From Paragordius varius (Eukaryota; Animalia; Nematomorpha), in assembly GCA_964247055.1 (NCBI GenBank), contig OZ176057.1:2790001-2854000 (forward strand): DNA of 64,000 bases, in the 5' to 3' direction. Of this stretch, positions 1 to 64,000 are shown one piece after another. How positions within the stretch are numbered: position 1 is the first letter of the stretch; each line of letters begins with the position of its first letter. The notes below the pieces were generated by a model, which was not told where the DNA came from, searched no databases, and saw only the letters and a program-made list of their open reading frames with translations. Position numbers and translations under genes: made by a program.

Positions 1-204
1 CACCGTAAGATTCAGGCTAAAGGCTTTTTCACTTAGGGCATCTGCAAAAAGAGGTTTCAAATTAATATTAATAAAATTAATTTATGATATTTTAATTATT
101 TAATCAGGTTAAGAAAGTTCATTTTTTGTTAAAATTATCAAATGGGAAATTATATAGAAAATTGTATTCCCGTAACATATTATTCAAAATTTATTATATA
201 TGGC

Positions 205-3200
205 TAAAATGACCAGATTTTTTGAAAGAAAAAGCGGGACAAATTCGAGAAGGGGGGGTCATTGGGGGGTACAACCAAAAATTTTTATACAAAAAATTTA
301 TTGTAATATTTATTTATTTTTAACACAAATACATTATAAATATAAAAAATTTGTACCTCACAGGTTGTTTGTACCTTATTCAATAAATTTACATGTGCAC
401 GAACAAAGGGTGAAGTGATTGTAATATTCTAGAAAAAAATATTAAAGACGAAATCATCACAAAGTGCGCTGGGTGATGCAAGAAGCGGCACAAAAAATAT
501 TTTTAACAATTTAGCGAATAATTTTAATCAAAACATTATTGGCAGATACACAACGCTATTCAAACAGCTACTGATTTGTTACCCCTGGATGTGGAAAATA
601 TAGATGTTAAAATGCTTGGATATTGTAGAACTGTTGGTTAGCTATTTTGCCAGCGATTGAAATATTTATAAAAATGTGATCTCCTAGAATCCTATTTTTT
701 ATCACAGGACAAAGGTCATTCCAAGTCAAAAAAGGTTAGAAAATAATTTTATACCATTACCTAATCGCAATATTATAAAGCATCCAGAAAAACAAGGCTC
801 AATGAATAGCCAAAATATAAAATTTTTATACAAACAGAAACGATTATTTGGAAGACAAGACGGTGCACAATGACACTTTTTTATGAAGTCTCATTATTAA
901 ATAAATATATTGAATGAAAACTTATATTATGGACAACAGAAAAAAATACGTAGGATAGAAATGGTTAAAATAATCATTTTTAAACAAATTATGTTCCATA
1001 CAATAAATTTTAATTTTAGAATTTGCATTATCTTAACCTGAACCACTGCTAGTGAACGCGTTTTTCCACACTAAATTAAGTAAGGACACGGAATCAAATT
1101 TAAATGTTGAATAAAAGCGATTTTATGTGTTCAAATATAATTTGACAAATTATGAAGACTTATACAATATTTTAAGTAATTTTGTTTATTTTTAACATAA
1201 AAACTTTGTAAATATAAGAAAATATTGTATTCTTTGGTATATTTTTTGTTCGAGTGAATGCGTTTTAGCAGATTGTCATCATATTTTAAAATATTGTAGA
1301 AGTCTTCACAAGAATTTGTCAAATTATATTTGACAGATAAAACGGCCTTTAAAGTCATTTAAATTTGATTTTTCCGATGTCCACACCTGATTTACTATGG
1401 AATCGCGCTCAGTAGCAGCGTAGGTTCCAGGTAAAGATAGTGCAAATTACAAAATTTTTAAAATATTATTTTATGGAACATAGTTTGTTTCAAAATGATG
1501 AAATATTTCTAACCATTTCTACTGATTTTTTTTCTGTTGTCCATAATTTAAGTTTTTCATTATTGATATATTTTATAACTAATGATACTTCTGAAAAAAG
1601 ATCATATTCTGAAAGGTTACTTTTTGGGAATTTTTGGGAGATGCAGATGTAATCAAATGATTTTTGAACATCGCAACAATTAATCCAATGAAAATGATCA
1701 ATTTCATTGAATTGCACCGTCAAGTCTTCCAAAAAATCTTTACAGTTTGTATAAAACATTTTTATATGGTACAGGATATCGTAGGGATTTATTAAGCGTT
1801 TTTCTAAATTATTTATTATATTGCGGATGGTTAAAGGTATAAAATTATTTTCTAACCATTCTTGACATTGGAATTTTAGGTTACTAACTTCGTTGGCTAC
1901 TGGATTGCCAAAATTTTGTCACCTTCTATAAATTTAATAACATTTTGAAAGAGAGAAGCTTGATTATGTAAGAATTCTAACCATATTTTTGAAGAATCAC
2001 TTTCAAAAAACTTTTTTAAAGTTGTAGGACATTTGTCCTGTGATAAAAAAAGATTTTAAAGGATCATTTAAAAAATTTTCGATAGCTGGCATAAAAGCTA
2101 ACCAATAAGTTTTACAATATCCAAGCATTTTTTGATATTAAACTTCTGCACTTTCACAGAATTCTTTAAGCGTTTCAATACGTACCGTGTATATACATAA
2201 AAATAATAATATATTTTAATAACTACATTTTCAACATCTAGGGGTAACAAATCAGCAGCTGTTTGAATAGCGTTGTGTATTATATGCGCTGCACACCCAA
2301 CGCCAATAATGTTTTGATTAGGATTATCTGCTAATTTATGAATATTATCATTCCGCTCCTTTTTCCACCGAAGTTCGTATTGGTGTTGTCAGCGCAATAT
2401 GCGATAATTTTGTCTTTTAAATTATTTTTTTCTAGAATATGCATTATTGTAGTAAATATTATTTCGGAATTTCCACCGGGTAGAGATTAAATCTAAAATT
2501 TTAATTTTTACTCCGGTTTCTGAATCAAAATATCTTATTAAAGTGGGAAATAATTTTGTTTCGTGGTAATTTGATGCATCAAAGTATAGGGATAAGAAAT
2601 TAATTTTCAACAAATCCTTTTGCATTTCAGAAAATGCATGTGGCGAAAGGACATTGCACACAATGGCTTCAGCCTTTGTACGGGCACATGTAATTTTTTT
2701 ATGGAATAGCGTGCGAATAACCTGTGAGGTACAGTCCATAGATCTAAAGGAATGATTGATTAACGGGGTGAAAAGATAATACGCCTCCGGCTAGTGCCAA
2801 ATTCTTTCCTCTCCAAAAGCGGTTTTTCGAAAAAAATCGCTCATTTTGTAAGATGATGCCGCCATATCTAAACATTTTTTATGTTTCTGTGTTTATGCTT
2901 TGTAATATCATGCTTGCCGCCATGTGCTAGGGTGAATTCCCCCTCGCATATAAGACATTTAACAGATGATTCATTCTTCGTTTTTTTTGATAAAAAGAAA
3001 ATCTTTCATTAATTCATCGTTGAATTTACAACCTCTTTTTGTGCTCATATTTATAAACTATTATTAGCATAATAAATATTATATTACCTTAATTTTCTGG
3101 AATAAACGTGTAAGGTACCGATTTGTAGTATCAATATGTCTTTTAATCTAGAGATTTGTGGTAGTAACTTGGCTTTTTGTTAATGATGACAGTAGTACTA

Positions 3201-3467
3201 GGAAGGAAAGTATATAATCATATTATATAAATTCAAAAAAAATAAATATTAATTTAAAAATAAAAAATTATAATTTTAATTTTATATAGATATTAAAGAT
3301 ATTTAATGATAAAAAATTTAAACGGATAAAAAAAATTTATTTGTATTAAAAAAAATTTTTTTATATAATCGTGAAAAAGCGGGACATTTTAAAAACGTAG
3401 CGGGAAGCGGGACAAAGTGTGAAAAAGCGGGACTGTCCCGCCAAAAGCGGGACGTCTGGTCACCTTA
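205..3467 (-). mobile_element. Decayed hAT DNA transposon (TAGGGTGACCAG-type termini), copy 1
   Basis: Termini TAAAATGACCAG (205) and CTGGTCACCTTA (3456-3467). Perfect 8-bp TSD TATATGGC at 197-204 and 3468-3475. Subterminal AAAAGCGGGAC repeats. Broken transposase on the minus strand (e.g. ORF 2422-2739, CARTKAEAIV...FDASN...LIRYFD). Confidence 0.88.
420..1180 (+). pseudogene. Inverted, internally deleted copy of the same hAT transposase region
   Basis: ~420-800 is the reverse complement of parts of ~1810-2450, and ~960-1180 of ~1270-1500. This segment is absent from copy 2 (53773-55821). Boundaries approximate. Confidence 0.7.
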
Positions 3468-5020
3468 TATATGGCATATGATTTTGAAATAACCTGTCCT
3501 CGTATTAAAAAATTGAGTTTTTTTACGTTTTCTATGCTAATTAGGTGGGTGGTATGATATTTCTTAATTTTTTCCTAAACTTTAATTTTTATTAGTTTTC
3601 TTATTTTTTGCATAAACAAATTTGAGATACTTTGTTGAAGCGTATTTCAACCTATTTTGAAGAATGATGGAAACGCTGTAACAACTATTTTGAAGAATGA
3701 TGGAAATGGTGTAACGCTATAATATATAATTAAACCCTTTTTCTAAATTCGATGATGTTGAACATTACTATAGTAATTTAAAGGTTTGCTTTCTTGCATA
3801 TTTTGGTGAATTTTTGTAAAACAAGATAATTCTGAGTGAGGAAAACGTATAGCATTATCGAAATATGTATATAAAGTATTAAACCGTTTATATTCCATCA
3901 TGCTGAAAATAGTATGAAGTACGCTTCAACAAAATTCTGTTAAAAAATAGATTTAAAGTATGCATTTTTTTAAAAATATAGATATCAAAATTTAACTTAT
4001 ATTTAAAATTATTGCACAATGTCGGAATTTTTGCGTTTTCTTTGAGAGAACAGTCCATTTTAAAAGAGCCAAAAAAATTGATACTTTCAGAGCACACATC
4101 TAACAATTTAAACTATTTAAAAATATTGTTTTGTTATTTATATGCAGTTAATGTTATATTTTAGTGATGTTTTGAAATAAAGCATTTAGTTTTCACTAAA
4201 AAATATATACTGCGCACTTTTTGCATATTTTATACGGAGCACCTAACATAAAAGTGTGAATAACTTTCTTTAATAACTTGTAAGGGTTAAAACCAAAAGC
4301 ACCATGATAATCCTGATATGTTCCTATCATAATATATATAAATATTTGATCAGGATATTTTTTGTGAAAACTGTGTTTTATACCACATTGATGGTGTAAA
4401 AACAGGCAAAGTATGATTTAATTTTGTACTGCGTCCAAGTTAAAAATATCTGGTCACATTAGTAATGACGAAAGTTTGTGTAGTAAACGATGTGGTTGTT
4501 TATCCTAACCCCATCTACCGACGATGATTTTAGCGAACATTTGAATAGTGAATTACGCTAGACAACAATTTTTCTGCCATAATTTTTTACATCTGATATT
4601 TACTATCATTTTAACACCAAATAAATAAAATATATTCGACCTAAGAATTTTATATAATTTATTTTTTCATTATGCGCCCCCTTATCAAAATTTTACTAAA
4701 AAATGTTTTTCTTTGAAAATCTACAACAACCCTTTTGTAATATATCATTCGAAACAGTAATGAGAATAAAATGCATACTCAATGTTTTACATCGATCACG
4801 CGAAGCAAGTTTTTTTAATCTATATATTTTTAAAACTAATGGATGAAATCAGTTCAAACTTTGTTTAGAGGGCAATGAATCCCCAAAAAAGTTAACAAGA
4901 GAGTTTTAGCATTAAATCACTTATTTAATGATATGTCATTCAAAATAGCCATCTATTATTTTTTGTATTTTAAAGAAATCATCATATCAATATTAATTAT
5001 TTTCTTAGAAGGACTTAAAT

Positions 5021-5075
5021 TGTATCCAGAATTGTGAAAGCCTCAACACTCGCCTACCCACTGACAGGGATGATG
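5021..5075 (-). mobile_element. 3' fragment of the SINE-like family seen at 50397
   Basis: Reverse complement GGCGAGTGTTGAGGCTTTCACA matches GGCGAGTGTTAAAGCCTTCACA at ~50491-50512. Confidence 0.45.
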
Positions 5076-5371
5076 AAAATTTGTTTTAGATCACTTATTT
5101 TAGGGCGATTTTACATCTTTAATTTTGTATTTCAAACACAAATGGATAGCGATCTATTCGTATATATATGGGCATTCATTGAAATTTTTTAGGTAATGTA
5201 ACCAACCACCTTTTAAAGTTTTGCTAATTAGGTAGACATTATAGAATTTTTTTAAAAAGTATCAATTTTAATAAATATTTGTGAGCATATTCTTCCAAAT
5301 TATGGATTATTTTTTCGCGGGGAGCATCTGAATTCCCGGAGGGCTGCGTGTTGGACACCCCTTGTTCTAGA

Positions 5372-5690
5372 CCAGTGGTGCCCAACATGCGTGCTTCGGC
5401 CCTTCGAGTTATGCTGCACGCGAAATATAAAAACCAAAATACAAATACTACATTTTTAAAGAATACTCATATAAATCTTAGGTAAAATTATATTAAACTA
5501 TTCACAGAATAATCATTATATAACAAAGTACTAGCGCGAAATAAATTAGAGTCATATATTTTTGGTCTTTTTAGCCCTGTCTTGTACAAACATAAAATAT
5601 TTTTTATCAATGCTCCTATATTTTAAGTGCGGGGGCCGCCTGTTTTTTGCGTTATTAACGCGGACCCGCTGTGTGTTCGCTACATCCCTT
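5372..5690. mobile_element. hAT (Buster/Charlie-type) MITE, abutting the terminus of a second hAT element that ends at 5363
   Basis: Left end CAGTGGTGCCCAAC. TSD TTCTAGAC (5364-5371) / TTCCAGAC (5691-5698), matching the NTCTAGAN target preference of this group. GTGTTGGACACCCTTG immediately to the left is another hAT end. Confidence 0.55.
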
Positions 5691-6167
5691 TTCCAGACCT
5701 CTTTTAAGTGTAGCGCTAACCTGTCCCATCATCAAAGATTTGTAAAATAAGATAGATTTTATAATTTTGCATATGCAGATGGTTTCACAAACATAAAAGA
5801 TTGATAACTCAGGAATCGATCTATATTAATTATCTAGATATCATTATATGTTTAAAAGGTGTTTCCCCTCGCATTTGAGGATGATTCTAAGCTTTCTTTT
5901 TTTTGTACTTGGCTTACGACAAGGAAATATCCATGCTTATTTTTTTATAAAATAGAGATGGGTTTTGATACAAATTTAGGACTGTAAGCCCATTCAAAAT
6001 AATTTTATAACATTCATTGCTCCAGCCTGTAATTATAAGGGTTTTTTAAAAAATTAGGAATGCTAAGTCTCTAATTATAACAATATTTTTCTAAAGATCT
6101 TTTTTAGTATCACTACTAGAATTTCATAATTTTCAGGGATGCGATGAATGCGAGTTTATAAATTACC

Positions 6168-6794
6168 TCATAGGGTTAGCGATGTCCAAATATTGTTATT
6201 ATTGTTATCATTGCTACTTTCATTATTATTATCATTTATTTTATCATTATTATTGTCATTACTATTGTTATTATTATCAATACTACTACCATTATTAATA
6301 TTGTTATTGTCTATATTACTATCATTACTATTGTTTGGAGTAACCGGTGCGGGTGAGTTGGCCGGTAGGTCTACGTGTTTCAACTGATCTGCATGCTTTC
6401 TGACAATCTTCTGGTTTACCTGATCCCACACACTGTACGAAAGGAGACCCGTTCTATCAACAACATCGCCGGCTCGCCATCCAAAATTTTGTTCGTTTCT
6501 CATCATTACGGGTTGGTTTATTGAGAATTCACGGCGTGGACGGGGTGCGTCTAAGATTGTTGCTTTTGTGTTGATCCAGGTGAGGGGTGTTTGAGATACT
6601 CGTTTGAAGATTAGTTGAAACGGGGTTTCTTTTGTAGTCGCATGTATTGAATTACGGTACGACCATAGAGTGGTATTGAAAGCTTTTTGTGGTGAAATAT
6701 TATCATTTTTGATTTTTCTATACTTGCCCTTGAGGGTCCCCACTAACCTTTCTACCATCCCATTACTTTTAGGATGATAGGGGGTTACCCTCAC
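6168..6794 (-). pseudogene. Gypsy integrase C-terminal half with an Asn-rich microsatellite tail
   Basis: PYHPKSNGMVER motif, frameshifted relative to 6791-7915. (TAT/TGT)-type microsatellite at ~6190-6335. Confidence 0.8.
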
Positions 6795-7915
6795 GTGTTA
6801 AAACCCAAGTTTGTTAGAGTGGATGTGAAGTACGAATTACTAAAATAAGAAGCATTATCACTAATTACAGTCCTCGGAAACCCAAACCTGGCAAAGGTTT
6901 CCTCGAGTTTATGCACTATGTTTACCGAATTAACCCGTTTTAACATGAACCCTTCCGACCATTTTGATGAGCTATCAATCAATAATAACCAATAATACCC
7001 GTCAACTGGTCCCGCTATATCGATGTGTAACCGCTCCCATATCGCAGCATTTGGATCCCATTGATAAGTCGGATTTTCACCTAGGCTTGGCTTGTTTACT
7101 TGACATGAACTACACTCACTGTATCTTCTTACCAAATCGTTCTCTAATTTTGGCCAAAAACAGGTAAACCTTGCCATTGCTTTCATTGTTTCTACATTAT
7201 TGTGCCCGCTGTGTAAATAATTGACCACATTTGCCTGTAAGCTTTCTGGGATGATAATTCGATCGTTTAAACTGAGCAATCCGTATTGGTACGAAATCTC
7301 TCCCTTCCGGTTCGTAAACCCAGCCAACTCAACATCACTCCAATCTTGGTTATGAATCGCCTTAATTACTTTCTGCAAAATTTTATCCTTAACCGTTTCT
7401 CTCCGAATTTCATCGCGACTTAACTGAACGTTATGACAATTTAGGAACCTGAGATGTCTAGTTACCATGTAATCTCTATCGATTGTGTCAACATTATCAT
7501 CACCGGGACATCTTGACAAGTAATCGGCTCTATTTTTCGGACCCGCCTGATAACTTAGTTCAAAATCATAATCATTCAGTCGGTTAACCCATCTTAAAAC
7601 TTTCGCATTCTGAATTTCTTTCAAATTTCTATCCCTATTTATCAACCTAACCAGTGGTAAGTGGTCTGTCAAAATTTCAGACTTTCTACCATAAATGAAG
7701 TTGTGAAACTTTTCTAATGCAAAAACAATAGCCTTTAATTCTTTTTCTATCGTGGAGTAGTTCAATTCTGCGGTACTACATTTTCTTGAACCATAGGCAA
7801 TGGGTTTCCTTTCACCATTTACAACATGACTTAAAATACATCCAAACCCTATATCTGAGGCATCGGTTTCAATTACTAACTTTCTATCCGGATTGTATGG
7901 TGTTAACTTGTTCAC
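6791..7915 (-). pseudogene. Gypsy RNase H plus integrase N-terminal half
   Basis: ETDASD...NYSTIEKE...TDH RNase H motifs; HHCC zinc finger; HIDIAGP and ISDNAS of the IN core. Confidence 0.85.
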
Positions 7916-9979
7916 TTAATAATTCCTTAGGGCTTTCCAACAATTCTCATGTTTTTCCGACCAGTTCCATCTGACGTTCTTACTTGTTAAACTATGTAAA
8001 TCACTTACAATCAATTGAAGCTTGGGTATAAATCTTTCATGAAACGTTAAAAATCCTAGAAAACTTCTTAAAGATTTTTTATCCACAGGTTTTTTAAAAT
8101 CATTGATTGCTTTTACTTTATTCTTGCAAGGACTTATACCTTTATTACTTATTTCAAATCCCAGATAACTTACTGAAGGTTCACCAATTTTTATTTTATC
8201 TTTTCTTAATCTAAAACCTGCTAATTCTAATCGATTTAAAACATTATTAAGATTTATTAAGTGTTCCTGTTCAGATTTGCCAGTTACTAAAACATCATCT
8301 AAATATTCACAAGTGCCGGGACAATCTTTTATAACCTGGTCCATGATTCGTTGGAAAATTATTGGTGCTGTTGACAGTCCGAAAGGCATCCTTTTGTAGC
8401 GAAAAAATCCTTTGTGAGTCGCAATTAAGAGATCTTGTGATTCTTTGGTTATGGGCATTTGTAGATAGGCATCTTTCAAGTCAATCTTAGTGAAAACTTG
8501 GCCTTCGCCAATCTTACTCACTAAATCATCAAACGTTGGAATGATATGAGAGTCCTCAGTGAGCCACTTGTTGATGGTAACTCTAAAATCGCTGCAAATT
8601 CTTACCTCTCCATTCGCTTTGAGCACATTAACGGTGGGCGTGGCCCATGTCAGAGGTGTAAGGTTGGGATCTATAGGCTCCAGAATTTCTAACTTTTGTA
8701 ATCTTAGTAATTCATTTTCAACTTTTGCTCTTAGGGGAAACGGTACTCGGCGGCAAGGCCAAACTTTGGGGGAGGCATTGGGTGCTATATGAATTGTAAC
8801 TGGCTCAATGTAACCTAATTCCTCTTTAAATAGATTAGGGAAATTATCAATAATTTTATCAAGTTTAAGAAAGTTAATTCGTACTTTAGGAATGTCGAGG
8901 TTAAATCTCGTGATCCAATCCAAGCCACAAATGAGCGGTGCCTTTGACATTTTTTCTTTCAATACACAACATTCTGCGTTCCCCAAGTTTTGCCCATTGA
9001 TTTGCACTGTGACTGTTGTTACGCTCAGTAGAGGTAATATGCTATTATTGTAGGCTTTTACTGACGGTATGGGTCTAATAATTGGCTTGCCAATTTGTTT
9101 CCAGGTTTCAAAGCTGATAACACTGATGTCAGCTCCAGTATCATAGATAAACGTTTGTTCTGTGTTGTTTATCATTATTTTTACGGTCCATATTTTTGGC
9201 AGTGTTTTTTGATCTACACATTTTTGCGAAGTGATGAGGTTTTCCGCATTTATTGCAATTGCGGTTTCAGGCAGGACATTGTTTGGTCCATGGCTATTAC
9301 CACAACGATTGCACGAATGTGTTAGGGGTTTTGCTGTTGGCTGTCGTGAACGCATGGCCTTATTATTATTGGTATGTTGTAATCGATTTAAATTATTACC
9401 ATTGTTATAATTGGTATTATCATTATTGTTATGAAGGCCAGCCCTGGCAGCCTCGTGTGCTAGTGCGAGATCCACTATCGTTTCTAGAGGCACGGGTTGT
9501 CCGTTGATCTCGGCATCGGGATACCTTAAATGTATGTCAATTTCCAATTGTGGTTGCCGTAACCCAACGACGAAGGCATCCCGAATCCGTTCCTCTATTG
9601 AATCATTAAATTTTGCCTCTTCGGCTGCGATCTTTACCCGTTCTAAAAATTGGGTAAACGATTCGGTGTTGTTCCGCACAAGTCGAAAAAACTCAATGCT
9701 TTGGAATTTTGACTTTGTGGGATTGAATACCTTTAAACCCGTTGCCATTATCTCGGTCCATGCTGCATCTTTTATCTTTTTCGGATAGAGTCGTTGGTTG
9801 ATTTTGCGTACCACCATTAGACCACCATACGTAAGCAGGGTTGTTTTAACGGCTTGTTCTGTAACAGGGATATCTTTTGCCTCCATAACATTTGTCATAT
9901 ACTCAACGTATTCCTTAAACTTAATATTATCATTATATTTTTCGATGCATAGGTTAGCGAGATTGATTGGCGTTGTCAT
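7916..9979 (-). pseudogene. Gypsy gag-protease-RT segment (687-aa ORF with an out-of-frame zinc knuckle)
   Basis: PR and RT motifs in frame. The CCHC knuckle CNKCGKPHHFAKMC lies in a shifted frame at ~9210-9280. ORF ends in TAA at the RT/RH junction. Confidence 0.85.
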
Positions 9980-10046
9980 GTTCGATTGGGTATCAGTAAG
10001 ACCTTCACTAGCACTAGCTTAGTTCGGTACTCGAATTGGCTACCAA

Positions 10047-10335
10047 TGTTATCTTGTAAAGATGAGGAGATAATATAAGAAATGTGAAATGAGTTATTTA
10101 TTTGGTTTTTTTAGGGTGTATATATAGTAATTTTAGTTGTACATGATTTGCATTATATCAATAAAATTTCAAGTAACAAAGGTTATAATATTTACATATT
10201 ACACAAAAAATATAGAAAATAATCCAATTCAAATAACGGTGAAAGTTATGATATATAACCAAGGTATGTACATTTGCATGTAACACAGAAAATTATGATT
10301 TAAAAATAAAGTATATCTTTCAGATTTGCATAACA
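10047..10335 (-). repeat. Putative 5' LTR of the Gypsy element
   Basis: TGTTAT...ATAACA inverted termini. TATA-like and AATAAA motifs on the minus strand. PBS-like TGGTAGCCAA (revcomp of 10036-10045) lies 1 nt inside. No matching 3' LTR was found. Confidence 0.6.
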
Positions 10336-10361
10336 TATATCTAGAATAATTTTGTGCTAGG

Positions 10362-10723
10362 GGGGGAGGGTTTTTTGAAAAAAGGGACAATAAAACGGGT
10401 AAAAAGAGGGCCTAAATTAAAAAAGCGAGACGACTATGTTTGGCACAATCGAAAATAAAACAATTATATTTGAAATTGAATGGTGCAACACTTTTTCAGG
10501 AAAATTGTCTCAAAGACACGATTTTTGTGGACTTCTGTTTTCAAAAAAACCCGTTTTTTACACCGGTTGGGCCCGAACTGGGGGCCTAAATTAAAAAAAG
10601 GGCGAAGTTATTGTCGGGGCATTTATTAATAATATATTTTTTTGATATTTGGATTTGCATGGGTTTACCGGTTTTCCGGAAACAGATCACAAAGCCAGAA
10701 TTTTCCATTTTTATAAATATAGA
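10362..10723 (-). mobile_element. Helitron 5'-terminal fragment
   Basis: Minus strand begins TCTATATTTATAAAAATGG with a flanking A. Same sequence as 37790-38141 and the 47-49 kb array. Left boundary approximate. Confidence 0.75.
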
Positions 10724-13166
10724 TGAAAGGTAAACGTAAGGATTTTCATGGTGCGTTTGGTTTTGCTACTTAAGAAAAAGAAAGTTATATACACTTTTGT
10801 GGTAAGTGATCCATCTCATAAATTACAAAATTCATTCACAGTTTTATTAAATAATATTATTTTGGTGAAACCTAAACTTCAAAAAATATCATTATAATAT
10901 ATATCCACTACATAAAAAACAAAACAATACTTTCAAAAAAATCTGATTTTTCAGGCGTAGAAGAAATTACAAATTTATTTTTCTCTTGTAAATTAGACTA
11001 GTTTACTTAAAATAAACAATGCCGAGATTGCGATAAAAACTTTGAATATATTATTTTGATATATAGTTTTTTACTTTTTAGGAAATTTTGTTGAAGTGTA
11101 CTTTATATCGTTTTGAGGTTTCGTGGAAACAGTTAAAATGCGCTTTATGATATTAAAAAATACTTTTTCTTTATAGTTCGATGATACGCTCAGAATTTTC
11201 TTAAATTCGTTCGTCTTCAAATTTGATATAATTAAATTGTGTCTTTTACAAAAAAACCAAGATTTTACAGCAAACGCATTTAAATTCAAATTTTGAAGCG
11301 ATGTGTTCAGCATTATCGAAATATATATAAAAAATGTTTTTACAATATTTTCGTTTTTATAACATTTCTTAGTCAAATAATAAGGAGTACATTAAAAAAT
11401 ATATGAAAACTTATATAAAATTTTATTGCTTAATCTCGGCTTTTTAAGCGTTCATTTGAGGAGTGAAAAAATTTAGGGCCTTTGAAGCATATATCCAAAA
11501 ATTAAATTTGAAATATATTGTTTTGCCTTTTATATGTAGTTTATGATATATTTGGTTATATCATTTGGAATGAAGTATTTAGCGTTTACCAAATTGTTAA
11601 AAAATATGTGTCAATTACATTATTTTCTGATATCGAGCTATACTACAAAATTGATAATTTTTTTATTTCACTCGTAAGGTTCAAAACCAAAAGCACCATG
11701 ATAATCCTGATATATTTTCCCATCAAAATATCTATATTTTATCATAATACACTTTTATAGCCCCCCGATCTAGAAGGCAGTGTATGTTATTAAATATTAT
11801 AGCAAAACGGAAGTAGGAAGCCCTTATCTAAAATAAAAAATAAAATTTTACTTTTGCATTGGAATATAACATTTTCATTTCACTCCTTCTATTTAAATTA
11901 GGGTAGGTAGATATTCCCGGCATGTTTAAAATAGAAAACTTTACTAAGAATGGAAGGAATTGAAACCATGGCAAAGTTTTGCCCACTTGTATAATAGTAA
12001 TACACTGAAAAATAAAATGATCATTATAATTGATTTTTATAGTTAAACTTAACGTTAAATATTTAGTCAACACGACATATCTGCATTTGCTAAATTTAAT
12101 AATTATACATACACCACTTTTTCTGTTTCTATCAATGTTAAATGTGATTTAAATTACAATGACGTCGAAATAGTTTGATATTTAAACTAAATTTTATTAA
12201 GATAATTAAAAAAGCATAAATTTAAATTATGACCCTTTCTTTCAGTAGTTTTTTAAAAATATCAACTTAAATATAGTCTGAGTAGACCCAGAAAAGATAA
12301 TCAAACACCCGCCTTATAACATCCAATCTGATCATTTATCCTCAGACAGATCCGCCTAAAGAAAATTTAAGTCTAGGAAAATGTAAACAAGTAAACAAGT
12401 AAAGGGTGTAGCGTCGGAAGATCGTCGGCCACCTGCCGTCAAGGCAATCCCTACCCACCCGTAATGCATTGAGCTTCAGAGCGGGGAAGCACATCGGAGG
12501 TTGGGGTTGACGTTAGTATCTACATACATAAATAAATGCCTTCATGTTAGATGTGTTAATGGGAGTTAATATAGCTAATAAGCTATATATATATATTTTA
12601 AAAGAAATGTTAATATCGCCTGGTTAGGTAGGTAAAAGCAATATTTAAGTTTAAATAACCGTACAAACAGGGTTTGATTACTCCAGAAAGTAATGTCAAA
12701 GATCTATGTCGGGTCAAATGTAGAGTTAATTTTAAGCTCTTATCCTTAATGTGGAAGGGGGTCTTCTTTTGCTTCTAAATGAGTATGGCCTTTAGGTAAA
12801 CCAATTTTGGAGATATTAGACATTACAAGCGTCAACGTTACCCCTTCGTGCGACCATGTTTCAGTTGTACCTTCAACTGGGACGCTAACCCGGGATAAGT
12901 GGTCGTTGAGCTTGCTCTGAGCTAAGTCTCAACTCCGACCAACAGAGATGTCGGAGATTGGTAACCAGCCCTGCTCAAATATCAGCGGCTACAACATTGC
13001 TCTCCAGGACGTCGTCCCACAATAATTGGCTAATAGTCTACTCAGAGTCGCGTCTTGCATGCTTTATACATTCAGTGGTACATTTTGTTCGTGGGATATC
13101 TGTGGGAAGCAGTCTATATTAACTAACTGTATAGGTGTTTACCATTAACAGATTTTGTTGTAAATA

Positions 13167-13333
13167 TTACATCAATACTAACTGACTTTAACAGAGCGTT
13201 GTAAAATAAAAATTTATACCTTAATTACATTAATACTGACATTAACAAAGCGTTGTAAAATAAAAATTTATACCCTAGTTACATCAATACTAACTGACAT
13301 TAACAGAGCGTTGTAAAATATAATTTATACCTT
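13167..13333. repeat. Tandem repeat, ~54-58 bp x3
   Basis: TTACATCAATACTAACTGAC...AGAGCGTTGTAAAATAAAAATTTATACC starting at 13167, 13225 and 13279. Confidence 0.9.
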
Positions 13334-13977
13334 ATCCAGCAGTGGGAATTAACCTTAAAATACTACCGACTTCGCAATAGTATCATTCAATCTGGAGCAA
13401 AGTATCCGGTTCAAATAAAAGTTGAATATTGGTAATCAGCCCTCAAATATCAGCGGTTCCGATGTCATCGTCATATAGCATAGAATTTTGCGTTTGTTTC
13501 CAACGGGATAGGATTAGTAACTCTGGTGCGTTTCCTCGTTGTCAAGAGCTTAAAAGTGATCGAGGTTTTCGGGGTATAAACGTAATCGCGTTCATCAGCG
13601 CAGCTTCAAGAGCTTAGTTGGCCACAGTTATAGAAGTTTTTTCGGTAAGTTTTAAAGATCGAGGTCATTAAGGATTTACAGTCATTGTTCGATTCAAGCC
13701 TGGAGAGGATGTTGCGTCAGCCGGTGCCATACATCAAAAAGTCCTATAGGAAAATGTTGAATACTAACTACGCTCCACTCAAAGTTGTTGTCCATTATTT
13801 ATTCTCTTTTTTTTTAGTATATGGTTATAAATTTAATTAATTGTTTGTTGACATGGTTTAAACCACTCTCAATGACAAATGGTTTTAATTTATCATTTAA
13901 GAGAAAAGAAACAACAATAAACGTTTTTGAAAATTGTATATAAAGCACCATTTTATCCATACTAATTTTTATATATT

Positions 13978-14025
13978 TTTTTACGCTGAGGACGGACACA
14001 CGTTAAAACCGAAACCGTTCGCGAA
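13978..14025 (+). ncRNA. Hammerhead-like motif in the 5' Penelope repeat with a shortened stem II
   Basis: Same core, but TGT is missing (AAAACCGAAA vs AAAATGTCCGAAA). Confidence 0.4.
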
Positions 14026-14639
14026 TTTTATTTATTCTATGATACGTTTTAAATAAATTTCCATATTTTTATACTATTCACGTGTTGAAAATAATTTATA
14101 TTCTTCAATTTATATACCAATATGGTTTATGATCTTCAATTCAAATCTCTTCGTAATGAATTTATTAAATTACGAACAAAAAGATCTCATCTTTTAAATG
14201 ATTTAATTTTTTAAAAAAGATGTTACCACGCTAAATTAATTCCGAATTTTTTAAAAATAAAACACAAATTTCATTATCATTGGTACATACAAAAAATTCG
14301 AGCATGCGAATCAGTGATATTACGTAAATACATTCAAGAAAAATATTATATTCTGAATAAGACTTCTAGTGAGTTACTCAAATTACACATATTATTATCA
14401 AATAATCTTTCAGGCGAATCTTGGATTAAACTACACACGTTTTCGTTTTTTAAAAGTGAAAACATTTTTACAAATATAAAGCTATACATATTAAAAAATT
14501 TAACAACCTTTTTGAAAAAGAAAGAAACAATAAAGTTAGAAATGAAGAGAGATTAATAGCTAATGTTAAAAAACGGTTAGATACTCTAAATGTTAACAAA
14601 ATTAAAAACAACCAAAAGTCGTATAATAATGACATAAAA

Positions 14640-16690
14640 TTGGAACCTACTCATTTAGATAAAAAAGAAACAGACGTATTGATGTCTAAAACACTTCACG
14701 AACAGTTTAAACACCTTTCTATAGATGACCAACCTACCTGCTCAAAATACTACATTGAAGGAAATAACAATAAGGAGAAAAACCCCATCAATAAAAATAA
14801 TTTACATGAATCAATAAAAACAAATCAAGTGACAAACACAGTTAATAATAACAACGAAAACCTGATCGTAAACATGTCAAACATGGTGCTTAATGACCAT
14901 ATGATCTCAATTTTAAATAAAGGCCTAAAATTTGCTATTTCTCCCTCAGTTGTGCCAGTAGAACAAATTATTTCAAACGTTGAAGCAGGTCTCTCTCGTA
15001 TAGATCCAAAAATAGCTGACATCATCAGAATGCAAGTCGTATCTATCCTTAAGAACAACAAAGATGAAAGAAGGCGATCAAACATATCACGTGAACAATA
15101 TATAGCATTAAAAGAGTTGAAAAATAATAATGATATTTTTATTTCAAACTCTGACAAAGGAAACCAAGTAGTTATAATGAACTTGTTAGACTATAATCAA
15201 AAAATACAACATATTTTAGAAGATACATCCAAATATAAAAAGATCACACGATGCCCTTTTAACACATTACATATAAATGTTAAAAAAATGATAAAATCAT
15301 CTCCCATTCCCTCACATTTACACAATTCGTTAATTCCTCAATGCCCTATTAATCCCAGTATGTATGGTGTCCCAAAAACGCATAAAAAGGATGTTCCACT
15401 GCTTCCAATTGTATCCACCAAAAATTCATCTTTATATGGTTTGGCACAGCATTTATCAGAATATTTGCAACCCTTCTTAAAAAACAAATTAAAAAATTCG
15501 TTTGAATTTATTGATAAAATAAGGGATATACAAGTAGCTGAAACCGATTTATTAATAAGTTTAGATGTGGAAAGCCTCTTTACCAGTGTACCCCTCAAGG
15601 AGTTAACCCATCTTCTTAAACATCTAAAGGTGGATGCGAAATATATTTCCTTTGTATAAATAATAATTTTTTTGAATTCAATGATAATTTTTACTTGCAG
15701 AAAGACGGGTTACCGATGGGTTTCCCAATTTCCCCCATTCTAGCTGATCTTTTTATGGAAACATTTGAAAATCAATTTATATTAAATTATTTTTTAAAAC
15801 CAAAATTTTATACCCGGTATGTGGACGATATGTTTATCATTTGGCCACATACAAGAACTGATCTCTCCTTATTTTTAGATTATATAAATTCGAATCCTTT
15901 TAACATACGGTTAACCGTCGAATTTGAGGCTAACCGATCACTACCATTTTTAGATGTTTTAATTACTCGAAATGACACAACATTGTCATACAGTTTTTAT
16001 CAAAAACCCACTCATTCCAATACCTATTTACATAAAAGTTCTTACCACAACTCGTTACAAAAAAAGAATGTTTTGAAAAATCAAATCTTTCGCCGGCTTA
16101 AACTGACAGATAATGCAAATAAAAATATTATAACAGAGCGCTTTGTGGAAACCTTTTTAAAAAATGGATATTCTGCAAACGATATCCATCGAGCAATTTT
16201 ATCACTAAATAATACCAAAGAAAACACAAAAAATTATAAGTTTTTTATTTCATTACCATATATACAGAACATCACCGATCGCATAGCTCACACTTTAAAG
16301 CAATTTGACATTGGTGTGGGGTTTAAACCAGGTCTTAAATTAAAAACTTTTTTATCAAATAATAATAAATCCAAATTAAATTATCCAGGGGTGTATAAAG
16401 TTCCATGCGAGTGTGGCAAGGTATATATCGGCCAAACCGCAAGGAAAGTTAAAACACGCCTGAATGAACACAAGTATAACATAAAGAATGGAGATTTTAA
16501 GAGTTGTATTGCGGAACATTGTTGGAAGGAAAATCATAATGTTTCTTTTGACAATGTCAGTTGCATTACAATTTTCAATAATAATCAAAGGCTTACGCGG
16601 GAATCATTAGAGATTCTCAAAGGAAACAACTTTAACCGAGAGGAGGGACAAAAGATGAGTGATATATGGAAAGTCATTCTTGATGATTGA
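14640..16690 (+). pseudogene. Penelope RT/GIY-YIG polyprotein, broken into 14640-15659 and 15695-16690
   Basis: Motifs as above, with a break between the two ORFs. N-terminal remnants with stops at ~14120-14640. Confidence 0.85.
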
Positions 16691-16915
16691 TTCCATATGG
16701 ACTCTTTTGTTTTCCACTCAAAGTTGTTGTCCATTATTTATTCTCTTTTTTTTAGTATATGGTTATAAATTTAATTAATTGTTTGTTGACATGGTTTAAA
16801 CCACTCTTAATGACAAATGGTTTTAATTTATCATTTAAGAGAAAAGAAACAACAATAAACGTTTTTAAAAATTGTATATAAAGCACCATTTTATCCATAC
16901 TAATTTTTATATATT

Positions 16916-16966
16916 TTTTTACGCTGAGGACGGACACACGTTAAAATGTCCGAAACCGTTCGCGAA
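16916..16966 (+). ncRNA. Minimal hammerhead-ribozyme-like motif in the 3' Penelope repeat
   Basis: CTGAGGA (16924-16930), stem II GGACA/TGTCC, then GAAAC. Imperfect stem I and very short stem III. Minimal hammerheads in PLE terminal repeats are established knowledge. Confidence 0.6.
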
Positions 16967-17938
16967 TTTTATTTATTCTATGATACGTTTTAAATAAATT
17001 TCCATATTTTTATGGTAAAATGTAGCTTGACTTTTTTAAGTTAACTATTTACATTTTCTAACCATAATATTCATATATTTTGCAAAGATTTATAAATAAT
17101 TATCGAAAAATGGCGGGGAAAAAAGATTAACATGAGAATTTTTTTACAATTTTACATAAAAAATTTATGCGCTTAAAAGAATGAAGAAAGTATATTTTGA
17201 AATACAGAATAGGACATTTTATTTCTTCTAAAATGGGCTTGTTCTTTTCAAATGAAGATATGGAGGAATTTTCAATAAAAGTATATAGGAATTTTGACAT
17301 GAAATATTTTTTAAACTATGCCTAATTTTTATAAAATTTTTATTAATGCGTACTTTAAACTACGTTTAAGAAACATGAAAACGATATAACGCTTTTAGAT
17401 ATTATAAAAACACTTTTGCTGTATATTTTGATGTAGATGAAAATAAGTATCCCTTTAGAATTTAAATTTATATATTTTCGAATTTCGGTGAATTTTATAA
17501 AAAATTTTTATATTTGATATATAATTAAGGAAGACAATTATTTATAAAAATTTTGAGGTGATAGAAATGTTTAGGACAATATAATATAAATAGGTGTTTT
17601 TATGTTATATAAAAAGGTTATACCGTGTCCAACATGCCAAAAATAGTAAACATCAACTATTGCTAAAAATTTAATTTCTAAATAAATATGAATTTCTTAA
17701 AAATATTTATGTCAAAAAATAGATATAATATTTTATGGCTTAATCCTGGCATTTTTGCGTTTATTTTAAAAAATCTAGCCAATTTAAGTAGAGCGAAAGT
17801 TTTTTGGGACTTTCAACGCCCACTAAAAATTAATTTTTTTGAAAAATATAGTTTTTTATAGGTAGTACGATACATATCTTCTGCCCCAGAAATGTAAATA
17901 ACTTTCTTTCATAACCTACAATGGCAATAATATCGTTA

Positions 17939-17953
17939 TGAAAATTCTAGATT
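17939..17953 (+). promoter_or_regulatory. Possible heat-shock element upstream of polyubiquitin
   Basis: tGAAaaTTCtaGAtt is three nGAAn pentamers with one mismatch, ~260 bp upstream of the ATG. Chance occurrence in AT-rich DNA cannot be excluded. Confidence 0.25.
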
Positions 17954-18198
17954 CTTATATCAGTATATATATTACGCAGGCTGCTGCGGACCCATATTTG
18001 AATGGATTTATGATAATTTAAATGAGCTAAATTAGATGCAAATATAATGTATTAATTTAACCGACACATATAAAGGAAATTAGTAAACGAACTTAAATAA
18101 TTGTTTATATTATTGTGTTTACTCAAGGACAAATCATACTTTCATTTATCCACCATTTTCTTTGTTACGTCATTCTTTTGTTAGTAATACTTTTTTAA

Positions 18199-20187
<1,989 letters not shown>

Positions 20188-21246
20188 ATTTTTTCACATT
20201 TACTCACTTATTTTCACACTTTTTATTACAACTGTTTAATTTTTAACTGTATGCTATGATTTAACATCTAATTTTTTTTTATTTCAATGTTCTATCCCAT
20301 TTAATCCCAAACTCTTCTTGTCTTGTGTTTCCTTGAGCTGTCATTTAATTTCAAAATCTTGCCTGTTTATTTAACAAATAATATTTTGTCATATATACGC
20401 AAACAGAATAAATAATGTTATTTTACCTTTGTTTGAGATGTAATGAAAATTTTTGAATATATAAATAAAAAAATGCTTTCCTTGTTTTAACGCTATTAAT
20501 TTTGATTTGAAATGGGCATTCAATGAATATAATACGTTTTTATTTTTAAGCGATATGAGAATTTGGTCAAAATTTTAATCGTTCATATAAATATTAAATC
20601 TATAAATTTGTTTGGGCTCATAATTACATAGAGAAAAGCATAAATATATAAATTATATCAAATGTGAATTGTTTACATTACTTGGTGGGGTACACGCTGC
20701 CGGCGGACAATTAGGAAATCCATAATTTGCAAAAATATGCCCACAAATTTTTGATATGATATTTCTTATGCAATTTTTCTGAATGAGTCTATTCGTTTGG
20801 CAACGAAGTAGAAAATAGAAAAAAATTGTTATATTGTGTTTACATTTTACAGTCTCGTGTTTAAAATGGAATAAAATATTTAGGAGTGCCTATATATATT
20901 TCGAATGCGGTCCGCCGTGCTTTTTGAGTTAAAAATGTGGCCCTCGAAGCCATTTGTGTTGGACATCCAATTATACATTACTTCTTAGCATAAAATTTAC
21001 AAACATATTTAACTGTTTAATAGGCGAAACAAAACGGATAAAATAATAGAGGTTTGTGTGCAAAATTTTTATTTGTTGGCTACCTAGTTTCGAAAAATTT
21101 AAAGAAAATAAAAATTGGACAAAAGTGAAAACTTAGTGTAATTAACGATAAAAAAATAATGATAAAATTTGAGATATTGTGGTTTATTATCATTTCAAAA
21201 GATATTTACACTTTATAAATAGCCTAAAATCATATAGTTAGAATAA

Positions 21247-24200
21247 TAATAATAATAATTACATTATATGATATCACTCTTTCGAGCGGTCATATTCGTA
21301 AACTATTTCGCCATAGAACCCTGTCTAAGGCGTCTTCGCGTTTTAGGTTCAGTTTTACCATGTCCCTCTTAACTGTATCTATCCATCGCGTTTTAGGGCA
21401 CCCTTTTCCCCTCTTGCCTTTTACAATATAATCATCAATCATTTTACCAATGTAATTTTTATCTCTTCTTTCAACATGTCCAAACCATCTTAAACGATTT
21501 ACCATCATCTTTTGCGTTACCGATTTGATTTCCGTACTTCCTCTTATGTAGACATTCTTCACCTTGTCATTCCTCGTTACACCGCACATCAATCTAAGCA
21601 TTCTCATTTCAGTAACCTCAAAGTGTCTCTCTTCTGATTTCTTTATTGCCCATGTCTGTGAGTTGTACATCATTGTTGGTTGTACAACAGCACTGTAAAT
21701 CTTACCCTTTACTTTTAGGTCAATATTTTTGTCGCACAAAACACTTGAGATCTTTTTATAATTTGCCCAACTATTTCGAATTCTTAAATTAATATCAAGT
21801 GTTAAAGAACCATCAGCTGCTAATATCGCTCCTAAATATTTGCATTCTTCCTGACCTTTTAATACCCACCCTTCTTCTAATTCTATTTCTCGTTTTTTCC
21901 CGCCAAAATTTATCAGTTCCGTTTTCTTTTTGTTAACTTTTAATCCGCATCGTCGTAACACATCAATCCATTTACCCACCGATTCTTTTAATTCATGCAA
22001 CTCGTCTGACAGCACTATTAGGTCGTCTGCATAAAGAAAATACCAGCCATCGTGTTGTCCTACTTCTTTTGTAATTTCGTCCATGCATATTATAAATAAT
22101 AACGGGCTGATTGCAGACCCCTGATAGACCCCTTCGTTTATTTTAATAGGACCTGATATTCTCTGGTGTGTTTTAATTTTCGTTTGGTGTGATTCATACA
22201 TGCTTTTTAAAATCTTTATGTAACTTTCAGGGACCTTTTTTCGTCTTAAGCTCCACCATATTGTGCTCCGAGGTATTCTGTCAAATGCCTTTTCAATATC
22301 AATACAAATACCATGCAACTCCTTTTTCATTTCTAAATGCTTCTCGATTAGCCTTCTTACTGCGTGAATTGGATCAATGGTGGATTTTCCTGGAATAAAA
22401 CCAAATTGATTACCCTCTATACTAACCATTTTTCTTATTCTTTTCTCTAGTACTTTCTCAAATAACTTCATTGTATGCGACATCAATCTTATCCCTCTGT
22501 AATTATTACAATCATTAATATCTCCTTTACCCTTGAAAATGGGAACAGTGAAACTCTCCTTCCATTCGGTTGGTATCATACCTGTAGTAACTACATTATT
22601 AAAAATATCCGCTAAAAATTCAATACCTTTCTCTGACAATATTTTCCAACAGTTTATGTTAATATCGTCTGGACCTGCAGCCTTATTTATTGACATCTCT
22701 TCTAAACCAGCCTGGACTTCTTCTTTTGTTATACTTTCAATATGCGCAGATTTATAATCTGGTGTTTCGGGTAAACTTGTTTCACTGACGCCCAATTCAA
22801 GATCCTGGAAATATTCTTTCCACCTTTTCAATATTTTCGCTTCCTCAACGAGTAATTTGCCTTTTTTATCTTTAATAGCTGTCGCGTAAGGAGGCAAGTC
22901 CAGCTTTCTTCTGTGTCTTTGTCTAGCAATTTTAAAAACTTTGTTTAGACCTTGCTTACTGTTCAACTCTTCATATAATGATGCCGTCTTTTCTTTTTTG
23001 ACCAATCTTACAAGCCTTTTAAGTTCCTTATTAATCCTTTTATATTTTTCCTTGTCTTCTGCTTGGTGGGTGAACCTCCACGTTTTAAAAGCTTTTCTTT
23101 TCTCTCGCGATTTTAGAATTATTTTTTCGTCTTTCAGCCATGCCTCTCTATAAACCTGGTTTCTGCCACCTTTCATTCCGCATACCTTAACTCCCGCCTC
23201 TCTTATTTTTTTTGCCACCAGAGACCAAACACTTTCTGGGTCACTGTTCCTCTCTAGTATGCCTACCGTTTCTACAAATCTTTCTTTACTGTTTCTTAGA
23301 GAATCCCATTTAATTACCTTCGGCGCTATAAGCTTAGGCTTTTTGGCATTTATTGGTATATCTGTCATATATTTACACATAATTAAATTGTGTTGTGTGC
23401 TAATCTGCAAGTTAGGTATCACTTTGCAGTCCAAAACAAACTTTAAAGACTTTCGTGGCACTAGAATATAATCAATTTGTGACTTCTTATTTCCACTTTC
23501 GTAGGTAATTAAGTGGCTCTCCCTTTTCGTAAAAAAAGTATTTGTTATAGCAAAGTTATAAGATTGGGCAAATCTTAATAAACTAGCCCCTTCTTCATTT
23601 ATAACCCCGTAACCTTTTCCGCCGTGCCAAGGCTCAAAACCTCTCCTATTTTGTCCCACGTGCCCGTTGAAATCACCACAAAATATAATTTCTCTGTCTT
23701 TCGTTAATGAAGTCATTTCTGCGTCTAACAAATCATAAAATTTATCTTTCTCTGGTTTAGTTAAACCTATCTGGGGGGCATAAACGCTAAAGATAGTAAA
23801 AACCCTCTTATTTAACAATACGTCGACACTTATGATTCTACTGTCAGCACGTCTAACCTCAATTACTTGATTGGCAAATCTTGGGCACACTATTATGGCA
23901 ACCCCACAGTAACCATCCGTAGAACCTGAATAAAACATTTTATAATTACCCTCTAACGTCTTAGTACCATTTCCACGGTATCTGGTCTCCTGAATGCACA
24001 AAAAATTTACTTTTTTTACCCTCATAGTTTCAACTAGATCATATAACTTACTTTTTAACGAACCAACATTTATACTGGCAAAACACATTCTACAACCTTC
24101 CTTATCCCTATTGGCCCCTACCTCCGTGCAGCGACTGGCCGGGTCTGGCCTGCACGCCTTACAAAAAACACTCATAAAAAACAAAAATACAATAAAGAAG

Positions 24201-24490
24201 AATAATGTAGATAATAAACACTAAGATATATAGTAACTAATATATAAAGCAACTAAAAAAGAATCAAAAGATTTTAACCAAAAATATAATAATAATAATA
24301 ATAATCTAAAAGAGAATCAAAAATTTTAACCAAAAATATAATAATAATAGTAATTAAAAAAGAGAAATACATAAATATATATCAATTAGTAAAAATGAAA
24401 TAAAAAAGAATACGAATCCTATTGAATTGGAATATTTTACTAAGGTAATTTTGTGCATTTTTTGAAAGAATCAGAAAAACTGATAAAAGA
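21247..24490 (-). mobile_element. RTE-clade non-LTR retrotransposon, apparently full length
   Basis: Single APE+RT ORF and a (TTA)n 3' tail at ~21242-21258. AT-rich 5' UTR. Candidate TSD TAGAATAA (21239-21246 / 24491-24498), uncertain. Confidence 0.85.
21290..24184 (-). CDS. RTE endonuclease/reverse transcriptase, intact 964 aa
   Basis: APE motifs (SINVGSL, LCIQET, YAPQ, GDFNGH, QIDYILV, STQHN), RT motifs (KAFD, QGSAISP, YADD) and an RTE-type C-terminus (RLRWFGHVER, RGKGCPKTRW). Confidence 0.95.
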   Translation of the reverse strand: MFFMSVFCKACRPDPASRCTEVGANRDKEGCRMCFASINVGSLKSKLYDLVETMRVKKVNFLCIQETRYRGNGTKTLEGNYKMFYSGSTDGYCGVAIIVCPRFANQVIEVRRADSRIISVDVLLNKRVFTIFSVYAPQIGLTKPEKDKFYDLLDAEMTSLTKDREIIFCGDFNGHVGQNRRGFEPWHGGKGYGVINEEGASLLRFAQSYNFAITNTFFTKRESHLITYESGNKKSQIDYILVPRKSLKFVLDCKVIPNLQISTQHNLIMCKYMTDIPINAKKPKLIAPKVIKWDSLRNSKERFVETVGILERNSDPESVWSLVAKKIREAGVKVCGMKGGRNQVYREAWLKDEKIILKSREKRKAFKTWRFTHQAEDKEKYKRINKELKRLVRLVKKEKTASLYEELNSKQGLNKVFKIARQRHRRKLDLPPYATAIKDKKGKLLVEEAKILKRWKEYFQDLELGVSETSLPETPDYKSAHIESITKEEVQAGLEEMSINKAAGPDDININCWKILSEKGIEFLADIFNNVVTTGMIPTEWKESFTVPIFKGKGDINDCNNYRGIRLMSHTMKLFEKVLEKRIRKMVSIEGNQFGFIPGKSTIDPIHAVRRLIEKHLEMKKELHGICIDIEKAFDRIPRSTIWWSLRRKKVPESYIKILKSMYESHQTKIKTHQRISGPIKINEGVYQGSAISPLLFIICMDEITKEVGQHDGWYFLYADDLIVLSDELHELKESVGKWIDVLRRCGLKVNKKKTELINFGGKKREIELEEGWVLKGQEECKYLGAILAADGSLTLDINLRIRNSWANYKKISSVLCDKNIDLKVKGKIYSAVVQPTMMYNSQTWAIKKSEERHFEVTEMRMLRLMCGVTRNDKVKNVYIRGSTEIKSVTQKMMVNRLRWFGHVERRDKNYIGKMIDDYIVKGKRGKGCPKTRWIDTVKRDMVKLNLKREDALDRVLWRNSLRI

Positions 24491-24981
24491 TAGAATAAAC
24501 TTGGGAATCAGATCAAAAAAATCGCGTTTTTCTATCAACATAAAAAGACAGAATAAAATTTATGAAACTATATTAAAATAAATTTTTCAATTATTTACCA
24601 GCTAAACTCACTATTAATATCCTAACATTAATATTTTATTTAGTAATAAAAATTAAAACTAAAAAAATAGTGTTTTTTATTTTTTTGTCATCTAGTTTAT
24701 GAGTGTATAAAAAATTTAATGTTTTATTTTTGAATATTACATGAACGGTAATTACAAATATATGTAACAAAATAGCATTCACAAGTAGTGGAATATCAAC
24801 TAAAAATCCGTAATCCCTGTAAAAATATCAATTTCTGTTATAACAAATCTGTTACAGGGATTTCATTACTTTCAAAATCTATTTTACATAAATTTATATA
24901 CATTATAAATCCCGGTCATGTCAGATTCAAAATAAAACAGTTAATTTTTTATACTCTAAACCATACAAAGCGCTGAAAAAA

Positions 24982-25256
24982 TACAGTAATTGAAATTATA
25001 AGGACAAAACGTAAAATAAAGACAAACATTTATCTAAAAGACAGCCAAACTTTTCTAAACCTTAATTTTTCCTATATAAGCTATTTAGTATTGTAAATTG
25101 TATAATTGTTATTAGTAATATATAGCTCTACTTCCACTTTGCTATTTTAAACAATGGGTTTTAAAACAAATCAAGATTTATAAAGTATGGTTGTTTTAGA
25201 AAAAAATATTTGTCCATATAATTTTACGTTTTGTCCGTATAATTTTAGTTGCTGTA
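24982..25256. mobile_element. Tc1/mariner-type MITE family A, copy 1
   Basis: TA-flanked TIRs ...GAAATTATAAGGACAAAACGTAAAA / TTTTACGTTTTGTCCGTATAATTT. Sister copies at 52358 and 59713. Confidence 0.65.
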
Positions 25257-25612
25257 ATAAACAATATTTTTTATTTTATTATAAGATACAATGAATGTTA
25301 TGGTTTGGTGAGTTTGGCTATTAAATAATTAAAAAAATATTTTAAGTTTCATAAAATATATTTTGTCTTTTTAGCACGTTAGAAAAACGCGAATTTTAGA
25401 TCTGAATATTTATAAAAACCTTAACTATATGATTTTAGGCTATTTATAAAGTGTAAATATCTGTTAAAATGATCATAAACCATATATCTCAATATCATTA
25501 TTTTTTAATTATCCTTACTTTTGACTTTTTGCCCATTTTTGATTTTATCTCAGTATTGTAAAAAATTAAGTCATCAGCATACAAAAATTTTTTGCGGCAA
25601 ATTTGTCATAAG

Positions 25613-26320
25613 TAGGGTTGTGCATTTTACTGCTTTTTCAAAAAAGTCCGGTCAGACCCAGTCAGACCATGGACATGACCACGGTCATCACCACTTTATA
25701 CCTAAATAAATACCATGTGATATTGGATTGTGAAAATAATGTTCAAACGACACTTGCGTTTCATCAATATTGTCATGTTTTTTCTTAAAAGTTTGTATTA
25801 TACATTTTTTTGATATTTTTTATTTACAAATATTTCCAATCAAATTTAATCAAGAAAATTTTGTTTTCAAATAAATTTTGCCACATGTTTATGGCCTTCT
25901 GAATCTTCATACATAGCTTATAATAGTGGATATTTCAAATAAAATACCTTGTCTGTTTTACATTTCTTTCATCATTGTATCCAATTATAAAATGTTTTTT
26001 TTTTCATTTTATTGGTTCATATATATGGAATAATTGCATTTGCAAAGTGCTTGATTGTTTTGTTTTTTGAAATTATTGGGAATGCTCAAATGCTAATGTT
26101 ATAAGGATGCATGTATAACAATTTTATATTGTTAAATAAGCATTAAATATTTAATTTATATTTTTTAAAAAAAATATATTACAAAACAATAAAATTTTAC
26201 TACCTCTCTTACAAAAAAATAATTAAAAACAGCTGTTTTTTTAAGTGGTCAAAAAAATAGTCACTGACCTGGTCATGACCCGGCAATCGACCGCTTCATG
26301 ACTTGGTCAGCACAACCTTA
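25613..26320. mobile_element. hAT MITE family B, copy 1
   Basis: TIR TAGGGTTGTGC / GCACAACCTTA. Perfect 8-bp TSD GTCATAAG (25605-25612, 26321-26328). GGTCATGACC subterminal repeats. Confidence 0.92.
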
Positions 26321-27189
26321 GTCATAAGTCATGAAAAATTTTTTTGTTAAAAAAAATTAACCCTCTTTTTTTATCACAGTGCTACACGTTATTTTGTCAA
26401 ATACTAGTTATTATATTTCAAAAATGTTTATTATTTATTTTAATGCTATGATTATGAAATCAATAAGATTACAACAGGTAATTAAAAATATATAAGGTTT
26501 CTAGGTCATTAATTACAAATTTTTGTTAAAAAAAATAATAAATTATATTGTTGAATTAAAAACATTACATCGCAAAAAGTGGTTTTTGAATGTGAAAAAT
26601 ATTAATTTTAAATGAGTAGATCCGATAATAAAAAAATTATTATGATAAAAAATATGCAAAATTTATGGTAGAATCCAAATTTATGTTTAATGACCAACTT
26701 GAAGTCAGGGATAAAATTAGGACCAACTTAAAGTGTTTAAGGACAGTCTTGAAGTGCAAATGCTATGTCACCACATTTTTTTTCGTTTGGAGGGGGGGGG
26801 GGGGGGAGGGGTAATTTATTATTGTTTATAAAGTTTGACTTTCAACAAACACATTTATTTTTGAACATGTTGAATCCATGGTCAGTCAAGTACCCTAAAA
26901 CATATCTCTTGATAATATTATATTTTCTGATACTAAATATCATTTAAAGAAATGAACACTTTTATGATTATACTAGCGTGAATCTCGCGCTGCTACGCAG
27001 CCCGAGGAAGTCCTTCGGACTTCTTGGTGGGGTTGGCAAATTATTATGCCTTCATACGCGATCTGCACCTCTAATTAATTTATTAAAAATAACCGTAAAA
27101 ACGAGTGAGTTTAAGAATACAAAGGCGCCGAGCACACCAAATTTAAACCATGTTAACAAAATGGCAATGATTTTAGTATAAAAAACATA

Positions 27190-28480
27190 GGCAAATATTG
27201 GGTGAAACGTGCATAAAAAGGAATATTTTTGACATTGTGTATATAAATAATAAAAATGATATGTATAATTTTGTCCGGTTTAATGAGTGTAATATGTCCA
27301 TAATGTAATGCTCTAAGATTAAAAAATTAACCCAAAGGGTTGGGAATCAGGTAAGGTATATTTACCACCATTCAGAATTTACCCACAACATTAAATAATT
27401 TAGTCGGTAATACTCCTGATTCCATACATTTTTATTTAAATATTAGGATGCCCAGGATGCTCTCGCGTATGTGGCACAATGTGGGCTCCCAGATATTTTT
27501 ATTGCATTTACATGTAATCCTATTTGGGAATCTATAAAAGTTCTCCTACTCCCTGGACAGGCCCCAAAAGATAGGTACGACATCACAGCTCGAGTGTTTA
27601 AGCAAAAGCTTAGATCTTTATTTGAATATATAGTTAAATTAGATGTGTTTGGTGAAGTGCAATGTTGGATGTACTCAGTCGAGTGGCAAAGGGGACTACC
27701 ACATGCACATATATTGATTTGGCTTTAGTCCAAAATAAAGTCAGGTGAAATAGATTCTGTTATATCCGCTAAAATAGCTGATCGAGGCTGTTATGAAATA
27801 TATAATACATGGACTCTGTAACGAATTAAACCCTACGTGCCCATGTATGAAAGATGGAAGATGCTCCAAGCGATATCCCAGGTCTTTATTAACAAATGCG
27901 ATTACAGATAACAATGGAAATCCTTAATACTGAAGAAGAGCTCCAGAGGATGGTGGCAAAACAGCTTTAATTCATCTTAGGAATAGTGACGTAGAAATAG
28001 ATAATCGATGCAATTTTGGCTCAAAAAACCAAAATGTATTTGAAATACATTTGATACACCAAAAATACCACCCCATATTGCACCTAAAGGTAGGAGTTCC
28101 AATAATATTGTTACGCAATACAGCCAAGACTTTGAAATGGCACACGACTCATTGTAAAAAAATTATATTGTAATATAATAGAAGCTACTAGTAAAGGTGA
28201 GAATGAGATCAATCCTCGCATTCCTATGATTCCAATAGATATCCCTTTAAATTTAAAAGATTGCCATTTCCTGTTCACCTGGCCTTCGTAATGACAATAA
28301 ATAAGGCTCAGGGCCAAACTTTAAATTATTGCGGATTAGATTTATCTATAGACTGCTTTTCACACAGGCAATTATATCTTACATAGCTACTATATTAATG
28401 GGACCTTTAAGAAATCAGAATCTTATCATTCCTCGCATTCCTATTTAAAAGATTGCAATTTCCTGTTCAACTCGCCTTCG
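27190..28480 (+). pseudogene. Inverted, deleted RepHel copy inside the Helitron 3' region
   Basis: ORF 27471-27728 (+) mirrors 34053-34379 (-), and ~28040-28480 mirrors ~28780-29100. Confidence 0.85.
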
Positions 28481-30546
28481 CAATGACATGTTGGCATGTG
28501 TATTTGGTTCACACATATATATATATATAATATTTTACATAATCTTCACTCGTAGGTTATCATGAAAGCCTGATCTTTTTGTTAAATAATGCAGTAATAA
28601 TTCATGTTAGATTATCCACAATCTATTTTAAATTGATATTGCCAAAAAATGTATATCTCTTCAAAACTTGGGGCTAAACAACATTTCTTGTTATTCCCTT
28701 ATTTGTAAGTACAAAAAGGCTTTCAGGATTGCCTACGCATGAACACGCAACATATAATTGCCCGTGTGAAAAGCATTCTGTAGATAAATCTAATCTGCAA
28801 AAAGTTAAAGTTTGGCCCTGAGCCTTATTTATTGTCATTGCGAAGGCCAGTTGAACAGGAAATTGCAATTTTTTAAATTGAAATGGGCATCTATTGGAAT
28901 CATAGGAATGCGAGGAATGATAACATTCTCACCTTTAAAAGGTCCCATTTATATAGTAGCTTCTATTATAATACAATATAATTTTTTTACAATGAGTCGT
29001 GTGCCATTGCAAAGTCTTGGCTGATTAATATTGCGTAACAATATTATTGGAACTCCTACCTTTAGGTGCAATATGGGGTGGTATTTTTGGTTTATCATAA
29101 GAATTTAGGAATTGAGTTAGATAATTAACTGCAATTCCTGATTCAATTACCGTATCTATGAATGTATAGGTAAATGCCTCTTGATTAATTTTAGATAAAA
29201 CATAATTGTTTATTTTAAATACATTTTGTTGGGGCCAAAATTACACGGTCGCACAACCAGTCATGATTTTAATGGTTGCTTTGAACATTAGAAAACACAT
29301 TGTTTATTAGCTCCTCTCTTGACGTCATATTTCTACAAAAGTTAGCGGGTAATGTTACTCCCGTATCCATGTTAATTGGTGTTCCATTTCCGATTGCCAA
29401 TAGGTGTTATGAAAAAATATCTGCCGAGGTATTGTTTTGCAAGTGTACACGCATAATTATATTTAAAGTTAAGGTTCTAACATGATTTTATAGAACAGAT
29501 TTTTTAAGGCACGAATTTATTTGGTCAGCTGGGGTAGATCGAGGAATGACAGGCAATGTCTGTCTAAAATCACCGGAAAGTAATATCAAAACATTCCCAA
29601 AAATCTCCCTCCTGCCGCGTAAATCTTGTATTAATTGATCAAGGGCCTCGAGTGATATTTTATGCATCATTGCACATTCATCCCATACAATAATCTTACA
29701 TTGTTGCAACACCTTCCCCATGTCAGATGTTTTTGACACATTGCACATAATATTTTCTTGACGCATATTTAGTGGCAATTTAAGAGCAGAATGAGCCGTC
29801 CTTCCTCCCGGTAATAAGTTAGCAGCTATCCCAGAAGAAGCTAGAGCCAAAGCTATATTTTTTTAATTCTGACAGTTGCCAATATAAGCTTCAAAAGAAA
29901 CGTTGTACCAGTCCCCCATGGTGCATCCAAAAAATATATCCCACCAACATCATTAGAAATATCTCGCATTATTTTATCGTATATTATCCTTTGTTCGTGT
30001 GTTAGTTTGGATAAATTACAATATAGATAGGAATGTCTTCAATTTATACCAAAGCGTCATTAAAAATTTTTGTTTCATCGTTTTTATTTGCACCAAGAGA
30101 TCCTCAGACATCTGTTTTTTATATTTTTCCCATAGCTCTGCCGGTGATGAAGGTGAACAAAACTTTAATATAATTGCAAACAAAGTACGCATTTGATTAG
30201 GCACGCCTCATGGATACATAGCTCTAAATGTTGATCATTTTCCAACAAATTGATCGCCTGGCATCCGCGAAACGTAGGATGTAAAACACCGTTTACGGTA
30301 TTTAAATAATCAAATGATGACGGTCCTCTCACATTTATCAATAATAGACGAAGAAAAAAACATTCGTCCTGGTTGTGATGAACCATATATAATCTACCTA
30401 ATGCCGCACCTTTATATATACCAGAATAGGCACTAACTGGGATCCCCGCTTGCGCCGTTCAAATTCTCTCTTACCATATGTTATAGGAAGGTATATCGGA
30501 ATAAAGCAATGTTTTCGCAAAGGCATCCTTTTGGCATAACTTAAAT

Positions 30547-33241
30547 CAGTGATACTCAAACCGCGCGCGGGAGTTCTTTAAATTTGCCCTATGATCATAT
30601 TGATACTTAATTATTTTTTTTATTGATAAATTTTTAAAATACACATAAACGAATTTTCGCTTAATTTAATATTAATTAATTTACTTTAAATTTAATTTTA
30701 ACGATTTTTATTTTTTACCAAATTTGAAATGTAGAAAAATTTCCCTACATTAAAATGATTTTGGCACAGGTTATTTCTGTTTCTGCATTCTATTTTTTTT
30801 TTGAAATTTTTATTGCAGTCCTTTTTGTATTTAAGCACTTCCACCCTAACTTGCATATACATATTTCATTCCTGCATCATTTTTCACAACTTATTATAAT
30901 TCAAATTATATTACCATTTTTTTGAAAAAAATTACATAATATTTAAGCACAAATTCAAAGGATGACATTCAATGCTAAAAAACGTAAATCATCCGATGAA
31001 AATCACTACTTTAAAAAAGAATGGAAAAATTCTTTGTCGTTTTAAATAAAAATGCGGTTACCTGCCTTATATGTAAGGACAAAATAATTATAAAAAAAAT
31101 ACAATATTGAAAGACATTTTACAATCCATCATCTCATAAATTACTAGAAAATCATGAGGAAAGAAACGAAAAATATAAAAAGATTAAGGAATCATATCAG
31201 AAAGAAAAATCTATTATGTCCATAGCTTATTCTCCCAGGAAAAAGCTGTAACATTAGCTTCGTATGAAATTTGCTATATCTCAAGAAATATGAAACCGTT
31301 TACTGATTCCCCACTAACAAAAGAATGTTTAATAAATGGTTGCACTTTTTATTTGACAAATCATGAGATAACTTAAAAAACTTCAACTTTCTTCAACATG
31401 TGCTCGAGGCATTGAAGATATGTCTAAATATATTTTCAACGATACATTATTGGCTTTGAAAAACTACAAATATTTTAGTATTGCTATTGATTCTAGCGCT
31501 GATATTAATTCAACCTCAATGTGTGATCTTCTTGAGATTTTGCAACGATAACTTAAATGAAGAATATTTTAAATTTTTATCAATGAATAATACCACAAAG
31601 CAAGGGATTTTCTTGAATAATTAGCACTTTTCTGGAAAATAGTGGTAGAAAAAATTGGTTTCGATCTGCAGAGAGGGCTGTCCCTCTATGATTGGAATAA
31701 ACAAAGGATTTATTCCTCATTTGAAAAATAAATATAATTTGCAAAATATTTTATCCTTTCACAGCTTTATTCATCAGCAAAACTTGATTTCGCGTGTAAA
31801 AGATGAATCACTGAATTCAGTAATTAAAACGGTCGTGGATATAGTTAACCACATCCTTGGCAGATAATTTAACTGCCGTAAATTCAAAAACCTTCTGAAA
31901 GATATCCACAGTGAGTTTGCAATATTCTTTTGTGCAGCGCTGTGAGATGGCTAAGCCTTACCAAAGTATTAATTAGATTTTTTGTTTTAAGACATGAAAT
32001 TCTATCATTTATGAATAACAGAAAGTTTGACGAGGAAATTAATAGTGACAAATGGTGGGTTTTATTGGCCTACCTTTGCGACATTACTTATAAACTTAGT
32101 TTTTTTAATACAATTTTTTAAGGAAGCAAAATAACCAAATTTGCTAAACAAATATTTGCTTTTGAAAAATAATAATAATATATTCATAAGTAAAACACTT
32201 AAAACGATTCATAAAGAAAATATGTTTACCGCGGAGATTATTTTAATAATAGACAATCATTTAGTATTTTTATCTAATGATGGAATTCACTTTTCAAAAA
32301 TTAGAAATATTAAAAATTGCTTAAAACTCGTTGAAAATCCATGGCATATGGATATATCCAATATACTTAGTTTTTTTGAAAAAAATGGCATTTTACGGGG
32401 TAAGCTGGTAAAAAGAGGACCTAAATAAAAAAAGCGAGCCGTCTATGTTCAACGCAATCGAAAATATGTAAGAAATCATATTTGAAATCGGATAGTTCAA
32501 TTTCGGAAAATTGTTATGGACTTCTGTTTTCAAAAAACCCGTTTTTTACAAGGGGTGACCAAACTGAGGGCCTAATTCAAAAAAAGGCGAAACTATTGTC
32601 GGGGCATTCATCAATGATTAAATTTTTTCGACATTTGAATTTGAATGTATCTACCGGTTTTCCAACATGTCACAAAGCCACCACTTTCCATTTTTATAAA
32701 TTAGATTAAGGAAATTGAGAATTTCGCTTTTGGGATATCATTGAAGCATTTGTAGATTTTAAAAATGATTCCAATTCAGAGGCTATATTCAAGGAGAATC
32801 GTTGGGAAGAAAGATATGTAGGGTTTTGGCAAGATGTGCCAAATAAATATGAAAATATAAAAAATCTAGTTATCCTAATGTTTTCCCTAAACTTACACGA
32901 CTGAGACGGCATATTCAAAAATGAAAATCGATTATCCGATGATAATATGGACGACGTATTAAGAGTGGCCTGTCATGAGGCGAAACCAAATTTGTCAAAA
33001 ATTATTGGTTAATATCAAAATAAATGTTGTTATCAAAATACTTTAATTTTTTAAACTTAATGGTGCAAAACGAGTTTTTAGCTGGATTTACATGCCATCC
33101 GCAAAAAAATCATTGTGGTGATTTAAAGCTATGTGCGTATGTGTCAAATAGCTATGGAATATTTGCCATTATAAGGTTCATGGCCCTCGAAAAAAAATAT
33201 ATTTTATTTGGCCCGTCAAATTTTTTTGGTGAGTACCACTG
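30547..33241 (+). mobile_element. hAT (Buster/SPIN/GTF2IRD2-like) transposon, decayed, copy 1
   Basis: TIR CAGTGATACTCA / TGAGTACCACTG. Perfect 8-bp TSD ACTTAAAT (30539-30546, 33242-33249). Transposase remnants YFSIAIDSS, GCPSMIG, FHSFIHQQNL, AVRWLS. Confidence 0.93.
32371..32705 (-). mobile_element. Helitron 5'-terminal fragment inserted in the hAT element
   Basis: Same family as 10362-10723. Absent at the homologous position of hAT copy 2 (~56640). Confidence 0.75.
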
Positions 33242-36200
33242 ACTTAAATAAAGCAGTTAAAGTAGTATCTAGTGGATTTCTAGCTACCTCTATGGCATTA
33301 GAAGGTGTAAAATCGACACGTTGCTCATTTTCTAAATGTATTGCTAAATGAACAACTGTAGGGCTACGTTCATATATAGGAAACAAAAATATTCGCCAAA
33401 CAGCTTCACTGCTGCTTATATATCTTCCTGACTGATACTGGGGTATTTCATCTTAAATATTTTCACTTCCAATATCGAATTGGAGAAAAACAGCCATATC
33501 GCTGCCTTTATTTATATACTTGCAAATGTTTTTGATTGATTTTGCAGAATTGCAATATTCTACGTTTATGTGACCTTTAAAGGTTTTTAACAATAAGGGG
33601 CTAAGGAATCACCCATCGATTATCTATTTCTACGTCACCATTCCTAAGATGCATTAAAGCTGTTTTGCCACCATCCTCTGGAACTCTTCTTCTGCTTAAA
33701 GGATGTCCATTGTTATCTGTAATCGTATGTGTTAATAAAGACCTGGGATATCGCTTGGAGCATCTTCCATCTTTTATACATGGGCACCTAGGGTTTAATT
33801 CGTTACAGGGTCCATCTATCATATATTTCATAATAGCCACATTTAAATCTTTATCAGTCGAGGATCAGGTATTTCAGCGGATATAACAGAATCTATCTCA
33901 CTTGACTTTATTTTGGAATAAAGCCAAATCAATATATGTGCATGTTGTAGTTTCCTTTACCACTCGACTGAGTACATACTAGATTGCACTGCACCAAACA
34001 CATCTAATTTAACTATATATTCAATTAAGGATCTAAGCTTTTGCTTAAACACTCAAGCTGTGATGTCTTGCCTATCTTTTGGGGCCTGTCCAGGGAGTAG
34101 GAGAACTTTTATAGATTCCCAAATAGGATTACATGTAAATGTAATAAAAATATCTGGGCACCCACATTGTGCCACATACGCGAAAGCATCCTGGGCATAT
34201 TCATGCATATGGCGAGGACTACCTATGTATGAAGATGGTAGTATTGTATATCTCCCAATATTGTTGATATTATATTCATTAATTATAGCATCTCGTAAGT
34301 GTATATATTTTTCAGAACGAAGTTTAGGCTGATTTAACCGAAGATATAACATACGTTCTGTTTCTATTTTTGCATACATATCTACAATGTATTGGTGAAA
34401 TAATTGTCTGCATCTTAAAATATGAATATCCTGACATTAATCGATACGAATAATATTTCATTGCGCTACATTTTTTATTAGTTTTTTGTTTAGTGATAGG
34501 ATTAATTATCTTATTTAAATTATATCCATCTGTGCCATCCAAGAATAATAGTGGATATTGTAGTGGATCGTAACATCTATGAGTTTCAGACACATTTTTC
34601 AGGTTATTGTTTCTCAGGTGAACAATATCTCTTGAATAAAATTGATCGCCGTCCATAACAATTGCTACCTCATCCATTGTAGGAGCATTAAATCTGCGTT
34701 CATGTTGGCCATGAGGCACTTTGTCGGCATGATTAACAATTTTATGCGTACCCACGGCATCATATCTATAGCCAATTTCACCAACTGATTTTGATGATGT
34801 AATAGTTCCTGTAACTGCAATAATATTGGCCTCTTGAGATTGATAAAATTATTGCAACGGATACCAAGTTCAACGGTATCATCACCAACAAAATATATTT
34901 GTAAAAATTTGTGATCACTCCCTTGTTGTGGAAGCAAAGAACATGCTTTATGATAGATTTGACCTTTCACTTTAAAAGTTAGCTCATTAGTTGGTACTAT
35001 ATCAGCTCCAAACGATGTCATTTGAAAGCAGGAATTGTATGCCCTAATATTTTGCAAAAAATGTTAAGAATCAGAAGTATTATCGGCTAGAAGATTTTTT
35101 AATGTCATGGGTAAACTCTGAAATGGTGGTGAATGCACCTTACCTGATGCACAACATAGCCCTTTGGAATCATTTTTAAATCTTAAAGCATTACAATAGG
35201 ACCATATTATACTCATGGAACCATTGTCATCTTTTCGTAATGAGTGATAGTCAATATCTGTTTCATAGCAAAAGGCTAAACGAATGTATTCCTGGTTACC
35301 ATCCTTTACCATAGGTGTGTAATTTTCATGATGGGTCCTAAGGATAAAAAGGTAGAAGCTTTTTTATATTGATAATACAAATGAAATAGCTATTAGCATG
35401 CATGGTCCATCAGCCGCATGCGATCCGCTTTTTGGCTCTTGATTTAAAATTAATATTATAAAATAATGGATTAGGAGTGCACGATACAACTCAGAGAACA
35501 TTTTTATACATAATAATCACACATATATAAGACATTTAAAAATGGTAATAAATGCAGTGATTCACGGTATTAAGTATCATATAGATCACAAATATAATAT
35601 ATATATTGCTACAAAACTTATTTGAATTACCGTTGACATTTGTGTTGATTGATAAGCACAATTTAATTAGTGAAAATTTAACAAATATCTACACCTTAAT
35701 AATTTTTTGGCATTAGATAGTTGAGTATCTATGTTTAATAATTATATTATATGATGTAAGAAACATATAAGGCAAAGTTATTTAATGGTTATTTTATTAA
35801 ATATCCATAATATGGTGATTAACGCATTTACAACTTCTAACACCAAACCCTATATAAGAATATATATTTGGGACGGGTAGGTTTGTGCAATGTTATTGTT
35901 GGAAGTTGATGCGCCCCTCACCTTGTACAAATGCATATAATCAACCCGTAACTTATACCATATCTCTGAAAAACATATATAACCTCTGATTCTCCATTAG
36001 TGGAAGATTTAGAGCTGCTATTAAATTAGTTTGGCATTTTTTTCGTTTCATCTTCTGAGTTGTACAACGTTTGGCTATTGATACAGAAGGCGCATAAAAT
36101 TTTCTGCACAAAATATTAAAAATTGTTTGTTTATAATAAAAAGATGAATATTTTAAAGCTTTCAAAGTACGTCGAAAAAGTAGATTTAAATTCTATTTAA

Positions 36201-38209
36201 GATATTCTATTATTTGGGGTTTCTTTATTATTAGTAAGTGATAAAGCGTTGTGTTGAATATGATTGATGTTTGAATGATGATCGATTTCATTTATTAAAT
36301 ATTGTTTTTTTTGGAGTGAATAATAGCTTTTTTCTTTTAACTGTATGTGAACCATTGCTAAAACACCATATATAAATTTTCTGATATAGAAGAATTTTAT
36401 TTTCTGTAGATATATATAAATACGAAACACTAATAGTAAACCATACCCCTTTTTGAGAGTGGCAACTATATGTGGAGCCTCATTTTTTCTTAGTGTATGA
36501 TTTGGAGGTTGTTTTTTCGATCTTTGTTTGATAGCAGAGCTTTTCTGGGTATAAAATGCCTAAAAAGAAATATATGGTTAAATAAGCTGTATTCGAAAGA
36601 AGGATTATATTTTTACTTTTCAGGAAGACAGCGCTTTTTTTGAGTATTCAGTTTTTTAATTCTTTCGCTTTTACGTATTTTTGTGGACTTCAAAATGCCT
36701 ATTGCACGTCCTTGATTAATAATATTTGATTTTTTGTTTTTTCTATATATTAAAAATAAGGAAGGGTGATTATTTTTTATGTCATATATATTGTACCAGA
36801 AATAATAATAAATATCATACTTATTATCAAGCTTGTACTAGGCATTTCTGTCAAAATCTGATACGTTTTTTGTTTAATGAGTTCGGCGCTTGCATTGGGC
36901 AGTCCATCGGTTTCTGTGAAAATCCCTCGTTCATCATACATATATGAATTTTTGTTTTTTCTATACATTAGAAATCGGGTGAATAAATGTCAATATTGCA
37001 TACCAAAATTATTAATAGAAAATATCATACTTATTATGTTCCGCGCTTGTACTGGGTATTTCTGTCAAAATCTGATATCGTGGAAACATTCATTCAATAT
37101 GTTCTTATTTTTATAAGAATGGTTTTAAAACTAATATTATTTCAATGATAGGGCATTTTTTCAGGCGTAAAGGGCCTATTTAACCGCTAATTTAAAAAAC
37201 CGCTGGTCCAAACGGGTATTATTCAGGCCTTTATTAAACTTATGTGGCCTGATAAGTTTTTTGAAAAACAACACCAAAATAACGCAAATTTGATATAGTG
37301 TCGCAGTTTTAGGCGGGTAGCTCCATTCCCATAAGCTGTTACAAAAAAAGCGCCTGATTAAAATTTTTACCTTGAGAATAGCTGAAATCATTGATTCCAT
37401 ATGCTCTTATTAGTTTTTGAAAAAATTGTCTCAAAGGTAAAAAATCATTCTATGGTGGCGCATTTTTCAGGGCGTGTAGGGCCTAATTAAGGGCTAATTT
37501 TAAAAAACCGCAAAATGTAAATTTTCGTCATGCGGGTAATATTTTTAGCAGCTATTGAACTCATATGGCATGATAAGTTTTCTGAAATTTAGCTCCAATA
37601 GCACGCAATTTGGTATGACGGGTGGGTTTTTAGCGGGCATATCCTTACCCAGCAGCTATCATTAAAGAAACGCTTGACGAAATTCTTTGCTTTTTAACAG
37701 GGATTAGCTGGAAGAATTTTTACGGTTTCATACCTTAAGCGAAAAATACATTCAAAAAATTATTTTGGTGGACTTTGTTTTTTGAAAAAAGTGGCATTTT
37801 ACGGAGGGAGCGGGTATAAAGAGGGCCTAAATTAAAAAAGCGAGGCGACTTCGGCGCAATCGAAAATAAGTAAACAAAAATCATATTTGAAATTGAATGG
37901 TCCAACACGTTCTCCGGAAAATTGTCTCAAAGACACGATTTTTGTGGACTTCTGTTTTCAAAAAACGCGTTTTTTACACGGGGTGGGCCCGAACTGGGGG
38001 CCTAATTCAAAAAAAGGCGAAGCTATTGTCGCGGCATTCATTAATGATTATATTTTTTCGATGTTTGGGTTTGAATGGGTCTACCGGTTTTCCGGTACCA
38101 GATCACAAAGCCACCACTTTCCATTTTTATAAATATATAGATGAAGATATAAATTGTAAATTTTACGTGCATTCCGAAAATACAGTGTATATATATATAT
38201 ATATATATA

Positions 38210-38355
38210 TACTGTGTGCAAAAAAGAAGGTCGTTTTGATTTAACGAAATTTTTTTTCATTAGATAGCTTATGACCAGTGAATTCGTTTGCCGCAAAAAT
38301 TTTTATTTGTTGACAACCTAGTTTTTGAAATATTGAGAGAAAATCAAATAAGTCC
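38210..38355. mobile_element. Left-arm fragment of the CACTGTG foldback family
   Basis: ACTGTGTGCAAAAAAGAAGGTC...GAAATATTGAGAGAAA matches 40191-40325. Confidence 0.75.
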
Positions 38356-38427
38356 TATTTATAACTGAATGAGTGGAATCATAAAAAAATGTTTGAATGT
38401 TATGATATGCTAATTTTTTAATAAAAG

Positions 38428-41400
38428 TATACAACCAGCGAGCAGTAAGATTAAGGCCATTCGCGAATGTCCAGCCCCTAAAGATAAAACAAGTCTCCGA
38501 TCGTTTTTGGACCTTTTAAACTTTCATTCGCGATTTATACCTTTTCTGAAAACAATTGTCAACGAACTTCATCAGCTAGCTGGTTCCAAAAAGAAATGGT
38601 GTTGGACAGATATACATCAAAATATTTTTGAAAGGGCTAAGTTGTTAATAGGGAATAACAGCCGTCTCTTTCCTTTTAACCCAAGACTTTCCCTTATTTA
38701 GAAACAGATGCATCTGGGGAATGGTTCGGAGCCATCCTGTCGCACAAGACGTCATTTTTCCAAAAAATGTTCCCCAGCTGAAAAATTATTCGGTTATAGA
38801 AAAAGAGGCAAAAGTCATTGTATTGGCCCTAGAGAAATTATAAACATTTTTATATGGTAGAAAATTCGATATTAGAACAGACCATAAACCTATAATCAAA
38901 TTATTCGGGCATTAACGTGTATTAGGCGAGTCAAACAATGGTAAATTGCTAAGATGGATTTCAAAAACATCCGTTTTCGACTTCAACATAATGTACTACC
39001 CAGGAACCAAAAATCTAGCAGACTCACTATCAAGACTACCAACAGAGATAACCGAAGAGTGTGACAATGACGAGGATATACCGCGGAAAGTCCGGTTGCT
39101 ATGGTGTCAGGAGTTAAACTTAAACAAGGACAGGGTGCTTAAGGAAACTATGAGCGATGAGGTGTGTAAACAGATTAAAGCAGCAGGAAAGACCAATGAT
39201 TGGTCTAATCCCGGGGTACAGTCCTATAAACCACTGAGAAACAATATCGAGGAATCATACGGCTATATCAAGGTGACCGTCTTATTGTTCCTCAAAGCAT
39301 GAGGGTCGATATTCTTACTTATCTTCTTAAAGATCACCCTGGTATCCAGTCCATGAAATCGCAAAATGGGTGCAAGGATGTTTAAGTTGTCGAAAGTCAC
39401 GGTTCAACATTGCAATAAGCCCGGCTTATAAATGGAACCCGAACACCACCGTTTGGGAGCGATTGCATCTCGATATAGCGGGGCCCGTAGATAACCTCTA
39501 CTGGGTCATACTTATAGATCACTGTACCCGTTGGGTGGAAGTGGCACAGCTTAAAATAGTAAACCCGATCATTATTTTCAAAGTTTTAGAAAGTTGGTTT
39601 GCACGATACGGAACCCCAGAGATGATTGTAACTGATAATGCGTCGTATTTTAAGTCCGGTGATTTTGTAAGAATATTAAGTTCTTCTAATATCAAGCATG
39701 TAACTTCTGCGCCATACCACCCTCGTACAAATGGTTTAGTGGAAAGGGTCATTCAAACCTTGAATGCACTATGATATGTGTAATTCTGAAGTAACAGATC
39801 CAGAACGCCGGTAAAACCAGGTACTGTGGGCTCACAGGTCAGCACATCACAATAGTATAAATGAGACACCTGCACGATTATTTGTAAAATGAAATTTGCC
39901 GACACTGTCTTGGATGAAAGGAAAACCAAAGGTTTATATTGATGTACCTCAGATAGTATACGTGAGTTCGTTCCGGGTGAGAAAGTGTTATAAAGATTGA
40001 GTTAGAAGCCGGTTGGCGAGAGGGAAAAGTAGTATAATGGACTGAATTATTGTCATACAATATCGAAGATAGAGGTATGGTTTTACAAAAACATACTGAT
40101 CAATTAAGAGGGCAAAAAGAAGGTCCAGATGAACTTAAGCAAGCCGACCAGAAAGAATTGGAATCGGAACAACAGAATAATAATAATAACACTGTGTGCA
40201 AAAAAGAGGGTCATTTTGATTTAACGAAAAAAATTTTTTTTCATGAGATAGCTTGTGACCAGTGAATTCATTTGCCACCAAAATTATTATTTGTTGACAA
40301 TAGGTTTGAAATATTAAGAGAAATCGAAATCGGGCAAAAAGTGAAAATTAAGGATAATTAAGGATAATTCAAAAATAATGATAAAATTTGAAATATTATG
40401 GTTTATTATCATTTTAGGAGATATTTTCAATATATAAATACCCTAAAATCACTTAGTCAGGGTTTCTAAAAAATTTCAGCTCAAAAGATGGCGTTTTTCT
40501 TTTATCAAACTTAAAAGACAAAAAAGATTAAATGAATATATATTAAAATAATTTTTTTTAATCATTTACTACCTATATCAAAATCTTAACATTCATATTT
40601 TATTCAGTAAAAAATGCTTGTTTATTAAAATAAAACCAAAAATTGTCTTTTATTTTTACATTTTTTGTCATCTTGTGAGTGTATAAAAAATTAATACTGT
40701 TTTATTTTGGAATCTTACATGAGTGCGAATTATAAAATATATAATTTATGCAAAATAGGATTTAAAATTATTGGAATATTAACCAACAATCCGTACAAAT
40801 CCCAATACAAATATTAATTTGTCATAAAACAGACTTGTTACAGGGATTCGTAAGGATTGTTGGTTGATATTCCACTACTTTTGAATCCTATTTTGCATAA
40901 ATTATATCCTTAATAATACCCACTAATGTAAGAATCCAAAATAAAACAGTCTAAATTTTTTATACACTCATAAATTACCTGACAAAAAAATGCAAAAATA
41001 AAAAACAATTTTGGTTTTATTTTGATAAAGAAGTTTTTTTTACTGAATAAAATATGAATGTTAAGATTTTAATAGGGAGTTCAGGTAGTAACTAATTAAA
41101 AAAAATTAATTTAATATTGTGTTATTAAAATTTTTTGTCTTTTGAGTGTTATAAAAGAAAAAAGCCATCTTTTGAGCTGAAATTTTATAGAAACCCTAAC
41201 TATATAATTTTAGGCTATTTATATATTAAAAATATCTCCTATAATAATAATAAACGATAATATTTCAGATTTTATCATTATTTTTTGAATTATCCTTAAT
41301 TATCCTTAATTTTCCCTTTTTGCCCGAGATTTTCTCTTAATATTTCAAAAACTAGGTTGTCAACAAATAAGAATTTTTGCGGCAAACGAATACGGTGGTC

Positions 41401-42003
41401 ATCTATCTCATGAAAAACACAGTGATAATAATAATATTATAGCCACTCCCTTTAATGGTCTTCTTATTGATGACAATATCAATAATGATACCAATCCATC
41501 CCCGGATATTTGTCAAGAATTCCACAATAATCAGCAAAGTCCCAACCGCGATAAAATTGCAGAACCCCCAAGCCTGGAAGTACCAGTCGAAAGACGCTAT
41601 CCTACCAGAAGCCTAAAAGCCCCTGACAGATACACAAATCACTTTTAAAATTAGATAGGAGATATGTTATGTTTAATAACTTATTGTTTTTGTTAACTTA
41701 ACTCAATTGACCTTTTTATAATAGTTAACTAATAAAAATATAATACTTTTCTCTTACCTTAGTGAATAATACATTTTTGTCCTTGTTACGCTAAATATGT
41801 ATATTATCTTGGTTGTGATTGCTTTCACCTAAATACTGTAATATTGAACCTTATGCAAATATGTATTGGTTGTGAAAGCTTTCATCTAAATATTGTAATA
41901 TTTAACCTTATGCAAAATATGCAACCTTGCTCTAAATATATATAATGTATATTTTATACACAAGATATTTTTATATATAATAAATTCTTTTAGCTTTTTA
42001 CAA
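38428..42003 (+). mobile_element. Second Gypsy element, 5'-truncated and degenerate (RT end, RH, IN, PPT, 3' LTR)
   Basis: LRSFL..LNF, TDHKP, HLDIAGP, VTDNASYF and HPRTNGLVER fragments, related to the first Gypsy. PPT-like AGATAGGAGA followed by TGTTAT at 41665. The LTR right end (~42003) is uncertain. Confidence 0.8.
40190..41424. mobile_element. Fully palindromic 1235-bp foldback element with CACTGTG...CACAGTG ends
   Basis: Left arm ~40190-40810 and right arm ~40835-41424 are reverse complements along their whole length, with scattered indels. Inserted in an (AAT)n tract. The flanks allow a 4-, 7- or 10-bp TSD but not a 5-bp TSD. Confidence 0.88.
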
Positions 42004-42009
42004 TATATT

Positions 42010-42700
42010 GTGAATTTTTCATTAGTTTGTTGACCAAATTACTCGAGATACAATCTATCCTTCAAACGATGGTGTGAGCCGATAGAATAAGACTTTTAAA
42101 TTTTTCTTAATATATTCAAGAACAAATTTCGTTAACGGATGTTAAAATGCATTTTTTAATTGCAATATAAATGGTTGGCTATTTTAAGCAGTTAATTGTG
42201 AAATATAGAAAGAAGTTCTGACCAATATTGAACTTTGTGTTCATCGCATTTTTTGAATGTTTTGTGATACTTTTTTCGTAAAAAATTAATTTTATCTTGT
42301 CTGGATTCTAAACTATATTTGTTCATTTTTATGATTAGTTTCGTATTGGCGTTAAATTCTCTGAACACACTCATTGATACTTTGCAAATTAAACAAAGCG
42401 AGTTTATAGATTTAGAAATTAAAAAATATTCAGATGTTTTCATTAAATTTGGGGTATTCTTTAATAATTTATATTTTCAATAATCTACAATTCATTTTTT
42501 AATACAATATAAATAATTAAACTAATAAAATCAAAAAGATCTCTAATAGTGAAACATGGTTGTCAATTTGAGCATGTTTATGTGCAAGCAGATGAATTTA
42601 TAAAAGTATCTGTTTAAATAAATAAATGCTAAATTCTCCGAAAAAGCTATTATTTATGGGCCGCTTTCAGCATGCTCACGGTTAAATTTTAATTTAATTT
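42010..42700 (-). pseudogene. hAT (Buster-like) transposase N-terminal relic
   Basis: ORF 42192-42443 (EYFL...CLICKVSMSVFREFN...RQDKI) resembles the zinc-finger N-terminus of this group. A GGGCCGC subterminal-like motif lies at ~42660. Limits approximate. Confidence 0.45.
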
Positions 42701-43769
42701 TGCAAATTTTTCTAAATGCTTTAGCGAGCCAAACTGAAGTGCAAATAGTATAATAATGTTTTAAATATGTAATATTATTTTATTACAAATATGTTGTATA
42801 CTTTTTTATCGTATTATGTTTAAACAAGAGAAGGTTTTGGATAATCAGTGGTTTTTTGCCTTATTTTATGGAACCTTTACCTCCATTAGGTTATTGAAGA
42901 CCTAATTATGTTTTGCATATCTCGTAATGATTAGGGTTAATATTATATTCTAGAATAAATATTTTTGCTTGGACAATATACTGATTGTGTAAATTTATGT
43001 GGCGGTAAAGCTTAAGGTATCTTGTAGTAATAAATTTTTACTTTTGACCTAACATATGCGATTATAACTTTTTTTTGATTCGGGGCAAATTAGATGGAAA
43101 TTTCATATCTTTTGCAGAAAATTATCAAGTATGAAGTTGTTTTACCCCTAATACTGAAACTGTTATTGATATAATAATGCAGAAATAGTTAGCTTTGAAT
43201 AAAAGAGAATACAAGAGTATTATTAGCCAAATTAAGAATTTATGTATTAATACAAACAATAATTTTGCCTATGTACGGTTTTATAAAACAACTTTTCTAC
43301 ATGGATTGTGGATTGTATCAGAAAACATATTTTAACCAGAACATTTTTCGGTTTGACTAGATTTAGCAGTGAAGAAGGTGAAAGATTTTAAAATGGAATC
43401 ATAATATTATTAAATTTATCATTTTATTAAATTTTTATTGGATTTAGATAAAAGTTTTTCTCTTTTATACTGCTCAATCGCGATATGTGAAATTTCCTGA
43501 ATATTCTGAAAGAATATATTAGGATTTTGCTGTTGTTTTGGGTCTTTACGAGTGATATAAAAAAATATTTAATTGGTGGTAAATGATTTATATTGAAAAA
43601 TCTTAAAAATTGCGCAGATTATACTTAATAAAATTTTTTTGGCAGATAAATGCAATCATTATATATTACAGTCATATATAGTTTATTTTATCAAAAATTT
43701 ACTTTTTTTCGTTAAATGGGTATTAATATTTGGTAAAGAATGGAAAAACCAAAGCTCTATGGTATTAAC

Positions 43770-44762
43770 TAGGGTTGTGCTGACCAATTCATGACTCGGT
43801 CAATTACCGGGTCATGACCATGTTCATTGTAAAAAACAGCTGATTTTTGAAAAATTCTAGTAAATTTTTTTTTGGAAGATAGATAGTAAGTTTTTATTGT
43901 TTTTTATTTTTTTAAAAAAATAAAAATTTAATATAATCCATATAAATTCAATTATACCGATCCATAAACACATACCATATATTCAATCTCAACCCCACCA
44001 ACAACGTCATCATAAACCGGTTACATTGGGCTGGATACATGTTGGAAGACGGCTAGATATCACATTAAAACTATGAAAAATTACTCGGTTGAACTACCAA
44101 AATGCGGCCGACCCCATACCACATGGCTCAACACAACAAAAGATCTCGAATCACATCTAAAATAGTTAAATCAAGAAAAGATTGGAAAAAACGGGTGTAC
44201 CGTTATTTAATGGCGAATCCCCATACAAATGAATGATAATTTAAATATGTTTATTTAACAATATATTAACAATCGTTAAACATACCCCCTTATAATATAA
44301 GAATTTAAGCATATCCAGTTATTTCCAAAAACAAAACAATCAAGCACTTGGCAAAATTTGCAATTAATCCATATATGTGAACCAATAAAATGAAAAAATT
44401 GAAGATTTTAATAAATAATGAAAGTGTAAAGCAAACCAGGTAAAATTTTATTTGAAATATCCATTAAAAGCTAATTTGAAGATTCAAAAGGCCAAAAACA
44501 AGTGGCAAAATTCATTTGAAAACAATTTCTTGCTTAAATTCGCTGTAAAATATTTGTAAATAATAAATATAAAAAAATGCATAATACAAACTTAAAAACA
44601 TGACATTCTCAGTGAAACAATGTAATTTGAAACATTATTTTGCAATATAATATCGCATGATACTTACTTAAGTGAAAAGTGGTCATGACCACTGTCATGA
44701 CCATGGTCTGACTGGGTCTGACCGGACTTTTTTAAAAAAAAATCAGTCAATGCACAACCCTA
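43770..44762. mobile_element. hAT MITE family B, copy 2 (inverted relative to copy 1)
   Basis: TIR TAGGGTTGTGC / GCACAACCCTA. Perfect TSD GTATTAAC (43762-43769, 44763-44770). Confidence 0.92.
43975..44235 (+). pseudogene. 3' fragment of an RTE-like LINE inside the MITE
   Basis: Translates to RLHWAGYML...PKCGRPHTTWL, like an RTE C-terminus. Absent from MITE copy 1. Confidence 0.6.
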
Positions 44763-45310
44763 GTATTAACCATATCATATTTATCAAAAAAGAAGTGTGG
44801 GGAAGGGCGTCGGATACCTTTGGAAAAAAATGAAAATACACTAACTACTAACCCTTCAATTAAAATTATTGTATAAAAGGGTTAGGAAAATCGTAATTTT
44901 TATCTCAATTATAATTTTTTTTGTTTAGATATAGGAACGATTTTAAAAGGGATATTCACAATAGATGCTCTATTAAATAATCAATTTGATCCTATTTCGT
45001 TAGGATGTAACCCTGGTATTGCGGGTATTTTTCCTCTATAATGTGAAATTCAGAATATGTTGACGCTGGTATAAGACACACACAAACTATTGTGCCTGGT
45101 AACGATGGTTTTTTTTATTTAGACTTTAGATGTTGATGAAATCAACGGGAATGAATTGATAGTAGAGACTTGTCCAGGTGTCCCTGATGGTTTTCGTTTA
45201 TAATATTCAGATTATTTTGACGAAGATATAAGACCCATAAATATTGTGCCTGGCAACGATGGTTTTTTTTCATTTAGACTTTAGGTGTTAATGAAATCGG
45301 GAATGAAAAT

Positions 45311-46290
45311 ATGACAAATTCATTAAACGGTAGAGGAAAAAGGAAAAGTACCGTTTTTGTTAGTTTTAGAATATCATTTTTGGTTAGATGAAAAAAAGGC
45401 TAAGGCCTACAAAATTTTCAGGAATCCCAGAAATCACGAATTACCGTCTTGTAATTTTGTAAATGATTTAGATATGGCTATAAGTTCCATAAATGCTATA
45501 AGACGAAGCATGGCTCTGGGAATAGAGAAAGAGCCATTGAAATAGGGTAAGAAAAAATCTGATGAAGGTCTGGTCAGGCAGATCAAAACAATCCTCGATA
45601 GTGATTGTGAATTGAATGTCGATGAGATTCTCAAATTACCAACAGAATGCAAAATATCCAAAAAAACCTTATATAAAATATTTAAAATAATAAACTACAA
45701 GCGCAAAAGGTGTATTATGAACCTCAACAGCGCAATTCCTCGCTGGTTATTCAAAAACGATTTGAGTATGCCTGTCTTTGAACGGCATACCCTAGGACAA
45801 AATATATTATTTAGATGAGTCTGGGTTTTCATTAATAGCAAAAAATATATTCAGTAGGGCACCGTCAGGACAGGCACCTATCGGAGAGGGCTTTAACAAA
45901 GGTATATCTTTATTTTATTATAGGTAAAAACGTCTCTTTGTAGTGTATGATTGGCATACAGGGTGTTGTTAATTATAGCATCAAACAGGGAGTGTTCAAT
46001 GGCGAGATTTTTAAGCCATTTTGGGGGGAGTTTTTACTCATGTTGCCACAAGCGTTTGTCATTTGCGACAACGCACCCATTCATAAATGTTTTATTTTGG
46101 CCAATTTAAGAAACAAGCTTATATATTTACCGCCTTATTCGATCCAACCTAATCCTTTTAAATGTTTTTTTCACTAATTAAAATTTTAATGAAAAAACCA
46201 AGATGCACTACATCCTGGGAACAATATGCAGAATCAAAAGATTGTGCGGCGAATAAAAAACAAAATCTCTTCAAAATTGTTATGATTTAT
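45311..46290 (+). pseudogene. Tc1/IS630-family DDE transposase, multiply frameshifted
   Basis: HTH-like ISKKTLYKIFKIINYKRK, (L)DESGF, CDNAPIHK and LPPYSIQPNP motifs. Confidence 0.8.
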
Positions 46291-46908
46291 CAAAAAGAGT
46301 TTTTAATTGATGTTGCTTTAAACTAAGGTTGGAGAATGAAAACAATTTTACCCATCATTTATTGTAAGTATCAAAGACGATTTCGTTTTTCTTTGATCGC
46401 TCAGTACGATATGAAAATAATTTCCAGATATATCTTGCTTTTTTAAAACAATTTTTATGGGAAAAAAACATTAGGGTTAATAGTGGTAAACTGGTATATT
46501 CGTGTGATTATATTTTAAATTTCCCAAAATAGAGCATTTCAGAATGAAACGCATTGAGTTCAATAATATTTTTTTTGAACGCTATATAATCAATATTCAT
46601 TCCCTATGTTTTCCTTTGTATATACACAATGGATTACATCCTTATATTTTGTCCGTTATAATGTTTGTTTTAATTATTGTGATATCTTCTTAAATGAATT
46701 TTAATAAATATTTTTTTACCTATATATAAAAATTAATATTTAGGTGGTTTTTGTTTAAAATAAAAATTTTCGGAAAAAAAATTATAAAATTTTGCTAAAA
46801 AATTAACATAAATATTACCATTCCCCTTTAATAATATTTTAAGATTTTTTTTTTACCAAAGATTTCCGACGCCCTTCCTCCACACTTCTTTTACTTTTAT
46901 AAAGAATA

Positions 46909-49399
46909 CAAGCGTAAATCTTGTGCTGCTACGCAGCCCGAGGCAGTCCTTCGGACTTCTGGGGGGAGGAATTTTTGATTTTATAAGCAATTTTGTTATG
47001 CGGCACGAAGTTTTAAAATGATTCACATAGTCTCATAGGTTATCTGAAAATTGGCTCCAAAGGCATGCTGCATCGATATGATGGCACAGTAGGCGGGTAG
47101 CCCCCTACCCAGAGGCCAATATAAAAATATAAATTTGCCTTTTACCTGGAATCATTCATTCCTAATAGTTTATGGAAGAATGGCCTAAATAAATATTAGA
47201 TCAATGATAGCGCATTTTTTAGAGAGTAAAGAGCCTATTTAACGGCTAATTCAAAAAATCCGCTCGACTAAAATTTTTGACTTTTTACGGGCAATACCTT
47301 AAGCAGCTATTGAACTCATATGGCCTAATAGGTTTTCTGAAATTTAGCCCCAGAAGCACGCGATTTCGATATGACGGGTCAGTTTTTAGCGGGTAGCTCC
47401 TTACCCCGCAACTATCATCAAAGAAATGTTTGACTAAAATTTTTGCCTTTTAACATGGAATACGTAGAATCGTTATTGAAACGGTCTCATATCTTTGGCG
47501 AAAAATAGATTCAAAAAATTATTTTTGTGGACTTTGTTTTTTGAAAAAATGGCATTTGCGGGGGGAGCGGGTAAAAAGAGAACCTAAATTAAAAAAATGA
47601 GACGACTATGTTCGGCGCATCGAAAATAAGTATACAAAAATCATATTTGAAATTGAATGGTCCAACACGTTCTCCGCAAAATTGTCTTAAAGACACAATT
47701 TTGTAGACTTCTGTTTTAAAAAAAGGCGTTTTTTACACGGGGTGGGCCCGAACCGGTGGCCTATTTTAAAAAAAGGGCGAAGCTATTGTCGAGGCATTCA
47801 TCAATGATTATATTTTTTCGATATTTATTGAAAAGGTCTACCGGTTTTCCGGTACCAGATCACAAAGCTACATGATGGATCAGTTTTTAGCGGGTAGCTC
47901 CTTACCCCGCAACTATCATCAAAGAAATGCTTGACTAAAATTTTTGCCTTTTAACATGGAATACGTAGTATCGTTATTGAAACGGTCTCATATCTTTGGC
48001 GAAAAATAGATTCAAAAAATTATTTTTGTGGACTTTGTTTTTTGAAAAAAATGGCATTTTACGGGGGCAGCGGGTAAAAAGAGGGCCTAAATTAAAAAAG
48101 CGAGACGACTATGTTTGGCGCAATCGAAAATAAGTAAACAAAAATCATATTTGAAATTGAATGGTCTAACACGTTCTCCGCAAAATTGTCTTAAAGACAC
48201 AAATTTTGTGGACTTCTGTTTTAAAAAAAGGCGTTTTTTACATGGGGTGGGCCCGAACCGGGGGCCTATTTTAAAAAAAGGGCGAAGCTATTGTCGAGGC
48301 ATTCATTAATGATTATATTTTTTCGATATTTGGATTTGAAAAAGTCTACCGGTTTTCCGGTAAAAGATCACAAAATTACATGATGGATCAGTTTTTAGCG
48401 GGTAGCTCCTTACCCAGCAGCTATCATCAAAGAAATGCTTGACTAATATTTTTGCCTTTTAACAGGGAATACGTAAAATCGTTATTGAAACGGTCTCATA
48501 TCTTTGGCGAAAAATAGATTCAAAAAATTATTTTTGTGGACTTTGTTTTTTGAAAAAAATGGCATTTTACGGGGGCAGCGGGTAAAAAGAGGGCCTAAAT
48601 TAAAAAAGCGAGACGACTAAGTTTGGCGCAATCGAAAATAAGTAAACAAAAATCATATTTAAAATTAAATGGTCCAACACGTTCTCCGCAAAATTGTCTC
48701 AAAGATACAAATTTTGTGGACTTCTGTTTTAAAGAAAAGCGTTTTATAACGGGGTGGGCCTGAACCGGGGGGCTATTTTAGAAAAAGGGCGAAGCTATTG
48801 TCGGGGCATTCATCAATGATTATATTTTTTCGATATTTATTGAAAAGGTCTACCGGTTTTCCGGTACCAGATCACAAAGCTACATGATGGATCAGTTTTT
48901 AGCGGGTAGCTCCTTACCCCGCAACTATCATCAAAGAAATGCTTGACTAAAATTTTTGCCTTTTAACATGGAATACGTAGAATCGTTATTGAAACGGTCT
49001 CATATCTTTGGCGAAAAATAGATTCAAAAAATTATTTTTGTGGACTTTGTTTTTTGAAAAAAATGGCATTTAACGGGGGCAGCGGGTAAAAAGAGGGCCT
49101 AAATTAAAAAAGCGAGACGACTATGTTTGGCGCAATCGAAAATAAATAAACAAAAATCATATTTGAAATTGAATGGTCTAACACGTTCTCCGCAAAATTG
49201 TCTTAAAGACACAAATTTTGTGGACTTCTGTTTAAAAAAAAAGGCGTTTTTTACACGGGGTGGGCCCGAACCGGGGGCCTATTTCGAAAAAGGGCGAAGC
49301 TATTGTCGGACATTTATTAATGATTATATTTTTTCGATGTTTGGATTTGAATGGGTCCACCGGTTTTCCGGAAACAGATCATTTTTATCAATATATAGA
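46909..49399 (-). mobile_element. Non-autonomous Helitron with a tandemly amplified 5' region
   Basis: 5' A|TCTATATATTG at 49399. 3' double hairpin plus CTTG|T at 46909. Inserted at an AT dinucleotide of the Tc1 TIR without a TSD. Confidence 0.88.
47370..49399. repeat. Tandem array, ~505 bp x4
   Basis: Unit starts at ~47370, 47871, 48379 and 48883 (CATGATGGATCAGTTTTTAGCGGGTAGCTCC). Confidence 0.95.
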
Positions 49400-50396
49400 T
49401 GATATGGTTAATACCATAGAGCTTTTGTTTTTTCATTCTTTAGCAAATATTCATACCCATTCAACGAAAAAAAGTAAATTTTTGATAAAATAAAATATAC
49501 ATGACTGTAACATACATTAAAATGCATACTGTAACTTTATGTGTAAAGATAAAATAAAAATTACTTTTCAAAAATATATATAACAATAAATTTATAATAT
49601 TGTCAAGATAATTTCCTAAAAAAACTTCAGGGACCGCACCGCTTAATATTAACAAAGCATTTAAAAAATTTTATTGAATAAATGTCAAATTATAAAAAAA
49701 TCCTTACCTCAAACTTTTGACGCCATTTTTTTTTTTAAATCGCTAATGCATGAAAATAAATGTATATTATAGTTAAAAAAGGCAAATAATTAGTAAAAAG
49801 CTTTCAGGCTTCATTTTACTGGCAAAAATTGATATATTTTTGATTTTAATATCAGCTGTTCGTTTCAATCGCGTTTTTGAGCTGTACCAATTTTAGACTC
49901 TAGAAGTCACAAAATTGTAAAAAATATAGGCATTTTTATTAAATACATGACAATGTTAGATAAATCATTTTAACTAAAATCACTTTCAAAACTGAAGTTT
50001 ATTCACAAAATTGAGGTCTGGGATATAAAATTATCCCAAAAGTAAACTAGGACAAAAAAGTGAAAAGGTAATTTTTATAATGACGTCCCTAATTAATAAT
50101 CACTATAATCAAGAGGAATTATATGAATGAAATTTTAACTTTAGCATCCGATATTTTCCAAAAATATTCATTAAATTGGTACAAAAATAATTTTAAATGA
50201 AACTTTGTGGCAAAACTATATGAATCAAATATTTTAGCATATATTATAATTATCTTTGATGAGAGTGTATATATTTATTTGGAAATTTTTGGCGGTTGTT
50301 TTTAGATATGAATTCAAAAATTTAAGTCCAATCGGGTTATAGTTTTTAAAAAATTGCGTTTGATTGATTTCATCATATTTGAAATTTTAATTTGCA

Positions 50397-50540
50397 GGCG
50401 GGATGGTATAGTAGGTAGAGCGCTCGACTCTTACACTGCGTGTCAGAATTATAACACATAAACTAAAATCATCACAGTTAGCCCTGGGCAGGCGAGTGTT
50501 AAAGCCTTCACATGTCCGGATATAAAAAAAGGAAAAAAGA
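50397..50540 (+). mobile_element. tRNA-derived SINE-like remnant
   Basis: tRNA-like head GGCGGGATGGTATAGTAGGTAGAGCGCTCG (A-box-like), no clear B box, A-rich tail. A second 3' copy lies at 5021-5075. Confidence 0.5.
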
Positions 50541-51440
50541 TACTCAAAACTGAGTAGAAACCAAGGCTAATTTTATAATCATTGCTGCTAAAATATAACT
50601 TTTGAACTTAATTTTTTTCGCCTTGTTTATATTTTAATTTTGTTTTTACGTTTGACAAAAATTACTTGTAGTAATCGAATATTTATGCTTTTTTTTAATT
50701 ATAAATCCAATATTTTTTAGTCATTACATGTTGTTTAATGGTTATGAAGGGGTTTTAGAGTGTAAAACAACTTTATCTGTGGCCGGCGAAAAATTTTTAA
50801 ATCCAAAATTTGCGAAAATTAATCACAAAATCTTAGTAATTAAAACAAATTTTGTGAGCAAGTCTATTTAGTTGGCAACAAAATAACAAAAATGTTCTAT
50901 TATGTTTGCATTTTAGAGTTTTCATATAAAATTCAATCAAACATATATTAATGCTCATATATATTTGAAATGTGACCTGTCAGATTTTTTGAGAAATACG
51001 GTCCGCGCATTTGTGTACTAAAATTTAAAAAAAAAGGACTACCGAATATTTATATTTTTTGTATTATATTGATTGCACTCGGTGGAAAACTACTACAAAA
51101 TGTAAAAATGTTTTAAAGTTACAGTATTTTTATATAGTGGCGTATTTTGCAGAAACACTCTTCAAAGAAATTAATGTATAAACAGAGTAATTGACGAAAT
51201 TTTCCCTTTATACAGGACCAAAAATTAAATCTATTAGCCTTAAGATTTTCCACAAGCCTGTTTGAAAGTGCACCCTTATACAATTCAAAGTAACCCTAAA
51301 AATAAATTATGTTTTTTCGGGCTAATATATTATTAATATGAAAATATCTTAATGGCATAGTTTATTCTTTTCAATTTTATTTTTCAAAAATATAAAAAAA
51401 TATAAATAATTTTTAATGTTAAAAAAAACACTTAATTTAT

Positions 51441-51513
51441 TTTAGGGTAAATTTGAATAGCTCGAGGGTGAATTTGAATTGTTTAAGGGTTAATTTGTAT
51501 TGTTTGAGGGTTA
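51441..51513. repeat. 21-bp minisatellite x~3.3
   Basis: AGGGTNAATTTG... units. Confidence 0.7.
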
Positions 51514-52097
51514 TGGTATATATTTTAATTACCATGAAAATTTATTTGCTTACAATCATAGATAATTTAAGAAGGAAAATCTTTGGGGTCAGGGTTCATT
51601 CACAACAATACTTAAACATCATCCATAAAAATATTTATTATCAGCAAATAAACCTTTAAATAAAATTTGCTTGCTAGGAAAAAAATTTATTTTTTGTAAA
51701 CCAGGGCATATGTCATAAATTATTACAGTTTTTAATTAGCCGTGTCAAGACCATGATCATTATAACATATTAAATAAAATTTTTACGACAAATTAAAAAT
51801 ATAATTTGGTTATAGTAATAAACCCCATTAAATATATTTTATTCATATAGATGAATAACTTTAAAAAATGTATGGATGATTTAAATGGGCCATCCAAAAA
51901 AACTAAAAACCAAAAATCTAAAAGGAAAAAGTCAATTATATAATCATTAAATCTATTTCACAATTTTTTTTCAACGTAACGTCAAAATCTGTAAATACAA
52001 ACATTTTTTGCCAAGAGTTTGTGTATTAAATTATAAGCCCTTTTCACTACTTACTTCTTGAAAATATTGGAATATAATTTAATTGATTTTCTCATTT

Positions 52098-55000
52098 ATG
52101 CGTATCTTCACACTTTTTTGTTTTGTGATTATCGGGTTAACTATTATTGTGAAAACAGATGCAGGCTCGTCAGGTAATCTCCAAATATAAATATATACAT
52201 ATATAAATATATATATGAATTTAATAAATCATGTGTACTGTAATTCATATTTTAACGCTGAGTTTTGAGAACCGGTTCCCGCAAAAAGATATATAAAATA
52301 TTTTGATTAAAAAGAAATGGCATCGACCAAAATTAAAGTTGGAAAACCACAAAATACTACGGTAAAGATTGAAATTATACGGACAAAACGTAAAAATATA
52401 AAGACAATTATCTTTTTTAGTATAAAATAAATCACAATTAATTATGCTTACAATTGTAATTTAATGATATTTATAGGATAAATTAAGGTTTACAAAAGTA
52501 TGGTTGACTATTTAAAAAAATAAATGTTATCTTTATATTTTTCCGTTTTGTCCGTGATATTATTTCAATTTTTACGGTAAAAAATTGACAAAAAAATAAT
52601 TAATAATACATTTTAGTGTCATTTATCAAAAATCAAGGCTAATATACAGTATGAGTAAGTATACGTTGCCAGAAAGATATTGATTATTGCCAAATAGTAA
52701 ATGCAACAAAAGGCAGCATTATTGGCTAATAATAGTCAAAAAGTGAAAAAAAACTATAAGCCAATAATACTTCCCTTGTTTGTATTATTTGGCAATAATT
52801 AAAAACTTTCTAGCAATGTATACTTACCCATACTGTATCTTTTAGAATCTAAGGGTCAGAATGTCAAAATTTTAAACCTTAACCATAACCGTTAAGAGAA
52901 TAAATTAATGTAAATATATTTATGGTTTATAAATTTTATTTATTTATTTATATATATATATACGTTAAAATGCTCCAAATTTTAATTACAATATAGCCAA
53001 ATGCAAAACTACCAAAGGTAAGTTTATTTTATTATTTTTTCAGTTTATTTTATGTTAAATTTATTTTATTTTTATTTTATAAATGAAAGCTCCATGCAAA
53101 CCACCCAATTGCTATTTAATTTGTCCTAATGGATACGTACAAACTGCCAAAGGTCCAATATGCCGGTGTAATGGTAATTTGAACAAATTTTCTAAAAAGT
53201 GAATATATATATAGGAGAAAAAAATGACTTTTTAACTTCGAAAAAGTAACGATGCCTGGATAAATATCATTAAAAAATGAAAATGGATTGTTCAGATTTA
53301 TTTAGATATTTTTCAAATGATTCACTTTGGACACATGACTTATTTTAGATTATTTAATTCCAATTAAATATATATTAAGGCATTTTTTATAAAAAATTGT
53401 AAAATTATTTTAAAGCTCTCTTTTCAGTTAAATGCCTTCGTTTCCTTCATTGAAAAGTTAAAACTAATATATTTTTCAGACCAAAACGACTAATATTAAA
53501 AAAACTACTATTCACCAAATCGTATCAGCCATATCCTAATATCCATTTTGCGATTTTGGTTGAGAATCGAATTAAAATACTACACCTCTAAAATTTTATC
53601 TCTATTATAATCCATATATATATATATATATATAAATATAGCTTTTTCCATTATGTATTATCGACTATCCCAGACATGTTTCTTTTTTTGACAAAATTTA
53701 ATTTTTTTGATTAAAGATATCAATTATTAGCAAATATGTATTACAAAACTTTGATTCGAATTGGGGCATCTATAGGGTGACCAGATTATTTAAAGGAAAA
53801 AGCGGAACAAATCTGAGAAAGGGGGGGGGGGTACAACCAAAAATTTTTTATACAAATAATAATTTATTGTAATAATTTATTTTTAACACAAATACATTAT
53901 AATTATAATATATTTTATTCTTTGGTATATTTTTTATTTGAGTGAATGCATTTTAGCAGATTGCCATCATTTTTTAAAAATTTTGTATTCGTAAGAATTT
54001 GTCAAATTATATTTGACAGATAAAATGGCCTATAAAGTTTCAACGTTAAAACTTGATTTTCCAATGTCCACACCCTGATTTACAGTGGAAAAAACGCGCT
54101 TAATAGCAGCGTTGTTTTCAAGTAAAGATAGTGCAAATTCCACCCACAATTTTTAAAATATTATTGTATGGTACATAGTTAACTTCATGATGAAATATTT
54201 CTAACCATTTCTTTTCTACTGTATTTTTTTTCTGTTGTCCATAATTTAAGTTTTTCATTATTATTATATTTTTTAACTAATGATACTTTAAAAAAACATC
54301 ATTTTTCGAAGGATTACTTTTTGGGAATTTTCGGGAGATTCAGATGTAATCAAATGATTGAACATCGCACCAATTAAATTCTGGTTTTAATGTTATCCAA
54401 TGAAAATAATCAATTTCATTGAATTGCATCGTCCAGTCTTCCAAATAATTTTTATAGTTTGTGGAAAACATTTTTATATGATACAGAATATCTTGGCGAT
54501 TTATTAAGCCTTGTTTTTCTAAATTATTTATAATATTGCGGATGGTTAATGGTATAAAATTATTTGATAATCTTTCTAGATATTGGAATTTTCAGTTACT
54601 AAATTCATTGGCTACTTCGATTGCCGAAATTTTGTCACTTTCTATCAATTTAATAACATTTTAAAGAGAGAAGCATGATTATGTAGGAATACTAACCATA
54701 TTTTTAAATAATTACTTTTAAACTTTTCCAATGAGACATTTGTCCTGTCAAAATAATATTTTAAAGGATCATACAATTTAAAATTCTTTCGATAGCTGGC
54801 AGAAGAGCTAACCAACGAGTTTCACAATATCCAAGCATTTTTTGATATTGAACTTCTGCATTTTCACAGAATTCCTTAAGCGTTTCAACGCGTACCGTGT
54901 TTATATATAGAAATATATTTTAACAACTACATTTTCCACATCCAGGGGTAACAAATCAGCTGGACACCCAACGCCAATAATGTTTTAAGTTGTCTTTTAA

Positions 55001-58000
55001 ATTATTTTTTTCCAGAATATTCATTGTTGAAGTAATTATGTCGGAATTTCTACCGGGTAGAGAAATAATCTAAAATTTCAATTTTTACTCCGGTTCTGGA
55101 TCAAAATATCTTATTAAAGTGGGAAATAATTTTGTTTCCTTGTGATTTAATGCATCAGTGTATAGCGATATGAAATTAATTTTTAGCAAATCTATTTGTA
55201 TTTCAGAAAATGCATGTAGCGAAAGGACATTGCATACAATGGCTTGTGATTAACGGCGTGAAAAGATAAAACGCCTTCAGCTAGTGCCAAATTCTTTTCT
55301 TCCTCTCCAAATGCGGGTTTTCGATAAAAATCGCTCATTTTGTAAAATGATGCCGCTATATCTAAACATTTTTTTTGTTTCTGTGTTTCCATATGCTTTG
55401 TAATATCATGCCTTGTGCTAAAGTGAATTCCCCCTCGCATAAATAACATTTAACAAATGATTCATTCTTCGTTTTTGATAAAAGTAAATTCTTTCATTAA
55501 TTCATCGTTAAATTTACAACCTCTTTTATACTCATATTTTTAAATAAATATTAGTATAAAAAAATATTATATTACTTAATTTTCTGGACTAAACGTATAT
55601 GCTACCGATTTGTGGTATTAATTTGTCTTTGTGATAATGTTCAGTAGGAGTAGAAAGTGTAGAATCATATGATATAAATTCAAAAATAAAAAATATTTTT
55701 AATTTAAAAATAAAAAATTTTAATTTAAAATTGATATAGCTTTTAAAGATAACCAATGATAAAAAATTTAAACTTTTTTATAATCGTGAAAAAGCGGGAC
55801 ATTTGAAAAACGTAGCGGGACTTTAAGCGTCTAGCGATCCCAAACTTTATATCAGTTGATAATTTTAAAAATTACTAAATAGAAACGAATCAAATTTAAA
55901 TTTATGTTGCTATCCTAGTAAAAAATTCTATAAATAAGCCAAAATATTAGAAAATTTATTTACAAAAAAATCCATATCAAACTACCTCACGCCGCACAAC
56001 ATTATTGCGAAATATCGCGTTTATTACATTTCAATGCTAAATTAAGGCTAATTATTATATTATAATCATATCTAAAAACAAAAATGTCGCTTATAGTTTG
56101 CCTTATTTTAATATTTAGCTGGTGCACACATCTCATGGACTAAATCAGTGGTACTCACCAAAAAAAATTGACGGGCCAAATAAAATATATTTTTTTTCGA
56201 GGGCCATGAACCTAATAATGGCAAATATTCCATAGCTATTTGACACATATGCACTTATTCATACTCTAAATCAGCACAATAGTTTTTGCGGATACATTAT
56301 CCAGCTAAAATCTCGTTTTGCACCATTTAGTTTAAAAAATTAAAATATTTTAATAACAACAGTATTGAACATTAACCAACAATTTTTGACAAATTTGGTT
56401 TCGCCTCATGACTGGCCAATTTTACAGGTTAAGCGATTTCTATATGTATTCTTTACATACTTCATTTTTGAATTGCCCTCTCACACGTGTAAGTCGAGGG
56501 AAAAACAGTTGGGATAACTAGAGCACATTTTTTTATATTTTCATATTAATTTGGCACATCTTGCCAAAACTCTACATATCTTTCTTCCCTAAGATTCTCC
56601 TTGAATATAGCATGAAATGCGCCTGATCAAAACCGAAATGCTTAAGTTGCTTAATATTGGATATATCCATACATGGATTTTCTACGGGTTTAAGCAATTT
56701 TTAATATTTCTTGAAATCTGAATATTATTTCATTAGATAAAAATGTTAATTGATTGTCTATTATTAAATTAATCTCCGCGGTAAATTCCATATTTTCTTC
56801 ATGAATCGTTTTAAGTGTTGGATAGGGGTGTTTTATTTATAAAATCTTGTTTATATATATATATATTTATATATATTAGTTTCCTTCATAAGCAAATATA
56901 TGATTAGCAAATTGGGTTATTATTTTGCTCCCTTGAACTTGTATTAAAAATACTAAGTTTATAAGTAATGTCGCAAAGGTCTAATAAAACCGACTATTTG
57001 TTTCCACTAATTTCCTCGTAAAACTTTCTGTTATCTTTTAAAAAAATTTCATGTCTTTAAACGGAAAATCTTTTTAATACTTTGCTAAGGCTTAGCCATC
57101 TCACAGCGGTGTACAAAAGAATATCATCAAACTCACTGTGGATATCTTTCAAAAAGTTTTTGAAACAGCGGTTGAATTCTCTGCAACGGATGTGGTTAAC
57201 TATATACACAGCGTTTTAATAACTGAATGAAGTGATTCTTTTACACACGAAACCAAGTTTTGCTGATGAATAACGCAGTGAAAGGATAAAATATTTTGCA
57301 AATTATTTGTTTTTCAAAGAGAAATAAATAATTTGTTTATTCCTATCATTGAGGGACAACTATCTGTGCAGATCGAAACCAATTTTTTCATAGATATAAT
57401 ATAATTATCGAAAAAAGTGCTAATTATTTCGTGAAAACTTCCTTTCATGGTATTATTCATTGGTAAAAATTTTAAATATTCCTCGTTGATTATGTTTTCG
57501 TTGCAAAATCGCACGAATAGCGCACATTGAGGTGTTGAACTAATATCAGTGCTAGAATCAATAGCAATACCAAAATATTTGCAGTTTTTCAGAGTCAATG
57601 TATTATTAAAAGTATATTTAGACATATCTTTAATGCGTCGATTGAATCAGAAAGTAAGTTTTTTAATTTGCGCATGATTTGATCTTTATTATGGAATTAA
57701 TTAAATAACAAAGTGCAACCATTTATTAGACATTCTTTTTTAGTTGGGAATGGTTTTATATTTTTTCCTAAAAAATAGCAAATTTCATACGAAGCTAATG
57801 TTAAAGCTTTTTACTGGGAGAAAGCCATATACATAATAGATTTTTCTTTCTGGTATAATTCTTTAATCTTTTTGTATTTTTCGTTTTCCACATTCTGTTA
57901 AATTATGAGAAATTTGGATTGTAAAATGTCTTTCAATATCGTATTTTTTTATACTTATATTGCCTTACATATAAGGGAGGTAACAACATTATAATTTAAA

Positions 58001-61000
58001 ACAACAAAGAATTTTTCTTGCCATTCTTTTTATAAAGGAGCGATTTTCATCGGATAATTTAAGTTTTTTAGCATTAGATGTCATCATTTGAATTTATGTT
58101 TAAATATTAAGTAAATTTTACCAAAAAATAGGAATATAATTTGAATTATGCTATAAAAAACAGGCCGAAATTTAATTATGTTTATTTGAAAAATATTTTA
58201 TGGGAATGAGTTATAAAAATGATGCAGGGAATGAAAAGAATAATTATATATATATATATATATTATAATATATACAAGTTTATGTGAAAGGCTTGCTTAA
58301 ATACAAAAAAAGAATGCAATAAAAATAAAATAGAAAAGAAAATAGAATACAGAAACAGAAACAACGTGTGCCAAATTTTGAAATCATTTTAATGTAGGGA
58401 AATTTTTCTACATTTCGAATTGGGTAAAAAATAACAATCACTAAAATTAAATCCAAAGAAAATAAATTAATATTAAAATAAGCGAAAATTCGTTTAAGTA
58501 TATTTTAGAATCATCAATAAAAAATTTAAGTATCAATATGGTCAAAGGGCAATTTTAAAGCCCTCTTAGGGCCGCGGTTTGAGTACCACTGGTCTATATT
58601 TTTACCTTGAAGTTCCATAAAATAAATATAAAATAAATCATTTTTATATTTCGGTGCTGTTATAAAAGTGAAAACTTTTGTAATGGTTTTAATTCGTTTT
58701 CCATATTAGAAATAATTGATTATAAACAGACCTGGATTCTCCAATTCAAATTTGATTCGGAGGAGTGAAATGAAAGTGTTGTGTCCAAATGTTAAATAAT
58801 ATTTTAAAAATATATAAAAATATAAACAGAGATTTCAATTATTTTACAATAGCGCACCAATTAAACACTGAGGTATACCATGCAAGAATTCGTTTTTAAA
58901 AGGACTATTTTCTTGTAAAAAAATTAAATCTTACCCTTGGTATTGATAACTCATTTGAGTTGTTAAGACCCCTCCCTTTATTTAAGTAATGTACAATATA
59001 GTGAAAATTAACATAAAATACTTTAAATAAATCCTGATAACATAATATTAATAAAGCTATTTTAATACACTTCTGAATTTATTATAAATTAGTTGATAAT
59101 TTTCTCGCTTTATGTATAAATGTATATCGAATTGATAAAATGCAACAAAGAGTTGTGTGATATTTTTCGGAGATTGTATCCTATGATTTGGGTTGAATTT
59201 TTCCAATTTAATGTATATAACTACAGTATGCGTTTTGATGGTTTCTTATTTCCAGGTGCAATTCGCAACACAGTATAGTATGGAAAAGGCAACAAAATGT
59301 TCAAAAAACAATTTATTCCTTTCTTTTTTCCATACACTCCTGTGTTGCAAATTGCCCAACAGTAGTGTGAAATAAGCAACCATTAGAATGCATACTATAT
59401 GACCAAGTTATCAAAATGATTTTCCAAAAATTCCTTGTTTACATAATAGGCGAAAATGTGCCTTGCAAATTTTTGAGAATCAGAAATGAAACTTTACTTT
59501 TTACGAATCCAGAATAAGAAGATAATCAAAGATACATCACAAATTTTATTAAAATTTATTTAAACCTTTTGTTTAAACACTAAAAAAATAGTTTCTTCAT
59601 TTTGGTTTATGCCTAAAGAAATAGAAAAAAGAAGTTAATTTAAAGTGGGGCGAAGAAAAGCCGTTTTTCCCAATATACAAATTTTATCTGCTTGTAAATA
59701 ATCTCACATAATTACAGTAAAAATTGAAATTATACGAACAAATCTTAATATAAAGAAAGATATTTTTTTAAAAGACAACAAACCTGCTTTTTTAACCATA
59801 AATTTTTTATAAATAAATTATTTAATTACGATTGTTAAATATACATTTATTCATACTTTGCATTCTAAACAATGAGTTATAAGTAAAAAAAGTAACATAT
59901 AAAAAGTATGAATTGGATGTCGGAAAAATATATTATATTTTCGCGTTTTATCCTTAAAATTTCAATTTTACCTGTATGTAATAGGCTGTCCAAAGGCATA
60001 CTGTAACTGCAAATGTCCACCTTGTATTTGTCCGAAATGTCCTTGTAAAAAGAAACGCAGTAGCCCAGACGAAGATTTTTATACCCCAGAAAATTTTGTT
60101 AAATTGTGCGGACCAAGTGAATCATTTTTATTTTACCTTTTTTAACTAGACGCATAAAAATAAAATTATAAATTATTATTATTAATATTATTAAGTAGTT
60201 TATGCTTCACTCCTTTTGAATTTGGTTTGTTATTACCGTTTTTAAATGATCAAATCCATCCGCATTTCTATATAGTTCTATTTCAATTGACAAAAAAGTT
60301 TTGAACTCAAATTTTAATTCTTTGATACGACGGCTAATAAATTTAGTATTATCTGGTATAAAACCGGCCTTTACCCTTAATTTAATATTCGATTATAGTT
60401 ATAAAAGCCTCGGTCTTCATACCGTTAAAAATGCGGCTTAAATTAATCATGAAATATTTTATTCAGAATGTCCCAAGCTAAAATGTCCGCTAAAATGTCA
60501 AATATATGAACGGGATAAAAATGGATGCCCTATTTGCAAGTGCAAAGGTATAACAAATATTTTTTTTCCTAAAATTTAATTCTTTCTTATTAACAATTTT
60601 TTGGAGTTATATATAGTTAGTCGTTCCTTGACAACTACGCAAATATAATTTTAAAATTAATTTTTTGAATGTTAGTATGCCCGAAAATGAAATGTGATTT
60701 GGTGTGCCCAGATGGTTATGTTTATGTACAAGGATGTCGAACATGTGCTTGTAAAGGTTTAATTAACATTCATATTTTTATACTTTATTTTTAAGGGTTT
60801 GATTTAAAAATAAGTGTTTAGGCAAACATATAGTATTGAATTCAAATTTATCAAAATTATAATTGTAAACAAATTAAAAATCGATTTACAGTATAAGTTA
60901 ATTTACATGGCTAATTTATAACCAGATAGCAAATAAAACTTAATAGCTTTATTATTGACTAATAGCAGAAAAAAGCGAAATAACTAAAATATGTATTTAT

Positions 61001-61839
61001 AACAATTAAACAAATTCATTTTGGCATAATTGAACTCTATTTTTTTGTTAAAACGGTAAAAAACGCCCGCCACATCTTATTATTATAAACGATAGCCAAT
61101 AAAAGAGAACATCTTGTAAATTATCATTTTTTGAATGTGTTTAGGCTGTCCAGGAGTTAGATGTGAATGTCCACCATGCCCACCATGCATCTGCCCTACC
61201 TGTAGACCACCCAAACCACCGATTAAAACTTGTAAGACTACACCAAAAACAACCACTAGTGAACCGGTCACAGTAACTACAGAATCAGCTCATTATCATG
61301 AAACAACTGATTTAGAATCGAGTACTACAGTTGGCCATAAAAGTACTGACACAACTGTAGAAGTAACAAAAAAAATATGTCATCACCATGACAACGGAGA
61401 ACATTCCACCACTCATGATCACACTCGCTCAACTAGTACGGAAACAAGCAGTACAACACATTGCCCAAGACGTACCATACGATTAACGATGGGAACAAAA
61501 GCGCCCCCACCCCGCTTTCCAAACCCGGGTTGTCCCACAAGAAGGCGTCCGAAAAATTGTAAGCAACATGAGACAACTGTAAATACCAACCATATCAATA
61601 ATGAAGAACGTCATTCTACAACTGAAGGGACTGCACCTAGAAAAATACCTAAAGGATTGTCCATAAAACATGACGAAGAACATCATACAACTGCCATCCA
61701 TAATGTTATAATTAAATTGCCCATAAATAAGGGGACAGGAGATAAATGTTTGACACCTGTGGTGTTGCCAATTAAACCCCCGTGTGGCCCTAGAAAGGCT
61801 GGTTATTTGAGTAAAAACATTTATATGGGACACAACTAA
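52098..61839 (+). CDS. Secreted Cys-rich antistasin-like / mucin-like protein (389 aa). Exons: 52098-52173, 52997-53017, 53090-53173, 59985-60116, 60467-60547, 60676-60756, 61145-61839
   Basis: Exon 1 is a signal peptide, MRIFTLFCFVIIGLTIIVKTDA-GSS. All six introns are GT-AG and phase 1. The spliced length of 1170 nt is open to TAA. Three exons encode antistasin-like C-x4-C-x3-C...C-x-C modules. Linkage across the 6.8-kb intron and the true C-terminus are inferred. Confidence 0.78.
52358..52579. mobile_element. MITE family A, copy 2 (intron 1)
   Basis: ~50-bp TIRs ...GAAATTATACGGACAAAACG / CGTTTTGTCCG...TTTCAAT; TA-flanked. Confidence 0.65.
52645..52837. mobile_element. Near-palindromic Tc1-type MITE (intron 1)
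   Basis: TACAGTATGAGTAAGTATACGTTGCCAGAAAG... / ...CTTTCTAGCAATGTATACTTACCCATACTGTA; arms ~90 bp. Confidence 0.8.
53773..55821 (-). mobile_element. hAT (TAGGGTGACCAG-type) copy 2, right end truncated (intron 3)
   Basis: Begins TAGGGTGACCAG and is collinear with 205-350 and then ~1230-3405 of copy 1. Terminal TIR missing. Confidence 0.85.
56146..58591 (-). mobile_element. hAT (Buster-like) copy 2 (intron 3)
   Basis: TIR CAGTGGTACTCA / TGAGTACCACTG. Degenerate TSD GACTAAAT / GTCTATAT. ORF 57314-57625 contains YFGIAIDSSTDIS. Confidence 0.88.
59222..59399. mobile_element. Near-palindromic Tc1-type MITE (intron 3)
   Basis: TACAGTATGCG...GCAACACAG / CTGTGTTGC...GCATACTATA arms. Confidence 0.7.
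59713..59976. mobile_element. MITE family A, copy 3 (intron 3)
   Basis: TACAGTAAAAATTGAAATTATAC... / ...TTTCAATTTTACCTGTA. Ends 6 nt before the AG acceptor of exon 4. Confidence 0.6.
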
Positions 61840-64000
61840 TATACATTATATACTTCATATTATGCACCCTAACTTTGATATTTAACGTTTTTTAAAATTG
61901 TAAACTAGTTAAAGTTTTTAAATAAAATTACCTATTATATAATAATGATTGCAGGCTTACTAAGATAGATTTATAATAATACAACCCTGATTTTCACCAA
62001 TTATAATAAAAATGTTGCGCATACTTTATAAATGTTTAACTTCATGAATAAATTATATAAAAATGCTTCTTTTTATAAATAAATGGTTAATGTTTTATTT
62101 TTCAGATCCTTTTAGCACTTTTTAACCTATACTTTTATTAATATGTTCTTAAATGTTTTCAGATGTCTTACGTAAAAAATGTGATTTAGATTTAGTGTTT
62201 ATCATTGAACGATATTTGGTACCAGTATTGCGATGTTAAACACATAGGAAAGACGTAAGCCATGAATACGTCTATCCACGTATATGAAAGCAGACCCCAG
62301 GCTAACTCTCAAAAAGGATGTTAAATTATATTCAGAAAAAAAAATTTGTGATAATAAGTAAAAAAATGTTTGATATATTTAGTTCTGCAACCCTGAACTA
62401 ACCCATGTCATATAAAATTTTAAAAATGCTCGACATGAGATGATTTTTCGATGTTTGAATAAAGCCCTAGTTTTTAAATCTTTATTGACTTAAGTTTGGC
62501 TAATTCTTCAATAAACTCACAGTTTTTGGGTAATGGAAACGTCATAATGAATGCAAAAATAGTAAATATAAAAATCATAATTTACTTTTACCAATTTTTT
62601 ATCATCATTATATTCATATATATTAAATTTTAATCGAAATATTTATTTTAAATAAATTATTAAAAGTTCATGAGCGAATATAGTGACCAATGTCTTTTTC
62701 CCTATCAGAGTGATTATTGGTAGAAATGGTTAGGGTTCACTTTTCATGTTAGAACGACTAAATTATATCCAGGTATGAAATAGCTTTCACAATCCAAAAT
62801 TTTTTTAAAAAAACACATACAATATAAAGTAATCCAGTTAAAATTAACTGATATTATAAGAAATACTGAAATTTGATATGGTCAAATTTTCCTCCATTAT
62901 TACTAACTAAAAATTATTCTGTAGTCGCCCATTCAATAAAATACATTTCTGTAGCTCATAGAAATTATTTTTAATTCCTCAATTCAAAAATTTGTTAACT
63001 TAGCTTAAATATTACCACATTTTTGTTACTCGAGTATTAATGTATAGTTTGGCCTTTTAAGCTGCATACTACAATTATTTTTTACAAAATATTTTTTATT
63101 TTTTAGTGTATAATATATTAGAAGGATTGAGTTTCCATATAAATAACCACATTTTGTAAATTATGCAATTATATTCGTGAACTGGGTAAAATATTCATAT
63201 ATTGGCATCTTAGAAGCTGACCTATATCTCAAAACAAAATACCACCCCTATTACAAAAACTAGAAATAATTATATTATTATACAGTAAATAAAATTATAC
63301 AGACAAATAATTAGAGACCAATTTTTTGTAAAGAACATGCCTTTTTAAACTCGAATGATTTATCTAAATTATATACCGTTTTGTGTTCGATAAACATGTA
63401 AATTGGTACCACACCAATTATAAATTTGAAACTGTAATTATATAGTTTATATAAGAAAAATCAAGAGTGTAATTGTCCTTTTTAAAAATCTCAGCAATTA
63501 ATTTTTTATGTTGCCGACGAATCTTTATGGTAACGTTTTACCAATTCATGTTTGGGGTAGCTTTATACCCCTGAGCCATTTAAAATTTAAACATCTTAAA
63601 AATTATTTTTAGCATTGAGCTAAATTAAAAGATATGCTTTATTTAGCCTTTAGGCCTGATAAAAATATTTTAAAACAACTGGATAATTATCTTCTTAACT
63701 TTTCCGTCGCCATTTTCTTTCTTTAATTCGCTTGTGTAAACAGGCATATAAATCTATATAAAAATAATAACTACCAGAAATTTTTTTATATGTTTATTGT
63801 AATTTCATTTGGCCTTGGAGTATCTTATGAGACACTAGATGTTAACAAATTGTAAAAATTTGGAGTGTTATGTCCCATACAGGAGAAGAGAGTTTGATAA
63901 GTTAATTTAACTAAAAACAACTTTCTAAACAATAGTTGGTTTATAATTTATGCTCTGGGATAGAAAACTAACCCATAATGTCATTGCGTACAAAATAGAA

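Follow-up and report, generated by a model that had tools for sequence, protein, structure and literature searches.

Seven exons on the forward strand, spanning positions 52098–61839 of the window (the whole 64,000-nucleotide stretch of DNA analysed here), probably constitute a real protein-coding gene of this very AT-rich animal genome, absent from the open reading frame (ORF) track. Joined in frame, they would encode a mosaic in which antistasin modules (A1–A3) and Cys/Pro-rich modules (C1 and C2) follow one another in the order A, C, A, A, C and are continued by a Thr/His-rich tail, as the initial annotation had described.

Gene model and splice structure

The predicted gene and its flanking signals are as follows:

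52032–52037, forward strand: TATAAG, a TATA-like hexamer 61–66 nt 5' of the ATG
52098–52173, forward strand: exon 1, start codon and 25-residue signal-peptide-like leader; ends in phase 1, donor GTAATC
52997–53017, forward strand: exon 2, a 21-nt phase-1/1 microexon (A-KCKTTK) with one Cys; acceptor ATATAG, donor GTAAGT
53090–53173, forward strand: exon 3, 84 nt, antistasin module A1
59985–60116, forward strand: exon 4, 132 nt, Cys/Pro-rich module C1 and linker; donor GTGAAT
60467–60547, forward strand: exon 5, 81 nt, antistasin module A2
60676–60756, forward strand: exon 6, 81 nt, antistasin module A3; donor GTTTAA
61145–61839, forward strand: exon 7, the last exon, 230 residues, stop TAA; module C2 and tail
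61921–61926, forward strand: AATAAA, candidate poly(A) signal 82 nt past the stop

The initial annotation had joined six exons, including the 21-nt microexon, in frame to the exon at 61145–61839, and all seven were found in place. Likewise, its claim that all introns are in phase 1 holds for each of the six, and all are of the GT–AG type. The internal exons (21, 84, 132, 81 and 81 nt) are all symmetric, so any exon-skipped isoform would also be in frame, and the frame does not prove this particular chain. Exon 2 is placed by its splice sites and frame only. The GC content of the exons is 37–42%, versus 10–26% in the introns. Acceptors lie two nucleotides before the first Cys of a module and donors one codon plus one nucleotide after the sixth, as in the paralogous antistasin exons, and antistasin-type exons on other chromosomes have the same intron positions as this gene. 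Weak donors such as GTTTAA and GTAAAT are used by the securely identified polyubiquitin gene of the window, in which GTTTAA, the donor of exon 6, occurs twice.

Two other ways of splicing exon 4 were considered. A GTAAAA donor at 60045 was rejected, as joining it to exon 5 gives a stop, and the GTGAAT donor at 60117 is required. A 24-nt micro-intron at 60045–60068 would leave the frame open either way, but the GC content of this segment (~46%, hand count) is exon-like and it was therefore kept as coding. Upstream of exon 1, the TATAAG hexamer may be a core promoter, a suggestion made from sequence alone in a region of ~25% GC where such hexamers are frequent; the AATAAA downstream of exon 7 is weak evidence in AT-rich DNA.

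Antistasin and Cys/Pro-rich modules

The A modules had been called antistasin-like, and a comparison with the Pfam family Antistasin (PF02822, a 26-position model with a curated gathering cut-off of 21.2 bits) bears this out. All three exceed the cut-off over the full model, A2 with 32.9 bits, A3 with 27.5 bits and A1, at 22.5 bits, only just. A2 and A3 contain the complete six-Cys spacing, C-x4-C-x3-C-x9/10-C-x2-C-x-C with a conserved Gly, and A1 has five of the six family Cys, the fourth being replaced by Pro. Such a six-Cys unit holds three internal disulfides, equivalent to pairs 5–8, 6–9 and 7–10 of the 10-Cys inhibitors (PMC6265900). A2 was also recovered in a whole-genome family scan (C8:2850469–2850543), and A3 is 68% identical to a paralogue at C8:929485–929562. 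Across the other 52 kb of the window, no ORF matched the antistasin pattern and only 14 of 21,682 26-residue segments contained five or more Cys; the pattern matches and Cys density of the modules are therefore more than chance.

Single A modules gave chance matches only when compared with the PDB. When 16 modules of this genome, A1–A3 among them, were combined into a profile, it matched antistasin, guamerin, hirustasin, bdellastasin and gigastasin (PDB chains 1SKZ at 8.4e-9, 3BG4 at 3.9e-7, 1BX7 at 5.2e-4 and 1C9P at 6.5e-4). This match to solved inhibitors places P1 immediately C-terminal to the second Cys. Aligned with antistasin, hirustasin and guamerin, A1 has Tyr at this position, A2 Pro and A3 Asp. 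The aligned leech chains have Arg (antistasin, hirustasin) or Met (guamerin) here, never Pro or Asp. Tyr at P1 would suit chymotrypsin-like targets, whereas Pro and Asp are unusual there; given these three residues, classical trypsin-type inhibition by A1–A3 is unlikely. Of the initial proposal that the antistasin fold implies serine-protease inhibition, the fold family thus stands and the inhibitor part is weakened by Pro in A2 and Asp in A3. The four-Cys N-terminal subdomain of the leech inhibitors is absent before all three modules: two residues lie between A2 and A3, and ahead of A1 there is just a 7-residue linker containing one Cys.

C1, in exon 4, packs eight Cys into 21 residues around a CPPCICP core and is followed by a basic patch, KKKR, and an acidic/aromatic linker that contributes a further Cys. 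C2, in exon 7, has seven Cys. The two share the pattern CP-x3-C-x-C...CPPCICP-x-C and 54% amino acid identity; at the nucleotide level they are 62% identical, ~2.4 standard deviations above codon shuffles. Exons 4 and 7 indeed open identically, with TAG followed at the exon boundary by GCTGTCCA, the observation from which a block duplication had been proposed. The relatedness of C1 and C2 is upheld, and block-wise copying is not. The A exons are only ~50% identical, and no similarity is seen between the intron preceding exon 4 and that preceding exon 7 (local score of 11 versus a shuffle mean of 12.1), which speaks against a recent A-C/A-C block duplication; any duplication must be old and is not demonstrably block-wise.

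No Pfam family matched the C modules. The idea that they are antistasin units collapsed by loop deletion was also discarded: MAFFT aligns the CP-x3-C and C-x2-C-x-C elements of the two module types, but hhalign returned a probability of 8% with one aligned column. Paralogues of the C module were sought in the genome by DNA patterns. In 110 Mb, CPPCxC occurs five times, versus four for the reversed control, which is chance level outside this locus. The stricter CPPCxCP has one outside match, at C6:9095489, not in a Cys-rich open frame. Judged by these patterns, this gene appears to be essentially the only one in its genome with a C module.

The predicted exon 3–exon 4 join and intronic repeats

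Intron 3 is 6.8 kb long, and about 4.4 kb of it is multi-copy transposon DNA. The repeats in introns 1 and 3 are:

52358–52579: second fold-back repeat, intron 1
52640–52852, no strand assigned: palindromic ~200-bp MITE, intron 1; 2816 first-look candidates genome-wide
53848–55821, no strand assigned: multi-copy ~2-kb repeat, intron 3; more than 30 copies at 84–87% identity
56140–58575, reverse strand: decayed hAT-like (DUF4371) transposon relic, intron 3; copies at 78–85% identity

Among the matches listed, copies of the MITE are ~84–88% identical in one orientation and 75–80% in the other. The DUF4371 match (E=3.6e-6, 27.5 bits) lies below the 32.1-bit cut-off.

Two of the five genomic occurrences of CPPCxC fall at this locus, 1.16 kb apart, each directly after TAG and GCTGTCCA. 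Since the motif is at chance level elsewhere, exon 4 is related to exon 7, and the two are very probably parts of a single gene. The join across the transposon-filled intron 3 (53173 to 59985) is a prediction. Here, a two-gene arrangement or alternative transcripts have to be weighed, with exons 1–3 encoding a secreted single-antistasin micro-protein of ~70 residues and exons 4–7 a second gene. Reading through the donor at 53174 adds 10 residues before a stop at 53200–53202 and gives a ~70-residue product with an even six Cys, 6.8 kb of sequence, most of it transposon DNA, lies between exons 3 and 4, and antistasin genes cluster in tandem in this genome (e.g. C6:8.49 Mb and C7:4.20–4.24 Mb). 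Against this, the donor of exon 3 lies exactly where the internal modules of paralogues splice, whereas their clearly terminal modules run directly into a stop or a short tail. The 600 nt after the read-through stop contain no AATAAA; ATTAAA is present, but this hexamer is common in DNA so rich in AT. The open frame of exon 4 has no in-frame ATG, and a scan of intron 3 for ATG-containing exons that combine a signal-like hydrophobic core with a phase-1 donor yielded no candidate first exon for exons 4–7 (best hydrophobic score of 2.31, versus 3.19 for exon 1). On this evidence we regard the two-gene arrangement as rather unlikely. Reading through the donor of exon 4 leads to a stop after nine more residues, with an AATAAA 14 nt past that stop.

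The repeats also raise the question of whether the locus is a decaying or never-expressed relic. LTR, Penelope-like, RTE and Helitron-type sequences dominate the window, repeats have inserted into introns 1 and 3, A1 has lost one family Cys, and there is no homologue by which purifying selection could be shown. However, none of the seven exons has lost its open frame, the twelve splice sites are intact, both six-Cys modules (A2 and A3) are complete, the GC contrast between exons and introns is preserved, and exon 7 maintains a 231-codon open frame in DNA of 32% GC (P ~9e-8 per start at this composition). A relic is therefore very improbable.

Proposed function and comparison with known systems

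The leader encoded by exon 1 has Arg at position 2, a 16-residue hydrophobic core (hydrophobic window of 3.19) and T-D-A before the likely cleavage site. It is signal-peptide-like, and the product is likely secreted. Exon 7 encodes, in order, C2, a Pro/Lys linker, a Thr/Ser/His-rich mucin-like stretch and a basic Pro-rich C-terminal region with four Cys that ends at the stop. No hydrophobic stretch was seen at the C-terminus. The Thr/His-rich character of the tail noted at the outset is evident in residues 31–112 of exon 7, which are 30% Thr, 12% Ser and 12% His (Thr and Ser together 42%) and 4% Pro, with HHH and HxH clusters and no N-x-S/T sequons. A search for internal or tandem repeats in this exon found none. 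Exon 7 is single copy in the genome, and neither a word-based search, a full HMMER search of 1.84 billion representative proteins nor the ESM Atlas returned a relative. Sequence searches were run exon by exon. With the C module unique within the genome, this fits the earlier suggestion of a lineage-specific protein. The AlphaFold approach that had been proposed was followed for exon 7 alone, and the AF2 model computed from the single sequence has low confidence (mean pLDDT of 43.5) and is too poor for a fold search; such a value obtained without an alignment does not prove disorder. The mature protein would contain 41 Cys, an odd number, which leaves at least one free for intermolecular bonds.

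We somewhat favour a reading in which the seven-exon gene encodes a secreted, matrix-tethered antistasin-type protein with a protease-binding or protective role. The predicted product of ~390 residues would consist of a signal peptide, a short Lys/Thr linker with one Cys, A1, C1, a charged linker with the KKKR patch, A2, A3, C2, a Pro/Lys hinge, a Thr/Ser/His-rich stalk, probably O-glycosylated and disordered, and a basic Pro-rich end, each symmetric phase-1 exon contributing one small disulfide-rich module. The three antistasin knots would act as rigid, protease-resistant binding heads, each holding out to a protease active site the loop that follows the second Cys. The P1 residues Tyr, Pro and Asp would not suit trypsin-like enzymes; the targets would at best be chymotrypsin-like or acid-specific enzymes, and A2, with its Pro, might have no inhibitory activity. 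Anchoring in an extracellular layer (mucus, cuticle or secretion) would fall to the glycosylated, His-rich tail together with the Cys/Pro modules, possibly via disulfide or metal cross-links.

The same gene could instead be structural, encoding a disulfide- and metal-cross-linked component of the cuticle, egg string, cyst or an adhesive. Its antistasin and Cys/Pro modules would then serve as stable knots for cross-linking, and its His-rich tail would serve to coordinate metal. We consider this reading possible but less likely. The Pro or Asp at P1 in two of the three knots, the odd Cys count, and the His clusters with the Thr-rich stalk all speak for it. Antistasin-like repeat proteins in the mussel byssus and foot have been discussed for metal binding (PMC5435178), an antistasin-like protein is present in limpet adhesive mucus (PMC7333891), and reviews describe the roles of antistasin-like proteins outside leeches as largely unknown (PMC7851590). 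On the other hand, the tandem repeats typical of structural silk, mucin or adhesive proteins are missing, the gene is single copy, A1 retains an inhibitor-compatible Tyr, and the authors of the limpet study preferred a protective inhibitor role for their protein (PMC7333891). A further proposal, which we consider a long shot, is that the two CPPCxCP modules represent a new lineage-restricted class of Cys/Pro mini-knot, redox-active or metal-binding, which together with non-inhibitory knots and the glycosylated His-rich tail would build an extracellular worm material cross-linked by disulfides and metal (cuticle, cyst wall or egg-string adhesive). If so, an inhibitor fold would have been recruited as a structural brick.

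Under the favoured secreted, protease-binding reading, and if the animal is a parasitic hairworm, the product would be a reasonable candidate for host or matrix interaction. If the gene model is right, new extracellular architectures are being assembled outside annelids and cnidarians with the antistasin knot as a shuffled phase-1 exon cassette; in this genome the module has expanded to at least 47 exons and its specificity residue varies. Lineage-specific secreted Cys-rich mosaics are common in invertebrates, and this gene answers no long-standing question. It does exemplify what ORF- or homology-based annotation misses here, namely a 21-nt microexon, 81-nt exons and weak donors.

With the leech inhibitors (antistasin 1SKZ, hirustasin 1BX7/1HIA, guamerin 3BG4 and bdellastasin 1C9P; PF02822) the predicted protein shares the six-Cys unit with its conserved Gly and, as predicted here, secretion. 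The leech proteins are 48–119 residues long, have Arg or Met at P1 and carry each six-Cys unit after a four-Cys subdomain, with 10 Cys per inhibitory domain (PMC6265900). In this gene, by contrast, the units stand alone or abut each other, with Tyr, Pro or Asp at P1 and five Cys in A1, and they form part of a predicted modular protein of ~390 residues that also contains unrelated modules. Consecutive six-Cys repeats of 25–30 residues in secreted proteins are likewise found in non-leech multi-repeat forms (Hydra antistasin, annelid multi-domain proteins, the mussel foot ALP with eight repeats and a limpet WAP–antistasin protein), which occur in mucus, byssus or gland secretions and whose function is largely unknown (PMC7333891, PMC5435178, PMC7851590). 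In the papers cited, none of these forms is reported to carry CPPC-type Cys/Pro modules or an orphan tail rich in Thr and His, as this gene does.

Closer to hand, the other antistasin-like genes of this genome comprise at least 47 module exons (e.g. at C6:8.49 Mb and C8:0.93 Mb). There too, each symmetric phase-1 exon holds a single module, the introns fall at identical positions and the P1 residue varies. The one paralogous locus inspected, at C8:920–940 kb, has two A modules and, unlike this gene, neither a C module nor a Thr/His-rich tail. The downstream neighbour gene similarly has six-Cys exons but does not reach any Pfam family. Mucin-like regions are rich in Thr, Ser and Pro and usually built of tandem repeats. 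The exon 7 stretch resembles mucin-type O-glycosylated stalks in its Thr and Ser content and in a probably extended, low-confidence fold, and differs from them in its lack of tandem repeats, low Pro, high His and short length (~80 residues). Overall, the gene appears to be an unusual variant of the antistasin-type secreted proteins, set apart by its C modules and its exon 7 tail.

Gene model and its surroundings

Reading the sequence from 51800 to 62200 and translating each piece bore out the seven plus-strand exons of the initial annotation.

Exons of the gene model (window coordinates)
52098–52173, plus strand, exon 1, 76 nt
52997–53017, plus strand, exon 2, 21 nt
53090–53173, plus strand, exon 3, 84 nt
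59985–60116, plus strand, exon 4, 132 nt
60467–60547, plus strand, exon 5, 81 nt
60676–60756, plus strand, exon 6, 81 nt
61145–61839, plus strand, exon 7, 695 nt

All six introns (823, 72, 6811, 350, 128 and 388 nt) have GT-AG borders and are in phase 1. The GC content is 37–42% in exons versus 10–26% in introns (24–38% in 2-kb blocks of the window). Exon 4 must end at the donor GTGAAT (60117) because use of GTAAAA at 60045 creates a stop codon upon joining to exon 5. Exon 4 also contains a 24-nt in-frame GT...AG segment (60045–60068), which was treated as coding because its GC content (~46%, hand count) is exon-like. The last exon is open for 231 codons (P ~9e-8 per start at the window's stop frequency). 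Exon 1 encodes what its sequence features mark as a typical, putative signal-type leader: Arg2, a hydrophobic core of 16 residues, then T-D-A. We consider it very likely that this is a real gene.

The gene appears to sit in transposon-rich DNA because long open reading frames (ORFs) in the window were read by eye as transposon proteins. Intron 3, which separates exons 3 and 4, is 6.8 kb long, and multi-copy repeats account for ~4.4 kb of it. The palindromic element of intron 1 has thousands of first-look candidates genome-wide; among the copies listed, identity is ~84–88%, and both orientations match.

Repeats and candidate transposon ORFs (window coordinates)
53848–55821, multi-copy repeat in intron 3
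56140–58575, multi-copy repeat in intron 3 with a decayed DUF4371/hAT-like transposase, minus strand (27.5 bits, below cut-off)
52640–52852 (and 52358–52579), very abundant palindromic ~200-bp MITE in intron 1
6168–9979, minus strand, candidate gag-pol/integrase (LTR element)
14640–16690, plus strand, candidate reverse transcriptase, possible GIY-YIG end (Penelope-like)
21290–24184, minus strand, candidate endonuclease and reverse transcriptase (RTE/LINE-like)
29488–35057, minus strand, candidate helicase fragments
38946–39774, plus strand, candidate integrase fragment

Antistasin-like and Cys/Pro-rich modules

Exons 3, 5 and 6 encode modules A1, A2 and A3, whose proposed antistasin assignment held in a HMMER/Pfam check: with individual exons as queries, as in all searches with the gene model, they score 22.5, 32.9 and 27.5 bits (cut-off 21.2), each spanning the full 26-position model. 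The cysteine pattern has no match in open frames elsewhere in the window, where outside the gene only 14 of 21,682 26-residue windows contain five or more cysteines. A profile of A1–A3 aligned with 13 further modules from the same genome matches chains of known structure from antistasin (8.4e-9), guamerin, hirustasin, bdellastasin and gigastasin. At the module level, A1–A3 are thus probably members of the antistasin-like domain family. The residue following the second cysteine of the unit is Tyr in A1, Pro in A2 and Asp in A3, and aligns with antistasin Arg34, hirustasin Arg30 and guamerin Met36, which we take to be the specificity-determining P1 residues. A1 carries a proline in place of the fourth cysteine, for which the sole cysteine of the 21-nt microexon might substitute.

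The genome (110.5 Mb in 44 contigs; the window is C8:2790001–2854000) contains at least 47 antistasin exons.

Related loci in the same assembly
C8:929377–929718 and 934471–934671, minus strand, paralogous two-module antistasin-like locus
C6:8492272–8495349, minus strand, four antistasin modules spread over 3 kb, each in its own open frame, P1 residues Pro, Arg, Arg and Asp
C8:2859694–2863618, downstream neighbour, two near-duplicate six-Cys exons (C-x4-C-x3-C-x8-C-x2-C-x-C-P)

A3 has its closest paralogue in the first module at C8:929377–929718 (68% identity), which likewise has Asp after the second cysteine. Unlike the gene studied, this locus has neither Cys/Pro-rich modules nor a Thr/His-rich tail within 20 kb. 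The arrangement at the C6 locus suggests a single gene of several modules, each in an exon of its own. The six-Cys exons of the neighbour loosely resemble both module types and find no match in Pfam even with the threshold relaxed to E<=10.

The Cys/Pro-rich modules C1 and C2 open exons 4 and 7, which do share the start TAG|GCTGTCCA, as noted initially. They are 54% identical in protein sequence, with the common pattern CP-x3-C-x-C...CPPCICP-x-C, and match no Pfam family. Alignment made it tempting to view them as loop-deleted antistasin units, but hhalign does not support this (probability 8%). At the DNA level, C-P-P-C-x-C has five matches across 110 Mb (four for the reversed control), two of these being exons 4 and 7; the stricter C-P-P-C-x-C-P has three, the third outside any Cys-rich frame. 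C1 and C2 are thus paralogous and specific to this gene. Their nucleotide identity is 62%, ~2.4 sd over codon shuffles. The block duplication once read from these exons cannot be demonstrated: the A exons share ~50% nucleotide identity and the introns are unrelated.

One transcript or several

On sequence grounds, the seven exons probably form one transcript. The strongest argument that exons 4–7 are one gene is the kinship and gene specificity of C1 and C2. The acceptor lies 2 nt before the first cysteine in A2 and A3, the donor one codon and 1 nt after the sixth in all three A exons, and the paralogous modules on C6 and C8 have identical positions, which also counts for one gene, as do the transposon-inflated introns. 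Weak-looking donors of the model (GTTTAA, GTATAA) are normal here, since the polyubiquitin gene of the same window uses GTACAC, GTTTAA (twice) and GTAAAT, all in phase 1. In that gene (18208–20172) each exon holds one monomer, with every Gly76 codon split by a phase-1 intron.

Split genes or alternative transcripts are an unlikely reading, although symmetric exons keep any exon-skipped isoform in frame, read-through of exon 3 gives a self-contained six-Cys peptide of ~70 residues, and read-through of exon 4 meets a stop after 9 residues with AATAAA just beyond. Clearly terminal paralogous modules run directly into a stop or short tail; the A1 donor is of the internal type. As an alternative first exon, intron 3 offers no ATG exon that combines a signal-like core with a phase-1 donor (best hydrophobic score 2.31 versus 3.19 for exon 1), and exon 4 has no in-frame ATG.

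The tail and possible function

Beyond C2, exon 7 is rich in Thr (17%), Pro (12%) and His (8%). Residues 31–112 contain 30% Thr, 12% Ser and 12% His, and the region that follows is basic and Pro-rich with four further cysteines. Neither an N-glycosylation sequon nor an internal repeat was found. The exon is single copy in the genome, and no relatives were found in a word-indexed search of 5.8 billion clusters, with HMMER run in full against 1.84 billion representatives (E<=1e-3) or in the ESM Atlas. Single-sequence AF2 yields a mean pLDDT of 43.5, compatible with a disordered tail.

The first interpretation holds up in part: for exons, phases and antistasin family, but not demonstrably for block duplication. 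The sequence shows a leader of secreted type together with three knots of the antistasin family, two Cys/Pro modules private to the gene, and an orphan tail rich in Thr and His. As for function, we infer that the knots would be rigid binding heads. Their P1 residues would rule out trypsin-like enzymes as targets; chymotrypsin-like enzymes could be the targets of A1 and an acid-specific enzyme that of A3, with A2 probably non-inhibitory. Retention in an extracellular layer would fall to the Cys/Pro modules and to the tail, which is probably O-glycosylated. It is a speculative idea that the KKKR patch after C1 serves as a convertase site at which the protein is split. With 41 cysteines, the mature protein must leave at least one of them unpaired.

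A purely structural or metal-cross-linked protein is a less probable but serious rival to such binding heads, as antistasin-like repeat proteins occur in mussel foot and byssus and in limpet adhesive mucus. Roles of non-leech family members have been called largely unknown (PMC7851590). In the 10-Cys leech domain, cysteines 5–10 pair 5–8, 6–9 and 7–10 (PMC6265900). The six-Cys unit of the A modules corresponds to these, but lacks the four-Cys subdomain that precedes it in leech inhibitors. Because the 10-Cys domain is absent, the predicted product is not a canonical leech-type inhibitor; at P1, Tyr would suit chymotrypsin-like targets, whereas Pro and Asp are atypical.
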